Positions 1 through 64,000 are shown, counted from the stretch's first letter. The stretch is 64,000 bases of DNA from Pseudomonadota bacterium (GCA_040756595.1 JBFLYR010000004.1:22695-86694), one strand, 5' to 3'. Notes: generated by a model not told the origin, from the sequence alone. A program made the numbers and translations.

Positions 1-246
1 TTGACCTCAATCTTCTTCCTTGGCGGCTGGCTGTCGCCGGTCGGGTTCCTGCCTGACAGCATTGGCTGGCTGTTCCTGAAGATTGCAGCGCTGCTGTTCC
101 TCTTCCTCTGGTTCCGCGCGACCTTCCCGCGCTACCGCTATGACCAGATCATGCGCCTCGGCTGGAAGATCTTCATCCCGATCTGCATCGCGTGGATTTT
201 GGTCGTCGGCGTGTGGATGATGTCACCCCTGAATATCTGGAACTAA
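1..246 (+). CDS. nuoH: NADH-quinone oxidoreductase subunit H, C-terminal fragment (gene begins upstream of the window)
   Basis: The ORF is open at the window edge. Its hydrophobic C-terminus ([15 protein letters not shown]) is typical of NuoH/ND1, and nuoI-N follow in canonical order. Confidence 0.85.
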
Positions 247-253
247 GACGACC

Positions 254-742
254 ATGGGCGCAATCAAGGATTTCATCGGCAGCCTCTTCCTCAAGGATAT
301 GCTGCAGGGCATGGCGGTAACGGGCAAGTATTTCTTCGCCCGCAAGATTACCGTCCAGTACCCGGAAGAAAAGACGCCACTCGGCTTCCGCTTCCGTGGC
401 TTGCATGCGCTGCGCCGCTATCCGAACGGCGAAGAGCGTTGCATTGCCTGCAAGCTTTGTGAAGCGATCTGTCCGGCGCTGGCGATCACCATCGAGTCCG
501 CCGAGCGCGAAGACGGCACGCGCCGCACGACGCGCTACGACATTGACTTGACCAAGTGCATTTTCTGCGGCTTCTGCGAAGAGGCCTGTCCGGTCGATGC
601 CATTGTCGAATCGCACATCTTCGAGTACCACGGCGAGACGCGCGGCGACCTGCACTACACCAAGCAGATGCTGCTGGCCAACGGCGATCGTTACGAAGAA
701 GAAATTGCCAAGCGTCGTGCGCTGGACGCACCCTACCGGTAA
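254..742 (+). CDS. nuoI: NADH-quinone oxidoreductase subunit I (2x[4Fe-4S] ferredoxin type)
   Basis: 162 aa with two cluster motifs, [12 protein letters not shown] and [12 protein letters not shown]. Its position between nuoH and nuoJ fits. Confidence 0.95.
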
Positions 743-745
743 GCC

Positions 746-1384
746 ATGACCATGGAATTCAAGACTTTCATGTTCTATATGTTCGGGGCGATCATGCTGT
801 TCGCCTCGCTGCGCGTGATTACGGCACGGAACCCGGTGCATGCCGCCCTTTACCTCGTTTTGGCATTCTTCAATGCGGCAGGTATCTGGATGCTGCTGCA
901 GGCGGAGTTTCTCAGCATCCTGCTGGTGATGGTTTACGTCGGCGCGGTGATGGTGCTCTTCCTGTTTGTCGTCATGATGCTCGATATCGATCTGGTCCGT
1001 CTGCGCAGCGGCTTCTGGAGCTATCTGCCGCTGGGGGGCGTGATCGGCTTGCTGATGGTTGCCGAAATGGCACTGGTCCTGGGTGGAAAGTATTTCGGCG
1101 CGGCAGCGCTGCCGGGACAAACCCTGCCCGACGGCTACAGCAATACCAAGGAGTTGGGCCGGTTGCTCTATACCGAATATGTCTATCCTTTCGAACTGGC
1201 CTCCATCGTGCTGCTGGTCGGCATCATCGCCGCAGTCATGCTGACCTTGCGGCAGCGCAAGGACACCAAATACCAGAAGCCTTCCAAGCAGATTGCAGTC
1301 AGGCGAGAAGACTCCGTCCGACTGGTCAGCATGCCTGCGGAGAAGGATGAACCGGCAGAACCTGTGGAAAAGGGAGGCCAGTGA
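746..1384 (+). CDS. nuoJ: NADH-quinone oxidoreductase subunit J
   Basis: 212-aa polytopic membrane protein in the canonical operon position, with NuoJ-like [17 protein letters not shown] helices. Confidence 0.9.
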
Positions 1385-1385
1385 C

Positions 1386-1700
1386 ATGCTGACAACGCTC
1401 TCCCTGTCGCATTACCTGATCCTCTCGGCGGTCCTCTTCGCCATCAGCATCGTCGGCATTTTCCTCAACCGCAAAAACCTCATCGTGCTGCTCATGGCGA
1501 TCGAGTTGATGTTGTTGTCGGTCAATCTGAACTTCGTTGCCTTCTCGCATTATCTGAATGATCTTGCCGGCCAGTTGTTCGTGTTCTTCATCATGACCGT
1601 GGCTGCCGCCGAAGCGGCAATCGGCCTGGCGATCCTGGTGGTGTTGTTCCGCAACCTCTCGACCATCCATGTCGACGATCTCGACAGCCTGAAAGGGTAG
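1386..1700 (+). CDS. nuoK: NADH-quinone oxidoreductase subunit K
   Basis: ATG at 1386 sits 8 nt after an AGGGAGG Shine-Dalgarno sequence. The 104-aa protein has three helices ([18 protein letters not shown]...) and lies in the operon position. The track ORF starting at 1293 is an upstream extension. Confidence 0.9.
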
Positions 1701-1705
1701 TGCGC

Positions 1706-3727
1706 ATGAAACTGCTCTATCTCATCGTCCCGCTTGCTCCACTGTTCGGCGCAATCATTGCCGGGCTGTTCAGCAAGGCGATCGGCCGTGCTGGCGCGCA
1801 CATGGTCACGATTCTGGGTGTGGCGATTTCCTTCATTACATCAGTCCTCATCTTCAGAGACGTGATGGCCGGCAACACGTTCAACGGCGACCTCTATACC
1901 TGGCTGGAGTCTGGTGGCCTGTCGCTCAAAATCGGCTTCCTGATCGATCCGCTAACTGCGGTGATGATGATCGTCGTGACTTTTGTTTCCTTGATGGTGC
2001 ACATCTACACCATCGGCTACATGGCGCACGACGAAGAGAACTGGCCGACTGACAGCAAGGCGGGTACCAACAGCTATCAGCGTTTCTTCTCCTACATTTC
2101 GCTGTTTACCTTCTCGATGTTGATGCTCGTCATGAGCAACAACTTCGTCCAGCTCTTTTTTGGGTGGGAAGCGGTCGGTCTGGTCTCGTATCTGCTGATC
2201 GGTTTCTGGTCCACGCGCCCGACGGCGATTTACGCAAATCTCAAGGCCTTCCTGGTCAACCGCGTCGGTGACTTCGGTTTCCTGATGGGTATCGGCCTGA
2301 TCGCTGCGTACGCCGGCAGCCTCGACTACGCCACCGTGTTCGGCAAGTCGCGCGAACTGGCGACGCTGACCGAAGCCGTTACCGGTTGGCCGTTGATTAC
2401 CGCGATCTGCATTGGTTTGTTTATCGGTGCGATGGGCAAATCGGCACAGTTCCCCCTGCATGTCTGGCTGCCCGACTCGATGGAAGGCCCGACGCCGATC
2501 TCCGCGTTGATTCACGCCGCAACCATGGTCACGGCCGGCATCTTCATGGTTTCGCGCATGTCACCCCTGTTCGAACTGTCCGACACCGCATTGTCCATGG
2601 TCATCATCGTGGGCGCGATCACGACACTGTTCATGGCGCTGATCGCCATCGTGTCCACCGATATCAAGCGTGTGGTCGCCTACTCGACGCTGTCGCAGCT
2701 TGGTTATATGACCATGGCGCTCGGTGCGTCAGCCTACTCGGTCGCCATCTTCCACCTGATGACGCATGCCTTCTTCAAGGCGGTGCTATTCCTCGGTGCC
2801 GGTTCGGTGATCATCGCCATGCACCACGAGCAGGACATGCGCCGTATGGGTGGCCTGCGAAAATACATGCCGATTACCTATCTCACGGTGCTCATTGGTG
2901 CCATCGCCAACGCCGGTTTGCCACCGTTTGCTGGTTTCTTCTCGAAAGACTCGATCATCGAGGCGGTGCATCTGGCCAATGTGCCAGGTGCCGGTTTCGC
3001 CTACTTCTGTGCGCTCGCGGCGGTCTTTGTCGGTGGCCTGTACTCCTTCCGCCTCGTGTTCTTTGCCTTCCACGGCAAGGAGCGTTTCCGTGAAGCTGCG
3101 CATGGCCATGGGCACGATCATGACGATCACGGACATGGTCATGGTGTGCATGTGCCGCACGAATCGCCCAAGGTTGTGACCATCCCGCTGATCCTGCTGG
3201 CGATTCCGGCGATTGCATCTGGTTGGGTGATCGGTACGATGCTCTATGGTGGCTGGTTCGGCAATGCCATCTATATCGACGATGCTGTGCACAAGGGCAT
3301 GTCCACGATGGCGCACGAATTCCACGGCGTACTCGGCATGATGGCGCACGGTGTCACAACCTTGCCATTCTGGCTGGCGCTTTCCGGGGCTGTTCTGGCG
3401 TGGTTTCTGTACATCGTCCGTCCCGACCTGCCGGCCGTCATCAAGAAGAAGTTCGGCTTCCTGGCCACCATCCTTGAGAAGAAATATGGTCTGGACGAGT
3501 TTAACGAATGGTTCTTTGCCGGCGGCGCACGCGGTGTCGGTCGCGGTCTCTGGAAGGGGGGCGATCAGACGCTCATCGACGGCGTGGCGGTCAATGGTTC
3601 GGCACGTCTGGTCGGCTGGTTCGCCAGCGTCGTGCGCCTGATCCAGTCGGGCCACATCTATCAATACGCATTCTCCATGATCATCGGCGTCTTCGTGCTG
3701 CTGACCCTGTGGATGAACCGAGCCTGA
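1706..3727 (+). CDS. nuoL: NADH-quinone oxidoreductase subunit L
   Basis: About 673-aa antiporter-like subunit (WLPDSMEGPTPISALIHAATMVTAG motif). ATG 1706 is preferred over GTG 1700 because of the spacing from the GAAAGGG ribosome-binding site. It carries a His-rich loop at 3101-3160. Confidence 0.92.
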   Translation: MKLLYLIVPLAPLFGAIIAGLFSKAIGRAGAHMVTILGVAISFITSVLIFRDVMAGNTFNGDLYTWLESGGLSLKIGFLIDPLTAVMMIVVTFVSLMVHIYTIGYMAHDEENWPTDSKAGTNSYQRFFSYISLFTFSMLMLVMSNNFVQLFFGWEAVGLVSYLLIGFWSTRPTAIYANLKAFLVNRVGDFGFLMGIGLIAAYAGSLDYATVFGKSRELATLTEAVTGWPLITAICIGLFIGAMGKSAQFPLHVWLPDSMEGPTPISALIHAATMVTAGIFMVSRMSPLFELSDTALSMVIIVGAITTLFMALIAIVSTDIKRVVAYSTLSQLGYMTMALGASAYSVAIFHLMTHAFFKAVLFLGAGSVIIAMHHEQDMRRMGGLRKYMPITYLTVLIGAIANAGLPPFAGFFSKDSIIEAVHLANVPGAGFAYFCALAAVFVGGLYSFRLVFFAFHGKERFREAAHGHGHDHDDHGHGHGVHVPHESPKVVTIPLILLAIPAIASGWVIGTMLYGGWFGNAIYIDDAVHKGMSTMAHEFHGVLGMMAHGVTTLPFWLALSGAVLAWFLYIVRPDLPAVIKKKFGFLATILEKKYGLDEFNEWFFAGGARGVGRGLWKGGDQTLIDGVAVNGSARLVGWFASVVRLIQSGHIYQYAFSMIIGVFVLLTLWMNRA

Positions 3728-3740
3728 CGGAACCGACGAA

Positions 3741-5213
3741 ATGAGCTCTTCCCTTCTTAGTCTTGCCATCTGGGTTCCGATCCTCGGCGCCTTCGTGGTA
3801 TTTGCTGCCGGCAATGCCCAAAACCTGGCACGCTGGGCCGCACTGATTGCGGCGATTGCCGGTTTTGCCGTCACGGTTCCGCTCTACCTCGGTTTCGACG
3901 TTACCCAGGCGGGGATGCAGTTCGTCGAGCAGCGCGCCTGGATTCCGCGCTTCAACGTCGAATACTTCCTCGGCGTCGATGGTATTTCGGTGCTCTTCAT
4001 CCTGCTCAACAGCTTCATCACTATTTTGGTCGTGATCGCTGGCTGGGAAGTGATCAAGGACAAGGTCGCGCAGTACATGGGTGCTTTCCTGATCATGTCG
4101 GGCGTGATGAACGGCATCTTCAGTTCACTTGACGCAGTATTGTTCTACGTCTTCTTTGAAGCTTCGCTGATTCCGATGTACATCATCATCGGTGTCTGGG
4201 GCGGCCCGAACCGCGTTTATGCGGCCTTCAAGTTCTTCCTCTATACGCTGCTCGGCTCATTGCTGATGCTGATTGCGCTGATCTACCTGTTCCTCGCATC
4301 GGGTGGCAGCTTCAACCTGCTCGAATGGCACCAGCTCAGGGTCGAGATGACCCCGCAGATTCTTCTGTTCCTTGCATTTCTGGTTGCCTTCGCCGTCAAG
4401 GTACCGATGTGGCCGGTGCATACCTGGTTGCCTGATGCCCACGTCGAGGCGCCGACAGGCGGCTCTGTGGTCCTGGCGGCAATCATGTTGAAGTTGGGTG
4501 CCTACGGTTTCCTCCGCTTCTCGCTGCCGATCGCCCCGGATGCGAGCCACTATCTTGCGCCGATGATGATCACGCTGTCGTTGATAGCTGTGATTTACAT
4601 CGGGTTCGTGGCGCTGGTTCAGCTCGACATGAAGAAGCTGATCGCTTACTCGTCCATCTCGCACATGGGCTTCGTCACCCTCGGCTTTTTCATCTTCAAC
4701 CAGATCGGCTTGGAAGGTGCCTTGGTTCAGATGATTTCCCACGGCTTTGTTTCGGGCGCCATGTTCCTCTGCGTGGGGGTGATGTATGACCGCATGCACT
4801 CGCGGCAGATTGCCGACTACGGTGGGGTGGCGAATACCATGCCGAAGTTCGCCGGTTTCTTCATGCTCTTCGCGATGGCCAATGCCGGCTTGCCGGCCAC
4901 CTCGGGTTTCGTAGGTGAGTTCATGGTGATTCTGGGGGCGATCAAGTTCAACTTCTGGATCGGCTTCGCTGCAGCCATGACGTTGGTACTGGGCGCGGCG
5001 TATACGCTGTGGATGTACAAGCGTGTGATCTTCGGCCCGGTCGGCAACAAGCATGTCGCCGAACTGACTGACATTAACAGTCGAGAATTTCTCTTCCTGG
5101 CGGTACTGGCACTCTGCGTGCTGGCCATGGGTATCTATCCCTTCCCCTTCACCGAAGTGATGCATGCTTCTGTGGATAACCTGCTCAAGCATGTCGCGGT
5201 GAGCAAGCTCTAA
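3741..5213 (+). CDS. nuoM: NADH-quinone oxidoreductase subunit M
   Basis: 490-aa antiporter-like subunit (VHTWLPDAHVEAPTGGSVVLAAIMLKLG) in the operon position. Confidence 0.93.
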   Translation: MSSSLLSLAIWVPILGAFVVFAAGNAQNLARWAALIAAIAGFAVTVPLYLGFDVTQAGMQFVEQRAWIPRFNVEYFLGVDGISVLFILLNSFITILVVIAGWEVIKDKVAQYMGAFLIMSGVMNGIFSSLDAVLFYVFFEASLIPMYIIIGVWGGPNRVYAAFKFFLYTLLGSLLMLIALIYLFLASGGSFNLLEWHQLRVEMTPQILLFLAFLVAFAVKVPMWPVHTWLPDAHVEAPTGGSVVLAAIMLKLGAYGFLRFSLPIAPDASHYLAPMMITLSLIAVIYIGFVALVQLDMKKLIAYSSISHMGFVTLGFFIFNQIGLEGALVQMISHGFVSGAMFLCVGVMYDRMHSRQIADYGGVANTMPKFAGFFMLFAMANAGLPATSGFVGEFMVILGAIKFNFWIGFAAAMTLVLGAAYTLWMYKRVIFGPVGNKHVAELTDINSREFLFLAVLALCVLAMGIYPFPFTEVMHASVDNLLKHVAVSKL

Positions 5214-5225
5214 CGGCGCATAGCG

Positions 5226-6701
5226 ATGCTCAACAATTTCATCCCGCCCGATCTCTACCCGGCTTCAGCGGAAATCTTCCTGCTGGCCATGGCCTGCGCC
5301 ATCCTGCTGGTCGACGCCTTTATCGGCGCCGCCCAGCGCTGGATTACCGCTGCCCTGACCTTGGTGGCGCTGGTCGGCTGCGCCCTGATCACCTACCAGA
5401 CGATGGACGGGCAGGTGGTGCTGACTTTCAGCAACATGTTCGTCGATGACCTGCTGGCCGACTTCCTCAAGCTGATGCTGTACCTCGCGGTGATTGTTGT
5501 CATCGTCTATAGCCGCGACTATCTGGCTGCGCGCAACCTCGACAAGGGCGAGTACTACCTGCTGGTGCTGTTCGCCACCCTGGGCATGATGGTGATGATC
5601 TCGGCGGCGAGCTTCCTGACCATCTATCTCGGCCTTGAGCTGCTGTCGCTGTCGCTCTACGCCCTGGTCGCCATTGACCGCGATTCCCCGCGCGCGACCG
5701 AGGCGGCGATGAAGTACTTCGTCCTCGGCGCACTGGCTTCCGGCCTCTTGCTCTACGGCATGTCGATGGTGTATGGCGCTACCGGCACGCTGGAAATCGG
5801 TGGAGTCTCGCAGGCGCTGCATCTCGGCGTCGCAAACAAGACCGTGCTGGTCTTCGGCCTGGTCTTCATCGTTTCCGGCATCGCCTTCAAGTTGGGCGCC
5901 GTGCCTTTCCACATGTGGGTACCTGACGTTTATCACGGCGCACCGACGCCGATCACCCTGCTGATTGCCTCGGCACCGAAACTGGCTGCCTTCGCAATCA
6001 CGATGCGCATGCTGGTGTATGGCCTGTTCGAACTGGCCGAACACTGGCAGAGCATGCTGATGATCCTAGCGATGCTTTCGATCGCCGTTGGTAATCTTGT
6101 CGCCATCGCCCAGACCAATATCAAACGCATGTTGGCTTATTCGGCGATCTCGCACATGGGTTTCCTGTTGCTGGCCCTGATGAGTGGCGTGGTTGGCCCC
6201 GACAAGCACTTCGCGCTGAATGCCTACAGTTCCGCGATGTATTACGTGGTGGCCTACGTCATCATGTCGCTCGGCGCTTTCGGCACGGTGTTGCTGTTGT
6301 CGCGTGCCGGCTACGAAGCCGAGCATCTCGAAGACTTCAAAGGCCTCAACCAGCGCAGCCCGTGGTTTGCGGCGGTGATGATGGCAGTCATGTTCTCGAT
6401 GGCCGGCGTGCCTTTCTTCGTCGGCTTCTTTGCCAAGTTTTCCGTGTTGCTCGCCGTCGTCGATGCCGGCTACATCTGGGTTGCCGTATTCGCGGTCATG
6501 TTCTCGCTGATTGGCGCCTTCTACTACCTGCGCATCGTCAAGTTCATGTACTTCGATCCGCCAACCGATGCGGCGCCGATCACGGCCGGGCTCGACATGC
6601 GCTTCCTGCTGTCGGTCAACGGCGCTGCGGTGGCGCTGTTCGGCATCTTCCCCGATGCGCTGGTATCGCTTTGTACCTACGCTTTGCTGCGTTCGTTGTA
6701 A
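5226..6701 (+). CDS. nuoN: NADH-quinone oxidoreductase subunit N
   Basis: 491-aa antiporter-like subunit ([27 protein letters not shown]) and the last gene of the operon. Confidence 0.93.
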
Positions 6702-6725
6702 TCCACCTCCTTCCCGAGTTTTGCC

Positions 6726-7415
6726 GTGTCCCGACTGCTGAAGTCGATACTTCTATTTGTTGCGATCGTCATCGCCTTGCTGGCAGCACCATTGCTGTTT
6801 ATCTCGGATGAGGGCAAGCCTGTCCAGCAACCTGCAGAGGGATTGCCATGGCAAATCGAATTGCTGGCCGAAGGCCGCACACGTGTTTTTGGTCTGTCGC
6901 CGGGGAGTAGTACGCTTGACGACGCACGCGCACGCTTTGGTCCCGATGCCCAGATTGCTATGATCATCGCCAAAGGCGAAACGGGTTCGATTGAGGCTTA
7001 CTACGAAAGCCTCACTGCAGGTTTTGTCACCGGAAAGATGATCCTCACGCTGGAAACGACGATCGAGCAACGCGAAGCGATGCTCAAGCGTGCCATCAAG
7101 GCTGAATTCATGGAAAGCACGACCCGACGCATAACTCTGGCTGAAAGCGACTTGCAATCACTGACACAGGCTAAGATTTCTGCACTCGCGTTCATCCCCT
7201 CGGCGAATCTTTCGGAAGAGGTCGTCCTGCAGCGTTTCGGCCCACCTGCCGAACGTGTCCGCTCAAGTGAGCATGCGGAGCATTTTCTTTATCCAGCCAA
7301 GGGGCTCGACCTGCGGCTGGATGCCAAGGGCAAGGAATTGCTGCAATATGTGGCACCCAGCGAATTTTCCCGTTTGCGCGACCCGTTGCTCGCGGCAGCG
7401 AAGCAGGGCGCTTAA
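6726..7415 (+). CDS. Hypothetical membrane-anchored protein
   Basis: 229-aa ORF with a GTG start and an N-terminal hydrophobic anchor (LLKSILLFVAIVIALLAAPLLF). I recognise no family. The codon usage looks coding. Confidence 0.55.
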   Translation: MSRLLKSILLFVAIVIALLAAPLLFISDEGKPVQQPAEGLPWQIELLAEGRTRVFGLSPGSSTLDDARARFGPDAQIAMIIAKGETGSIEAYYESLTAGFVTGKMILTLETTIEQREAMLKRAIKAEFMESTTRRITLAESDLQSLTQAKISALAFIPSANLSEEVVLQRFGPPAERVRSSEHAEHFLYPAKGLDLRLDAKGKELLQYVAPSEFSRLRDPLLAAAKQGA

Positions 7416-7708
7416 GCCTTGCCCTTGTCCGCTTCGCGCTGGGTTTCGTAAGCTGACGGGCTGACGCCTGCATGCGCGAGGAATTCGCGCAGATGCTTGA
7501 TATCCTGCCGGCCGAAAACGCTACCCTGGTGCGGGTGGTGCAGGAAGTATTCGTGGCGGTTCAGCAGTACGCGGAACCGCGCGCCATGCACCGGTTCGAC
7601 TTCGGCGCCCAGATGGTGGAGCAGGGATTCGATTTCGCGCCAGTGGATGTTCGCGCTGGGCGGGTCCTGGAACAAACTGCGCAACAGGTGCAGATGTTTG
7701 TGGCTCAT
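7412..7708 (-). CDS. Small HicA-like (YcfA/HicA-fold) protein with no adjacent HicB partner
   Basis: 98 aa. The pattern W.E.ESLL..LG......G..FRV.L.......HHPH......DIK.LREFL resembles HicA mRNA-interferase family proteins. This assignment is from memory of the family pattern only. Confidence 0.4.
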   Translation of the reverse strand: MSHKHLHLLRSLFQDPPSANIHWREIESLLHHLGAEVEPVHGARFRVLLNRHEYFLHHPHQGSVFGRQDIKHLREFLAHAGVSPSAYETQREADKGKA

Positions 7709-7718
7709 GATGTTCTCC

Positions 7719-7808
7719 TGGCGGAGGCGGTGAGATTCGAACTCACGAACGCCTTGCGACGTTGCCGGTTTTCAAGACCGGTGCATTCAACCGCTCTGCC
7801 ACGCCTCC
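7719..7808 (-). tRNA. tRNA-Ser (anticodon UGA)
   Basis: The reverse complement reads GGAGGCG..GCAGAGCGG.., with anticodon loop CTTGAAA, a long variable arm, a GTTCGAATC T-loop and CGCCTCC-G-CCA at the 3' end. Confidence 0.9.
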
Positions 7809-7820
7809 GATGCGAGACGA

Positions 7821-8165
7821 TTATAGCCCGCCAAGCGGTGCCAGTCCGTGGCGACGGCGCGCTTCATCGCAGGATTCGTCACCCATGCCGAGTGCCGACA
7901 GTGGCGCGAAATCACGGCATGCTGCAGGCCGCTGCGTGTAGATCGAGCAGCGTACCGCCTTGCCGATAGTACCCTCCAGCGCAATGCAGCGACCGGGGAG
8001 GTCGGGGTTGTCGCGCATGCAGGCTGTCGTCGGCGTGTAGGGCTCCGTCAGTTCGTCCGGTACCCACCCGCCGGGCCGGCTGGCCAGATCGACACGGGGC
8101 AGGGTGATGCGGAAGGTGGCACAGCAGGCGCCGCATCCGCAGCAAACGGAAGGTTCGTTTTCCAT
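7821..8165 (-). CDS. YkgJ-family (UPF0153) cysteine-cluster protein
   Basis: 114 aa with an N-terminal CCGCGACC cluster and further Cys residues (CMRDN..GRCIAL..RCSIY..ACRDF), as in the YkgJ Fe-S/Zn family. Confidence 0.7.
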   Translation of the reverse strand: MENEPSVCCGCGACCATFRITLPRVDLASRPGGWVPDELTEPYTPTTACMRDNPDLPGRCIALEGTIGKAVRCSIYTQRPAACRDFAPLSALGMGDESCDEARRRHGLAPLGGL

Positions 8166-8199
8166 GCCGCACAGCCTAGCAAAAAAGTCGCCCGCATCG

Positions 8200-8228
8200 T
8201 TGCGCGAAACTTCCGATTCGTCTAGAAT
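8200..8228 (+). promoter_or_regulatory. Candidate sigma70 promoter for tRNA-Val(GAC)
   Basis: TTGCGC (8200-8205), a 17-nt spacer, then TAGAAT (8223-8228). The -10 box ends 14 nt before the mature tRNA 5' end. Confidence 0.4.
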
Positions 8229-8242
8229 CCGCGCCTCGTTGC

Positions 8243-8319
8243 AGGCGGTTAGCTCAGCTGGTTAGAGCGCCACGTTGACATCGTGGAGGTCGTTGGTTCG
8301 ATTCCAATACCGCCTACCA
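8243..8319 (+). tRNA. tRNA-Val (anticodon GAC)
   Basis: Acceptor stem AGGCGGT/ACCGCCT, D-arm GCTCAGCTGGTTAGAGC, anticodon loop TTGACAT, T-loop GGTTCGATTCC and an encoded CCA end. Confidence 0.92.
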
Positions 8320-8332
8320 AATACCCTGAAAA

Positions 8333-8364
8333 GCCGTTCCGATTCCGGAGCGGCTTTTTATTTT
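8333..8364 (+). terminator. Rho-independent terminator after tRNA-Val
   Basis: Stem GCCGTTCCG / CGGAGCGGC (one G-U pair), loop ATTC, followed by TTTTTATTTT. Confidence 0.75.
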
Positions 8365-8514
8365 GCAATTCGCGCTGACCGAGCGTCGATGGCGTTAGCG
8401 CGAAGCCCGTCTGGAATTTTGGCGTCTCTCCGGAATTTTGATGCGACTCAAGGATCGGCGCGATTCAAAACGGAACAATGCACGGACTTTTCCGGTAACT
8501 TCCAGATCATCACC

Positions 8515-9426
8515 ATGATGCCTTTTCGCACTCTCACTTCCGCCCTGGTCGCCGCCATGAGCATTGCCCTGTCGACTCCGGCTGCCAGCGCGGATGCCGA
8601 CCCGTTGCGCGCAGCGGTTGCTGCCCTCGGCAACATCAACGGCCGCGCATTGGCCTGCGGCCACACCGAGGTCGTCAGCCGTGCCAAGGCCATTGTCATC
8701 GCCCGCGTAGCCAAAACGCGGGAGCTCGGTGAAGCCTTCGAGCAGGCGACCAGCGCGGCCTTCCTCGCCCAGGGGCAGCAAAAGACGGCGTGCCCGCCAC
8801 GTGCGGTGTTGGCGGTGGAGCTGGAAGTCGCGGCCCGTCCGCTCAACCCGCCGAATGCCCACCAGCTGGCCGCCACGCCCGAAACGCCGGAGGTCGGTAT
8901 CAACCCGCGCTACCTGCTGCAGGCCGCAAACGGCCGCGCCGTGATGGACGGCGACTTCAAGGACCGCTTCCAGCTGATTACCTTCGGCTACACCTACTGC
9001 CCCGACATCTGCCCGACCACCCTGCTCGAAATGGCTGCGGTGCTTAAGCAGCTCGGCGATGACGCGGCCAAGGTGCAGGCCCTTTTCATCTCCGTCGATC
9101 CCGAACGCGATACGCTGGCGCTGCTGCGCACCTACACCGAATTCTTCGACGCCCGCATCCTGGGTGCCACCGGCTCGCCGGAACTGGTCAAGCGCGCCGC
9201 CGACAACTTCAAGGTGCGGTATGAGAGGGTGATCGACCCCAGGCTCAATCCCGCCCATTACGCGGTCGATCACTCCGCTGGCATGTACCTGCTTTCGCCT
9301 GGCGGCCAGTTCCTCACCAAGTTCCCTTACGGCAAACCGGTGGGCGAGATCGTCGCCCGCCTGCGCGAAGAGATCGCCCGGCGGGCGCCCGCAGACGGTG
9401 CACCCATGCAAGGAGTAGCAAAGTGA
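8515..9426 (+). CDS. SCO1/SenC-family copper chaperone / thiol-disulfide oxidoreductase with an extra N-terminal domain
   Basis: The C-terminal 170 aa has the SCO signature FGYTYCPDICPTT and DHSAGMYLL. The start is set at ATG 8515 (signal-like MMPFRTLTSALVAAMSIALSTPAASA). The track ORF starting at 8275 overlaps the tRNA. Confidence 0.85.
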   Translation: MMPFRTLTSALVAAMSIALSTPAASADADPLRAAVAALGNINGRALACGHTEVVSRAKAIVIARVAKTRELGEAFEQATSAAFLAQGQQKTACPPRAVLAVELEVAARPLNPPNAHQLAATPETPEVGINPRYLLQAANGRAVMDGDFKDRFQLITFGYTYCPDICPTTLLEMAAVLKQLGDDAAKVQALFISVDPERDTLALLRTYTEFFDARILGATGSPELVKRAADNFKVRYERVIDPRLNPAHYAVDHSAGMYLLSPGGQFLTKFPYGKPVGEIVARLREEIARRAPADGAPMQGVAK

Positions 9427-9917
9427 ATCGATCCAAGCCCAACCTGATCCTGGCCGGCTTGCTCGCCACAGCCATCAACGCTGGAATCGCCCATGCTGCC
9501 GGCGCGGCCGACCAGATCACCGTCAACGATGCCTATATCCGCCAGGCGCCCCCCGGGGCCATGGCGACCGGCGCCTTCATGGTAATCCGCAACGCCGGCC
9601 CTGACGAAGTGCGGGTCGTCAAGGCAGCCAGCACAGTTTCGCGCTTCACGGAACTGCATACCCACCTCAACGAGGGCGGCGTCATGAAAATGCGCCAAGT
9701 AAAGGATATCCCCGTGCCGCCCGGTGGCGAAGCCGTGCTCAAACCGGGCGGCCTGCATGTCATGCTGATCGAAATGAGGCTTTCGCTCAGGGAAGGCGAC
9801 ATGGTGCCGATCACACTCGGCCTGGACGACGGCAGCAGCAAGGTGATCAGCGTGCCCGTGAGAAACCCCAGTTCAAGTGCCGGATCAATGGGCGGGATGG
9901 TTGGGCACAAGCACTAG
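9423..9917 (+). CDS. Periplasmic copper chaperone PCu(A)C (DUF461)
   Basis: 164 aa with a GTG start overlapping the SCO stop codon. It has a signal peptide and the PCuAC motifs MATGAFMVIRN and H..M.M (HVMLIEM). Confidence 0.85.
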   Translation: MNRSKPNLILAGLLATAINAGIAHAAGAADQITVNDAYIRQAPPGAMATGAFMVIRNAGPDEVRVVKAASTVSRFTELHTHLNEGGVMKMRQVKDIPVPPGGEAVLKPGGLHVMLIEMRLSLREGDMVPITLGLDDGSSKVISVPVRNPSSSAGSMGGMVGHKH

Positions 9918-9938
9918 GATTCGATTCCAGCGCCGCTG

Positions 9939-9962
9939 AAAGTCGGCGCTGGCGGGACGGCA
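9939..9962 (+). repeat. 24-nt dispersed repeat, copy 1 (perfect)
   Basis: AAAGTCGGCGCTGGCGGGACGGCA. It is intergenic between the convergent PCuAC and metY genes and ends 1 nt before the metY stop codon. An upstream CCAGCGCCG (9927-9935) pairs with element nt 6-14. Confidence 0.95.
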
Positions 9963-9963
9963 C

Positions 9964-11235
9964 TCAGACGGCGGCGAGTGCCTGTTCCAGATCGGCCTTC
10001 AGGTCGTCGATGTGCTCGATGCCGATCGACAGCCGCACCATGTCTTCCGACACACCGGCCTTCGCCAGTTCGGCCGGCGAAAGCTGGCGGTGGGTCGTGC
10101 TGGCCGGGTGGCAGGCGAGGCTCTTGGCATCGCCGATGTTGACGAGGCGCGTGATGAGCTTGAGCGCATCCTGGAAGCGCGCGCCGCCGGTGGCTCCACC
10201 CTTGACGCCGAAGGTCAGGATGCCCGAAGCACGGCCGCCCATGTACTTCTGCGCCAGCGCATGCTCGCGGTGGTCGGGCAGGCCGGCGTAATTGACCCAG
10301 CCCACCTTGGCATGGCCCTTGAGGTACTCGGCCACGGCCTGCGTGTTGGCGCAGATGCGGTCCATGCGCACGGCCAGCGTCTCGATGCCTTGCAGGATCA
10401 GGAAGCTGTTGAAGGGTGAGATCGCCGCACCCATGTTGCGCAGGGGCACGACGCGCGCGCGGCCGATGTAGGCGGCCGGGCCGAGCGCTTCGGTATAGAC
10501 CACGCCGTGGTAGGAGACATCCGGCGTGTTGAGGCGCTTGAAGCGTTCCTTGTGGTCGGCCCAGGGGAACTTGCCCGAATCGACGAGCACGCCGCCGATG
10601 CTGTTGCCGTGGCCGCCGAGATACTTGGTGAGCGAATGCACGACGATGTCGGCGCCATGCTCGAACGGCCGGCACAGATAGGGTGTCGGCACGGTGTTGT
10701 CGACGATCAGCGGCACGCCGGCCGCGTGGGCGATTTCTGCGATGGCCGCGAGGTCGATGATGTTGCCGAGCGGATTGCCGATCGATTCGCAATACACCGC
10801 CTTGGTGCGCGAATCGATGAGAGGTTTAAAGCTCGCGGGGTCGCGATAGTCGGCGAAGCGCACCTCGATGCCATACTGCGGCAGCGTGTGGGCGAAGAGG
10901 TTGTAGGTGCCGCCGTAGAGCGTGCCCACCGAGACGATGTTGTCGCCGGCTTCGGCGATGGTCTGGATCGCATAGGTGATCGCCGCCGCGCCGGAAGCCA
11001 GACCCAGTGCGCCGATCCCGCCTTCCATCGCGGCCATTCGCTTCTCCAGCACGTCGGTGGTCGGGTTCATGATGCGCGTGTAGATGTTGCCGGCGACCTT
11101 CAGGTCGAACAGGTCGGCACCATGCTGCGTGTCGTCGAACGCGTACGAGGTGGTCTGGTAGATCGGCACCGCCACCGCTTTGGTGGTGGGGTCCGGGCTG
11201 TAGCCGCCGTGAACGGCGAGAGTTTCGATTTTCAT
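9964..11235 (-). CDS. metY: O-acetylhomoserine aminocarboxypropyltransferase/sulfhydrylase
   Basis: 423 aa, beginning [18 protein letters not shown], with a PLP-enzyme Cys/Met-metabolism fold ([10 protein letters not shown] lysine motif). Confidence 0.9.
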
Positions 11236-11386
11236 TGGATTCCCCTGCGTTGTTTTTGCTGCTGTTGTTGATAAACTAAGCTTTTCGCTCGATTATATGT
11301 ATCAATCTGATTTTTCGAAACACCCGAAAGATATCACCTGCTAACATCAATGTCCGACAAAACCAATCAAGCATCCGGAGAGACAC

Positions 11387-12316
11387 ATGCAAATCGCCAG
11401 CAACATCATTGAACTGATCGGCAACACCCCGCTGGTCAAGCTCAACCGCCTGAACACGACTCGGGCCACGATCGCGTTGAAGCTCGAATATTTCAACCCC
11501 GCGCACAGCGTCAAGGATCGCATCGCGGCGGCGATGATCGAGGCCGCCGAGCGTGCCGGCAAGATCAAGCCGGACACGATCATCCTCGAACCGACTTCCG
11601 GCAACACTGGCATCGGCCTCGCGATGGTCTGTGCGGCGCGCGGTTACAAGGCGACCTTCGTGATGCCCGAGACGATGAGCCGCGAGCGCAAGCTGATGCT
11701 CAAGGCCTTCGGCGCCGAACTGATCCTCACGCCCGGTCCGGAAGGCATGCCCGGCGCGATCAAGAAGGCGAACGAACTCGCGGCGGCCGATCCGCGTTAC
11801 TTCATCCCGCAGCAGTTTGATAACCCGGCCAACCCGACGATCCACCGCAAGACGACCGCCGAGGAAATCTGGCGTGATACCGATGGCCTGGTCGATATCT
11901 TCGTCTCGGGTATCGGCACGGGCGGCACGATCACCGGCGTGGGCGAAGTGCTCAAGGCGAAGAAGCCCGGCGTGCAGATCGTCGCGGTCGAACCCGATGC
12001 CAGCCCGGTGCTGTCCGGCGGCGCGCGTGGCCCGCACCCGATTCAGGGCATCGGCGCCGGCTTCGTGCCCAGCATTCTCAACACCAAGGTCTACGACGAG
12101 ATCGTGCGCGTCAAGAACGATGATGCGCTCACCACCGCACGTCGCCTTGCCAGCGAGGAAGGCCTGATGGTCGGCATCTCCTCCGGTGCCGCGGTGTGGT
12201 CGGCGCTGGAAGTCGCCAAGCGTCCCGAGAATGCCGGCAAACTGATCGTCGTCGTGATTCCTTCCTTTGGCGAGCGCTATCTCTCCACGGTGCTCTATCA
12301 GCATTTAGAAGTGTAA
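11387..12316 (+). CDS. cysK: Cysteine synthase A (O-acetylserine sulfhydrylase)
   Basis: 309 aa with NPAHSVKDR (PLP lysine), [12 protein letters not shown] and [10 protein letters not shown] motifs. Confidence 0.93.
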
Positions 12317-12355
12317 GAAGGGGGGCAGGGCGCGTGCTACCATGCCGCGCCCGCC

Positions 12356-14338
12356 ATGCCCGCCCAACCTGATCTAGACCGACTTTTCGCCGCCGACGGC
12401 CCGCTCGCTCGGGCCATTCCCGGTTACCGCCTGCGCGAACAGCAGATCGCCATGGCGCGCGAAGTGCAGGCGGCCATAGAAGCCAATCGCCTGCTGGTCG
12501 CCGAAGCCGGCACCGGCACCGGCAAGACCTTCGCCTATCTTGCACCCGCATTACTCTCAGGCGGCAAGGTGGTCATCTCCACCGGCACCAAGACCCTGCA
12601 GGACCAGCTCTTCAACCGCGACCTGCCGACCGTGCGCGACGCACTCGGCATGCCGGCGACCATCGCCTTGCTGAAGGGGCGCGCCAACTACCTCTGCCCG
12701 CACCATCTCGACCGCGCGCTCTCCGGCGGCAAGCTCAACTCGCGCGCCGAAGTGATGCACTTGCATGCCATCGCACGCTTCGCCAAGCTCACCGCGAGCG
12801 GCGACAAGGCCGAATGCACCGACGTGCCCGAGGATTCCGGCGCGTGGTACCTCGCCACCTCGACGCGCGAGAACTGCCTCGGGCAGGAGTGCGCCCACGT
12901 CAAGGAATGCTTCGTCCTCGCGGCGCGGCGCGAGGCGCTGCTCGCCGACGTGGTGGTCGTGAACCACCACCTGTTCTTCGCCGACGTGATGCTCAAGGAC
13001 GACGGCATGGGCGAACTGCTGCCGAGCTGCAACACCATCATCTTCGACGAAGCGCACCAGTTGCCCGAAGTGGCCGGCCTGTTCTTCGGCGAGAGCGTCG
13101 GCACGGGCCAGTTGCTCGATCTCGCGCGCGATGCCAAGCTCGAAGGCATCGCCGCCGCCAAGGACTACAAGCCGCTGCAGGAGGCGGTGAAGGCGCTGGA
13201 AAAGGCGGCGAAGGACTTGCGCCTCGCCTTCCGCCACGAGGGCCGCCTCGCCACCGCGCAATGGCTCCAGCACCCGCAGGCCATCGAGGCGCTGAAGCAT
13301 GTGCAGGCGATGCTCGACGAGCTTGGCAAGCATCTCGAAAGCCAGGCCGGACGCTCGGAAGGGCTGGCCAACTGCCTGCGCCGCTGCGGCGAACTCGTGC
13401 TGCTGCTGCGCCATTGGCAGAACGCGAAAGTCGGCGCTGACAAGACGGCACAGGGGGAGGACGAAGAGGAAGAAGAAATTCAGCCGGTACGCTGGGTCGA
13501 AGTAACGACCTACGGTGTCAGCTTCAATCTCACGCCGCTGTCGGTCGCACCGATCTTCCGCAAGCAACTCGAAGGCCATCCGCGCGCGTGGATCTTCACC
13601 TCGGCGACACTCGCGGTCGGCGAGGACTTTTCGCATTACCGCAATGCGCTGGGATTGACGGAGGCCGCCACCGGCCGCTGGGACAGTCCCTTCGACTACC
13701 CGGTCAACGCGCTGCTCTATTGTCCGACCGGCATGCCCGACCCGAACCATCCAGATTATGCCGAGGCCGTGGTCGAAGCCTGCTGGCCGGCGATCAAGGC
13801 ATCGCACGGCCGGGCCTTCGTGTTGTGCACCAGCCTACGCGCGATGCGGCGTATCCACGAACTGCTGGAACTGCGCATTGAAAACGACAGGCTCGACATG
13901 CCGTTGCTGCTGCAGGGACAGCGTTCGAAGTCCGAGCTGCTCGACAGCTTCCGCCGCCTCGGCAATGCCGTGCTGGTGGCGAGCCAGAGCTTCTGGGAAG
14001 GCGTTGATGTGCGCGGCGAGGCACTTTCGCTCGTCGTCATCGACAAGCTGCCCTTCGCGCCGCCCGACGACCCGGTGCTCGCGGCGCGCATCGATACCCT
14101 GAAGCGTCAGGGCCGCAATGCCTTCTTCGAGGTGCAGTTGCCGCGCGCGGTGATCAGCATGAAGCAGGGCGCGGGGCGGCTGATCCGCGACGAGACCGAC
14201 CGCGGCGTGCTGATGGTCTGCGACCCGCGCATGGTCGACAAGCCTTATGGCCGGCGCATCTGGCAGAGCCTGCCGCCGATGCGGCGCACGCGCGAGATCG
14301 CCGACGTCGAAGCGTTTTTCGAGAATCAGGAGAGCTGA
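12356..14338 (+). CDS. yoaA: ATP-dependent DNA helicase, XPD-like Fe-S family (YoaA/DinG type)
   Basis: 660 aa with [18 protein letters not shown] (Walker A), DEAH (FDEAHQL), a four-Cys region (C..C..C..C around residues 115-185), and an N-terminus resembling E. coli YoaA as I recall it. Confidence 0.8.
13427..13450 (+). repeat. 24-nt dispersed repeat, copy 2 (3 substitutions)
   Basis: AAAGTCGGCGCTGACAAGACGGCA lies in frame in yoaA, read as KVGADKTA. It is followed by a purine-rich tract encoding QGEDEEEEE. Confidence 0.8.
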
Positions 14339-14339
14339 C

Positions 14340-14660
14340 ATGGCATGGATCCTTCTTTTTCTGGCGGGCCTGTTCGAGGTGGCCTGGGCCATCGGCCTGA
14401 AATACACCGAAGGCTTCACGCGGCCCATCCCGTCGGCGCTGACGCTGGCGGCAATGGTGGCGAGCGTCGTGCTGCTCGGCATTGCCATGAAGTCGCTGCC
14501 GGTCGGCACCGCCTACGCAGTATGGGTCGGCGTCGGCGCGGTGGGCACCGCGATCCTCGGCATCGTGCTGTTCGCCGAGCCGGCCACGGCGGGCCGGCTG
14601 ATCAGTCTGGCCCTGATCGTCGCCGGCATCGTCGGGCTGAAATTGGCGACGCCGGCATGA
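14340..14660 (+). CDS. sugE: SMR-family guanidinium/quaternary ammonium efflux protein (SugE/Gdx)
   Basis: 106 aa, [26 protein letters not shown]..., with a conserved Glu in TM1 and four helices. Confidence 0.88.
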
Positions 14661-15289
14661 ACACGCCGGCACAGTCGTCACGCCTGCTGCTCGCGGGCAC
14701 GGTGCTGACGCTGGCAGTGCTCGTCTGGTCGGGCATCCGGCCCTTCGACCGCGCGACATGGATCATGGAAGTCGCGCCGGTCGTCATCGTGTTGCCCGTG
14801 TTGTGGGCGACCAGCAAGCGTTTTCCGCTGACCACCGTGCTGTACATCCTGATCTTCCTGCACGCCATCGTCCTGATGGTCGGCGGCGCCTACACCTACG
14901 CGCGCGTGCCGCTCGGTTTCGAAGTGGCCGAATGGTTCGGGTGGCAACGCAATCCCTATGATAGGCTCGGCCACTTCTTCCAGGGCTTCGTGCCCGCGCT
15001 CGCCGCGCGCGAAATCCTGCTGCGGGGCCGCACCGTGCAGGGTCGCCGCATGCTCGCCTTCATCGTCGTCTGCATCGTGCTGGCGATCAGCGCGAGCTAC
15101 GAACTGATCGAATGGGCTGCCGCGCTCGCGCTCGGGCAGGGCGCCGACGAATTCCTTGGCACGCAGGGCGATCCATGGGACACGCAGACCGACATGTTCA
15201 TGGCGCTGGTCGGTTCGCTGACGACGCTGGCGACATTGTCGAGGCTGCACGATCGCCAGATTGCGCGATTGACCTCAAAGAAAAGATAG
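14657..15289 (+). CDS. DUF2238 (YjdF-like) inner-membrane protein
   Basis: 210-aa polytopic protein whose ATG overlaps the sugE stop (ATGA). The [16 protein letters not shown] and ELIEWAAA motifs are recalled from the DUF2238 family. Confidence 0.65.
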
Positions 15290-15422
15290 TCTGGCTACCG
15301 GAACTTCCAGCCAACCATCAGAAGAATCGGTGCCGGCAGGATGACGTTTGCAGTGCGTGGAGGAACAGGGCCCGGCTCGAATTGATTCCGGAGTCGGCCC
15401 CATCCTCTCTTCTCTTCGGACT

Positions 15423-15746
15423 CTACTTGGGCGGCTGATAGCCAATCTCACCAGCCTGCTTCATGGCTCGAACTGACTCCCCCGAACTCAGCAGCGGGGT
15501 GGTCCTGTAGGAACTCATGGCGCCGCTTGAACCGACAGCCATCGAAAACGCCGCTGCGCCAACGTTGTCCGGCATTTCCGCAATAGCGACGAAATCGTAC
15601 TCGCCCAAGGCGAGCCAGAAACCGTGCAGTTTGCCCCCAGATTTTTCGATCATTCCCCGCACTGCGGTTGCACGATCCTGCGGATTCTTGATCATCGATG
15701 AAGTGGCCGTTGGGGAGTACGTGCCTTGAATCAGATAATTGGTCAT
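15423..15746 (-). CDS. GYD-domain protein
   Basis: 107 aa from ATG 15746, MTNYLIQGTYS...GEYDFVAIAEMPD..., which is the GYD family signature. Confidence 0.7.
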   Translation of the reverse strand: MTNYLIQGTYSPTATSSMIKNPQDRATAVRGMIEKSGGKLHGFWLALGEYDFVAIAEMPDNVGAAAFSMAVGSSGAMSSYRTTPLLSSGESVRAMKQAGEIGYQPPK

Positions 15747-15990
15747 TATTGTTTTCCTATGGTCTTCACGAGGGGAGCCCCGTCGACCCACCATACGCGC
15801 ATTGCCCACATGTGCAAGACAATTCGTGACCTTGTCAGCAGAGTTCGCTACGAAGCGAAAACCCACATATCAAGCATGGGAAGCAGAATGTGGCCTGGTG
15901 TTATAGGGGAACCACGATATGCGGAAAGTTGGCACTGGCAGGAGGGTGATGCAAGTAAGATGAATACCCCCATTAAAGATTGACCCGACC

Positions 15991-17070
15991 ATGACCGATC
16001 TGTTTTCACCTGCCCGTTTCGGCGCCATCGAGCTTGCCAACCGCATCGTGATGTCGTCGCTGACGCGTAACCGCGCGGGGGCGGGCAACGTGCCGACGCC
16101 GCTGGTGGCCGAGTACTACCGGCAGCGCGCCAGCGCCGGCCTGATCCTCACCGAGGCGTCGCCGATCTGCCCGGCGGGGCACGGCTATCCGCGCACGCCG
16201 GGCATTCACAGCGAGGCGCAGATCGCCGGCTGGCAGGGCGTGACCGATGCGGTGCATCGTGCCGGCGGCAAGATCGCCCTGCAGATTTGGCATGTGGGCC
16301 GCATCTCGCATCCGGATTTGCAGCCCGGCGGCCAGTTGCCCGTTGCGCCGTCGGCGCTCAAGCCGGCCGGCCAGACGTTCACGGGCACGGGCATGAAGGA
16401 CTTCGTCACACCGCGCGCGCTCGCGACGGACGAGATTCCCGGGCTGGTGGCCACGTATGCGCAAGCGGCGAAGAATGCGCTGGATGCCGGCTTCGACGGC
16501 GTCGAGGTGCATGCCGGCAACGGCTATCTGATCGACCAGTTCCTGCGTTCGTCGACCAACCAGCGCACCGATGCCTACGGCGGCAGCAAGGAGAAGCGCG
16601 CCCGCCTGCTGCTGGAAGTGCTCGATGCCGTGGCCGGCGCCATCGGCAACGATCGCGTCGGCCTGCGGCTCTCGCCGGTCACGCCCTTCAACGACATCCG
16701 CGACGACGCGCCGCAGGACACCTTCGACTACGTCGTGACGCAACTGAACCCACGCCGGCTGGCCTTCCTCGACATCCTGCAGGGCACCGGCGGTTCGCCG
16801 CGCGAGCAGTGGGAACCGTTCGACTACGACCGCCTGCGTGATCTGTACGAAGGCAACCTGATCCTCAACAACGGTTACGACTTTGCCAGCGCGCAAGCGG
16901 CGCTCAGTGCGGGCAAGGCCGACGCCGTTGCCTACGGCCGGCTGCTGCTGGCGAATCCCGATCTCGTCGAACGTTTCCGCCGCGGCGCGCCGCTCAACCA
17001 GCCGGACTACGACAGGCTCTACGTCGGCGAGGAAAAGGGCTACACCGACTATCCCGCGCTGACAGGCTGA
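15991..17070 (+). CDS. nemA: NADH:flavin oxidoreductase / N-ethylmaleimide reductase (Old Yellow Enzyme family)
   Basis: 359 aa. It is collinear with E. coli NemA as recalled (PLTRxRA, EYYRQRASAGLI, HxANGYLxxQFL, GYTDYP at the C-terminus). Confidence 0.85.
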   Translation: MTDLFSPARFGAIELANRIVMSSLTRNRAGAGNVPTPLVAEYYRQRASAGLILTEASPICPAGHGYPRTPGIHSEAQIAGWQGVTDAVHRAGGKIALQIWHVGRISHPDLQPGGQLPVAPSALKPAGQTFTGTGMKDFVTPRALATDEIPGLVATYAQAAKNALDAGFDGVEVHAGNGYLIDQFLRSSTNQRTDAYGGSKEKRARLLLEVLDAVAGAIGNDRVGLRLSPVTPFNDIRDDAPQDTFDYVVTQLNPRRLAFLDILQGTGGSPREQWEPFDYDRLRDLYEGNLILNNGYDFASAQAALSAGKADAVAYGRLLLANPDLVERFRRGAPLNQPDYDRLYVGEEKGYTDYPALTG

Positions 17071-17093
17071 AAGTCGGCGCCGGCGAGACGGCA
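17070..17093 (+). repeat. 24-nt dispersed repeat, copy 3 (2 substitutions)
   Basis: AAAGTCGGCGCCGGCGAGACGGCA. Its first A is the last base of the nemA TGA stop codon. Confidence 0.9.
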
Positions 17094-17115
17094 CGGGCGC
17101 GGTAAACTCGGCGCG

Positions 17116-18189
17116 ATGAAGCTTTCAGACCTTCCCGCCGATCTGCTGGCCGATCGGCCGCATCTGTTCTCTGCCGCCACCGTGCCGGTGACGGCGGACG
17201 ATATGGCGCGCATGCGGGAAGTGATCGACGCGGTCGAGCATGTGATTGCATTGAAAGTCGGCGCTGGTGAGACGGCAGCCGCAGCAGGGCACGGCGTCTT
17301 CATGGGCTACGACTTCCATCTGACGCCGGCCGGCCCGCAACTCATCGAGATCAACACCAATGCCGGCGGCGGGCTGCTCGCGGCATTGCAGGCGCAGCGC
17401 GACGACGTGCTGGCTGCCTACGCCGCGATGTTCCGCGCCGAATGCCCACGTGAACTCAAGGCGCTCGCCATCGTCGATGAACAGCCGGCGAGCCAGTACC
17501 TCTACCCGGAGTTCCTCGGCTTCAAGCAGTTGTTCGAGGCGCACGGCATCACGGCGGTGATCTGCGATCCGTCCGAACTGATGCTCTGCCACGGCAACCT
17601 TTGGCACGAGGAAACGAAGCTCGACCTCATCTACAACCGGCTCACCGATTTCGATTTTTCAATGCCGGCGCACGCGGTGCTGCGCGAGGCCTGGCGGCAG
17701 GGCGTGACGATCACGCCCAACCCGGTGCTGCACGCGCACTATGCCGACAAGAAGAACCTGATCGCTCTGACCGATGCCGCCCAACTGGAAGCTTGGGGCG
17801 TCGATGCCGGGACGCAACGCATCCTGCTCGATGGCATTCCACGCACCGAACAGGTTGCGACGGAACGTGCCGATGATTTCTGGCAGCGCCGCAAGCAACT
17901 GTTCTTCAAGCCGGCGCTGGGCTATGGCTCGAAGGGCTCATATCGCGGCGACAAGCTGACCAAGCGGGTGTTCGAGGAAATCCTCGCCGGCGACTATGTC
18001 GCGCAAGCCTTTGCTCCGCCGTCGACCGTCCCGCTTGATGTGGCCGGGGAAATGACCGAGCTCAAGGCTGATGTCCGCAACTATGTGTATCGTGGCGCGG
18101 TCCAACTGGTGGCAGCGCGCCTGTATCAGGGGCAGACGACGAATTTCAGGACACCGGGCGGCGGTTTCGCGAAGGTAATCGAGGCATGA
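17116..18189 (+). CDS. Uncharacterised protein, possibly ATP-grasp-like
   Basis: 357-aa ORF with good coding appearance. The motifs IEINTNAGGG and NFRTPGGGFA are reminiscent of ATP-grasp/GSP-synthetase-like folds. This is a weak, memory-based assignment. Confidence 0.5.
   Translation: MKLSDLPADLLADRPHLFSAATVPVTADDMARMREVIDAVEHVIALKVGAGETAAAAGHGVFMGYDFHLTPAGPQLIEINTNAGGGLLAALQAQRDDVLAAYAAMFRAECPRELKALAIVDEQPASQYLYPEFLGFKQLFEAHGITAVICDPSELMLCHGNLWHEETKLDLIYNRLTDFDFSMPAHAVLREAWRQGVTITPNPVLHAHYADKKNLIALTDAAQLEAWGVDAGTQRILLDGIPRTEQVATERADDFWQRRKQLFFKPALGYGSKGSYRGDKLTKRVFEEILAGDYVAQAFAPPSTVPLDVAGEMTELKADVRNYVYRGAVQLVAARLYQGQTTNFRTPGGGFAKVIEA
17254..17277 (+). repeat. 24-nt dispersed repeat, copy 4 (2 substitutions)
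   Basis: AAAGTCGGCGCTGGTGAGACGGCA lies in frame in the 17116 ORF and is read as KVGAGETA. Confidence 0.9.
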
Positions 18190-18683
18190 AGGTATTTGGC
18201 TTTGCCGGCTATTCCGGCTCGGGCAAGACGACGCTGATCGAGCAGCTGATTCCGCGCTTCACGGCGCGCGGGTTGCGCGTGTCGCTGATCAAGCATACCC
18301 ACCACAATTTCGACGTGGATCATCCGGGCAAGGATTCCTACCGCCATCGCGCGGCGGGTGCGGGCGAGGTGCTGCTGACCTGCGATACGCGCTGGGTGCT
18401 GATGCACGAACTGCGCGGCGCGACCGAGCCGACGCTGGCGGAACAGTTGCAGGTGTTGTCGCCCTGCGACCTCGTGCTGGTGGAGGGGTTCAAGCAGACG
18501 CCGATCTCCAAGCTCGAAATCCATCGCCCATCCTATGGCAAGCCGCCGATCTGGCCCGAGAATAAGAGCGTGGTCGCGGTGGCGACCGATGGCCAGATCG
18601 ATTGCCCGCTGCCGAAACTTGACCTCAACGACCCGGACGCCATCGTCCAATTCATCCTCGATTATCTGGATCGCCCATGCTGA
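18186..18683 (+). CDS. mobB: Molybdopterin-guanine dinucleotide biosynthesis adaptor protein MobB
   Basis: 165 aa, beginning MKVFGFAGYSGSGKTTLIEQLI (P-loop), with a LVEGFK motif. Confidence 0.88.
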   Translation: MKVFGFAGYSGSGKTTLIEQLIPRFTARGLRVSLIKHTHHNFDVDHPGKDSYRHRAAGAGEVLLTCDTRWVLMHELRGATEPTLAEQLQVLSPCDLVLVEGFKQTPISKLEIHRPSYGKPPIWPENKSVVAVATDGQIDCPLPKLDLNDPDAIVQFILDYLDRPC

Positions 18684-19978
18684 GTTACGAAGAAGCCCTC
18701 GATCATTTGCTTGCCGCCGCAGAGCCCGTGGCGGAAACGAAGCAGTTGCCACTCTCGGTTGCACGCGGCCGCATCCTCGCCGAAGCGGTCGCTTCGACCG
18801 TGACGGTGCCGCCGCTCGACAACAGCGCGATGGACGGCTATGCGGTGCGCTGCGCGGATGTCCAACAGACCGGTGTGGCATTGCCCATATCGCAGCGCAT
18901 CCCGGCGGGCAGCGTCGGCCATGCGCTCGCAGCCGGTACGGCAGCGCGCATCTTCACCGGCGCGCCGGTACCGGCCGGTGCCGATGCGGTGGTGATGCAG
19001 GAATATTGCACGCAAATGAGCGAGCACGGCCCCGATGGCAGGGTGATCGTCAATCAGGTGCCGAAGCCCGGCCAGAACATCCGCCGTGCGGGCGAGGACA
19101 TCACTGCCGGCGCCGCCGTGCTGCAAGCCGGCACGCGCATCGGCGCGGCCGAGATCGGCCTCGCGGCCTCGATCGGCATCGCGCAACTGCCGGTGCGGCG
19201 CCACCTGCGCGTCGCGCTGCTGTCGACCGGCGACGAGCTGACCGAACCCGGCAATCCCCTGCCGCCGGGCGGCATCTACAACTCGAACCGCCATTTCCTG
19301 CGTGCGATGTTCGAGCAGATGGGTTGCACGGTGACCGATGCCGGCCATGTGCCGGACACGCTCGATGCGACGCGTGCGGCGCTGCGCGCGGCGGCGGAAG
19401 CGCACGACCTGATCGTCACCTCCGGCGGCGTGTCGGTGGGCGAGGAAGATCACGTCAAGCCGGCGGTCGAGGCGGAAGGCGCGCTGTCGCTGTGGAAGAT
19501 CGCCATCAAGCCGGGCAAACCGCTGGCCTTCGGCCATGTGCGAAAAGTCGGCGCTGGGCCGTCCCAAGCCGACGCCCCCCCTGTGGGGGGCAGCGAGCCG
19601 GGTTTGCGAGCGAGGGGGGCCAATAAAGTCGGCGCTGGCGGGACGGCATTCATCGGCCTGCCGGGCAACCCGGTTTCCTGCTTCGTGACCTTCCTGCTGT
19701 TCCTGCGCCCCTATGTGCTGAAGCGCATGGGCATGGCGACCACCTTGCCGCTGGCGCGTCAACTCGTGTCGGCGTCCGACTGGACCAAGCCCGAGGATCG
19801 GCGCAGCTTCCTGCGCGCGCGCATCGCGCCGGACGGCCGCGTCGAGTTGTATCCGAACCAGAGTTCCGGCGTGCTGACCTCCTGCGCCTGGGCCGACGGA
19901 CTGGTGGATGTCGAGGCGAACAAGACCTTCAAGGCGGGCGACCCGGTGCGCTATCTCGCCTTCGCCGACTTGCTATAG
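18677..19978 (+). CDS. moeA: Molybdopterin molybdenumtransferase MoeA (carries an in-frame insertion of about 35 codons)
   Basis: 433 aa with the motifs PPLDNSAMDGYAV, SGGVSVGEEDH, KPGKPLAFG and GLPGNPVS. The insertion lies between the last two motifs. Confidence 0.9.
   Translation: MLSYEEALDHLLAAAEPVAETKQLPLSVARGRILAEAVASTVTVPPLDNSAMDGYAVRCADVQQTGVALPISQRIPAGSVGHALAAGTAARIFTGAPVPAGADAVVMQEYCTQMSEHGPDGRVIVNQVPKPGQNIRRAGEDITAGAAVLQAGTRIGAAEIGLAASIGIAQLPVRRHLRVALLSTGDELTEPGNPLPPGGIYNSNRHFLRAMFEQMGCTVTDAGHVPDTLDATRAALRAAAEAHDLIVTSGGVSVGEEDHVKPAVEAEGALSLWKIAIKPGKPLAFGHVRKVGAGPSQADAPPVGGSEPGLRARGANKVGAGGTAFIGLPGNPVSCFVTFLLFLRPYVLKRMGMATTLPLARQLVSASDWTKPEDRRSFLRARIAPDGRVELYPNQSSGVLTSCAWADGLVDVEANKTFKAGDPVRYLAFADLL
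19544..19557 (+). repeat. 24-nt dispersed repeat, copy 5 (5' 14 nt only)
   Basis: AAAGTCGGCGCTGG is followed by GCCGTCCCAAGCCGAC, which resembles a deleted reverse-orientation copy. It lies in frame in moeA. Confidence 0.7.
19625..19648 (+). repeat. 24-nt dispersed repeat, copy 6 (perfect)
   Basis: AAAGTCGGCGCTGGCGGGACGGCA lies in frame in moeA and is read as KVGAGGTA. Confidence 0.95.
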
Positions 19979-19985
19979 TCACGCC

Positions 19986-20228
19986 ATGTTGAAAGTGCTC
20001 TATTTCGCCAATCTCCGCGAGGCTATCGGTTTCGGGGCGGAGAGTATCGAACTGCCGGCGGGCGTGGCCACAGTGGGTGAACTGCATGCCGCACTGGGCA
20101 CGCGACATGCAGCCTTGCTGACGGCTAAGAACCTGCGCGCAGCAGTCAATCAGAAGATGTGCGGCCTGGACGCACCCATTGCCGATGGCGACGAGGTGGC
20201 CTTCTTTCCGCCGGTGACTGGTGGATGA
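19986..20228 (+). CDS. moaD: Molybdopterin synthase sulfur-carrier subunit MoaD
   Basis: 80 aa ending in the diagnostic C-terminal GG (FFPPVTGG). It lies between moeA and moaE. Confidence 0.88.
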   Translation: MLKVLYFANLREAIGFGAESIELPAGVATVGELHAALGTRHAALLTAKNLRAAVNQKMCGLDAPIADGDEVAFFPPVTGG

Positions 20229-20674
20229 ACGCAGTCGCTGTCCAGGAAGCCGACTTCGACGTCGGCGCGGAAATCGCGGCACTCTCGGCGAGCGATGCCG
20301 AGGCGGGAGCGGTCGCCAGCTTCGTCGGCCTCGTGCGGGGCGGCGAAGTGGCGGCGATGACGCTCGAACATTATCCGGGGATGACCGAGCAGGCGCTGGT
20401 GGAAATCGTCGCGCAGGCGCGGGAGCGCTGGGAAGTGCGGCGCGTGCGCGTGATCCATCGCGTCGGCAAGCTGCTGCCGGGCGAGCGCATCGTGTTTGTT
20501 GGCGTGAGCTCGGCGCATCGCCACGATGCATTCGCGGCCTGCGAATTCATCATGGACTACCTCAAGACACGCGCCCCGTTCTGGAAGAAAGAACAAACGG
20601 CCGCAGGCGGTCGTTGGGTTGATGCGCGGGAGTCGGATGATGCGGCCGCCCAGCGATGGCAGGGCGGCCAGTAG
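20225..20674 (+). CDS. moaE: Molybdopterin synthase catalytic subunit MoaE
   Basis: 149 aa whose ATG overlaps the moaD stop codon. It has the motifs GAVASFVGLVR, LEHYPGM and APFWKKE. Confidence 0.88.
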   Translation: MNAVAVQEADFDVGAEIAALSASDAEAGAVASFVGLVRGGEVAAMTLEHYPGMTEQALVEIVAQARERWEVRRVRVIHRVGKLLPGERIVFVGVSSAHRHDAFAACEFIMDYLKTRAPFWKKEQTAAGGRWVDARESDDAAAQRWQGGQ

Positions 20675-20692
20675 TACTCAAGCTTAAATCGC

Positions 20693-21208
20693 TTACTTCT
20701 TCTTCGCTGTGCTTTTCTGTGCCATTTCGGTCATGCCGGCGAAGCTGGCGGTCGTGGCCTTGGCCATCTGTTCGAAGGCGCTGTTGGCTGTGCTCATCGC
20801 CTGTTGCATCATTTCGAGCATGTTCGGTGTCTGGCCGGGCAGGGTCTTGAAGAAGCCCTGGAAGGCATCGGCCATTTCCTGACTGCCGGAGGCGAGCTGT
20901 TCGGTGAGCATGCGCGAGAAGGCAATGCGCGAATCGTTGCCGATCTCCGCGACCTGTTGTGCGACGCCCATCATCTTGCGCGCGGTTTCCTGTGCGTATT
21001 CAGCGCGCAGGCGCAATACTTCCTGCGGATCTTTCGCACCACTTTGCGCACGCGCATTCTGGACGCCATCATTGAACAGCTCGCGTGCCAGTTCGTTCTG
21101 CAGGGCCATCACACGCTGTGAATTCTCGATCGACAATTGCGCGAGGCGCATTGCCGCTTCCATGTTCTTGCGATTCAATTCGTTCAGATTTTCGACTTTT
21201 CCAACCAT
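20693..21208 (-). CDS. phaP: Phasin-family (PHA granule-associated) protein
   Basis: 171 aa, Ala/Gln/Met-rich and helical. The N-terminal NELNRKNMEAAMRLAQLSIENSQRV is typical of the TIGR01841-type phasins of betaproteobacteria. Confidence 0.75.
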   Translation of the reverse strand: MVGKVENLNELNRKNMEAAMRLAQLSIENSQRVMALQNELARELFNDGVQNARAQSGAKDPQEVLRLRAEYAQETARKMMGVAQQVAEIGNDSRIAFSRMLTEQLASGSQEMADAFQGFFKTLPGQTPNMLEMMQQAMSTANSAFEQMAKATTASFAGMTEMAQKSTAKKK

Positions 21209-21278
21209 GATGGATTCCTCCCTTGGGTAATCGGCCGATTCAATGTAACACGAGGCACTGGCAAAAATCTGACTGGAA

Positions 21279-22898
21279 TCAAGAATTTGTCACTTTTGTG
21301 TGGGCGAGCACCATCTTCGCGTGACCAAAGATGCGCGCGTCCATGAGGACGGGTGGCGCATGCATGACCGGCTTGAAATCCATGTGGGCGAGGATGTCGC
21401 GCTCGATGTCGATGCCCGGCGCGATCTCGGTCAATTCGAGGCCTTCCGCGCAGAGCCGGAAGACGCAACGCTCGGTGATGTAGAGCACGGTCTGTCCGCG
21501 CTTCCAGGCTTCCGATCCACTGAAGGTGCGGTGCTCGACTTCCGTGACGAACTTGTGTGACTTGCCTTCCTTGACGATGCGCAGCTTGCCGTCCTCGATC
21601 GCGATGTCGAGACTGCCGGCGGTGAAGGTGCCGACGAAGACCACCTTGCGCGCGGTCTGCGAAATGTTGATGAAGCCGCCGGCGCCGGCAAGGCGTGGAC
21701 CGAACTTGCTGACGTTGAGGTTGCCGGCCTGGTCGGCCTGTGCGAGGCCGAGGAAGGTGATGTCGAGGCCGCCGCCATCGTAGAAATCGAACTGGCTCGG
21801 CTGGTCGATGATGGCCTGCGTGTTGGTCGCCGCGCCGAAATTCAGGCCGCCGGCCGGGATGCCGCCGACAACGCCCGGCTCGGCGGTCATGGTCATCAGG
21901 TCGAGGATGCGCTCTTCGGCCGCAACGGCGGCGACACCTTCCGGCATGCCGATGCCGAGGTTGACGATCGCACCGGAGGTGAGTTCGAGCGCCGCGCGGC
22001 GCGCGATGATCTTGCGCTCGCTCATCGGCATTGGCGGAATCGCCGAAAGCGGTACCTTGATCTCGCCGGAGAAGGCCGGGCTGTACTGCTCGATGAAGGT
22101 CTGCATGTGGTATTCGGGCTTCTCGGCGATGACAATGCAATCGACGAGGATGCCGGGAATCTTCACGTTGCGCGGGTTGAGTGAACCGCGCGCGGCGACA
22201 CGCTCCACCTGCGCGATGACGATGCCTCCCGAATTGTGTGCGGCCATCGCGATGGCCTGCGCTTCCAGCGTCAGCGCTTCCTTTTCCATGCTGATGTTGC
22301 CGTCCTGGTCGGCCGTGGTGCCGCGGATGATGCCGACGTGGATCGGGAAGGCTTTGTAGAAAAGATATTCCTCACCGTCGATCTCCATTCGCCGCACGAC
22401 ATCAGTCGTCGTTTTCTCATTGAGCTTGCCGCCGCCGAAGCGTGGATCGACGAAGGTGCCGAGGCCAATGCGCGTCAGCGTGCCCGGCTTGCCGGCAGCG
22501 ATGTCGCGGAACAGGTGGGCGATCACGCCCTGCGGCAGGTTCCACGCCTCGATGCGGTTCCCGACCGCAAGTTCCTGCAGGCGCGGCGCCAGCCCCCAGT
22601 GGCCGCCGATGACGCGGCCGACCAGGCCGTTGTGGCCGAGGTGGTTGAGGCCGCGGTCCTTGCCGTCGCCCTGGCCGGCGGCATAGACGAGGCCGATGTT
22701 GCGCGGCGCACCTTCTTCCAGATAGCGCTCTTCGAGCGCGACGGCGATGTTCTCGGCGAAGCCGATGCCGACGAAGCCGCCTGTGGCGAGCATGTCGCCA
22801 TCCTTGATCAGGCCGACTGCCTCGCGTGCGCTCATGACCTTGCCGCTCTTGCGGGCCTGCAACGCCGCCAAGGCTAGGTTTTTCGTTCTTTCTGCCAT
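21279..22898 (-). CDS. Acyl-CoA:acetate/3-ketoacid (propionate) CoA-transferase, fused alpha-beta type
   Basis: 539 aa with the motifs [21 protein letters not shown] and GGFINISQ (family I CoA-transferase, YdiF/Pct-like). Confidence 0.8.
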
Positions 22899-22944
22899 CT
22901 CCGTCTCCCTGTTGTGCCGCGAATTATGCGCTGGCGGTCGGCAG

Positions 22945-22971
22945 TTGAAAATGACCTACGAAGCCCAATCT
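22945..22971 (+). promoter_or_regulatory. Candidate sigma32 (RpoH) heat-shock promoter of clpB
   Basis: TTGAAA (22945-22950), a 13-nt spacer, then CCCAATCT (22964-22971), compared with the consensus CTTGAAA-N13-14-CCCCATNT. It lies 29 nt upstream of the clpB ATG, with an AGGAG ribosome-binding site between. Confidence 0.6.
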
Positions 22972-22999
22972 TGGCAATAACCACATTCAGGAGTCAGTC

Positions 23000-25594
<2,595 letters not shown>

Positions 25595-25600
25595 CCCTGC

Positions 25601-27259
25601 TCAGGTGGCGTCGGCTTCGTCCGACGCCATGCGCCAGGTGTTGCGGCCGGCGCTCTTTGCGAAATACATCGCCCGGTCGGCAGCCGCAATCAGCGTATCG
25701 GCGTTTTCTCCATCCGAGGGGAAAGTGGCGACACCAATCGACACGGTGACGCCGAATTCGATGCCGTCGATCAGCAGCGGTGCGGCGAGAAGGCGCACGA
25801 TCTTTTCAGCAAGGACACCGGCCTCCGCAGTGTTTTCGATTTCCGGTGCCAGCACGACGAACTCGTCGCCGCCGAGGCGGGCGACCGTGTCGGATGCCCG
25901 AATGTGTTTGCCCAGCCGCTGCGCAATTTCGCACAGCACAGCATCGCCGATGCGGTGTCCATGGCTGTCGTTGATCGGCTTGAAGTTGTCGAGGTCGACG
26001 AAGAGCAGTGCGAACTGCCGCTGGTAGCGTTGCGCGTTGGCAAGGATGTGCTGCACCCGGTCGTTGAACAGGGCGCGATTGGGCAGCTTCGTCAGGAAGT
26101 CGTATTGCGCCATCTGCTGCATGCGTGCGGCGGCGGCCTTGTGCTCGGTGATGTCGGAAATGATGGCGACATGGTTGACGATCGCGCCGGCATCGTTGCG
26201 CAGCAAGGTGATGGAGAGCCAGTCGGCATTGATGCTGCCATCCTTGTGCCGGTTATGTACTTCGCCTTCCCAGCGTCCTCTTGAGGCCAGTGTCTTCCAG
26301 AGTTCGGCGTAGAACTCGTCTGAATGCTCGCCGGAGCGGAGGAGGGCGGGCGTCTGGCCGAGCGCTTCTTCGGCGGAATAGCCGGTGATCGCGGAGAACG
26401 CCTGGTTGATCGAGATGATGCGGTTTTCGGCGTTGGTGACGAAAATGCCGTCGTGGCTGGTATCGAAGACGGTCGCCGCGATCCGCAGTCGTTCCAAATC
26501 CTTTTTGCGCTCGTCGACGTCGGTGATAACGGCGATCATGCCGATCAGTTTGCCGTCCTCGTCGTTCATCCGGCTGGCGCTCAGATGGCCCCAGAATTCC
26601 GTGCCATCGTGGCGCCAGTAAAGCCGGTCAAATTCCGCGGTCTGGAACTCGTTGCCCGCCATTTTCATCAGGCTCCGGTGCGCGGCTTCGCGCTCGCGCG
26701 GATGCACGAGGCTGACATAGCCACTGCCAACCAGTTTGTCGAGCGGGCGACCGAACATGCGAGCTGCCGACTGGTTGGCGTGGATGAGCGTGCCGTGGGC
26801 ATCCGAAACCAGAATCGCGACGTTGGCCGTGTCGTAGATCGCCCGTAATAGCCGCTTGCGATCCTCGACCGCCTTCAGTGTGTCATGATGGGCGCTGACA
26901 TCCCAGCACGACCCGCCAAAGCCGAGGAAATTTCCGGCGCTGTCGTGAAGCGGCGACCCATTATCGACAATCCAGCGGTACTCGCCACTGTGATGCAGCA
27001 AGCGGTATTCGATCGAAAAAGCGGTGCGCGCATCAAAGTTCGCGTGGTAGATGCGCTGGCAGCGCTCGACGTCCGCGGGATGCACACCACTGGCCCAGCC
27101 GTCACCCATTTCCTGTTCGAGCGTGCGGCCAGTGAAATTCAGCCATGCCTGGTTGAACCACATGCACTGTTTGTCGGTACCCGAAACCCAGGTCAGAACA
27201 CTCGCCGACTCGGCCAGCGCCTGAAAATTGACCTCAAAAGAAGGAGGTGATGCTGACAT
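25601..27259 (-). CDS. PAS/PAC-sensor diguanylate cyclase (GGDEF)
   Basis: It has three PAS-like repeats and a C-terminal GGDEF domain (RLGGDEFVVLA, FKPINDSHGH). ATG 27259 is preferred; the longer ORF reaching 27334 would overlap tag by 44 nt. Confidence 0.85.
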   Translation of the reverse strand: MSASPPSFEVNFQALAESASVLTWVSGTDKQCMWFNQAWLNFTGRTLEQEMGDGWASGVHPADVERCQRIYHANFDARTAFSIEYRLLHHSGEYRWIVDNGSPLHDSAGNFLGFGGSCWDVSAHHDTLKAVEDRKRLLRAIYDTANVAILVSDAHGTLIHANQSAARMFGRPLDKLVGSGYVSLVHPREREAAHRSLMKMAGNEFQTAEFDRLYWRHDGTEFWGHLSASRMNDEDGKLIGMIAVITDVDERKKDLERLRIAATVFDTSHDGIFVTNAENRIISINQAFSAITGYSAEEALGQTPALLRSGEHSDEFYAELWKTLASRGRWEGEVHNRHKDGSINADWLSITLLRNDAGAIVNHVAIISDITEHKAAAARMQQMAQYDFLTKLPNRALFNDRVQHILANAQRYQRQFALLFVDLDNFKPINDSHGHRIGDAVLCEIAQRLGKHIRASDTVARLGGDEFVVLAPEIENTAEAGVLAEKIVRLLAAPLLIDGIEFGVTVSIGVATFPSDGENADTLIAAADRAMYFAKSAGRNTWRMASDEADAT

Positions 27260-27290
27260 AAGTTGAATTGATATTGGGGATGGCCGAATG

Positions 27291-27851
27291 CTACCGTAAC
27301 TCGGCATGCCGGTGGCAGCCGACCAGATGGTCATTGACCATGCCCGTGGCCTGCATGTGCGAATAGATCACCGTCGGGCCGACGAAGCGGAAGCCGCGTT
27401 GTTTCAGTTCCTTCGACAGCGCTGCGGCGGTCGGTGTGAATACCGGCACCTGTTCAAGCCATTTCCAGCGGTTGATGACGGGTTTCCCGTCGACATGTTT
27501 CCAGAATAGGTTGTTCAGGTTGCTGCCTGTCTCGTACAAGGAGAGGGTGGCGCGGGCGTTGTCGATTGCAGCAGCGATCTTCAGGCGGTTACGCACGATG
27601 CCGGCATCAGCCAGCAGGCGGGCGACTTCCTGTTCGCCGTAGCGTGCCACCTTCTCAGGGTCGAAGCCGTCGAAGGCGCGGCGATAGTTTTCGCGCTTGC
27701 GCAGGATGGTGATCCACGACAGGCCGGCCTGCGCACCTTCGAGGATCAGGAATTCGAACAGGGTGCGCTCGTCATGGCAGGGCACCCCCCATTCGGTGTC
27801 GTGATAGGCGACATACAACGGATCATCGCCGCACCACGGGCAGCGCTGCAT
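27291..27851 (-). CDS. tag: DNA-3-methyladenine glycosylase I
   Basis: 186 aa, beginning MQRCPWCGDDPLYVAYHDTEWGVP, with FEFLILEGAQAGLSW. These are classic Tag motifs, including the zinc snap. Confidence 0.92.
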   Translation of the reverse strand: MQRCPWCGDDPLYVAYHDTEWGVPCHDERTLFEFLILEGAQAGLSWITILRKRENYRRAFDGFDPEKVARYGEQEVARLLADAGIVRNRLKIAAAIDNARATLSLYETGSNLNNLFWKHVDGKPVINRWKWLEQVPVFTPTAAALSKELKQRGFRFVGPTVIYSHMQATGMVNDHLVGCHRHAELR

Positions 27852-27858
27852 GCCGGTC

Positions 27859-28422
27859 TTACCAGTGCCGCACGCGGCCGGTATCGAGGTGCACGAACTG
27901 GCTGCCGGGGTAATAGCCGACGCCGCCGAGCTTCAGCGATAGCGCCGCGTCGCGCACATCGGCAAGCGGTACGCCGGGCAGGCGGATGTCGATCGCCTTG
28001 CCATCCATGTGCAGGCTGCGCTTGGCCACGCCACCGCCACGGGTGTTTCTCAGTGTCTGGTTGGTGGTCGGGCAGCGATAACCCGAGATGACGTGGAATG
28101 GGTCGTTGCAGCCAAGCTCCTGTTGCAGGCGATGCAGCAGATCGAAAAGCTGCGGATCGATTCGGCCGATTTCGCCGGAATAGTGATCGCGCAGGAAGTG
28201 GTTCAGTACGGTCAGCGCATCCGGCACATAGAGTTCGTCGACGGCATAGGTCAGCGCGATGCGTTCGCCCGTGTGGGTATGGCTGAAAGCCAGGCTACGT
28301 GCATTGGGAAGTTCCGCCAAGTTCGCCAGCGCTTTTTGGGCGAAGGGCAGCATCATGCCGCCGATGGCCAACTTTGCCGAGTTGCGCAGGAAGATGCGGC
28401 GGGAATGTTTCTGTTGTTTCAT
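27859..28422 (-). CDS. mepK: DUF882 / peptidase M15 family murein endopeptidase (YcbK/MepK-like), Tat-signal
   Basis: 187 aa from ATG 28422. It has a twin-arginine leader (SRRIFLRNSAKLAIGG), then SGYRCPTTN, HMDGKAIDI and FVHLD metal ligands. Confidence 0.75.
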   Translation of the reverse strand: MKQQKHSRRIFLRNSAKLAIGGMMLPFAQKALANLAELPNARSLAFSHTHTGERIALTYAVDELYVPDALTVLNHFLRDHYSGEIGRIDPQLFDLLHRLQQELGCNDPFHVISGYRCPTTNQTLRNTRGGGVAKRSLHMDGKAIDIRLPGVPLADVRDAALSLKLGGVGYYPGSQFVHLDTGRVRHW

Positions 28423-28426
28423 GGGC

Positions 28427-29584
28427 TTATTGTAGCTCGTCAAGTCCGTAGAGATCGGGGAAGAAGCGGATGCGGCCATCGTCGCCGGGCAGCGCAGTGA
28501 GATAGGCAATCACCACCGGCAGGGGTTCCTGCAGGTGCAGCGTAGAGGAAATGCCTTTCGCCATCGCAACCTCGATGCGTGCCTGATCCCAGTCTGCTTG
28601 CGGGGCAAGAACGAACTTGGCCAGCGCCAGCGGTTCCTCGACGCGGATGCAGCCGTGGCTGAAATCGCGTCGCGCCTTGTTGAACAGGCGGACAGCCGGG
28701 GTGTGATGCAGGTAGATGTTGTCACTGTTGGGGAACACGAACTTGATGCCGCCCAGCGCATTCTTCGGCCCCGGCCGCTGGCGGATGCGCAGATTGCCCT
28801 CCAGTACTGCGGCCAGGTTGTCATCCGACAGCGTGGTGTCGGTACCTCCCGCGCGACTATAGAACTCGAAGCCCTGTTCTTCGAAGTAGGCCGGATCACT
28901 GCGCAGCTTGGGAATCGTCTCCTGGCGTGCGATCGACGGCGGCACGTTCCAATACGGGCTGAATTCGATGTAGCGCATTTCCTCGACGAACAGTGGCGTG
29001 CGCGTCTTCAGCGCACTGCCGACGATGATTTTCATGTGCAGCTTTTCCGTGTTCCCTTCGAATGCGCGCAGCGAGAATTCCGGCACATTGACAAGCAGCC
29101 AGCGCGGCGAAAATGGCAACTGCTTCAGGCGTTCGATATTCAGCTCGATCTGGCGCGCGCGTTGTGCCGGAGGAACCTTGAGTTGGGCCAGCGTGTCCTT
29201 GCCGATCACGCCATCGGGTTCGAGGCCGTGGCGACGCTGGAAAGCAACGACACCCTCGACGAGCTTGCCTGCGTAGCGTGGTGGCACTTCGGTGTCGGCA
29301 GGCAGGTCGCCCAGGGCGACAAGGCGCCCGATCAGCAGGGCGAGTCCGGCGTAGGGTTTACCGGGTTCGAGTTTGCGGGGGATGGGGGGGAGCGGTTCGC
29401 TCCACGCGGCTTGTACTGTCGGGTCGGCAGCCAGTTGCCGATAGTGCGGTAGCGCCGTATCGAGCCCGTCGATCAGCGGGTTTGCCTGCGCCACGCCGAA
29501 GATCAGCAGGCCGGCCAGAAAGGCCAGTAACCGCCCGCCTATGCCAACGTTTGGGAGTCGGCGCTGGCGGGACGGCACAGGCAT
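28427..29584 (-). CDS. L,D-transpeptidase (YkuD domain with PG-binding domain; YcbB/LdtD-like)
   Basis: 385 aa with a signal peptide, the PG-binding-like VVAFQRRHGLEPDGVIG, and the catalytic HGCIRV motif. Confidence 0.85.
   Translation of the reverse strand: MPVPSRQRRLPNVGIGGRLLAFLAGLLIFGVAQANPLIDGLDTALPHYRQLAADPTVQAAWSEPLPPIPRKLEPGKPYAGLALLIGRLVALGDLPADTEVPPRYAGKLVEGVVAFQRRHGLEPDGVIGKDTLAQLKVPPAQRARQIELNIERLKQLPFSPRWLLVNVPEFSLRAFEGNTEKLHMKIIVGSALKTRTPLFVEEMRYIEFSPYWNVPPSIARQETIPKLRSDPAYFEEQGFEFYSRAGGTDTTLSDDNLAAVLEGNLRIRQRPGPKNALGGIKFVFPNSDNIYLHHTPAVRLFNKARRDFSHGCIRVEEPLALAKFVLAPQADWDQARIEVAMAKGISSTLHLQEPLPVVIAYLTALPGDDGRIRFFPDLYGLDELQ
29554..29577 (+). repeat. 24-nt dispersed repeat, copy 8 (2 substitutions at nt 1-2)
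   Basis: GGAGTCGGCGCTGGCGGGACGGCA lies antisense within codons 3-10 of the L,D-transpeptidase and is read as PSRQRRLP. Confidence 0.88.
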
Positions 29585-32275
29585 CTAGTTGAGCACCAGC
29601 ACGCCGCGCTTGAGCCCGGAATCCTCGGGGTGCGGCGAGAGCACGAAGCCCAGGCTCGTCACGAACTGGATCATGCGGCGGTTCTCGGCGAGGAAATCGC
29701 CGTTCATGTACTTCACGCCACGCGAGCGCGCCGTATCGATGATTACACCCATCAGTCGGCGCGCCAGTCCCTTGCCCTGCCAGGTGTCGGCGACAACGAT
29801 GGCGAACTCGCAGGATTCGCCATCCGGATTCATCGCATAGCGCGCGACGCCGATCTCGACTTCAGCGCCGCCGATTTCCGTTACCGCGACGAAGGCCATT
29901 TCGCGATCGTAGTCGATCTGCGTGAGGCGCACGAGTTGCGAGGCCGACAGTTCGCGCAGCGTGTTCATGAAGCGGTAGTACTTCGTCTCGGCGGAGAGAT
30001 TGCGCACGAACTCCTGTTCGAGGTCGGCATCTTCCGGACGGATCGGGCGGATCGTCACGTTCAGGCCGTCGCGCGTCTGGTATTCCGTTGTCAGATGCGA
30101 CGGGTACGGATGGATCGCCATGTGGTCGTAGCGGCCGGCGGTGAGCGGGATATTCTCGATCGCGATGCGCGCATCGACGGCCACGGCGCCGTGCTCGTCG
30201 ACGATCAGCGGATTGATGTCCATCTCCTTGATCCACGGCAGTTCGCAGACCATTTCCGAGACGCGCAGCAGCACCGCTTCAAGCGCTTCCATACTCACCG
30301 GCGGCATGTTGCGGAACTCACCGAGGCGGGCCGAGGCGCGTGTCGAGGCGAGCATGTCGTCGACGAGGAACTTGTTGAGTGGTGGCAGGGCGACGGCGCG
30401 TTCGCTGCTGGCACTTTCGATGCCGGTACCGCCGGGGCCGAAGATGATGGTCGGGCCGAAGATCTGGTCGCGCGTCATGCCGACGACCAGTTCGCGGCCG
30501 TTGGCCTTCTGGATCATCGGTTCGATGGCGATGCCGTGGATGATCGCGTCCGGGCGGTTGCGCTTCACCTCGTCGAGGATCTCGTTGTAGGCGTCGCGCA
30601 CGGCGGCCAGCGAATTCAGATTGAGCCGCACGCCGCCGGAATCGGTCTTGTGCGTGATGTGTGGCGAGTCAATTTTCATCACCACCGGCAGGCCGATTTC
30701 TTCCGCCAGCACCATCGCCTCGGAGGGCGAGCGGGCCACCACGGTCTGCGCGATCGGGATGCGGAAGGCGGCGAGCAGCGCCTTCGACTCCATCTCGTTG
30801 AGCGATTTGCGGCCCTCGCCGAGCGCGGTTTCGATCACCAGCTTGGCCGATTCGAGGCGTGGCGCGACGTGGTCGGAAATCGAGGCCGGCGCCTGCATCA
30901 GCAACTGCTGGTTGCGGTAATAGTTCGAAATGTGCGAGAACAGTTCGACCGCCGGCTCCGGCGTATTGAAGGAAGGAATGCCGGCACCCTTGAACAGCAG
31001 GCGTGCCTCGCGCACCTGTTCTTCGCCCATCCAGCAGGTGACGATCGGCTTGTCGGTTTTCTTGGCGACCTCGATGACGGCGCGGGCAGCCTGAGTCGGG
31101 TCGGTCATCGCCTGCGGCGTCAGGATCGCCAGCACGCCATCGACCGCATCGTCCTCGACGCAAGCGGAAATCGCCGTTGCATAGCGTTCGGGCGTCGCGT
31201 CGCCGACGAGGTCGATCGGGTTGGCCTTCGACCAGGTGGGCGGCAATGTGGTGTCGAGCTGTGTACGTACCGTGTCGCTCATCTCGGCGAGCGGAATGCC
31301 GATGTCGGACGCGTGGTCAGCAGCCATCACGCCGGGGCCGCCCCCATTGGTGATGATCATCAGGCGGTTGCCGCGCGGCCGGAAATGCGAGAACAGCGCT
31401 TGTGCGGCGGCGTACATCTGGCCGACCTTGCCGAGGCGCACCACACCGGCACGGCGCAGTGCGGCGTCGAAGACGTCGTCGGCACCGACGAGTGCGCCGG
31501 TGTGCGAGAGCGCGGCCTGCTTGCCGGCCGGATGCTTGCCGACCTTGATCAGCAGCACCGGCTTGCAGCGCGCGGCGGCACGCAGTGCGCTCATGAAACG
31601 GCGGGCGTTCTTGATGCCCTCGATGTAGAGGAAGATGCTCTCGGTGCGGGGATCGGCCACCATGTAGTCGAGCACCTCGCCGAAATCGACATCGCTTTCG
31701 GCGCCGAGCGAGACGACATTCGAGAAGCCGACGTTGTTGGGCAGCGCCCAGTCGAGGATGGCGGTGCAGAGCGCACCCGATTGCGAGATCAGGCCGATGG
31801 TGCCGGGATTCGCGCTGCCATGGGCGAAGGTGGCATTGATGTGGCTGCTCGGGCGCATGATGCCGAGGCAATTGGGGCCGAGCAGGCGGACATTGTGGCG
31901 GCGGGCCGAATCGAGCGTGGAACGCAGCAGGTTGGCGCCGCGCGGTCCCATCTCGGCGAAGCCGCCGGAAATCACGATGACGTTGCGCGAGCCGGCGCGG
32001 CCGCAGGCTTCGACGATGCCAGGCACCGTTTCGGCCTTGGTGCAGATCACCGCGAGATCGAGACGCTGCGGAATGCTTTCGACCGAGTCGTAGGCGTTCT
32101 GGCCGAAGACCTTGTCGTGGCGGGGATTGACGAGGAAGAGCTTGCCTTTGTAGCCGCCGTCGATGACGTTGCGCACGAGGGTCGCGCCGACGGAGCCCTG
32201 GGTTTCCGAAGCGCCGATGATGGCGATCGACTTCGGCTCGAAAAGCGGAGTGAGGTAATGCTGTTCGTAGTTCAT
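29585..32275 (-). CDS. Pat/YfiQ-type protein lysine acetyltransferase (ADP-forming acyl-CoA synthetase-like domains plus a C-terminal GNAT)
   Basis: About 896 aa from ATG 32275 (MNYEQHYLTPLFEPKSIAIIGAS), with CoA-binding, succinyl-CoA-synthetase-like and ATP-grasp segments. The C-terminal GNAT has VADTWQGKGLARRLM. Confidence 0.85.
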   Translation of the reverse strand: MNYEQHYLTPLFEPKSIAIIGASETQGSVGATLVRNVIDGGYKGKLFLVNPRHDKVFGQNAYDSVESIPQRLDLAVICTKAETVPGIVEACGRAGSRNVIVISGGFAEMGPRGANLLRSTLDSARRHNVRLLGPNCLGIMRPSSHINATFAHGSANPGTIGLISQSGALCTAILDWALPNNVGFSNVVSLGAESDVDFGEVLDYMVADPRTESIFLYIEGIKNARRFMSALRAAARCKPVLLIKVGKHPAGKQAALSHTGALVGADDVFDAALRRAGVVRLGKVGQMYAAAQALFSHFRPRGNRLMIITNGGGPGVMAADHASDIGIPLAEMSDTVRTQLDTTLPPTWSKANPIDLVGDATPERYATAISACVEDDAVDGVLAILTPQAMTDPTQAARAVIEVAKKTDKPIVTCWMGEEQVREARLLFKGAGIPSFNTPEPAVELFSHISNYYRNQQLLMQAPASISDHVAPRLESAKLVIETALGEGRKSLNEMESKALLAAFRIPIAQTVVARSPSEAMVLAEEIGLPVVMKIDSPHITHKTDSGGVRLNLNSLAAVRDAYNEILDEVKRNRPDAIIHGIAIEPMIQKANGRELVVGMTRDQIFGPTIIFGPGGTGIESASSERAVALPPLNKFLVDDMLASTRASARLGEFRNMPPVSMEALEAVLLRVSEMVCELPWIKEMDINPLIVDEHGAVAVDARIAIENIPLTAGRYDHMAIHPYPSHLTTEYQTRDGLNVTIRPIRPEDADLEQEFVRNLSAETKYYRFMNTLRELSASQLVRLTQIDYDREMAFVAVTEIGGAEVEIGVARYAMNPDGESCEFAIVVADTWQGKGLARRLMGVIIDTARSRGVKYMNGDFLAENRRMIQFVTSLGFVLSPHPEDSGLKRGVLVLN

Positions 32276-32347
32276 AGGAGATAGACTTGTGGTCAAGCCC
32301 CCTGAAGATGTTGCGATGCAGCAGGTTACCACCAACCGTTAATCAAG

Positions 32348-33175
32348 ATGCAAGAAAAACACGAAATCCGCCCCGGCCAGTCGGTCGAACTGTTGAAGGA
32401 ACTCCACATCCTGACTCGCGAAGGCAAGCTGAATCAGGATAGCCGGCGCAAGCTCAAGCAGGTCTATCACCTAGTAGGGTTTATCGAGCCATTAATTAAG
32501 GAAATATTAGAAAAACAAGAAGATGTGCAGCTTGTCGATATCGGTGCCGGCAAGTCCTATCTCGGCTTCATCCTGTACGATCTACTGTTCAAAAGTTGCA
32601 CGGGAGATTCGTGTGTCCATGGCGTCGAAACCCGCGCCGAACTGGTCACGAAATCACAGGCGCTGGCCGCGCGACTTGGCTTCGCGGGGATGCGTTTCCA
32701 CGATCTGAATGCTGCAGGTGCACATGACTCTGGTTTGTTGCCCGAACGCATCGATATCGTCACGGCGCTACATGCCTGCAATACCGCTACCGATGACGCC
32801 ATCCGCTTCGCGCTGACACGCCGGGCGCTGTTCATCGTGCTGGTGCCCTGCTGCCAGGCCGAAGTGGCCGCCATGCTGCGACAGCACAAAGCCAGTATGC
32901 TGGCCAATCCGCTGGCTGAACTGTGGCGTCACCCGATCCATACACGTGAATTCGGCAGTCACGTCACCAACGTGCTGCGCTGCTTGCAACTGCAGGCGCA
33001 TGGCTATGACGTGAATGTCACCGAACTCGTCGGCTGGGAGCACTCGATGAAGAACGAGCTCATTGTTGCCCGGCAGGAAAGCCGTCCCGGACGCGTGGCG
33101 ACGGAACGTCTGAAGGTACTACTCGGACAACTCGGGCTGGAAGAGCTCAGCGAGCGCTTCTTCGTTCCGGACTGA
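32348..33175 (+). CDS. Class I SAM-dependent methyltransferase
   Basis: 275 aa with motif I VDIGAGKSYLGF. It is otherwise unassigned. Confidence 0.65.
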   Translation: MQEKHEIRPGQSVELLKELHILTREGKLNQDSRRKLKQVYHLVGFIEPLIKEILEKQEDVQLVDIGAGKSYLGFILYDLLFKSCTGDSCVHGVETRAELVTKSQALAARLGFAGMRFHDLNAAGAHDSGLLPERIDIVTALHACNTATDDAIRFALTRRALFIVLVPCCQAEVAAMLRQHKASMLANPLAELWRHPIHTREFGSHVTNVLRCLQLQAHGYDVNVTELVGWEHSMKNELIVARQESRPGRVATERLKVLLGQLGLEELSERFFVPD

Positions 33176-33199
33176 AAAGTCGGCGCTGGCAGGACGGCA
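33176..33199 (+). repeat. 24-nt dispersed repeat, copy 9 (1 substitution)
   Basis: AAAGTCGGCGCTGGCAGGACGGCA begins immediately after the TGA stop codon of the 32348 methyltransferase. Confidence 0.93.
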
Positions 33200-33323
33200 T
33201 CGGGCGCTGCCGCGGAGAAATATCATCCACAATTTCTGTGGACAAGCTTGTGCCCAATTGCCGCCAGGCCTTTTGGCGCAAGGAGTTATCCGGAAGATCT
33301 CGATTGGACATCAAGCAACTACG

Positions 33324-33686
33324 CTAATTGGGCTTTCGCGCATTCTCGATAAGCCGGGCCAGTTCGATTTTCTGCCCGCCCGACAGGCGATCGATGGAGC
33401 GCTTCCAGGGATAGGTCCGGTAATGTTGCTGGACATATTGCCAGCCGAGCGGACCGTATTTATTCACCTCGGCCCGAATGGGCGGAATGGCCTCGATAAC
33501 CGACCTGAACTGCTTCCAGCTCAATGACTGGAGATCCTTTTCCAGCTTCTGGCTGTCAGGAACGGATTTGGCGGGCAACACAGCCGAGGCGGACTTCACC
33601 GCTGCCCGTTCCGTTGCCGCAAAGCACGGATAGAGCAGCAGGCACAGCAATGATCCCAGCACGAACTTGCGCATCGATAAATCCAA
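33324..33686 (-). CDS. Hypothetical secreted protein
   Basis: 120-aa ORF (alternative ATG at 33674) with a signal peptide (FVLGSLLCLLLYPCFAA). I recognise no family. Confidence 0.5.
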   Translation of the reverse strand: MDLSMRKFVLGSLLCLLLYPCFAATERAAVKSASAVLPAKSVPDSQKLEKDLQSLSWKQFRSVIEAIPPIRAEVNKYGPLGWQYVQQHYRTYPWKRSIDRLSGGQKIELARLIENARKPN

Positions 33687-33690
33687 TTCC

Positions 33691-34029
33691 CTACGCTTTC
33701 TTCACGAACGCCGACTTCAGCCCCATCGCGCCAATGCCATCGATCTTGCAGTCGATGTCATGATCGCCTTCGACGAGACGAATGTTCTTGACCTTGGTTC
33801 CTACCTTGACGACGGACGAAGAACCCTTGACCTTGAGATCCTTGATGACGGTCACGGTATCCCCATCCTGCAGCACATTGCCGACCGCATCGCGTATGAC
33901 CATTCCAGACGCTGCGGGTTCAGTGTCAGCCACCTTGGCCCATTCGTGGGCGCATTCCGGGCAGACGTACATCTCCCCATCTTCGTAGGTGTATTCGGAC
34001 TTGCATTGCGGGCAGGCGGGCAGATTCAT
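33691..34029 (-). CDS. phnA: Zinc-ribbon protein PhnA
   Basis: 112 aa with CPQC...CPEC at the N-terminus and a conserved C-terminal [28 protein letters not shown]. Confidence 0.88.
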
Positions 34030-34063
34030 GAGTTTCTTTCAGATGGCGCGGTGCAGGGGGTTA

Positions 34064-34315
34064 TTACTTGAGGTTTTCTGCCGAATACAACACGGTCTTG
34101 TCACCCGCGAATTGCACGGAGACATGGCGCTTGTCGTCGCCCCATTGGCAGCTTTTGAATCCGGCCACGTCATCGCACGAAACCGGACTACCGAGCAGCG
34201 CCGTCACCTCGCTGTAGGTCATGCCCATCTTGAGCTTCGCGTAATTTTCCATGGTCAGCTTGCTGCAGCCACCCGCAATCACTATCAGGGAAATAAGCGC
34301 AACCACGGCTTTCAT
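34064..34315 (-). CDS. Small lipoprotein
   Basis: 83 aa with the lipobox LIVIAGGC. The remainder resembles the small DUF3862-type lipoproteins (KLKMGMTYSEV). Confidence 0.6.
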   Translation of the reverse strand: MKAVVALISLIVIAGGCSKLTMENYAKLKMGMTYSEVTALLGSPVSCDDVAGFKSCQWGDDKRHVSVQFAGDKTVLYSAENLK

Positions 34316-34838
34316 GTTTTTCTCCTTGGATTATTGGCTTGATGATACCTGTGCGGCCGGGATGTCGTGCCGAGGCATAGGCGCGTTTGCACAGCTTCCA
34401 TGATTCAGAAGCTGACGGCATTCGGGTGGTCGGCCACCCAAGGACTACTCACATCGAATTAAGAGGAATGCGAAGCTCCGGCCAAGAGCAGCCTTCGGCC
34501 TACGGGGAATCTACGTCAGCAACGAACCTGAAGCGGTCAATGGTAGTGTGAGGCGTGGCGGGCGGCACGTGGGCTAATACTGACTGTCAATTTTTTCGAC
34601 ACCGGACTTTCGGGAGTCTCAGCTTTCCAAGTAAGCTCCAGGCAGCAGCAATCGCCTCGTAGTGGTGATTCGAAAGCCCCCTGTCGACGGGCAAGCTCTC
34701 CGCCATGACGACCGTGATTTAAATCCACTATGACCCCTTTAAAAGCCCGACGTTCGAGGATGGCGATGCCGTGTCGCTCGCGACCTTCGATGTGAAAAAC
34801 TTTCAACCGGACGGATTATGGTGGATCAACAACTCATG

Positions 34839-34869
34839 AAAAAAGCGGCGATCTGAGTCGCCGCTTTTT
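34839..34869 (-). terminator. Rho-independent (bidirectional) terminator downstream of the PEP-CTERM gene
   Basis: AAAAAA-GCGGCGA-tctgag-TCGCCGC-TTTTT forms a perfect 7-bp stem flanked by A and T runs. It lies 18 nt after the stop codon at 34887. Confidence 0.8.
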
Positions 34870-34886
34870 AACACTGCCGGCAGCAC

Positions 34887-35456
34887 TCAGGCCTTGCGGC
34901 GACGCATCAGGCCCAAGCCGGCAAGTCCAATGCCGAGTAGTGCGAGAGAGGCAGGTTCCGGTACCTGGCCATTCTGGCTAGTCTGGTAAGCCCAGATGTT
35001 CAAATCCGTATCCTGGCTACCGGCGTTGGGGATGTTGGAGATGCTGTCTGAGACATCAAAGATGTTCCAACTAGTCTCGTAATCGTATGCCCACGCCCAG
35101 CCGATTAGGCTGGCATCGCCGCCGTCGTCGTAGGCGCCCCAGATGAGTTCGCGGTTGGGTGCATCGCCCATGATGGCTTTGTAGCCTGACCAGGCACCGC
35201 CGCCCACTAGGGACAGAGACCCCAGCAGTGCTTGGACGTCCGACTTGGTAGCAAACGTGAAGCCTGCCGCAGTAGCTGCGGTGACCATGTCTGCTGTGGA
35301 CTTGTTGAAGAAATTGTCCAAGTCCAGCCATACGCGACCGGTGTTGGTGTCTTGGAAGGTACTAAAGCCCCCGACGTCTGCAGATTCGATTACGGCAGCT
35401 TGAGCTGTGAAGGTGGTAGCCAGCAGGCAGGCTAGACAGATAAGGGTGCGCTTCAT
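34887..35456 (-). CDS. PEP-CTERM sorting-domain secreted protein
   Basis: 189 aa from ATG 35456. It has a signal peptide and the C-terminal VPEPASLALLGIGLAGLGLMRRRKA (PEP motif, TM helix and basic tail). Confidence 0.85.
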   Translation of the reverse strand: MKRTLICLACLLATTFTAQAAVIESADVGGFSTFQDTNTGRVWLDLDNFFNKSTADMVTAATAAGFTFATKSDVQALLGSLSLVGGGAWSGYKAIMGDAPNRELIWGAYDDGGDASLIGWAWAYDYETSWNIFDVSDSISNIPNAGSQDTDLNIWAYQTSQNGQVPEPASLALLGIGLAGLGLMRRRKA

Positions 35457-35492
35457 GATGTATCTCCAAGTCTTAGTTAGGTGTGCAAAACA

Positions 35493-35509
35493 AAGCACGA
35501 TTCACGCCA
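35493..35509 (-). promoter_or_regulatory. Candidate sigma54 (-24/-12) promoter for the PEP-CTERM gene
   Basis: The minus strand reads TGGCGTGAATCGTGCTT, with GG-N10-GC spacing as in TGGCAC-N5-TTGC. It lies about 37 nt upstream of the ATG. Confidence 0.3.
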
Positions 35510-35534
35510 TAAACCAAGTTCCTTATAAATTAAT

Positions 35535-35554
35535 GACTTGACTTGACTTGACTT
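35535..35554. repeat. Pentanucleotide tandem repeat (GACTT)x4
   Basis: gacttgacttgacttgactt lies 79-98 nt upstream of the PEP-CTERM ATG. It creates overlapping TTGACT hexamers on the + strand. Confidence 0.9.
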
Positions 35555-35864
35555 GTGGAAGTGTAAAAATCCCCTACAAAATTCTGCTCCATGTGGTCGC
35601 CGGCTGAAGACGTTCTCCATGGTGCGATAGTTTTCCCCACGTGGCCAAGTAACTGGCGACCGTCTGCAGGAGGTTCGCTGCTGCCCGAGATTGACGATCC
35701 CGGAAGCTAAACTGTCAGCCACCTCCCCACAGACCGCACCTGACGCCGACCTGCCCGCCGCTAGTGGCGTCCCCAAGGGCGGGAACGAGGCGACAGTGGC
35801 CTGATTGCTGGCCAAAGTGACGGGCCGCTTGGGGTCGTCAGCAGGCCTTTGAAGAAAGCGAATG

Positions 35865-35888
35865 TGCCGTCCCGCCAGTGCCGACTTT
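35865..35888 (-). repeat. 24-nt dispersed repeat, copy 10 (1 substitution)
   Basis: The + strand reads TGCCGTCCCGCCAGTGCCGACTTT. The copy is in gene-sense orientation and begins 6 nt after the ybiT stop codon. Confidence 0.93.
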
Positions 35889-35894
35889 CGCTAC

Positions 35895-37526
35895 TTAAGC
35901 GACGCCCTGACTGGCAAGGTATTCCTCGTAGTTGCCGTGGTAATCGACGATCTCGCCGTCGGTCCGGATTTCGATGATGCGTGTGGCGAGCGATGAGACG
36001 AATTCGCGGTCGTGCGAGACGAAGATCAGCGTGCCGGGGTATTTCTCCAGCGCGTTGTTGAGCGACTCGATGGATTCCATGTCGAGGTGGTTGGTCGGTT
36101 CGTCCATCAGCAGCACGTTGTTGTGCAGCAGGATCAGCTTGCCGAACAGCATGCGGCCCTGTTCGCCGCCGGAAATCACCTTGACCGATTTCTGCACCTC
36201 GTCGCCGGAGAACAGCAGCCGGCCGAGCGTGCCGCGGATCAGGGTTTCCACCTCGGCGCCGGCGAAGCCGCCTTCGCGCACCCACTGGCCCATCCAGTCG
36301 CTGAGGCTCATGTCCGTCGCGAAATCGTCCGCGTGGTCCTGCGCGAAGTAACCGGGACGCGCCTTTTCGGCCCACTTCAAATGGCCATGTGTGGGTGACA
36401 GACCACCCATTGCTTCGCCCGCAAAGAGCTTGAGGAGGGTGGTCTTGCCGACGCCGTTCTCGCCGATGATCGCCACTTTTTCGCCGGCATCGATGGCGGT
36501 GAAGAAGTTGTTGATGATCGGCGTGCCGGCCACGTAGCTGAAGCAGAGGTTTTCCGCTTCGACGGCGCGGCGGTGCAGCTTTTCCTTGAGGTTGTAGTCG
36601 AAGCCGATCCATGGATACTGGCGTGAGGAGGGCTTGATGTCCTCGATCTTGATCTTCTCGATCTGTTTCGCCCGCGAAGTGGCCTGCCGAGCTTTCGAGG
36701 CGTTGGCGGAGAAGCGTCGCACGAAGTTCTGCAGGTCGGCGACCTTCTCCTTGGCCTTGGCGTTGGCGGCCGACTGGCGCGCGCGCGCCTGCGTCGAGGC
36801 CTCCATGAAATCGTCGTAGTTGCCGGGATAGACGGTGATCTTGCCGTAGTCCAGGTCGGCCATGTGGGTGCAGACCTGGTTGAGGAAGTGGCGGTCGTGC
36901 GAGATGATGATCATCGTGCTCTCGCGCTCGTTGATCACGTTTTCCAGCCAGCGGATGGTGTTGATGTCGAGGTTGTTGGTCGGTTCGTCGAGCAGCAGGA
37001 TGTCGGGATTGGCGAACAGCGCCTGCACCAGCAGCACGCGCAGTTTCCAGCCCGGCGCGACTTCGCGCATCGGGCCGTTGTGCTTGTCGGTGGGGATGCC
37101 GACGCCCAGCAGCAGCTCGCCGGCGCGCGCTTCGGCCGTGTAGCCGTCGTATTCTGCGAACTGGGATTCCAGTTCCGCCGCATGCATGTAATCGTCTTCG
37201 GTCGCGTCCGGGTTGGCGTAGATCGCATCCTTCTCCTGCATTACCTTCCACATCGCCTCGTGGCCCATCATCACGACATCGAGTACCCGGACGTCTTCGT
37301 AGGCGAACTGATCCTGGCGCAGGAAGGCCATGCGCTCGTGCGTGTCGAGGCTGACGTTGCCTGCCGACGGCTCCAGAATGCCGGCGAGGATCTTCATGAA
37401 GGTGGTCTTGCCGGAGCCGTTGGCGCCGATCAGACCGTAGCGGTTGCCCTCGCCGAACTTGACGGAAACGTTCTCGAACAGGGGCTTGGCCCCGAACTGC
37501 ATGGTGATGTTGTTGGCGACGAGCAC
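35895..37526 (-). CDS. ybiT: ABC-F family ATPase YbiT
   Basis: 543 aa with two ABC cassettes and no TMD. It is near-collinear with E. coli YbiT as recalled ([34 protein letters not shown]). Confidence 0.9.
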
Positions 37527-37590
37527 TTAAATCCCTTGATTGGCAAGAAGAAAAGCCGCGGAGTCTACTCGCTCTTGTAAAGTGTCCTTC

Positions 37591-38298
37591 ATGAAAACAC
37601 TGACATTGGAAAAAATCCTGCAATCGCAGGGCTTCGGCACGAAGAAAATGTGCCGCTACATGGTGCTGGACGGTTTGGTGGAAATCGGCGGCGAGGTTGT
37701 GGACGATGTGCGCGCCGAGTTCGATCCCGCCAATCTCGAATTCACGGTCGATGGCGCAGCGTGGCAATACCGCGAACACGTCTATCTCGCGCTCAACAAG
37801 CCGACTGGCGTCGAATGCTCGCGCCGGCCGGCGGTCCATCGCGGTGTGCTCTCGCTGCTGCCCGACCCATTCACCGCGCGCGACGTGCAGCCGGTCGGCC
37901 GGCTCGACCACGACACCACCGGCCTGCTGCTGCTTTCGGACGACGGCGCCTTTATCCATTCCCAGTCGCATCCCAAGCGCCATGTGCCGAAAACCTATGT
38001 GGCGACCACGCATGAACCCGTGACGCCGGAACTGGTTGCCAAGCTGCAAGCTGGCGTGAAGCTGATGGACGAACCGGCGCTGCTCAATGCACAGGCACGG
38101 CAGGTCGGCGCATGCGAGATCGAGATCGTGCTCGACATGGGCAAATACCACCAGGTGAAGCGCATGCTCGCCGCCGCCGGCAGCCATTGCGTCGCGTTGC
38201 GGCGTACCGCGATCGGACAATTGACGCTGGCGTCGCTCGGTCTAGCCGAGGGCGAATGGTGTTATCTGGACGAGGCACAACGCGCACTGCTGGTATAA
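37591..38298 (+). CDS. rsuA: 16S rRNA pseudouridine synthase (RsuA family; S4 domain plus catalytic GRLD)
   Basis: 235 aa from ATG 37591, with the motifs ALNKPTGVECS, VGRLDHDTTGLLLLSDDG, KTYVAT and GKYHQVKRM. Confidence 0.75.
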   Translation: MKTLTLEKILQSQGFGTKKMCRYMVLDGLVEIGGEVVDDVRAEFDPANLEFTVDGAAWQYREHVYLALNKPTGVECSRRPAVHRGVLSLLPDPFTARDVQPVGRLDHDTTGLLLLSDDGAFIHSQSHPKRHVPKTYVATTHEPVTPELVAKLQAGVKLMDEPALLNAQARQVGACEIEIVLDMGKYHQVKRMLAAAGSHCVALRRTAIGQLTLASLGLAEGEWCYLDEAQRALLV

Positions 38299-38321
38299 AA
38301 GTCGGCGTTGGCGGGACGGCA
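38298..38321 (+). repeat. 24-nt dispersed repeat, copy 11 (1 substitution)
   Basis: AAAGTCGGCGTTGGCGGGACGGCA. Its first A is the last base of the rsuA TAA stop codon. Confidence 0.93.
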
Positions 38322-38353
38322 TCGAAACAACAACAAACCATGAGGGAATAACC

Positions 38354-39067
38354 ATGAAGCTCCTGATCTGCGGTGTATTGCTTTGTGCCAGCGGCTTGCT
38401 GCCCTTGAGTGGCCTGGCTGCGGACGCGCTGACCGAGGCCATCCAGAAATCCTATGCGCCGTACCGCGCGGCGCTGTACAAGACCAATGGCAAGTCGCAA
38501 GCCGAAGCACGCGAGGTGCTCGATCAGGCGCGCGAGGGCTGGGCACGGGTAGCCAGTCAGTTCGGCGTGCGTCCGCCGCCCCCGTATGACCGCGACAGGC
38601 AACTGCCGCAGACCTTCGATGACATCGACAAGGCCTATGCCAAAGCCAGCGGCGAAGTCGACCAGAACAAACTGGGCAAGGCACATGCGACGCTCGAAGA
38701 AGTGCGCGACCTGCTGGCCGACCTGCGCCGCCGCAATGGCGTGATTGTCTATAGCGATCACATGAATGCCTATCACACGGTGATGGAAGACATGGTCGCG
38801 GATGGCGCGGACTTGCTCGCCAAGCCCGATGGCAAGCTGCGTCTGATGGCACGCATCGGCGTGCTCGACTATCTGGCCAGGAACCTGAAGAGCGAAGCAT
38901 CGCCAGAACTGGCCGCGAACGCCGAGTTCGCCGAATTGGTGAAGGGCGTGGCGAAATCCGTCGCCGATCTGGAGGCCGCCATGCTGGCGGACAAGGAGGA
39001 GGCGGTGAAGGAAGCGATCAACGCACTGAAGAAGCCCTACAGCCGCATGTTCCTGAAATACGGTTGA
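38354..39067 (+). CDS. Hypothetical periplasmic protein
   Basis: 237 aa, helical, with a signal peptide (LLICGVLLCASGLLPLSGLAA). I recognise no family. Confidence 0.55.
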   Translation: MKLLICGVLLCASGLLPLSGLAADALTEAIQKSYAPYRAALYKTNGKSQAEAREVLDQAREGWARVASQFGVRPPPPYDRDRQLPQTFDDIDKAYAKASGEVDQNKLGKAHATLEEVRDLLADLRRRNGVIVYSDHMNAYHTVMEDMVADGADLLAKPDGKLRLMARIGVLDYLARNLKSEASPELAANAEFAELVKGVAKSVADLEAAMLADKEEAVKEAINALKKPYSRMFLKYG

Positions 39068-39606
39068 TGCATCCGGAAGCGCCTTCATCCTGGATCACGC
39101 GCTTCGCGCCGCTCATCCCGGCGGGCGGCGAGGTGCTCGACCTCGCTTGCGGCGCCGGGCGGCATGCGCGCCTGCTGGCGGGCATGGGCTATCGCGTCGA
39201 GGCGGTGGATCGTGACGCCGATGCGCTGGCAACGCTGGCCGGCGTGGCGAACGTCGCGACGCGCTGCGCTGATCTCGAGGGTGGGCCGTGGCCGTACTAC
39301 GCCGATGTCTTCGATGGCATCGTGGTGAGCCGTTACCTGTGGCGGCCGCTGTTCCCGCAAATCTTCAACTGCCTCGCCGAAGGCGGCGTGCTGATCTACG
39401 AAACCTTCATGGAAGGCCAGCAGTTGTATGGCAAGCCGAGCAATCCGGCCTTTCTGTTGCGCCCCGGCGAATTGCTGGAACTGGTCGGCAAGCGCTTCAC
39501 GGTGGTCGCCTTCGAGCAGGGTGAAATCGTGGGAACGGACGGGAACCCGCAGATGATCCAGCGGATCTGCGCGCGCCGCGGGCGTCCGGACCGATTGCCG
39601 GTCTAG
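39064..39606 (+). CDS. Class I SAM-dependent methyltransferase (TehB-like)
   Basis: 180 aa with motif I VLDLACGAGRHARLLA. Its start overlaps the upstream stop codon. Confidence 0.7.
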   Translation: MMHPEAPSSWITRFAPLIPAGGEVLDLACGAGRHARLLAGMGYRVEAVDRDADALATLAGVANVATRCADLEGGPWPYYADVFDGIVVSRYLWRPLFPQIFNCLAEGGVLIYETFMEGQQLYGKPSNPAFLLRPGELLELVGKRFTVVAFEQGEIVGTDGNPQMIQRICARRGRPDRLPV

Positions 39607-40658
39607 CCGGCCAGAATATCCCGCGCGATCGCATCGATGCTGGCGGGGCTCAAATCCTCGGCGATGAATTTCGCGGCATCCGTGTAGTCGCGGAAATTCT
39701 TCTCCTGCGAACGCTGGTAGAGCGGGTCGTAGTGCTTTTCCAGAAGTTCATCGACCAGCGTGCGGAAGTCGCCTGCCTCGATCAGCGTGGTCCAGCGCGC
39801 CAGCGTTTCGTTGCTCTGCAGGCCGCGCAGATGGCCGAGTTGCCCGATCAGCCATTGTGGCCGGCTGAGAAAATATTCGTAGTCGCGCAGCAGAAAGTCG
39901 GCTCTGGCGGGACGGCACGCGTCGATACGGATGCAGGGCGCGGCGCGCATGGCGAAGATCAGCGCGTCGGGAACCTGCAAGCTGCCAATGCGGCGGCTTT
40001 CCGCCTCGACAAAAACAGGCTGTGACGCGTCGAGTCTGGCCAGCGCAGCGAGGAGGTTCGTCTCGAACATGCGCTGCGATGGCTGTGGCGCATCGGGCAG
40101 GTTGCCGAGCACCGAGCCCTTGTGGGCAGCGAGCTCCTCGAGGTGCAGTACCTGAGCGCCCTGCGCACCGAGCGCTTCGAGGATGCGACTCTTGGCGCTG
40201 CCGGTCGGGCCGGAAATCACCTTGTAAGTGAACTGCGTCGGCAGCGTCGCCAACGTGTCGACGACATGGCGGCGCCAGGTCTTGTAGCCGCCGTCGAGGC
40301 GGTGCGCGTCCCAGCCGATCTCGCGCAGAATATGGGTGAAGGCACCTGAACGTTGCCCGCCGCGCCAGCAATAGACGAGGGGACGCCAGCTTTTCGGCTT
40401 GTCGAGGAACTGTGCCTCGATGTGCGCGGCGATATTTTTTGCGACGAGGGCGGCGCCGACTTTCTTCGCCTCAAAGGGCGAAACCTGCTTGTAGAGCGTG
40501 CCGACCTTGATCCGTTCCTCGTTCGACAGCACCGGGCAACTGGTAGCGCTGGGGATGTGGTCGTCGGCGAACTCGGCCGGCGAACGCGCGTCGAGCAGCG
40601 CATCGAATTCGCCCAACTGGGCCAGCGTGGCGACGCCGCGGGATCGGTGTTCGGCCAT
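39603..40658 (-). CDS. selU: tRNA 2-selenouridine synthase (rhodanese plus P-loop)
   Basis: 351 aa with a rhodanese active site (YCWRGGQRS) and a Walker A motif (SGPTGSAKS). It is collinear with E. coli SelU/YbbB as recalled. Confidence 0.85.
   Translation of the reverse strand: MAEHRSRGVATLAQLGEFDALLDARSPAEFADDHIPSATSCPVLSNEERIKVGTLYKQVSPFEAKKVGAALVAKNIAAHIEAQFLDKPKSWRPLVYCWRGGQRSGAFTHILREIGWDAHRLDGGYKTWRRHVVDTLATLPTQFTYKVISGPTGSAKSRILEALGAQGAQVLHLEELAAHKGSVLGNLPDAPQPSQRMFETNLLAALARLDASQPVFVEAESRRIGSLQVPDALIFAMRAAPCIRIDACRPARADFLLRDYEYFLSRPQWLIGQLGHLRGLQSNETLARWTTLIEAGDFRTLVDELLEKHYDPLYQRSQEKNFRDYTDAAKFIAEDLSPASIDAIARDILAG
39894..39917 (+). repeat. 24-nt dispersed repeat, copy 12 (1 substitution)
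   Basis: AAAGTCGGCTCTGGCGGGACGGCA lies antisense inside selU and is read as CRPARADF. Confidence 0.93.
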
Positions 40659-40660
40659 GA

Positions 40661-41269
40661 TCAGCGTTTCAGTAAGGGTTTGAGTGCGGCCCAGACGTGA
40701 TCGCGGATCATCGGCTGGGCGGCTGCGGTCGGATGCAGGCGGTCGGGCTGGAAGGCCGCATCGTCCAGCGCGATCGGTTCAAGCAGGAAGGGCAACAAAG
40801 CGGTCTTGCGTTGTTGCGCCAGATCGCGGAACACGGCTCCGAAACGCTGCGTGTAGTCGGGGCCGTAGTTCGGCGGTAGTTGCATGCCGGCCAGCAACAC
40901 GTGTGCGCCGGCGGACTGGGCCGCCACGATCATTGCGTCCAGGTTCGCGCGCATCGCCTGCGGCGGGAGGCCGCGCAGGCCGTCGTTGGCGCCGAGCGCG
41001 AGGATGACAATGCGCGGCTGGTGCTGCCTGATGGCAGCCGGCAGGCGGCTGCGACCACCCGCTGTCGTTTCGCCGCTGATGCTGGCGTTGACGACCGTGA
41101 GCGGGAACTTTTCCTGGCGCAGGCGTTCTGCCAGAAGGTTTGGCCAGCTTTGCTCGATGGCGATGCCATAGCCGGCCGACAGGCTGTCGCCGAAGACGAG
41201 CAGCTTGTCCGCGGCGGCGGCAAGGCTCGCGCACAGGCACAACAACAATGATGCGAGAATCCGGAACAT
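40661..41269 (-). CDS. tesA: GDSL arylesterase / acyl-CoA thioesterase I
   Basis: 202 aa from ATG 41269 with a signal peptide and the motifs FGDSLSAGYG, LGANDGLRG and a DRLHP catalytic His block. Confidence 0.88.
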   Translation of the reverse strand: MFRILASLLLCLCASLAAAADKLLVFGDSLSAGYGIAIEQSWPNLLAERLRQEKFPLTVVNASISGETTAGGRSRLPAAIRQHQPRIVILALGANDGLRGLPPQAMRANLDAMIVAAQSAGAHVLLAGMQLPPNYGPDYTQRFGAVFRDLAQQRKTALLPFLLEPIALDDAAFQPDRLHPTAAAQPMIRDHVWAALKPLLKR

Positions 41270-41942
41270 GATCAAAACGGTATTGCAGGTCGATGAGCTG
41301 GGCAAGGATGTGGCCAGCGGGGAGTCTACCCTGACCATCCTCGATGGCATTGGTTTTGCGGTCGGTGCAGGCGAGTCGGTCGCCATCGTCGGTGCGTCGG
41401 GGTCGGGCAAGTCGACGCTGCTGGGGCTGATGGCGGGCCTTGACCAGCCGACGCGTGGCAGCGTCACGCTCGCCGGGCAAAAGCTGTCGGCGCTGGACGA
41501 GGACGGCCGCGCCGCCCTGCGCGGGCGCGAACTCGGCTTCGTCTTCCAGTCCTTCCACCTGCTGCCGGCGCTTACCGCGCTCGAAAACGCCATGCTGCCG
41601 CTCGAACTGCTCGGCCTGCCGAATCCGCAGGTAGTGGCGGAGGCCATGCTCGCGCGCGTCGGGCTGGCCGACCGGCTCGGTCACTATCCCAAGCATCTCT
41701 CGGGAGGCGAGCAGCAGCGCGTTGCGTTGGCGCGCGCCTTCGCTGTCCATCCGCGCCTGCTACTCGCCGACGAGCCGACTGGTAACCTCGACGCCGCGAC
41801 CGGCCGGCAGGTCATCGACCTGATGTTCGCGATGAATGCAGAGCAGGGCACGACGTTGGTGCTCGTCACCCACGATGAAACGCTGGCCAGTCGCTGCGGC
41901 CGCACGCTACGATTGGTGGCCGGACGTCTCGCGCAGGATTGA
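41268..41942 (+). CDS. ybbA: ABC transporter ATP-binding protein (YbbA/LolD-like)
   Basis: 224 aa with GASGSGKSTLL, LSGGEQQRVALARA and LLLADEPTGNLD. It is divergent from tesA as in E. coli, and the two start codons overlap (CATG). Confidence 0.8.
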   Translation: MIKTVLQVDELGKDVASGESTLTILDGIGFAVGAGESVAIVGASGSGKSTLLGLMAGLDQPTRGSVTLAGQKLSALDEDGRAALRGRELGFVFQSFHLLPALTALENAMLPLELLGLPNPQVVAEAMLARVGLADRLGHYPKHLSGGEQQRVALARAFAVHPRLLLADEPTGNLDAATGRQVIDLMFAMNAEQGTTLVLVTHDETLASRCGRTLRLVAGRLAQD

Positions 41943-43184
41943 ACGTGCGGCGGCCACGCCGCTCCTGACCGCGCCTTCGAGCGTGGCAGGGTAATCCCCA
42001 GCCACGTAGTCGCCCGCCAGCCAGACGTTCGGCAACCCGGTTGCTGTTGGTGGTCGCTCCAGGCTTGGCGTACAGGCGAAGGTGGCGCGCTTTTCCTCGA
42101 TCACCCAATGCTTGAGTGGCGGTCGCAGGCCGGGCAGCAGCGCGGCGATCTGGGCATGGATGGAAGCGGCCAGCGCGTCGTGATCGAGTTCCTGCCACGG
42201 GCCGGTGCCGCTGATGACTGCCGCGAGGATGCCGGGTTGGCCACAGAGCGCGCCGCGGTCGAAAATCCACTGGGCATAACCATTGTCCAGGCCGATCATC
42301 GGGAAGGGCAGCAGCGTGGCACCGGGATAGGCGAGGTAGCAGGTGGCGATGGGTTGCCAGTCGAACCGGAACCGTGCGGCAATCTCTGGCAGCAGCGCCG
42401 CCAGATGGTAGGGCGCGACGGCGATGACCTTGTGGTCGAAGCGGCCGAGTTCGTTGAGTTCCGCCAGCGTCCGGATGCGGGTGCCGCGGACGACACGGCC
42501 GCCATGACTTGCGATGAAACGTGCCGCCGGCTCGGGGAACAGGCTGGAAAAATCGGTCGCCGGCAGCAGCAGGTCGGAGGCCGCTCGATCGGCGGCGAGG
42601 CTGTCGCGCAGCACATTGAGGAAAACCTGTGCCGAAGCGCTGGCGACGGGTGTGTTGAGCGCGGCGAGGCAGAGCGGTTCCCAGAGGAAGCGCCGCACGC
42701 GTTCGGGTTGCCGATGGGCGGAGAAGAGGTCGGCGGCGCTCAAGTCTTCGGGCAAGCGGAAGTTGCGCGCCTGTTGCGCGCGCATGAAACGGATGGCGGC
42801 AATCTTGTCCTTGAACGAAAGCCCGCGGGCCGTGAGCAGCGCCCAGCCGAGATGCAGCGGAGCCGGCAGATTGGGCGCGGCCACTTTGACTTGTCCGGGG
42901 AACTCCAGATGCAAGAACTCACGCTTTAGTGGCTTTAGTGCCGTCCTGTCAGCGCCGACTTTTTCCATCAAGCGCAGAGTTTCGCGATAGGCACCGACGA
43001 GGATGTGCGCGCCGTTGTCGACGGTCATGCTGTCGAGCGTGACGGCACGGGCGCGGCCGCCGAGCGTGTGAGAAGCCTCGAAAACTTCGACGGCCACGCC
43101 GGCCTCTGCCAGTTCGACCGCGCTGGCGAGGCCGGCGTAACCCGCCCCAATCACGGCTACTTTCGTGGCTACGCGCGCAGCCAT
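41907..43184 (-). CDS. hpnE: Hydroxysqualene dehydroxylase (FAD-dependent amine-oxidase family)
   Basis: 425 aa from ATG 43184 with the dinucleotide fold VAVIGAGYAGLASAVELA. It is the last gene of an hpnC-hpnD-hpnE arrangement. Confidence 0.8.
   Translation of the reverse strand: MAARVATKVAVIGAGYAGLASAVELAEAGVAVEVFEASHTLGGRARAVTLDSMTVDNGAHILVGAYRETLRLMEKVGADRTALKPLKREFLHLEFPGQVKVAAPNLPAPLHLGWALLTARGLSFKDKIAAIRFMRAQQARNFRLPEDLSAADLFSAHRQPERVRRFLWEPLCLAALNTPVASASAQVFLNVLRDSLAADRAASDLLLPATDFSSLFPEPAARFIASHGGRVVRGTRIRTLAELNELGRFDHKVIAVAPYHLAALLPEIAARFRFDWQPIATCYLAYPGATLLPFPMIGLDNGYAQWIFDRGALCGQPGILAAVISGTGPWQELDHDALAASIHAQIAALLPGLRPPLKHWVIEEKRATFACTPSLERPPTATGLPNVWLAGDYVAGDYPATLEGAVRSGVAAARSILRETSGHQS
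42939..42962 (-). repeat. 24-nt dispersed repeat, copy 13 (2 substitutions)
   Basis: The + strand reads TGCCGTCCTGTCAGCGCCGACTTT. The copy lies in sense and in frame in hpnE and is read as KVGADRTA. Confidence 0.9.
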
Positions 43185-44002
43185 GCCTTCAGTGCGAGCC
43201 AGGCCTTGCGTGCGGGCGGCAGCGCGGTGCGGCGGTCGAGGACGAGAAAGCCGTCGCGTTCGATCTCGTCGAGTAGCGTGCGGTAGATCGCCGCCATGAT
43301 CAAGCCAGGCCGTTGCGCCTTGCGGTCGGCCTTGGGCAGTTGTGCGAAGGCGCGCTCGTAGTGTTCGCGGGCGCGCTGCGCCTGGAAGGCCATCAGCGCT
43401 GCGAATTCCGGTGTGTGGCGTGCGTTCAGGATGCCGCTTTCCCTGACACCGAAGCGGACGAGTTCGTCCTGCGGCAGGTAGATGCGGCCGCGGCGCGCAT
43501 CTTCGCCGACGTCGCGGATGATGTTGGTGAGTTGGAAGGCGAGTCCCAGGGCATGTGCGTACTTCAGCGTATGGCGGTCCTCGTAGCCGAAAATCTCGGC
43601 CGACAGCAGGCCGACGACGCCGGCCGCGCGATGGCAATACAACTGCAACTGGGCGAAGTCTTCGTAGCGTGCCAGATCGAGATCCATCTGCATTCCGTCA
43701 ATGATCTCGCCGAGTTGTTCGACCGGCAGTTCGAAATGTGTGCGCGCAGTGGCGAGGGCCTGCATCACCGGATGCCCGGGCTGGCCGTCTTCCAGCTTGC
43801 CGAGTTCGCTGCGCCACCAGTCGAGTGTGGCGCGGGCGATGGCTGGTTCGCGACATTCGTCGACGACGTCGTCGACTTCGCGGCAAAAGGCATACAGCGC
43901 GTTGATCGCCTGCCGGCGCAGTGGATCGAGGAAGCGGAAGCTCGCCGCGAAGCTGGAACCGCTCTGCCTGACCTTGTCGGCGCAGTAGTCGTCGGGGTTC
44001 AC
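43169..44002 (-). CDS. hpnD: Presqualene diphosphate synthase
   Basis: 277 aa whose GTG 44002 overlaps the hpnC stop codon (GTGA). It has the squalene/phytoene synthase motifs YAFCREVDDVVD and NIIRDVGEDARRGRIYLP. Confidence 0.82.
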   Translation of the reverse strand: MNPDDYCADKVRQSGSSFAASFRFLDPLRRQAINALYAFCREVDDVVDECREPAIARATLDWWRSELGKLEDGQPGHPVMQALATARTHFELPVEQLGEIIDGMQMDLDLARYEDFAQLQLYCHRAAGVVGLLSAEIFGYEDRHTLKYAHALGLAFQLTNIIRDVGEDARRGRIYLPQDELVRFGVRESGILNARHTPEFAALMAFQAQRAREHYERAFAQLPKADRKAQRPGLIMAAIYRTLLDEIERDGFLVLDRRTALPPARKAWLALKAWLRA

Positions 44003-44823
44003 AATGCTTTCCAGAGAACGCGCGGCCAATCGAGTGCGCTGAGTACCGGACGCCGATTGAAGACGTCGTAGTCGGCCGCTTCGATCTTGGCCAGAATGCA
44101 CAGGCCGCCGGCGACGATGGCGCGGATTTCCATGCCGATGCGACCCGGCAGATCGTGGCCGAGCGATGCGCCGCTCAGCATCAGCGCGCGGGCACGCTCG
44201 ACCTGAAAGCGCATCAGTGCGCAAAAGTCGGCGCTGGCGAGACGGCTGCTCAGGGACTGTTCGGTCACGGCAAAACGCTTCATGTCTTCCTGCGGCAAAT
44301 AGATGCGGCCATTGTGCCCCTTATCGAGGTCGATGCCGACATCCTGCCAGTGATTGATGAGCTGCAGGGCGGAACAGATGGCGTCCGAGCGGCGCAGCTT
44401 GTCCGGGGTGGTGGTACCAAAGAGGTGCAGCAGCAAGCGGCCGACCGGATTCGCCGAACGGCGGCAGTAGTCCATCAACTCATCGTAACTGGCGTAGCGG
44501 TCCTTGACGACATCCTGCGCGAAGGCGTCGAGCAGGTCGCGAAAGAGCTGGAGGGGGAGTTTGTACTCTTGGATGTGCGGCCGCAGCTGCAGGAAAACCG
44601 GGTGTGCCGTCGGTTCGCTACGCTCGATGCGATCCAGTTCGGCCTGATAGCCGGCCAGCAGGCGCAGGCGTTCTTCCGGTGGCAGGCTGCCTTCATCGGC
44701 GAAATCGTCTGCCGAACGGGCGAAGACGTAGATCGCCGTTACGGCAGGTCGCAAGTGCGCCGGCAGCAAGAGCGAAGCAACGGGGAAATTCTCGTAGTGA
44801 TCCGGTTTTTCGGGCGGGGCCAT
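43999..44823 (-). CDS. hpnC: Squalene synthase HpnC
   Basis: 274 aa with the motifs HYENFPVAS, YVFARSADDFADEG and INHWQDVGIDLDKGHNGRIYLP. Confidence 0.82.
   Translation of the reverse strand: MAPPEKPDHYENFPVASLLLPAHLRPAVTAIYVFARSADDFADEGSLPPEERLRLLAGYQAELDRIERSEPTAHPVFLQLRPHIQEYKLPLQLFRDLLDAFAQDVVKDRYASYDELMDYCRRSANPVGRLLLHLFGTTTPDKLRRSDAICSALQLINHWQDVGIDLDKGHNGRIYLPQEDMKRFAVTEQSLSSRLASADFCALMRFQVERARALMLSGASLGHDLPGRIGMEIRAIVAGGLCILAKIEAADYDVFNRRPVLSALDWPRVLWKAL
44224..44247 (+). repeat. 24-nt dispersed repeat, copy 14 (2 substitutions)
   Basis: AAAGTCGGCGCTGGCGAGACGGCT lies antisense inside hpnC and is read as SRLASADF. Confidence 0.88.
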
Positions 44824-44878
44824 TGCCCGGCAGTATAGGTTCTAAGCGGGGTATTTAGGCGCTAGAATGCCCGGTCGC

Positions 44879-44963
44879 GCGAGGGTGGCGGAATTGGTAG
44901 ACGCACTGGATTTAGGTTCCAGCGGGGTAACCTGTGAGGGTTCGAGTCCCTCCCTTCGCACCA
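44879..44963 (+). tRNA. tRNA-Leu (anticodon UAG)
   Basis: Acceptor stem GCGAGGG/CCTTCGC, D-arm GGAATTGGTAGAC, anticodon loop TTTAGGT, a long variable arm, T-loop GGTTCGAGTCC and a CCA end. A TAGAAT hexamer lies 10 nt upstream. Confidence 0.9.
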
Positions 44964-45008
44964 TCGCATAACTTCTTCATTCTTTTCGCTTCATTTCAAG
45001 GATTCTTC

Positions 45009-46337
45009 ATGGAAACGACCCAGGACACCACCGCCCAAGCCGCCAGCCCGGCCCCCAATCCTCTGGAGCGCCGCATCGATATGGCGGTGACGCTCGCCGC
45101 GATCGAGCAGGAAGTGGAACAGCAGCTCAAGCGCATCGCCAAGACCGCCAAGATGGCCGGTTTCCGCCCGGGCAAGGTGCCGATGAAGATGGTGGCGCAG
45201 ATGTACGGTGGCCAGGCGCGTTCCGATGCGATCGGCGCGGCCATCGACAAGGCCTTCGGCGAAATGGTGCGCACGCAGAACCTGCGCATCGCCGGCCAGC
45301 CACGCGTCGAGCCGAAGAAATCCGAAGATGCGGCAAAGATGGAATTCACCGCGATCTTCGAGGTGTATCCCGAGTTCCAGATCGCTGAGGTTGCCGGCAA
45401 GGCGATCGAAAAGCCGGTGCTGACCGTGGGTGATGCCGAAGTCGACAAAACCATTGAAGTGCTGCGCAAGCAACGCACCACTTACAGCGATGCCGGCCGT
45501 GCCGCCGTCACAGGCGATCGCCTCATCATCGACTTTACCGGCCGGAAGGATGGTGAAGAGTTCGATGGCGGCAAGGCGACCGACTACCCTGTCTTCGTCG
45601 GCGGCGGCATGATGCTGCCCGACTTCGAGGCTGCGCTGGAAGGCGTGACCACAGGGCAGGAAAAGACCTTCGACGTGAAGTTCCCGGATGATTACCACGC
45701 CAAGAACCTGGCGGGCAATCTCGTGCAATTCACCGTGACCGTCAAGAAGGTCGAAGCGCCGCAGCTACCAGCCATTGATGCCGACTTCGCCCGTGCACTG
45801 GGCGTCAAGGACGGCGACACCGCCAAGATGCGCAGCGAAGTGCAATCCAACCTCGAACGGGAAGTGGCCAAGCGGCTGCGCGCCCGCGTCAAGGAGCAGG
45901 CCATGAATGCCCTGCTCGAATCCAACCCGATCGACGTGCCGCAGGCGATGGTGCAGGCCGAGGCCCAGCAGATGGCTGAAAATGCCCTCAACGATCTCAA
46001 GCAGCGCAACCCGCAGATGAAGGACATGCCGGTCGAGGCCAGCTGGTTCACCGATCAGGCGGCCAAGCGCGTGAAACTCGGGCTGATCGTCGCCGAACTG
46101 GTCAAAGCCAAGGACCTGCACGTCAAGCCCGAGCAGGTGCGTGCTGTGGTCGATGACTTCGCCGCGACCTTCGAGGACCCGAAGGAGGTCGTGCGCTGGT
46201 ACTACAGCCAGCCGCAGCGTCTGGCCGAAGCCGAGGCGCTGGCGATGGAAAACAACGTGGTCGACTGGGTGCTCGCCAATGCGCAGGTTAGCGACAAGGC
46301 GGTCGGTTTTGACGAGTTGATGGGTAGTCAGGCATGA
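45009..46337 (+). CDS. tig: Trigger factor
   Basis: 442 aa from ATG 45009 with the ribosome-binding motif GFRPGKVP and an FKBP-type middle domain. The gene order tig-clpP-clpX-lon is classic. Confidence 0.93.
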
Positions 46338-46975
46338 TCCCGAGCATGGACACAATGCAACGTCAGGACGATCCTCAGGCGCTGGGTCTGGTGCCGATGG
46401 TCATCGAGACCAGTGGTCGCGGCGAGCGTGCTTATGACATTTATTCGCGCCTGTTGCGCGAGCGGGTGATCTTCCTCGTCGGCCCGGTGAATGATGTCAC
46501 CGCCAACCTGGTGGTCGCCCAGATGCTGTTCCTTGAATCCGAGAATCCGGACAAGGATATCTACCTGTACATCAATTCGCCCGGCGGCTCGGTGACATCC
46601 GGCCTCGCGATCTACGACACGATGCAGTTCATCAAGCCGGATGTGTCGACGCTGTGCGTCGGCCAGGCGGCCTCGATGGGCGCTTTCCTGCTGGCTGCCG
46701 GCACAGCCGGCAAGCGCTACTGCCTGCCGAACTCGCGCGTGATGATCCACCAGCCGATGGGTGGTTTCCAGGGCCAGGCCTCGGACATCGAGATTCACGC
46801 CAAGGAAATCCTCTTCATCAAGCAGCGCCTCAACGAGATGCTGGCGAAGCACACCGGCCAGCCGCTCGAGCGCATCGAACGTGACACCGATCGCGACAAC
46901 TTCCTGTCCGCCGAGGCTGCCGTGGAATACGGCCTGGTCGACAAGATGCTGACGAGCCGCGCCGACGCGGCCTGA
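46334..46975 (+). CDS. clpP: ATP-dependent Clp protease proteolytic subunit
   Basis: 213 aa with the motifs [30 protein letters not shown] (catalytic Ser) and MIHQP (His). Confidence 0.95.
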
Positions 46976-46998
46976 TACAAAACCCAAGGAGACCGGCG

Positions 46999-48261
46999 AT
47001 GGCAGAGAAAAATAACAGCCCCGAGAAGCTGCTTTACTGTTCCTTCTGCGGCAAAAGCCAGCACGAGGTCAAGAAACTGATCGCTGGTCCGTCGGTGTTC
47101 ATCTGCGACGAGTGCATCGACCTCTGCAACGACATCATCCGTGATGATACCGGCGGTACCGAAACCACGAAGCCGACGAACGATCTGCCGATTCCGGGCG
47201 AGATCCTCCAGGTGCTCGACCAGTACGTGATTGGCCAGGGACGGGCGAAGAAGATTCTCGCCGTTGCCGTTTACAACCATTACAAGCGTTTGCGCGGCGA
47301 AGGCAAAAAGGACGAGGTCGAGCTGTCGAAGAGCAACATCCTGCTCGTCGGCCCGACCGGCTCAGGCAAGACGCTGCTGGCACAGACGCTGGCGCGCATG
47401 CTCAATGTGCCCTTCGTGATCGCCGATGCGACGACGCTGACCGAAGCCGGCTATGTCGGCGAAGACGTCGAGAACATCATCGCCAAGCTGCTGCAGAAGT
47501 GCGATTACGAGCCTGCCAAGGCGCAGCAGGGGATCGTCTACATTGACGAGATCGACAAGATCTCCCGCCGCAGCGAGAACCGCTCGATCACGCGCGACGT
47601 GTCGGGCGAGGGTGTGCAGCAGGCACTGCTCAAGCTGGTCGAGGGCACCATAGCCTCGGTGCCGCCGCAGGGCGGACGCAAGCACCCGAACCAGGACTTC
47701 GTGCAGGTCGATACCGCCAACATCCTGTTCATCTGCGGTGGCGCCTTCGACGGCCTCGACAAGATCATCCAGGAGCGTTCGGAGAAGTCGGGTATCGGCT
47801 TCGGTGCGCAGGTCAAGAGTAAAACCAATGTCAGCATCAGCGAAGTGCTCGCGCAGGTCGAGCCTGACGATCTCGTCAAGTACGGCCTGATCCCGGAACT
47901 CATCGGCCGTCTGCCGGTGGTGGCCAACCTTTCCGAACTCGACGAGGACGCGCTGGTCCAGATCCTGATCGAACCGAAGAATGCGCTGATCAAGCAATAC
48001 CAGAAGCTCTTCGCCATGGAAGGGGTCGAACTGGAAGTGCGTCCCTCGGCCCTGCAGGCGATTGCCAGGAAAGCGGTGATGCGCAAAACCGGCGCGCGCG
48101 GCCTGCGTTCCATCATGGAAAACGTGTTGCTCGACACCATGTTCGAACTCCCCAGCCTGAGCGGTGTCGAAAAAGTCGTGATCGACGAGAACATGATCGA
48201 ATCGGGCAACAAACCGCTGCTGATCTACGCCGACCAGCCCAAGGTTTCCGGCTCTAACTAG
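46999..48261 (+). CDS. clpX: ATP-dependent Clp protease ATP-binding subunit ClpX
   Basis: 420 aa with a zinc-binding N-terminus (CSFCGK...CDEC), Walker [16 protein letters not shown] and the pore loop GYVGED. Confidence 0.97.
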
Positions 48262-48317
48262 GGCAGTTTTCTTTTGCGGTATCCTGCCGTTGCCCGCTGT
48301 GATTGAGCGGGTGGCGG

Positions 48318-48345
48318 CTTGAATCCCTTGCCGCTGTCCCCATGT
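48318..48345 (+). promoter_or_regulatory. Candidate sigma32 (RpoH) heat-shock promoter of lon
   Basis: CTTGAAT (48318-48324), a 13-nt spacer, then CCCCATGT (48338-48345). This is a near-perfect match to CTTGAAA-N13-14-CCCCATNT and ends 35 nt before the lon ATG. Confidence 0.7.
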
Positions 48346-48380
48346 GGGGAAGACACGATTTTTCATGAGAGGATGCGTCC

Positions 48381-50816
<2,436 letters not shown>

Positions 50817-50852
50817 GTGGCAAGGCTTGCTAGAATCTGCCTCGGTTTGTGA

Positions 50853-50928
50853 GGGTGCTTAGCTCAGTTGGTAGAGCGTCGCCCTTACAAGGCGAATGTC
50901 GGGGGTTCGAGCCCCTCAGCACCCACCA
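50853..50928 (+). tRNA. tRNA-Val (anticodon UAC)
   Basis: Acceptor stem GGGTGCT/AGCACCC, D-arm AGCTCAGTTGGTAGAGC, anticodon loop CTTACAA, T-loop GGTTCGAGCCC and a CCA end. A TAGAAT hexamer lies 16 nt upstream. Confidence 0.92.
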
Positions 50929-50961
50929 ATAAACCTTGCAAACCAATTTGAGGTAATCTCG

Positions 50962-50987
50962 AAAGCCCGCCCAGTGCGGGCTTTTTG
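50962..50987 (+). terminator. Rho-independent terminator after tRNA-Val(UAC)
   Basis: AAGCCCGC-ccagt-GCGGGCTT followed by TTTT. Confidence 0.75.
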
Positions 50988-51009
50988 TTCGTTGCGCCAA
51001 CGCCAAAAG

Positions 51010-51897
51010 ATGCTGCTACGCATACTCGCCATCATCTTCCCGATCTTCGCCATAGTCGCGGCTGGCTGGCTCTACTCCCGCTATCGAAAGACGCGTGGCG
51101 GCATCGACATGGCATTCGCCAACCAGCTCAACATGGAAATTTTTGTGCCGGCGCTGATTTTTGCCGCGCTGGCATCGAAAAGTTTCGACCTCGCTGCCTA
51201 TGACCGTCTGGCGCTGGGCGCGCTGCTGTTAATGCTGGGGGCTGGTGTCCTGTCATGGGGGCTCACTTTGGTACTGCGCGAACAGCCCAAAACCTTTGTG
51301 CCGCCGATGATGTTCGTCAACTCCGGCAACATGGGCCTGCCGCTGATGGTGCTGGCCTTCGGTGACGCGGCTCTGCCGGCCGCAGTGGTGCTGTTCTTCG
51401 TCGAGAACGTGCTGCACTACACGCTTGGCACCTGGATGCTCGATCATCACGCACGATTGTGGAACCTCTGGCGCGTGCCGGTCATTTTCGCCGCACTGGT
51501 GGCGCTGGCGATCAATCTCTCCGGCTTTGAGCTCTGGCAGCCGCTGTACCTGTCGATCAAGCTGCTTGGCGACGTGGCAATTCCCTTGCTGCTGTTTTCA
51601 CTGGGCGTGCGGCTGGCCGTGTCGAATTGGAGCGATGTGCGCCTTGGCCTGATCGGTGCCGTGGCCTGTCCGGTGAGCGGCATGCTGCTCGCCTGGCTGT
51701 TGGCGTGGCTGCTCGGCTTGAATGAGAGCGACGCCGCCTTGCTCATGGTGTTCGGGGCCTTGCCGCCGGCCGTGCTCAATTATGTTTTCGCTGAACGCTA
51801 CCAGCAGGAGCCGGCCAAGGTGGCGTCGATCGTCATGATCGGCAATCTTGGTGCGCTGGTCTTCGTGCCGCTGGCGCTCGCCCTGACTTTGAAATAG
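51010..51897 (+). CDS. AEC-family (auxin efflux carrier-like) transporter
   Basis: 295 aa from ATG 51010, a polytopic membrane protein. The MLLRILAIIFPIFAIVAAGW start and overall pattern are typical of the AEC family. Confidence 0.7.
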   Translation: MLLRILAIIFPIFAIVAAGWLYSRYRKTRGGIDMAFANQLNMEIFVPALIFAALASKSFDLAAYDRLALGALLLMLGAGVLSWGLTLVLREQPKTFVPPMMFVNSGNMGLPLMVLAFGDAALPAAVVLFFVENVLHYTLGTWMLDHHARLWNLWRVPVIFAALVALAINLSGFELWQPLYLSIKLLGDVAIPLLLFSLGVRLAVSNWSDVRLGLIGAVACPVSGMLLAWLLAWLLGLNESDAALLMVFGALPPAVLNYVFAERYQQEPAKVASIVMIGNLGALVFVPLALALTLK

Positions 51898-51912
51898 GAG
51901 TTGCAGATTCCC

Positions 51913-52239
51913 ATGTCGCCACCTGAACAACCCGGATTCATCGGCAAACTGGTTTCCGTCATCATCGGTGCGATGCTGCTGGTGCTCGGCTTCATGTTCT
52001 CGATGGTGCTGCTGGCCGCCATCGTCGTTGTGGGTCTTGCCATCTGGGCCTGGTTCTGGTGGAAGACCCGGAAGCTGCGCCAGCAGATCGACGCACGCAT
52101 GCGTGAAAGTGCGGCGAATGCGCATGACTCGACCGGCGGCGACATCATCGAGGGTGAGGCGGTGGTCGTCGAAGAAGAGATTACTCGGGTAACTTCGAAT
52201 CGATTGCCAGAGTCACCGGACCGGCGTTCACCAGACTGA
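51913..52239 (+). CDS. Small membrane protein (hypothetical)
   Basis: 108 aa from ATG 51913 with two hydrophobic helices followed by an acidic tail. Its 3' 59 nt overlap the convergent dtd gene, so the true C-terminus is uncertain. Confidence 0.4.
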
Positions 52240-52633
52240 CCTGCATGTCGGCACCGAACACCCCGGTCGGTACCGGGCGTCCGAGTGCAGTGCCCAGCGC
52301 GGCGACGAAGCGTTCAAACATCGGTTGCGAAAAATCGGCTCTGGCGGCACGGCTCCATGAGGGGCGGTTGCCCTTCTTCACCGACGCGTAGAGCGTGAAT
52401 TGCGACACGGCGAGAACCTCGCCGCCGCTGTCGACGACGCTGAGGTTCATCACGCCTTGCGCATCCGAGAAGATGCGCAAGCCAAGCAGTTTGCGCACCA
52501 TCCAGTCGACGTCGGCGCCAGTATCACTGTCCTCGAAGCCGGTCAGCACCAGCATGCCAGGGCCGATGCTACCGGTGGTATTCCCGGCGACCGTGACGGA
52601 AGCGCATGTAACCCGCTGTACGACGACTCTCAT
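52181..52633 (-). CDS. dtd: D-aminoacyl-tRNA deacylase
   Basis: 150 aa with [23 protein letters not shown] and [15 protein letters not shown]. It is collinear with E. coli Dtd. The 639-aa track ORF is this gene plus an antisense shadow of recC. Confidence 0.92.
52331..52354 (+). repeat. 24-nt dispersed repeat, copy 15 (degenerate, 4 substitutions)
   Basis: AAAATCGGCTCTGGCGGCACGGCT lies antisense inside dtd and is read as SRAARADF. Confidence 0.6.
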
Positions 52634-52684
52634 GATGGACGCGAGTATAGCGATTCGCCGCCGCGATTCGGCTAGCATTCGGGG

Positions 52685-55600
52685 ATGCTGCACATCCACC
52701 ATGGCAATCGTCCGGACAGCCTCGTCGCCGCGTTGACGACGCTGTTGCGCGTCGATCCGCTGCCGCTGCTGGAACCGGAAACCATCGTCGTCCCCTCGAC
52801 CGCGATGGCGCGCTGGCTGGGCTTCCAGCTTGCGGACGGGCTGGGGATCGCGGCCCAGAATGCCTTCGTCTTTCCGGCGTCCTACGTCTGGCAATTGTTC
52901 GGCCGCGTGCTGCCCGACGTGGCGACGAGCAATCCCTTCGACCGGGATGCAATGCATTGGCGCCTGCTGCGTTTGCTGGGTGACAGTCGCGCACCGGAAA
53001 TCCGCCATTACCTCGACGGGGATGACGGTGCACGCCAGTACGAACTGGCGGGAAAGCTTGCCAGCCTGTTCGATCGTTATCTCGTCGAGCGGCCCGACTG
53101 GATCGCGGCATGGAGTGCAGGCAAGCGGCTCGGCCTCGGTCCGGATGAAGTCTGGCAATCCGGACTCTGGCGCACGTTGCGCGCCGACCTGCCAGAGGTT
53201 GCGACGGAACATCCGCGCGAGCGCTTCCTCGCGGCATTGCGTGCCCAACCGGCCGTGCGTGCGCGCCTGCCGCGCCGACTCAGCCTGTTCTGTGTCGAGG
53301 CGATGCCTGCGCTGTATTGGGAAGTCTTTGTCGGACTCGCAGTGTGGCTCGACGTGCATGTCTTCGTGCTGGCGCCCTGTCGCGAATACTGGGGCGACAT
53401 CGAGAAAATGCGTGAACGGCTGCGCATGGAACTCGAACAACCCGAGGCGGCCCTGCTTTATGAAACCGGCCATCCGCTGCTGGCCTCGCTGGGCCGGGCG
53501 CGCCAGCATGCGGTGCTGCGGCTTGCCGATGCTGCAACGCAGACCGCCAGTGCCGAACATGAGTATTTCGTTGCTCCGCCCTCGACATTGTTGGGTGCCT
53601 TGCAGCGCGACATCCTTGACCTTTCGGCCAGTCGCGCGGTAGCGATGGACGCCACGCTGCAGATCCACGACTGCCACGGTGCGCAGCGCGAAGCAGAGGT
53701 ACTGCTCGACCGCCTGCTCGATCTGTTCGAACGGCTGCCGGATTTGCGACCAGCCGACATTCTGATCCTCACGACCGACATCGAAGCCTACGGTCCGATC
53801 ATCGAGGCCGTGCTGGCACATGCGCCGCGGGAGCGGCGTATTCCATGTACCGTGGCCGACCGGCCGCTCGCCATTGCGCCGCTCTGGCGCGCGCTGCGTC
53901 AGCTGTGCGTCGTGGCGGCGGGTGAGTTCGATGCGGAAAGCGTGCTGTCCCTGCTTGACGAACCCGCGCTGCGGCGCGCATTCGACATCGATGAAAACGA
54001 ATTGCCGCGACTGCGCGACTGGGTGGGCGAGGCTGGCATCCGCTGGGGCATCGACGGCGCGGCGCGTGCCCGACATGGTCTGCCGGCGGAAGATGCCCAC
54101 AGCTGGCGTGCCGGGCTACAGCGGCTGCTACTGGGCGTGGCGTTGCCGGATGCGCCCGAGCGTCTGTGGCAGGGCATGCTGCCGGTGACGGGAATCGAAG
54201 GCGAGCGGGCTGAGTTGCTGGGCCGTTTCGTCGATTTCACCGAAGCTTTGTTTGGGCTGAGTGAAAAAGTCGGCGCTGGCAGGACGGCATCGGAATGGTG
54301 TCGGCTGCTTGCCGCGACGCTGGAACACTTTCTCGCACCCGACGAAGCGGAGGAGGGGCAGGCGCAAGGCTTGCGGGAAACGCTGACCCGGCTCGGCGAA
54401 CTGGCGGATTCCGCGCGATGCGCCACCCGGCTGCCGTTGTCGGTGCTATTGCGTGAAATTGATGAACGGCTGAAAGAGCAGGCGCCCGCACAGGCATTCG
54501 TTTCCGGCACGGCGACGATCGCGGCGCTGCAACCCGGCCGTCCCGTTTCCGCGCGTGTCATCTGTCTCGTCGGCATGAACGACGGGGCCTGGCCGCGCCC
54601 GGCGACGCCACAGGGTTTCGACCTGATGGCCGCGCATCCGCGTCCCGGTGATCGCAACCGGCGCGGCGAGGAGCGTCATGCTTTCCTCGAAGCACTGCTG
54701 TGCGCGGGAGATGCCCTGATCGTCACGTATGCCGGGCGCGATCCGCGCAGCAACCTTGAATTGCCGCCCGCTGCACCGCTCGCCGAACTGATCGACACTC
54801 TTGTGGCAATGACCGGGAAAGCGGCCGATGCGCTGGTAGTGCAGCATCCATTGCAACCCTTTGGCAGCGCGTATTTCGATGGTAGAGACACGCGTATCTT
54901 CAGTTTCGATGCCGAGCATTGCCGACAAGCCTCCGTGCCGGCAGCCTCCGCATTCCTTGGCCGGAAGGTGCGTGTCGAAGCGCTTGACGTTGATGAAATC
55001 GACCTGCCGGAACTGCAGCGCTTTTTTGCTCACCCGGTGCGTCATTTCCTGCGCGAGCGCATGGGCATCCATCTCGAAGAGTCCGAGGAATTGCTCGACA
55101 TGCACGAACCCTTCGTGCCGAATGCGCTCGAAGCCTACCGGTTGCGGGAGGCGCAGTTCGCAGGGCTGGTGGCCGGCCACCCGGTTGATGAGGTGACCGC
55201 GCTATTGCATGCCCGTGGCTGGTTGCCGCAGGGGGTGGCGGGCGACCTGGCCGCGCGCGCGGCGCACGACGAGGCATTGCCGCTCTGGCAGAGCGCGCAA
55301 GCCTGGCTCGATGCAGGGCGCCAACCTGACTGCGCGGTGGAATTCGCAGCGCACGGGATACGCCTGAGCGGCCGGCTCGACGGCCTGACCGACCGCGGAC
55401 TCTGGCGCGTGCGCCACGGCAAGCTGCGCGCGAAGGACCGCTTGCGCCTGTGGCTCGATCATCTGCTGCTGAATGTCGCGGCGCCGGCCGGTGTGCCGCT
55501 GCACAGCAGCTTGATTGCCCGCGATGCGTTCATGCAGCTCGTACCGGAACCGCGTGCGCGTGAGGTTCTGGCTGGTCTGCTGGCGCTCTATCGTGATGGC

Positions 55601-55831
55601 TTGCTGCAGGCCTTGCCCATCTATCCGGAAACGGCGTGGGCCTGGTTGGAACAGAAGAACTGGCGCCGGGAGTGGGAGGGCGATGCTTTCAACTACAAGC
55701 CTGGCGAGCGCGATGACGCATATGTGCGCCTGGCCTTGCGCGATCGCCCGGAAGACCCGCTCGGCGCTGAGTTCCAGCAATTGGCAGAGCACATCTTTGG
55801 CCCCCTGAAACAGAAAGTCGGCGATGGCTGA
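52685..55831 (+). CDS. recC: Exodeoxyribonuclease V gamma subunit
   Basis: 1048 aa, beginning MLHIHHGNR...L, as is typical of RecC. It is followed by overlapping recB and recD genes. Confidence 0.9.
54266..54289 (+). repeat. 24-nt dispersed repeat, copy 16 (1 substitution)
   Basis: AAAGTCGGCGCTGGCAGGACGGCA lies in frame in recC and is read as KVGAGRTA. Confidence 0.93.
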
Positions 55832-55837
55832 ACGGCA
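55814..55837 (+). repeat. 24-nt dispersed repeat, copy 17 (3 substitutions)
   Basis: AAAGTCGGCGATGGCTGAACGGCA. The substitutions create the recB ATG (55824) and the recC TGA (55829-55831). Confidence 0.75.
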
Positions 55838-58800
55838 CTTCGTTCCCCTCGATTCGCCTTTCGAGGTCGAACTGACCGGCACGCGCCTGCTCGAAGCCGG
55901 CGCCGGTACCGGCAAGACCTGGATGCTGGCCGCGCTGGTCCTGCGCCTGCTGCTTGAACAGCAGATCGAGATTGGCAAGATCCTCGTCGTCACCTACACA
56001 CGCGCAGCCAGCGGCGAGCTGCGCGGCCGCGTTCGTGCCCGGCTGGTCGAGGCGCTCGCGGCTTTCGATGCGGGTCGCGCGGATGAACCCTACTTGCAAG
56101 CGCTGGTCGAGCGCATCGGTACCACGGGTACCGCTGGCGCCACCGCTGCCAGGGTACGCCTGCGGCTGGCGATCGAGAGCTTCGACGAAGCGTCCATCTT
56201 CACGATCCACGGTTTCTGCCAGCGCGCGCTCGGCGAAACGGCCTTCGCCGCCGGCCAAGCTTTCGAACGTGAATTGATTGCCGATCAGGGCGAGTTGCTC
56301 GCCGCCGTGGCACGTGATGCCTGGCGCAGGGAAATGGCGACGGCCTCGCCGCTCTGGGCGCAATGGCTGATTGACCACGTGCAGGGACCGGAGGGGCTGG
56401 CCGCCATCGTCAGATCGCATCTGGGACGCGTCGATGCGCGACTTGAAGCCCCCGCTCAGGTGGATCGGAAAGCCGCGGAGCAGCGCTTTGCCGCTGCCTT
56501 CGTAATGGTCAGGGACCTCTGGAAAGCCGATGCGGCGCGGATTCTCGACTGGCTGGCTGGCGCGAAACTGAACCAGCAAAGCTACAGCGCGAAGAAGATG
56601 CAGCCGCGCAGCGTTGCGCTCGGATTGTGGCTGTCCGCTGAACCACCCCTGTCGCCCCTGCTGCCTTTGCCCGAGGGCATCGAACATTTCGGGCTGGCGA
56701 AGATCGCGGCCAAGTTGAACAAAGGCGGTCAATTGCCGCAGCATGCTTTCTTCGCTGCCATGGACGAGCTGCTGCAATCCGCTGGCGAATTGCAGGCGGC
56801 TTGCGAAAGCGCGACGCGCCGGCTGCTGCAGGATTTCCTGCTGACTGCGCGAACCGGGCTTGCGGAGAGAAAACGGCGCAGTGGCCAGCAGACCTACGAT
56901 GACCTGCTGGTCGACCTCGCGCAGGCGCTCGACGGCCCGGCCGGGCCCCGACTGGTTGATAGCCTGCGGGCGCGCTACCGCATCGCCCTCGTCGATGAGT
57001 TCCAGGACACCGATCCGCTGCAGTTGCGAATCTTCATGTGTATCTTCGGTACCGACGAACGGCCGCTGATTTTCGTCGGCGATCCGAAACAGGCGATCTA
57101 CGGTTTCCGTGGTGCCGACGTATTCGCCTATCTCAAGGCGCGCACGCAAGCGGACACCGGTTATGCGCTGTTGGAGAATCGGCGCTCCGATCCGCCGCTG
57201 CTCAAGGCGGTGAATGCGCTGTTCGCCCGGCCGCTGCCGTTCCTGCTCGACGGCATGCCTTACGAGCCTTCCCGTGCGGCGGACAGGGTGCGGGAGATCT
57301 GCCGGATCGATGATGACGCCGCGCCGCTGTCACTCTGGACGATGCAAGCGCCCGAGGGCGGAAAAGGCTTCCCGAAGGACACGGCGCGCACGATGGCTGC
57401 CGAGGCCGTCGCCGCCGATATCGCGCGGCTGTTGGGCCTGAGCGCCACGGGGCGCGCGACGCTCGGCGAACGTCCTCTGGGCGGCGGCGATATCGCCGTG
57501 CTGGTGCGCCGGCATCGGGATGGTGATCTGGTCCGGCAGGCGCTGGCGCGGCACGGCATCCCCAGCGTCAGCGGCGGTGGTGGCAGCGTCTGGCACAGCG
57601 ATGAGGCAGTCGAGATCGAACGGCTGCTGCTCGCGGTGGCCGCGCCGGCGCGCGAGGGCTTGGTGCGCGCGGCATTGGCGACGATATTGCTCGGCGCGGA
57701 TGCAGCGCAGCTGGCAGCATGGCTGCACGATGAACCGGCGTGGAGTGCGCGCCTCGATTGCTTTCATGATGATCTGCTGCTATTCCGCGAACGCGGCTTC
57801 ATGGCGATGTGGCGCCGGCTGCTGCGCCGCGAAGGTGTTGTCGCGCGCGTGCTGGAACGGCCGGATGGCGAGCGGCGGCTGACCAACTACCGCCATCTGG
57901 CCGAATTGCTGCAGGCCGCCGAACAGGGCGCTGCGCTCGATGTCGAGGGGCTCGCGCGTCATATCGCGCAGCAGCGGCAGGCACCGGAAGGCGAGGAGAG
58001 CCAGTTGCGGCTGGAAAGCGACGCGCATCTCGTGCGCATCGTCACCCTGCATGCCGCGAAGGGTTTGCAATACCCCATTGTGTATTGTCCCTTCCTCTGG
58101 CTGGGACCCGAGGAGGACAAGACGGGCTGGCCCGTATTGGCACATCATGAGGGCAAAGCCTGCCTCGACTTCGGCTCGGAAGGCATCGACGGCCTGCGGG
58201 CGGCGGCGGATCGCGAGGACGCGGCCGAGGAGCTCCGGCTCGCCTACGTCGCGCTGACGCGCGCCGAACATCGCTGCATCCTTGCCTGGGGCAAGGTGAA
58301 CAACTGCGCCCGCTCGCCGCTCGCCTGGCTGCTGTTCGGGCCGCGCGAATCCGTGGCCGAAGAACCGCGTGTCTGGCTGGCGCGTTGGCTGGAAACCCAT
58401 GACGAAAGCGCGGCGCTGCACGCGCTCGAAGCGGGCCTCGACAGAGCCTTGAAGGTGATGCCGTTGCCGGGCGACGGTAGCGCGCCGCTGCCGCCCGCGG
58501 AAACGGTGCGAGCACATCGGCCACGGGACTTCATGAGCAAGGTGCCCGCGCCGTGGCGGGTTCAGAGCTTCTCGTCGCTCGCTGCCCGTCTCTCCGAAGA
58601 GGCGGAAACCGCCGATCGCGACGCGGTCGTGCCAGCCAGTGCCGTACCGCCAGCGCCGACTTTTTCGAATATTCAAAACTTCCCGCGCGGCACACGTGCC
58701 GGTAGCTGCCTGCATGCCTTGTTCGAGCGCATCGATTTCCAGGGCCGCACGCCAGTCGGCCCGACCGCCGCTGCGACGCTGGTGGCCTTCGGTTACGCGC

Positions 58801-59273
58801 CCGACTGGCAGCCGGTGCTCGAGCGACTGGTGGCGGATGTCCTGGGCACGACTTTGAATGCGGATGGGCTGCGGTTGGCCGACGTGCCGCGCGGCGAACG
58901 ATTGGTCGAGCTCGAGTTCACCTTCCCGTTTGGTTCGGCAGCGGAGCGTGCCGGCTACATGAAGGGCTTCATCGACCTCGTGTTCCGTCATGCAGGTCGC
59001 TGGTACATCGTCGACTGGAAGTCGAACTGGCTGGAAGACTATGGGCCGGCGTCCCTCGCCGCCGCCATGCAGGCGCATCGCTACGAGTTGCAGGCGCGCA
59101 TCTACGCGGCCGCCCTCAAGCGGGCGCTGGCTGTGCGCGAGCCGCAAAATGACTGGGAGAGTAGCTTCGGCGGCATGTTCTACCTGTTCCTGCGCGGCAT
59201 GGCGCCGGGCAGTTCGGACGGGATCCATTTTTTCCGGCCAGCGATTGACGAGATTGCGGAATTTCTGTCATGA
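55824..59273 (+). CDS. recB: Exodeoxyribonuclease V beta subunit (helicase-nuclease)
   Basis: 1149 aa with UvrD-like motifs (EAGAGTGKTW, DEFQDTD, RSDPPLL) and a C-terminal PD-(D/E)xK nuclease (GFIDLVF..YIVDWKSN). Confidence 0.93.
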   Translation: MAERHFVPLDSPFEVELTGTRLLEAGAGTGKTWMLAALVLRLLLEQQIEIGKILVVTYTRAASGELRGRVRARLVEALAAFDAGRADEPYLQALVERIGTTGTAGATAARVRLRLAIESFDEASIFTIHGFCQRALGETAFAAGQAFERELIADQGELLAAVARDAWRREMATASPLWAQWLIDHVQGPEGLAAIVRSHLGRVDARLEAPAQVDRKAAEQRFAAAFVMVRDLWKADAARILDWLAGAKLNQQSYSAKKMQPRSVALGLWLSAEPPLSPLLPLPEGIEHFGLAKIAAKLNKGGQLPQHAFFAAMDELLQSAGELQAACESATRRLLQDFLLTARTGLAERKRRSGQQTYDDLLVDLAQALDGPAGPRLVDSLRARYRIALVDEFQDTDPLQLRIFMCIFGTDERPLIFVGDPKQAIYGFRGADVFAYLKARTQADTGYALLENRRSDPPLLKAVNALFARPLPFLLDGMPYEPSRAADRVREICRIDDDAAPLSLWTMQAPEGGKGFPKDTARTMAAEAVAADIARLLGLSATGRATLGERPLGGGDIAVLVRRHRDGDLVRQALARHGIPSVSGGGGSVWHSDEAVEIERLLLAVAAPAREGLVRAALATILLGADAAQLAAWLHDEPAWSARLDCFHDDLLLFRERGFMAMWRRLLRREGVVARVLERPDGERRLTNYRHLAELLQAAEQGAALDVEGLARHIAQQRQAPEGEESQLRLESDAHLVRIVTLHAAKGLQYPIVYCPFLWLGPEEDKTGWPVLAHHEGKACLDFGSEGIDGLRAAADREDAAEELRLAYVALTRAEHRCILAWGKVNNCARSPLAWLLFGPRESVAEEPRVWLARWLETHDESAALHALEAGLDRALKVMPLPGDGSAPLPPAETVRAHRPRDFMSKVPAPWRVQSFSSLAARLSEEAETADRDAVVPASAVPPAPTFSNIQNFPRGTRAGSCLHALFERIDFQGRTPVGPTAAATLVAFGYAPDWQPVLERLVADVLGTTLNADGLRLADVPRGERLVELEFTFPFGSAAERAGYMKGFIDLVFRHAGRWYIVDWKSNWLEDYGPASLAAAMQAHRYELQARIYAAALKRALAVREPQNDWESSFGGMFYLFLRGMAPGSSDGIHFFRPAIDEIAEFLS
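58640..58663 (-). repeat. 24-nt dispersed repeat, copy 18 (1 substitution)
   Basis: The + strand reads TGCCGTACCGCCAGCGCCGACTTT. The copy lies antisense in recB, is read as AVPPAPTF, and sits just before the nuclease domain. Confidence 0.93.
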
Positions 59274-60859
59274 ATCCATCGCCGCTCATCACGCATTTTG
59301 CGCGCTTCCTAGGTGGCACCGATGAACAGGCGAAGCTGGCGGCGGCGCTGGCCGTGCAGGCGACGCAGGCAGGCCATGTCTGCGCCGATCTGGATTGCGA
59401 ATCCGGCTGGGGACCATGGGCGGAAACACTGGATGCCGATCAGCGGGCAGAGTTCCGCGTGCAGTTGCCGCACTTGGCCATCGTCGGTGGCGCGGACGAG
59501 TGGACGCCATTGGTCTGGGATGGCCAGCGGCTCTACCTGCGGCGCTATTTCGATTACGAACGGCGCGTTGCCGCCGATCTGCTGGCGCGCATCGCAACGC
59601 CCGACATACCCGGAGCGCCCGATCTGCAAGCCGAATCACGACTGGCGGAACGCTTCGCCGATGGCGGCCAGCGCAACGCCGCGCGCATCGCGCTGTCGCA
59701 TCGGCTGGCCTTGATTTCCGGCGGCCCCGGTACCGGCAAGACGCACACGCTGGCGCGCATTATCGGCTTGCTGCAGGAACAGAATCCGTCCCTGCGTATC
59801 GCACTGGCCGCGCCGACCGGCAAGGCGGCCGCACGCATGACGGAGGCGCTGCAGGCGGCGGGCGTCGCGACGGAGGCAGGTGCGCAAACCCTGCATCGCC
59901 TGCTCGGCATGCGTGCCGACGGCAGCGGGTTTCGCCATCGCAACGAATATCCGCTCGCCTGCGATGTTCTGGTCGTTGATGAGGCCTCGATGATCGACCT
60001 GTCGCTGATGGCGCATCTGCTCGACGCCTTGCCCGCAGCGGCGCGGCTGATCCTGCTTGGCGACCGTGACCAGCTCGCCGCCGTCGAGGCGGGTGCGGTG
60101 TTCGCCGACCTTTGCGACAGTCCGCGCCTCGATGTCTGCGTGGCACTGCTGACGACGAGTTTCCGGTTCGGCGGCGACAGCGGCATCGGACAACTGGCGG
60201 AACGCTTGCGTAGCGGCGATGCGGAGGGCGTCGTCGCGCAATTGCGGGCAGACGGCAATGATCTCGTCTGGCAGGTAGAGGAGGATACGGTCGTCGGCGC
60301 TGCGCGCGCGGGTTACCGCGAATATCTGGAAGGCGTGGCATCGGCAGCGCCTCCGCACGAATTGTTCGAACGCTTCAATCGCTTCCGGGTACTGTGTGCC
60401 CACCGGCAGGATGTCGTGACGATCAATCGTGCCCTGGCAGGTGGCAGCCTGCACCCGACGCCGGGCATGCCGCTGCTGGTGTTGCGCAACGATTCACTGC
60501 TGCGCGTGTTCAACGGGGATATCGGCCTCGTGTTGCCCGATCCGGCCGATGGCCAGCTCAAGGCTTGCTTCCCGGGCACTGCTGAAAACGCATCGCGCTG
60601 GATTTCGCTGTCCCGCCTGCCGGAATGGGAGCCGGCCTGGGCGATGACGGTGCACAAGTCGCAGGGATCGGAGTTCGCGCAGGTGCTGCTGGTGCTGCCG
60701 TCCGCCGTTTCCCCGGTGACGACGCGCGAACTGGTCTATACCGGCATCACGCGGACGAAACAGGGCGTCGCACTCCGGGCGGGCGAAACGGTATTGCGTG
60801 CGGCCGTCGAGCGCCGTGCCGAACGCATGTCCGGCCTGCGCGAACGTCTGCAGCAGTAA
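59270..60859 (+). CDS. recD: Exodeoxyribonuclease V alpha subunit
   Basis: 529 aa with SF1 helicase motifs (GGPGTGKTHT, VVDEASMID, VHKSQGSEF). Confidence 0.92.
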   Translation: MNPSPLITHFARFLGGTDEQAKLAAALAVQATQAGHVCADLDCESGWGPWAETLDADQRAEFRVQLPHLAIVGGADEWTPLVWDGQRLYLRRYFDYERRVAADLLARIATPDIPGAPDLQAESRLAERFADGGQRNAARIALSHRLALISGGPGTGKTHTLARIIGLLQEQNPSLRIALAAPTGKAAARMTEALQAAGVATEAGAQTLHRLLGMRADGSGFRHRNEYPLACDVLVVDEASMIDLSLMAHLLDALPAAARLILLGDRDQLAAVEAGAVFADLCDSPRLDVCVALLTTSFRFGGDSGIGQLAERLRSGDAEGVVAQLRADGNDLVWQVEEDTVVGAARAGYREYLEGVASAAPPHELFERFNRFRVLCAHRQDVVTINRALAGGSLHPTPGMPLLVLRNDSLLRVFNGDIGLVLPDPADGQLKACFPGTAENASRWISLSRLPEWEPAWAMTVHKSQGSEFAQVLLVLPSAVSPVTTRELVYTGITRTKQGVALRAGETVLRAAVERRAERMSGLRERLQQ

Positions 60860-60862
60860 GTT

Positions 60863-61108
60863 TTAGCGGCCCTGCTGGATCTTGTTGAGCATGCGGGCGC
60901 GGCCGGAAGCTTCGGCCTGGTTGGCCGCCGAAACCTGCCGACCGTAGGCGTCGCGATCCTCCTTGGAGCGCTTCACGGCCTCGATGCTCTTGATACAGCG
61001 CCAACGCGATCCTGTCTTGGTGATCAGCAACTTCATCTCCTCCACGGGATGATGAGTGCGGCAGTGATAGCAGTAGCGTGTCGCGGGTTCTTTTTTCTCG
61101 GTACTCAT
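60863..61108 (-). CDS. Small conserved-looking hypothetical protein
   Basis: 81 aa and basic, with a CYHC...C pattern. It has an ATG with an upstream ribosome-binding-site-like sequence. I recognise no family. Confidence 0.45.
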   Translation of the reverse strand: MSTEKKEPATRYCYHCRTHHPVEEMKLLITKTGSRWRCIKSIEAVKRSKEDRDAYGRQVSAANQAEASGRARMLNKIQQGR

Positions 61109-61155
61109 AAGCCTGCGGATTATACCTGTTTCGATTATTTTGCTTAATACCTCTG

Positions 61156-63495
61156 CTATGACGCCGGCTGCAGGCCGGTCGGCTTGAGTTTGGACGGAAT
61201 GGCGTGGCCCTTGCGGGCACGCTGGCCGCGATAGGCGGCGGCATCCTTGCCGGACAACTTCCAGTCGGTCGGTTTACCCCCTCGGCCACTACCGGTGACG
61301 ATGAAACTGTCGGCACCGACAGCGACGGCGGCCAGCTCGTCCTTGGCGTCAAGCGTCTGGATGATGGTGCCGCGCCCCTTGGCCATGGTCTTGAGTTCGG
61401 CGAGCGGGAAGAGCAGCAGCCGGCCGCAGGCCGTAATCGCTGCTGCCGTCCCGCCAGCGCCGACTTTTGCCGGGACGAGCGGCTTCTCGCCCTTGTCGAG
61501 CGACATGAAGGCCTTGCCGGCGCGGTTGCGCGAGACGAGATCGGCAATGCCGGCGATGAAGCCGTAGCCGCCGGAATTGGCGAACAGGTACTGCGTTTCC
61601 GGCGCATCGGTGAGCGCGTGGGCAAGCTTGCTGCCGTCCTGGAAGTCGACCAGCGTGGTGATCGGCACCCCGTCGCCGCGACCGCCCGGCAGGTCGGCCA
61701 CGCGTACGCTGTACGCTCTGCCATTGGTGTCGATGACGACCAGCGGCCAGATCGTGCGGCTTTCCTGAACGATATAGGGGAAGTCACCGGTCTTGTATCC
61801 GATGCTGGCCGGATCGATGCCATGGCCCTGGCGCGTGCGCACCCAGCCGTTCTTAGAGACGATCACGGTCACCGGCTCGTCGGGGATCGCGACTTCCGCG
61901 GCGGTCACCGGGGCGACGGCCTCAATTAGCGTACGGCGCTCGTCGCCGTATTTCTTCGCGTCCTCGGTGATCTCGCGCACGACGAGTTTGGTCAACTCCT
62001 TGCGGTCTTCGAGGATGCGGCGCAGTTCCTTCGCTTCCTCGGCCAGCGCCTTCTGTTCCTGCTCGATCTTGATGCCTTCGAGTTTCGCGAGCTGGCGCAG
62101 GCGGATTTCGAGGATGTCCTCGGCCTGAATCTCCGAAAGCTTGAACTTGGCCATCAGTTCGGCCTTGGGTTCGTCGGCCTCGCGGATGGTCTTGATGATC
62201 TTGTCGATCGACAGGAAGGCGAGCAGGCGGCCAGCGAGGATGTGCAGGCGGCGCTCGACTTCGCAGAGGCGGTGGGCGGAACGACGCTCGACGGTGGCAT
62301 GGCGGAACTGCACCCATTCGTGCAGCACCTGCAGCAGGTTTTTTTGCGCCGGCCGGCCATCGGTGCCCATCATGGTCATGTTGACCGACACGTTGGCTTC
62401 GAGGCTGGTGCGCGCGAGCAGTACGGCCATGAACTCGTCCTGCGGCACCTTCGACGTGCGCGGCTCCAGCACGATGCGCACGGGGTCCTTTTCGTTCGAT
62501 TCGTCGCGCACGGCGTCGAGCACGCCGAGCATCACCTGCTTGAGGTTCTTCTGCTCCTGCGAGACATCCTTCTTGCCCGGGCGTGCTTGCGGGTTGGTGA
62601 CGGCCTCGATTTCCGAGAGTACTTGCGCCGTGGAAACACCATGCGGCAGTTCGTAGACGATGACGCGCCACTGGCCGCGCGCCAGTTCCTCGATGCGCCA
62701 GCGGCAGCGCATGCGGACGCTGCCGCGGCCGGATTCGTAGGCGGCGCGGATGTCGGCATGGAGCGAGATGATCTGGCCGCCGCCGGGAAAGTCCGGGCCG
62801 GGCAGGGCGGCAAGCACTTCATCGAGCTGCGCACTCGGTTTGCGGATCACCAACTTGAGTGCTTCAGCCACTTCGCGCAGGTTGTGCGGTGGAATCTCGG
62901 TGGCCATGCCGACGGCGATGCCCGAGGCACCGTTGAGCAGCACGAAGGGCAGGCGGGCGGGCAGCAGCGACGGCTCGGTCATCGTGCCGTCATAGTTGGG
63001 CACGAAGTCGACCGTGCCCTTGTCGATCTCCGCTAGCAGCAGTTCTGCAATCGGTGTCAGGCGGCATTCGGTGTAGCGCATCGCCGCCGCGCCGTCGCCG
63101 TCGCGCGAGCCGAAGTTGCCTTGGCCGTCGACCAGCGGATAGCGCAGCGAGAAGTCCTGGGCGACGCGCACCATGGCGTCGTAGACGCTGCTGTCGCCGT
63201 GGGGGTGGAACTTGCCGATGACGTCGCCGACCACGCGCGCCGACTTGACGTGCTTGGCCGTCGACGGCAGGCGCATGTCGTTCATCGCGTGGAGGATGCG
63301 GCGCTGCACCGGCTTCAAGCCGTCTTCGACCTGCGGCAGGGCGCGCGATTTCACCACGCTCATCGCGTAGGCGAGGTAGGCGCGCTCTGCATAACTGTCG
63401 AGGGGCAGCGCCTCGCCTTCTGCAAAAGTCGGCTCTGGTGGGACGGCAGGGGGCGGCAGATCTGCCGCTGCTTCGAAAAGATCAGGCGTGTTCAT
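61156..63495 (-). CDS. parC: DNA topoisomerase IV subunit A
   Basis: 779 aa with the motifs [11 protein letters not shown], the AAMRYTE catalytic Tyr block and a C-terminal beta-pinwheel. Its start overlaps the parE stop codon (ATGA). Confidence 0.93.
61444..61467 (-). repeat. 24-nt dispersed repeat, copy 19 (perfect)
   Basis: The + strand reads TGCCGTCCCGCCAGCGCCGACTTT. The copy lies in sense and in frame in the parC C-terminal domain and is read as KVGAGGTA. Confidence 0.95.
63425..63448 (+). repeat. 24-nt dispersed repeat, copy 20 (2 substitutions)
   Basis: AAAGTCGGCTCTGGTGGGACGGCA lies antisense in the parC N-terminal extension and is read as AVPPEPTF. Confidence 0.9.
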
Positions 63496-64000
63496 AGGTC
63501 GGCCTCAACCAGATTTCCTTTTTCTTCCATCCATGCCCGACGGCCGGAAGCTTCGCCCTTGCCCATCAGCAGGTTGAAGAGTTTCAGGGTGTCGTCATGC
63601 GCTTCGGCACGCTCGAACACCGGCAGCACGCGGCGTGTCGCCGGATCCATGGCGGTTTCGCGCAACTGCTCGGGATTCATTTCGCCGAGGCCCTTGAAGC
63701 GGCCGACTTCGATCCTGTCGAGCGCGATGCCTTCCTTCTGGACGCGATCCTTGATGGCGTCGAGTTCGCCTTCGTCGAGGGCGTAGAGCCGCTTGGCCGG
63801 GCGTTTCTTTCCGGAAGCCGGCACATCGACACGATAGAGCGGTGGTTGGGCGATATAAACGTGGCCGCGTGCGATCAGCGCCGGGAAGTGGCGGTAGAAC
63901 AGCGTGAGCAGCAGCGTCTGGATGTGCGCGCCATCGACGTCGGCATCCGACATGATGACCACCTTGCCGTAGCGCAGGTTGGCCAGGTCAGGGTTGTCAG
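63492..64000 (-). CDS. parE: DNA topoisomerase IV subunit B, C-terminal part (gene continues beyond the window)
   Basis: It has the TOPRIM/tail motifs [32 protein letters not shown] and [11 protein letters not shown]. The reading frame stays open to nt 64000. Confidence 0.9.

Follow-up and report, generated by a model that had tools for sequence, protein, structure and literature searches.

The moeA gene of this Pseudomonadota bacterium contains extra bases that probably consist of a resident 24-nt motif, hereafter S, interrupted by an 81-nt in-frame copy of a hairpin element. The window, i.e., the whole stretch of 64,000 nt that was analyzed, holds moeA (molybdopterin molybdotransferase) at 18677-19978 on the + strand, as an intact open reading frame of 433 aa that continues in frame through the element. 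Its product is identical to NCBI MEW6514538.1 and matches E. coli MoeA at 2.9e-82; the Pfam domains MoeA_N, MoCF_biosynth and MoeA_C were found on MoeA homologues. The block of interest covers positions 19544-19648 (105 nt, 35 codons), 19544 being base 1 of codon 290. A first-pass annotation of the window had described this in-frame block together with its translation, and both were confirmed. Similarly, alignment bore out the spacing between the motifs KPGKPLAFG and GLPGNPVS that it had given, 8 residues in E. coli versus 40 here (a surplus of 32), and the block is indeed foreign to canonical MoeA and has the 24-mer at both ends, partial on the left and full on the right.

All parts of the block, and the three codons CATGTGCGA (His-Val-Arg, HVR; 19535-19543) that precede S, lie on the + strand; these codons were recognized from the loop alignment of 120 orthologues and from DNA comparison. 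The left flank of the element, AAAGTCGGC (19544-19552), corresponds to S bases 1-9 and exactly repeats 19625-19633, and the junction at these bases is identical in 78 S-associated copies. Within it, GTCGGC (19547-19552) forms the 5' arm of hairpin 1. The 15-nt loop of this hairpin, GCTGGGCCGTCCCAA (19553-19567), follows the family consensus GCCGGGCCG[CT]CCCAA, contains an inner GGG/CCC mini-stem in the consensus fold and is almost invariant among 45 distinct hairpins. The 3' arm, GCCGAC (19568-19573), is complementary to GTCGGC (S bases 4-9) in the MFE fold. Hairpin 2, GCCCCCCC-TGT-GGGGGGC (C7/G6), appears in the fold as well as in the consensus fold and extends from 19574 to 19591; the first pass had its sequence right (GCCCCCC-CTGT-GGGGGGC) and its coordinates wrong by one position (19575-19592). 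Its loop positions differ among copies, and one compensatory variant, GCTCCC...GGGAGC, was found at locus L037. The conserved 33-nt right half or tail, AGCGAGCCGGGTTTGCGAGCGAGGGGGGCCAAT (19592-19624), unique in the window, recurs in 39 GTDB loci and 89 metagenome loci. The block ends with a perfect S, AAAGTCGGCGCTGGCGGGACGGCA (19625-19648), translated as KVGAGGTA, at the position of the native MoeA loop in the clade. The 81-nt unit thus combines S bases 1-9, present for a second time, with a 72-nt element (15-nt loop, 6-nt arm, hairpin 2 and 33-nt tail).

Both the 14-nt copy (19544-19557) and the perfect 24-mer (19625-19648) noted in the first pass are exact. The apparent 14-nt repeat is 9 nt of S, extended by a fortuitous resemblance of S bases 10-14 (GCTGG) to the first bases of the loop (GCCGG). 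Most copies have a C at position 12 on the left and a T on the right, because the left GCCGG is the loop start and the right GCTGG is part of S; the window copy of the left 14 nt reads GCTGG where most left copies read GCCGG. For the same reason, the idea that an 81-nt circle had integrated at a 14-nt core was rejected. The folding energy of the 105 nt is ordinary for its composition (shuffles; z = -0.65 and -0.75), and the structure is thus argued below from covariation.

The 120 MoeA homologues that were aligned (92-61% identical) are all of the Rhodocyclaceae type, Sulfuricystis thermophila included, and their loops measure between 8 and about 46 residues. In the shortest forms (397 aa), the loop is FG-KVGETA-FIG or FG-KVGQAD-FVG; many forms of 399 aa read FG-KVG[AS][GR]GTA-FIG without HVR, and the forms of 402 aa, present in many orthologues, add HVR ahead of KVG[AS][GR]GTA. 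In some other orthologues, S is followed by additional residues. Based on these forms, the S peptide occupies the site of a native loop of 8-10 residues. At the DNA level, an orthologue 90% identical to the window protein (L004) has TTTGGA, a perfect S and TTCATC only, and a repeat-free outgroup (L045) has AAGGTCGGGCAGGCCGAT at the loop position, relative to which the S of moeA represents two more codons. As L004 carries a perfect S without the unit, the addition in the window amounts to 81 nt (27 codons) plus the 9 nt of HVR, and not to 105 nt. The figure of exactly 35 extra codons therefore holds for the length of the block but not for the difference from relatives. The HVR codons are older than the 81-nt addition, and S is native to the MoeA loop of this clade, filling it in most Rhodocyclaceae orthologues. 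It had also been suggested that a larger element uses the 24-mer as its ends. This comes close, as the same 81-nt unit lies inside the 24-mer at dozens of other loci, sometimes in tandem; the right-hand 24-mer, however, is the resident loop of the clade and not an inserted end.

The same long loop was present in only two of the 120 orthologues, P0001 (92% identical, from two JGI samples) and P0055 (70%, from an ENA assembly). Both carry the same repeat DNA, and the first-pass claim thus did not meet the counter-evidence that it had named, the same loop in repeat-free orthologues; MoeA orthologues 80-90% identical to the window protein lack the 81-nt unit. These two occurrences also bear on a possible assembly or binning artefact, i.e., a repeat-induced misjoin inside the moeA of a MAG. 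The window is part of a MAG contig, and one MAG has two loci (L019 and L041) that share one long-form flank. However, the reading frame is intact and the same moeA architecture was recovered in two JGI samples and one ENA assembly belonging to different lineages, which leaves this explanation with hardly any probability.

An AlphaFold2 model built on 48 sequences (mean pLDDT 78.7) gave pLDDT values below 50 and no secondary structure for residues 292-320, located between the strands 283-289 and 322-328. This low-pLDDT stretch indicates that the insert is a disordered extension at the tip of a beta-hairpin, just before GLPGNPVS. The model supports tolerance of the insert, a point on which the first pass had proposed a structural check. 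The unit is predicted to be translated as a 27-residue, Gly/Pro/Ala-rich, disordered surface loop. All conserved MoeA motifs are intact, and MoeA would remain so because a stop-free loop was added at an already hypervariable position. Could the segment instead be an adaptive module, a loop selected for altering MoeA function or partner binding? Its peptide is conserved wherever the unit is in frame 0, and it adjoins GLPGNPVS. But the predicted disorder, the close orthologues without the unit, the occurrence of the unit in reverse orientation, in other frames and between genes, and a variation that is focused in hairpin loops and shows no 3-base periodicity all make such selection improbable.

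The unit is dispersed well beyond moeA. Its inner 67 nt have no second instance within the 64-kb window. A search for the internal segment elsewhere, as advised in the first pass, gave 39 loci in GTDB species genomes with a 21-mer from the unit interior, nearly all in Rhodocyclaceae MAGs. The flanks of these loci are unrelated, several of the loci share one genome, and the junctions are identical: AAAGTCGGCGC[CTA]GG then, across the left junction, GCCGTCCC..., and on the right ...CCAAY NNN GTCGGCGCTGG CGGGACGGCA. In Rhodocyclaceae genomes and metagenomes, the 81-nt unit was found within S at about 80 other places, mostly in frame in genes, and a profile search of the fetched loci added further copies. 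Judging from this profile search, the long form would occur roughly once per 60-70 kb, versus once per 3.4 kb for S. The unit measures 81 nt in 34 copies and 84, 93 or 102 nt in others, these lengths stemming from nested extra modules; an 80-nt unit was seen only in an intergenic tandem. An S-type 84-nt version also exists, 3 nt longer than the 81-nt version, and both are divisible by three. The number of units per S site is 0, 1, 2 or at least 3. Two or three of them may lie in tandem, and the array at L039 consists of two different unit variants. A simple tandem repeat or minisatellite was rejected in view of the more than 100 dispersed loci and of the two variants in the L039 tandem, and a CRISPR-like repeat-spacer arrangement was rejected as the "spacer" is constant.

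A crude gene call based on GC3 placed about 32 of the 38 long forms in coding sequence and about 29 of these in phase 0, whichever their orientation. Of the six frames, five are open. Some copies of the unit are reversed, in other frames or intergenic. Its hosts include MoeA, ParC, RsmA-like, WaaA-like and HpnE-like genes, and relatives carry the long form at two other S sites of the window, in ParC (61444) and in the HpnE-like gene (42939). The element core was absent from the viral contigs searched. The 24-mer was present in 45 viral contigs, a count without denominator and thus uninformative.

This dispersal decides against a local origin of the block, in which duplications, an inversion and slippage would have followed one another at the moeA repeat. 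The block does contain direct and inverted matches to the 24-mer, including 8 nt at 19558-19565 that are the reverse complement of S bases 16-23. Nevertheless, the same 67-nt interior is found, base for base, at more than 100 unrelated loci, and the loop is conserved family-wide even without a nearby 24-mer, so that a local origin is refuted for practical purposes. The nested or successive events at one site put forward in the first pass are replaced by one conserved inner unit of 67 nt. Also, the GCGAGC duplication and the third G6 run, taken there for local events, are both conserved parts of the repeated element, and GCCGTCCCAAGCCGAC, taken for a deleted reverse copy, is the conserved family loop plus a stem arm.

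The window unit differs by 1 nt from the unit of L035 and by 2 nt from that of L012, both at different loci, versus 3 and 7 nt from the units at the orthologous loci L001 and L003. The variable positions concentrate in the hairpin loops and at the junctions, without 3-base periodicity. This similarity across non-orthologous sites, combined with the scattered presence of the unit in orthologues, speaks for copying and against inheritance, and the moeA unit was probably gained horizontally or by copying. For the element, neither a transposase nor terminal inverted repeats nor a consistent duplication of the target were found, so that its mobility is deduced from its distribution.

The opposite polarity was also considered, with the 105-nt form ancestral and the loops containing only the 24-mer being "solo" remnants left by deletion of 81 nt between direct repeats. 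Direct repeats of 9-14 nt around hairpins favor slippage deletion, short and long forms are both found at the same orthologous sites, and short forms outnumber long ones by about 19 to 1. Moreover, the MoeA loops of L092 and L093 have S followed by 30-39 nt that resemble the 3' part of the unit and close again with GGGACGGC; these loops may be decayed long forms, in which case an older long form was then lost at the MoeA site. On the other side, S in HpnC and ParC arose in place without length change and hence needs no long-form parent. The window copy shares 93% identity with the unit of the 70%-identical orthologue, and non-orthologous copies are closer. Also, the generic copies described below insert at sites other than S, which marks the unit as an independent insertion. 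We therefore regard an ancestral long form as unlikely, and retain the addition of the unit to a resident S.

S itself has properties of its own. The window has 18 matches with at most 3 mismatches (0 expected, 100 shuffles) and 19 copies with at most 4, or about one per 3.4 kb. Among 61 solo copies from non-orthologous sites, 17 positions hardly vary and a purine occupies base -1 in 60; beyond this, the boundaries are sharp. An IS200/IS605-type fixed target of 4-5 nt was rejected, the flank being without conservation except for this purine. The 61 solo copies show no target duplication of 4 nt or more, nor a duplication of 1 nt (base -1 versus base 24). The mismatch spectrum of S is bimodal, and the motif is not palindromic and forms no hairpin. 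About 58 of 87 copies were called coding by the same crude GC3-based call. Strand distribution in the window is 15:4, a possible bias; the orientation of S gave no signal against GC skew in short loci (Spearman -0.05).

Host proteins indicate how S arises. In HpnC, S (44224-44247, reverse orientation) encodes SRLASADF, and this stretch of the protein is equally long in 120 close and about 90 distant homologues, S-free homologues being as long as S-bearing ones. In ParC, S aligns to VVIEDASDML of E. coli with one residue fewer. Relative to an S-free outgroup, the difference is +9 in a helicase and -9 in an unknown protein; at the S of ClpB, the surplus reaches +7 in the window versus +3 in relatives. 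An 8-codon insertion of the 24-mer, as the ClpB value of +7 might suggest, was dropped in view of the HpnC and ParC results. S is kept at orthologous sites out to Sulfuricystis though the surrounding linkers are unalignable, and the Sulfuricystis copies share the lineage-specific C4 and C18. S thus appears to evolve in place in HpnC and ParC and not by simple insertion, and the inserted 24-nt repeat of the first-pass annotation is better described as an in-place motif. By analogy, its properties are those of a driven or selected motif of the uptake-sequence type rather than of a transposed 24-mer.

A metagenome scan with the right half of the unit yielded 89 loci, about half of them S-type. 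In all the DNA examined, 144 copies were collected, 78 in S and 66 elsewhere, the latter being called generic. The 81-nt unit is the S-associated, divisible-by-three subfamily of a family of non-autonomous hairpin elements of about 85 nt in Rhodocyclaceae-type Betaproteobacteria. Generic and S-type copies share the 15-nt loop GCCGGGCCG[CT]CCCAA, a C7/G7 hairpin and the tail ...GCGAGCGTGGGGGGCCAT. No two generic copies have the same stem around the loop, yet this stem remains complementary (e.g., CATGCCTCC/GGAGGCATG, CATGCTTCC/GGAAGCATG, GAAGCCGCC/GGCGGCTTC, GTTCCGGC/GCCGGAAC), with 7-10 perfect stem pairs in 35 of the 66.

This complementarity was quantified on 45 distinct hairpins. Paired cells between arm and flank reached 86.7%, versus 59.7% after shuffling, and 0 of 500 shuffles were as high. 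Cells changed on both sides numbered 107, versus 31 in the control, and the covariation score was 0.67, versus 0.19 for shuffled hairpins and about 0.1-0.2 for slid controls. The arms differ by 0.47 per site and the body by 0.06 (about 94% identical), the latter value being biased low because about half of the body was fixed by the search pattern; the search patterns, which fixed part of the element, thereby understate its variation. The left arm is host DNA. In many copies it includes, on the opposite strand, the start of a conserved coding sequence with its start codon, as for CarB (MPKRTD), Def, KdsC, Maf, HemF, YbeD and NuoI. At L106, a site with an S dialect, the flank TACCTCGGC is matched at 9 of 9 bases by the arm. 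By comparison, the S-type arm matches 6 of 9 flank bases and is the same in every S-type copy, being inherited there and not rewritten. A few generic copies have flank-duplication matches of 7-9 out of 9, most are at control level, and a consistent target duplication was not found among generic copies.

The route by which the element spreads was inferred from these patterns. A repeated (AAA)GTCGGC lies on both sides of S-type copies, and on the right its first 3 nt are variable. We propose that the 81-nt unit was copied into the resident S of moeA in the window lineage. S-type units would most likely move from S site to S site through S homology on both sides, by copy-choice or ectopic conversion; alternatively, an enzyme supplied in trans could transpose them. 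Out-of-register pairing of S would give tandem gain and deletion back to S. For generic copies, the loop-adjacent arm may be rewritten to match the new flank, at insertion or after it. For this rewriting, we would favor template switching at a quasi-palindrome, with the invariant C:G pair and the inner GGG/CCC stem serving as its nucleus.

More broadly, the insert of moeA may belong to a larger system of two layers, not described before, in which a flank-matching element uses the uptake-like S as a landing pad, a possibility that we put forward tentatively. If this system exists, its insertion or repair mechanism would be new among bacterial elements and would have a built-in effect on translation, the stem often covering the Shine-Dalgarno sequence and the start codon. 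S could then be the first uptake-type or "driven" sequence outside Neisseriaceae and Pasteurellaceae, and the element subfamily specialized for S, trimmed to a multiple of three, would survive in genes. Many copies pair with start codons, and the element could thus switch the translation of neighboring genes. A stem that always matches the host flank, next to a body that is about 94% identical, calls for a mechanism in any case. In practice, such elements create length polymorphism in marker genes and apparent misassemblies in MAGs. In-frame repeats in essential genes are documented mainly in Rickettsia, and a second system, unrelated and abundant, would make this a broader route of loop evolution; the hosts here are free-living Betaproteobacteria, including Rhodocyclaceae from wastewater and groundwater. 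The new features are the flank-matching arm and the landing motif resembling an uptake sequence.

The hairpin element is apparently undescribed. In Rfam, the best E-value was 0.49 for the window segment and none was at or below 0.1 for 13 generic loci. In the searchable literature, the 24-mer, the peptides and four element strings (both strands) were not found in any paper, and a literature search on uptake sequences in Rhodocyclales gave no matches. A MITE is not supported either, as terminal inverted repeats were not found: the left end, AAAGTCGGC.../GCCGGG..., is not an inverted copy of the right end, ...GGGGGGCCAAT.

As regards S, the closest comparison is with the DUS and USS of Neisseria and Pasteurellaceae. 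Like them, S occurs once per few kb in genes and spacers, arises in place with protein length unchanged and in preferred reading frames, is kept at orthologous sites as flanks diverge, and has lineage "dialects". Over-representation (19 copies versus 0 expected) and accumulation without insertion (HpnC, ParC), which define DUS, were both observed for S. In contrast, S has 24-25 specified bases whereas DUS and USS cores have 9-12 nt, and its mismatch spectrum is bimodal. The length of S and its possible 15:4 strand bias fit an uptake-type motif poorly. The string TGCCGTC resembles the Neisseria DUS, a likeness mentioned here as a lead only.

The arms of generic copies, which match any flank beside an invariant inner stem, could be explained by analogy with quasi-palindrome template switching, a process linked to Ripley and to Lovett and co-workers in which a strand switch reportedly rewrites one arm in a single step. 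To our knowledge, such switching is known at fixed loci and has not been described as a regular step of a mobile element.

Among mosaic, modular repeats, REP, REPIN and BIME sequences, which are associated with RAYT transposases, are likewise short hairpin repeats in high copy number, without a transposase of their own, without classical terminal inverted repeats and without target duplication. However, REPs are extragenic and have a fixed palindrome with a conserved 5' GTAG-type tetranucleotide, whereas here two thirds of the copies are genic, S is not palindromic and the stem changes from copy to copy; neither an extragenic location nor a fixed palindrome was thus found. The pneumococcal BOX elements (boxA-boxB(n)-boxC) are also modular, with a middle unit of variable number and nested extra modules, but they are intergenic, need not be multiples of three and have unrelated sequences.

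In terms of function, the unit recalls the Rickettsia palindromic elements (RPEs), which are described, in PMC10969869, as short (about 100-150 bp), non-autonomous, in-frame and translated selfish repeats (Ogata et al., 2000) that sit in unrelated housekeeping genes, in surface loops compatible with the fold. Like RPEs, the 81-nt unit lies in frame in unrelated protein genes, predominantly in phase 0, a likeness of class by function and not by homology. It differs from them in being found in another phylum, with an unrelated sequence, in being always embedded in a much commoner 24-nt motif and occurring in tandem units of 81 nt, and in belonging to a wider family of which one hairpin arm matches the host flank. 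The nearest known systems are RPEs in function, and the mosaic REP/BIME and BOX elements in architecture.

The 24-nt motif S was present in 19 copies in the window, 15 on the forward strand (9939, 13427, 17070, 17254, 19625, 24563, 29554, 33176, 38298, 39894, 44224, 52331, 54266, 55814 and 63425) and 4 on the reverse strand (35865, 42939, 58640 and 61444), regardless of gene direction. A purine directly preceded S on its 5′ side in 60 of 61 independent copies. We also detected a decayed 15-nt remnant of S at 12315-12331, 3′ of the stop codon of a PALP-domain gene, at a site where the relatives' loci L001 and L004 carry an intact S. In clpB, four extra residues (DAAQ, 24551-24562) lie just 5′ of the S of this gene by comparison with L004 and L046. 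The intergenic copies of S at 17070, 38298, 33176 and 35865 adjoin stop codons: at 17070 and 38298 the final A of the stop codon (TGA and TAA, respectively) also serves as the first A of S, the copy at 33176 directly follows TGA, and the reverse-strand copy at 35865 stands 6 nt after TAA.

Modules nested in frame within S, or within the 81-nt element that is embedded in S, were observed at L005, L007, L020, L025 and L028, at L005 and L043, and at L006. These are a 21-nt hairpin inside the C7/G7 loop (GGTCACCGCTTCGGGTGATTTCAT region), a module of about 21 nt inside S, between GCGGG repeats (TGAAATGCCCCGCAGCGGGT region), and a 12-nt module in the GGGTTT region, which yields a 93-nt unit. At L005, about 6720-6870, which is the site orthologous to window position 42939, the long form of the element contains two nested modules and adjoins a different element, which has a long and perfect inverted repeat (CGTCATTCCGGCGAAAGCCGGAATCCAG ... 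CTGGATTCCGGCTTTCGCCGGAATGACG) and looks like a separate MITE-like repeat. At three other loci (L092, 10001-11257; L093, 6001-7239; L038, about 1235), a stretch of 30-39 nt comes after S and ends again in GGGACGGC. These stretches, which encode peptides such as SPDRANMGTA, are similar in sequence to the 3′ part of the element; they could represent long forms that have decayed, or a further module.

Within a single Sulfuritalea MAG, two contigs (L019 and L041) have the element and its right flank in common while their left flanks differ, which indicates recombination at the repeat or misassembly. Also, a contig binned as Thermoflexus was identical to one binned as Methyloversatilis (L022, L040), which suggests bin contamination. 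The exact 23-mer of S occurred once or twice in each of 45 viral or proviral contigs from IMG/VR (L047-L091), and the element core was found in none of these 45 contigs.

Generic copies of the wider family, which lie outside S, were located directly upstream of gene starts at metagenome loci L099, L105, L124, L136, L161, L162, L164, L168 and others. In these copies the variable stem is complementary to the ATG and to bases resembling a Shine-Dalgarno sequence (for example CATGCCTCC...GGAGGCATG), and pairing of this kind could sequester translation initiation sites. Read by hand in the sense orientation, the element consensus taken from the L136-type copy begins with ATGG and would give a putative ORF of 26 codons ending in TGA, a stop codon that would overlap the ATG of the gene in those copies where the second codon starts with A.

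Within two reverse-strand genes, hpnC (44224-44247) and parC (61444-61467), S replaced native codons and left the length of the protein unchanged. At S, HpnC has the residues SRLASADF, whose counterpart in distant homologues is, for instance, AGRCDDRW, and the 14-residue segment of ParC at S has PVVIEDASDMLLAIT as its E. coli counterpart. As native codons were exchanged at constant length in both proteins, the motif S therefore arises in place, and by this in-place origin it can be likened to a DNA uptake sequence.

Follow-up and report, generated by a model that had tools for sequence, protein, structure and literature searches.

A copy of a dispersed 24-bp repeat family spans the recC-recB junction in Sulfuricystis and its relatives

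The junction of the recC and recB genes in an uncultured betaproteobacterium of the Rhodocyclaceae type, a relative of Sulfuricystis, consists of a copy of a short dispersed DNA repeat that departs from the family consensus only at the bases required for the recB start codon and the recC stop codon. The same modified copy is found at the orthologous site in relatives, including cultured S. thermophila. Overall, the best explanation, and a highly probable one, is that a genome-wide pressure for the motif and selection for the start and stop codons share the 24 bases of this junction. Taken alone, the junction is a modest curiosity; the underlying repeat family, which is apparently undescribed and is present in cultured Sulfuricystis, is the more significant lead.

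The junction copy

The window (the whole stretch of DNA analyzed here, 64,000 nucleotides in length) contains 19 copies of the 24-mer AAAGTCGGCGCTGGCGGGACGGCA at ≤4 mismatches (Table 1), against 0.00 to 0.01 copies per 64 kb expected from shuffled sequences. The claim of the initial annotation that a repeat copy with 21 of 24 consensus bases lies at 55814 was thereby borne out. For a match with ≤3 mismatches, such as this one, the expectation is 1.3e-4 per 64 kb, or ~0.006 per 3 Mb, so chance is excluded. The copy departs from the consensus only by C11A, G16T, and G18A and, because T12, G13, and G17 are already consensus bases, these three changes exactly make an ATG at positions 11 to 13 and a TGA at positions 16 to 18. 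An identity of 21/24 is the highest that can be attained while both codons are kept: the copy matches the motif at all 18 positions outside them, as well as at the 3 positions within them where consensus and codon coincide. None of the 18 other copies in the window has A11, T16, or A18.

As initially annotated, RecC ends with KQKVGDG and RecB begins with MAERHF, and both open reading frames were confirmed by equivalog-level profiles. The proposal that the three departures are precisely those that create the ATG and the TGA also stands, with one nuance. RecB codon 3 (GAA, Glu) also uses A18 as its middle base, and this A is retained in a related genome (L165, see below) in which the recC stop codon lies upstream and the TGA is not needed, so that A18 cannot be solely “for” the stop codon. 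The two genes of the window overlap by 8 nt, ATGGCTGA.

Table 1. The recBCD genes and the copies of the 24-mer in the window
Feature	Coordinates	Strand	Remarks
recC (exodeoxyribonuclease V gamma)	52685..55831	+	1048 aa; TIGR01450, 818 bits; P0001 100% identical
recB (exodeoxyribonuclease V beta)	55824..59273	+	1149 aa; TIGR00609, 791 bits
recD	59270..60859	+	recB-recD junction an ordinary ATGA overlap, for comparison
recB start ATG	55824..55826	+	from C11A, copy positions 11-13; sole in-frame start from 55809 to Walker A
recC stop TGA	55829..55831	+	from G16T and G18A, copy positions 16-18
Junction copy of the 24-mer	55814..55837	+	AAAGTCGGCGATGGCTGAACGGCA; 21/24 to consensus; encodes RecC K-V-G-D-G-stop and RecB M-A-E-R-H
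Copy between convergent genes	9939..9962	+	exact consensus
Copy in DinG-like helicase gene	13427..13450	+	sense, frame 0
Copy at gene end	17070..17093	+	begins on the final base of the upstream gene's TGA
Copy	17254..17277	+	sense, frame 0
Long form in moeA	19544..19648	+	14 nt of the 24-mer, 67-nt insert, full 24-mer at 19625-19648; in frame
Copy in clpB	24563..24586	+	sense, frame 0
Copy in YkuD-domain gene	29554..29577	+	antisense
Copy after methyltransferase gene	33176..33199	+	starts directly after TGA
Copy after ABC-F gene	35865..35888	-	9 nt past the stop, same strand
Copy at gene end	38298..38321	+	begins on the final base of the upstream TAA; T at position 11
Copy in rhodanese-domain gene	39894..39917	+	antisense
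Copy, intergenic	42939..42962	-	
Copy in squalene/phytoene synthase gene	44224..44247	+	antisense
Copy in dtd	52331..52354	+	diverged, 4 mismatches; antisense; gap-free vs E. coli Dtd
Standard copy in recC	54266..54289	+	frame 0, KVGAGRTA; orthologous in all clade genomes; gap-free vs outgroup
Copy in recB	58640..58663	-	antisense, read AVPPAPTF; orthologous across the clade
Copy in parC	61444..61467	-	sense, frame 0; no insertion vs E. coli ParC
Copy in parC	63425..63448	+	antisense; carries exact GCTGGTGG

The repeat family in the window

The 24-mer is a discrete unit of ~34 bits without conserved flanks and is found about once per 3 kb. Fourteen of the 19 copies (74%) are intragenic, residing in ordinary housekeeping genes in both orientations with respect to transcription. 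All seven sense copies are read in one and the same frame (frame 0, encoding KVGAGGTA; P about 1e-3). Copies in recC, recB, and parC map to variable loops or linkers of the encoded proteins. The spacing of the copies is more even than random (coefficient of variation, 0.59; P=0.009). In the window, 15 copies are oriented along the G-rich plus strand and 4 along the opposite one (P=0.019), compared to a ratio of ~5:4 in the other loci. Since four of the five copies located in minus-strand genes are also on the plus strand, the orientation bias follows the chromosome strand and not transcription. The GC skew of the plus strand is positive from ~16 kb onward.

Two parts of the window are free of copies, namely, positions 1-9938, a low-GC, T-rich region with large nuo-like membrane-protein ORFs, and positions 44248-52330, which include the tig-clpP-clpX-lon block. 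Their distribution fits avoidance of highly constrained coding sequences. Gene ends are favored sites, since four intergenic copies (at 17070, 38298, 33176, and 35865) start at, or within 9 nt of, the stop codon of a gene on the same strand. The recC/recB copy is the extreme case of such placement.

Wherever the aligned proteins allowed a clear verdict, the 24-mer was found to replace preexisting sequence without gaps, as in RecC compared to that of Denitratisoma and in ParC and Dtd compared to their E. coli counterparts. The ClpB copy is ambiguous: compared with E. coli ClpB, the region that holds it has 7 extra residues and lies in a loop of variable length.

Conservation of the junction in relatives

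A search for RecC proteins returned P0001, the window's own protein, and 73 further full-length sequences with 58 to 89% identity, including those from the cultured organisms Sulfuricystis thermophila and S. multivorans; these were followed by a gap down to 45% identity (Denitratisoma). The genome collection does not include the window's own species; its nearest genomes showed ~70% identity in RecB, and a metagenome scan with RecB yielded only relatives at ≤45% identity. Junction DNA was compared at ten loci, representing nine genomes of the clade and Denitratisoma as the outgroup.

The 24-mer was present in all nine clade genomes, with 4 to 9 copies per ~22 kb. Orthologous copy positions were found in dtd (antisense), inside recC, at the junction, in recB (antisense), and in parC (one sense and one antisense). 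At the junction, orthologous copies were recognized in L001, L002, L161 (S. thermophila), L163, L165, L167, and L168, so that the comparison suggested by the initial annotation revealed the same modified copy at the same site. The junction reads GGCGATGGCTGAACGGCA in L001, L002, and L163, and ATGACTGA, with 14A, in S. thermophila and L168, in which the RecC tail is KVGDD and RecB begins with MTERHF. The 5′ half of the copy is partly decayed in L167 and is lost in S. multivorans (L162), which uses GTGACTGAACGGCA. In L165, the recC stop codon is located just upstream (GTGAAAAAGTCAGTCATGGCGGAACGGCG), position 16 is again the consensus G, and positions 11 to 13 are still ATG. The L166 junction does not contain a copy (13/24 matches), yet ATGACTGA and the M-T-E-R sequence are kept, with different codons. 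Thus, the 8-nt overlap ATGNCTGA persists without an intact copy in both L162 and L166 (ATG/GTG-ACTGA, encoding M/V-T-E-R).

The C-terminal tails of the 74 clade RecC proteins have the form K[VLI][GS]D[GD] in 29 cases and a near variant of it in 13; another 14 share only the final D[GD], and 18 end differently. A copy-encoded tail can thus be recognized in about 40 to 55% of these proteins, in every subclade, and in none of the four outgroup RecCs. No copy of the 24-mer was detected in the 23 kb examined in Denitratisoma, whose recC and recB genes are joined by a plain ATGA overlap preceded by GGAG and whose RecB begins with MNIRPL. The ~30 more distant RecBCD loci had unrelated junctions without copies. 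The junction sequence is therefore confined to genomes that carry the 24-mer family; an identity shared with genomes lacking the family, which would have undermined the original proposal, was not found.

The simplest reading of these sequences is that the copy was already at the junction in the ancestor of the clade and subsequently decayed several times. The junction copy would then be an ancient, clade-wide feature. Some of the conservation of its 3′ half could be due to selection at the protein level, given that L166 keeps M-T-E-R in other codons in the absence of the copy. In principle, the overlap itself could also predate the copy, as it is retained in L162 and L166, neither of which has an intact copy at this site.

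A second junction of the same kind

The question raised by the initial annotation, whether other operon junctions coincide with repeat copies, has a positive answer. In L165 (5255-5278) and L166 (5150-5173), a copy spans the infB-rbfA junction: the infB stop codon abuts or overlaps position 1 of the copy, and the 11A substitution produces the ATG that is the annotated rbfA start. In both genomes, RbfA begins with MAGRR or MAGRH, a literal translation of ATG-GCG-GGA-CGG-CR. The N-terminal sequence MAGR[HRQ], followed by a variable stretch, is found in ~100 of 120 related RbfA clusters. It is also seen in the RbfA of the window genome (P0200, encoded on the same 363,292-bp contig as the window), whose N terminus, MAGRH, is known from the protein. 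The MAERH start of RecB is equivalent to the MAGRH module of RbfA with G18A. As judged from their sequences, at least two junctions, recC-recB and infB-rbfA, are built on one module. Together with the data from the relatives, this second case supports the idea that the recC-recB junction was either built from a repeat copy or overwritten by one.

The recB start and translational coupling

The assignment of the recB start to position 55824 is well supported. The reading frame of recB is open from 55809 onward, after a TGA at 55806-8 and 15 nt before the ATG, and the next in-frame ATG, GTG, or TTG codon after 55824 is the ATG at 55923, which lies beyond the Walker A motif (GAGTGKT, codons 26 to 32); position 55824 is therefore the only usable start. 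In a comparison of 9 relatives, codons 6 to 32 of recB showed 38, 18, and 82 differences at codon positions 1, 2, and 3, respectively, which is a coding pattern, and this coding-type divergence sets in directly after the copy. The match to TIGR00609 begins at RecB residue 12, corresponding to profile position 3, so that the length of the N terminus fits as well. The same 8-nt overlap is present in independent public gene calls for L161, L162, L163, and L168. No sign of a RecB start elsewhere was thus obtained.

The predicted Shine-Dalgarno pairing at recB is −2.6 kcal/mol, and that of the other copy-borne starts ranges from −1.7 to −3.5 kcal/mol, compared to −6.4 kcal/mol for the GGAG of the outgroup and a median of −3.6 kcal/mol in the window. 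Given the weak pairing at copy-borne starts, RecB could be expected to be produced by termination-reinitiation. The overlap and the weak Shine-Dalgarno pairing indicate that translation of RecB is most likely coupled to that of RecC. The arrangement resembles the translationally coupled overlapping genes of the ATGA or TGATG type, in which the stop and start codons also overlap within one operon and the Shine-Dalgarno sequence is weak or absent. In contrast to the common 4-nt ATGA, used by the outgroup recC-recB pair and by the recB-recD pair of the window, the overlap here comprises 8 nt and its sequence is dictated by a genome-wide repeat.

Public recB gene calls differ in two of the genomes. 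In L165, recB is annotated from a GTG located 15 nt upstream of the copy ATG (L165 13162-13190), and in L167 from a position 192 nt downstream of the recC stop (L167 13142-13351). The L167 assembly seems to contain a frameshift in recB, as the ORF starting from the copy ATG has 101 codons. In both cases, the motif ATG is probably a better start than the one in the public record. For annotation purposes, an ATG at motif positions 11 to 13 probably marks a true start in these genomes even where a Shine-Dalgarno sequence is missing.

Constraint at the nucleotide level and dialects

The copies are constrained at the DNA level. In recB codons 2 to 5, which are part of the junction copy, third positions changed in 4 of 36 comparisons, versus 47 of 99 in codons 7 to 17 (Fisher P=1e-4). 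Similarly, third-position conservation within the internal recC and recB copies was 0.82 and 0.75, respectively, versus 0.48 and 0.46 in their flanks.

Individual genomes use their own variants, or dialects, of the motif. In L001, 7A is found in all 6 copies, including the one at the junction (RecC tail KVSDG), and in L002, 4C is found in all 4 copies, again including the junction (RecC tail KLGDG). The L165 dialect combines 7A and 24G, also at the junction, where it changes RecB His5 to Arg. The junction copy disagrees with the dialect of its genome in L168 (24G in 6 of 7 copies), in L167 (7A in all 4 nonjunction copies), and in L163 (4C at the junction versus 4G in the family). It thus follows the dialect of its own genome in three of the six informative genomes. 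A strict argument from covariation with the dialect, seemingly perfect in L001 and L002, was weakened when it failed in L163, L167, and L168. Such partial tracking of the family is to be expected, as additional coding constraints act on this copy.

Proposed explanation and its alternatives

According to the favored explanation, the genomes of this clade maintain a nonpalindromic 24-bp motif at the nucleotide level, about once per 3 kb, irrespective of what it encodes. In the clade ancestor, one copy would have come to span the end of recC and the beginning of recB. Two constraints would have acted on it thereafter, the motif pressure and selection for the recB start and the recC stop, and the outcome would be the sequence nearest to the motif that still holds ATG at positions 11 to 13 and TGA at positions 16 to 18. 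The RecC tail KVGDG and the RecB N terminus MAERH would then be plain translations of the motif, and the copy would replace the usual Shine-Dalgarno region. Synthesis of RecB would most likely fall to ribosomes that complete RecC 5 nt past the ATG and then initiate again there. As for what sustains the family, a pressure of the DNA-uptake-sequence type is most likely, in which biased uptake or recombination of motif-bearing DNA could lead to accumulation of the motif in place, by substitution.

The order of events could also have been the reverse, with an ancestral 8-nt overlap (ATGNCTGA) and an M-x-E-R N terminus existing first and the free positions being converted to the motif later. This scenario, which appears rather unlikely but deserves serious attention, agrees with the in-place origin of the other copies without insertions or deletions, with the ATG/GTG-ACTGA overlap and M/V-T-E-R sequence that L166 and L162 keep without an intact copy, with the 14 clade RecCs that retain only the D[GD] end, and with the lengths of the RecC tail and of the RecB N terminus, which resemble those of the outgroup. 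However, the outgroup has an ATGA junction and a different RecB N terminus (MNIRPL), and RecB residues 2 to 5 and the last five residues of RecC are direct translations of the motif. Furthermore, the independent rbfA case (MAGRH) demonstrates that the motif itself can donate an ATG and N-terminal residues, and the junctions without copies are scattered among those that have them, a pattern that decay fits better. The 24 nt of the motif correspond to exactly eight codons, a form with 81 additional nucleotides sits in frame inside copies in moeA of the window and in recC of L163 and L168, and the ClpB region is longer than in E. coli; all this would suit a mobile or insertion-derived 24-mer (similar to MITE, REP, or RPE elements) that landed between recC and recB, after which the junction was rebuilt. 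Such an origin is nevertheless improbable: in RecC, ParC, and Dtd, the 24 nt replaced existing sequence with no change in length; neither conserved flanks nor target duplications nor terminal inverted repeats surround the short copies; the motif lacks any potential to form a hairpin (z about 0); and orthologous positions are held across genomes with only 60 to 70% protein identity.

The presence of the motif in the recBCD genes might likewise be accidental if the motif were a strand-polar chromosome-maintenance signal, such as an extended Chi- or KOPS-like sequence or a protein-binding site. Its core, GCTGGCGG (motif positions 10 to 17), is one base away from the E. coli Chi sequence GCTGGTGG, and a few copies contain the exact Chi sequence, for example, the parC antisense copy of the window and the copy at 20761 in L162. 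The preference of 15 of the 19 window copies for the G-rich strand, which extends to minus-strand genes, and the even spacing of the copies point in the same direction. Still, the known sites of this kind have ~8 nt rather than 24 nt with 34 bits, the core varies between dialects (L165 has CATGGCGG and GCCGGCAG), and the near-balanced orientation in the other loci does not reproduce the strand bias, all of which makes this a poor candidate with little chance of being correct. The resemblance of the core to Chi may be a coincidence in a GC-rich genome. The combined action of motif pressure and start/stop selection thus remains the preferred explanation.

Comparison with uptake sequences and other repeats

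Short DNA sequences that promote uptake of self-DNA, DUS and USS, have been characterized with regard to their copy numbers, ORF fractions, frame bias, placement at positions of low conservation, dialects, and enrichment in the genes for RecBCD, and have been described in those studies only in Pasteurellaceae and Neisseriaceae (PMC2817400, PMC3630211, bioRxiv 10.1101/2025.10.24.684340). The 24-mer family shares many properties with the DUS of Neisseriaceae and the USS of Pasteurellaceae, including a density far above chance, genic and intergenic locations in both orientations, reading-frame bias, preference for poorly conserved residues and for sites just after genes, origin in place with no insertion or deletion, retention at orthologous positions, dialects, even spacing, peptides encoded by the motif within proteins, and presence in the RecBCD genes. 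The family behaves like uptake sequences, and its membership in this class is putative. It differs from them in several respects. At 24 nt and ~34 bits, the motif is far more information-rich than the known uptake sequences, which comprise 10 to 12 nt in DUS and a 9-nt core plus weak flanks in USS. Its density, ~0.3 per kb, is roughly three-fold lower than their ~0.8 to 0.9 per kb, its hosts belong to the family Rhodocyclaceae (the Sulfuricystis clade), and its possible strand polarity, seen as the 15:4 ratio in the window, is atypical of USS. Inverted pairs acting as terminators, which are common among DUS and USS although not essential, were not found among the 19 window copies. No publication on the 24-mer or on uptake sequences in Rhodocyclales came up in literature searches, and a limited check of the literature found no report of a DUS or USS that forms a start/stop overlap.

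By analogy with these systems, the 24-mer could tentatively be viewed as a third, independently evolved DNA-uptake-type signal, used by a clade of free-living sulfur-oxidizing Rhodocyclaceae (Sulfuricystis and its uncultured relatives), with an unusually long specificity of 24 bp, its own dialects, and a drive strong enough to rewrite operon junctions, such that copies would supply start codons and N-terminal residues to at least two housekeeping proteins (RecB MAERH and RbfA MAGRH) and the C-terminal tail and stop to RecC; this broader view is plausible enough to pursue, although the odds are somewhat against it. Uptake-type sequences have so far been seen in two families, in host-associated bacteria only. 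A family that evolves in this manner in environmental Rhodocyclaceae, a group with cultured members and fully sequenced genomes, would open self-DNA recognition to experiments in another lineage and on a much longer motif. The recC-recB junction illustrates clearly how a genome-wide pressure on the DNA sequence and ordinary gene function can share one set of bases: every position of the motif is kept except those required for the ATG and TGA, the motif sets the terminal residues of two proteins, and the same solution is found again at infB-rbfA.

The 24-mer is similar to REP/BIME and MITE sequences in being a short repeat with a high copy number. It differs from them in the lack of hairpin potential, in being mostly intragenic, in causing no change in length, and in the conservation of its positions across species. 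A REP- or MITE-type unit was accordingly rejected, as there was no hairpin, 74% of the copies were intragenic, and no indel was seen in three of the four tests. The idea of an RNA element was dropped as well: the Rfam search of the window returned only four tRNAs and no match to the 24-mer, and no significant fold was predicted for the 24-mer (z values, +0.37 and +0.14), the junction, or the long form.

Rickettsia palindromic elements (RPEs) are repeats that are inserted in frame in protein-coding genes. The 24-mer resembles them in being located inside ORFs and translated, and its 81-nt long form is an in-frame insertion. Unlike RPEs, it lacks palindromic symmetry and is ten-fold shorter, and in three of the four cases tested it does not represent an insertion.

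The long form and other observations

The long form, with its 81 added nucleotides, was also found in L163 (11582-11686) and at the same recC site in L168, always in frame, and encodes a peptide of ~27 aa, VGAGPSQADAPPVGGSEPGLRARGANK. According to the protein sequences, it is also present in the RecCs P0015, P0040, P0043, P0058, and P0070. Between genomes with RecC identities of only 63 to 81%, the 67-nt part is conserved at >90% identity; its opening bases, GCCGTCCC, are the reverse complement of motif positions 16 to 23. Searches with the long form found no plasmid match and no Rfam match. The long form resembles a small element able to insert into, or to duplicate, the motif.

The four tRNA genes of the window are located at 7722-7808 (minus strand), 8243-8316, 44879-44960, and 50853-50925; several ORFs drawn across them in the GC3-based gene map are spurious.

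The exact consensus 24-mer was also detected in 13 IMG/VR contigs classified as viral (L169-L181), which have ~0.22 copies per kb when near matches are included, a density that is uninformative in itself because these contigs were selected for a match. As this density is close to that of the host, the contigs may be prophages or fragments of the genomes of clade hosts.
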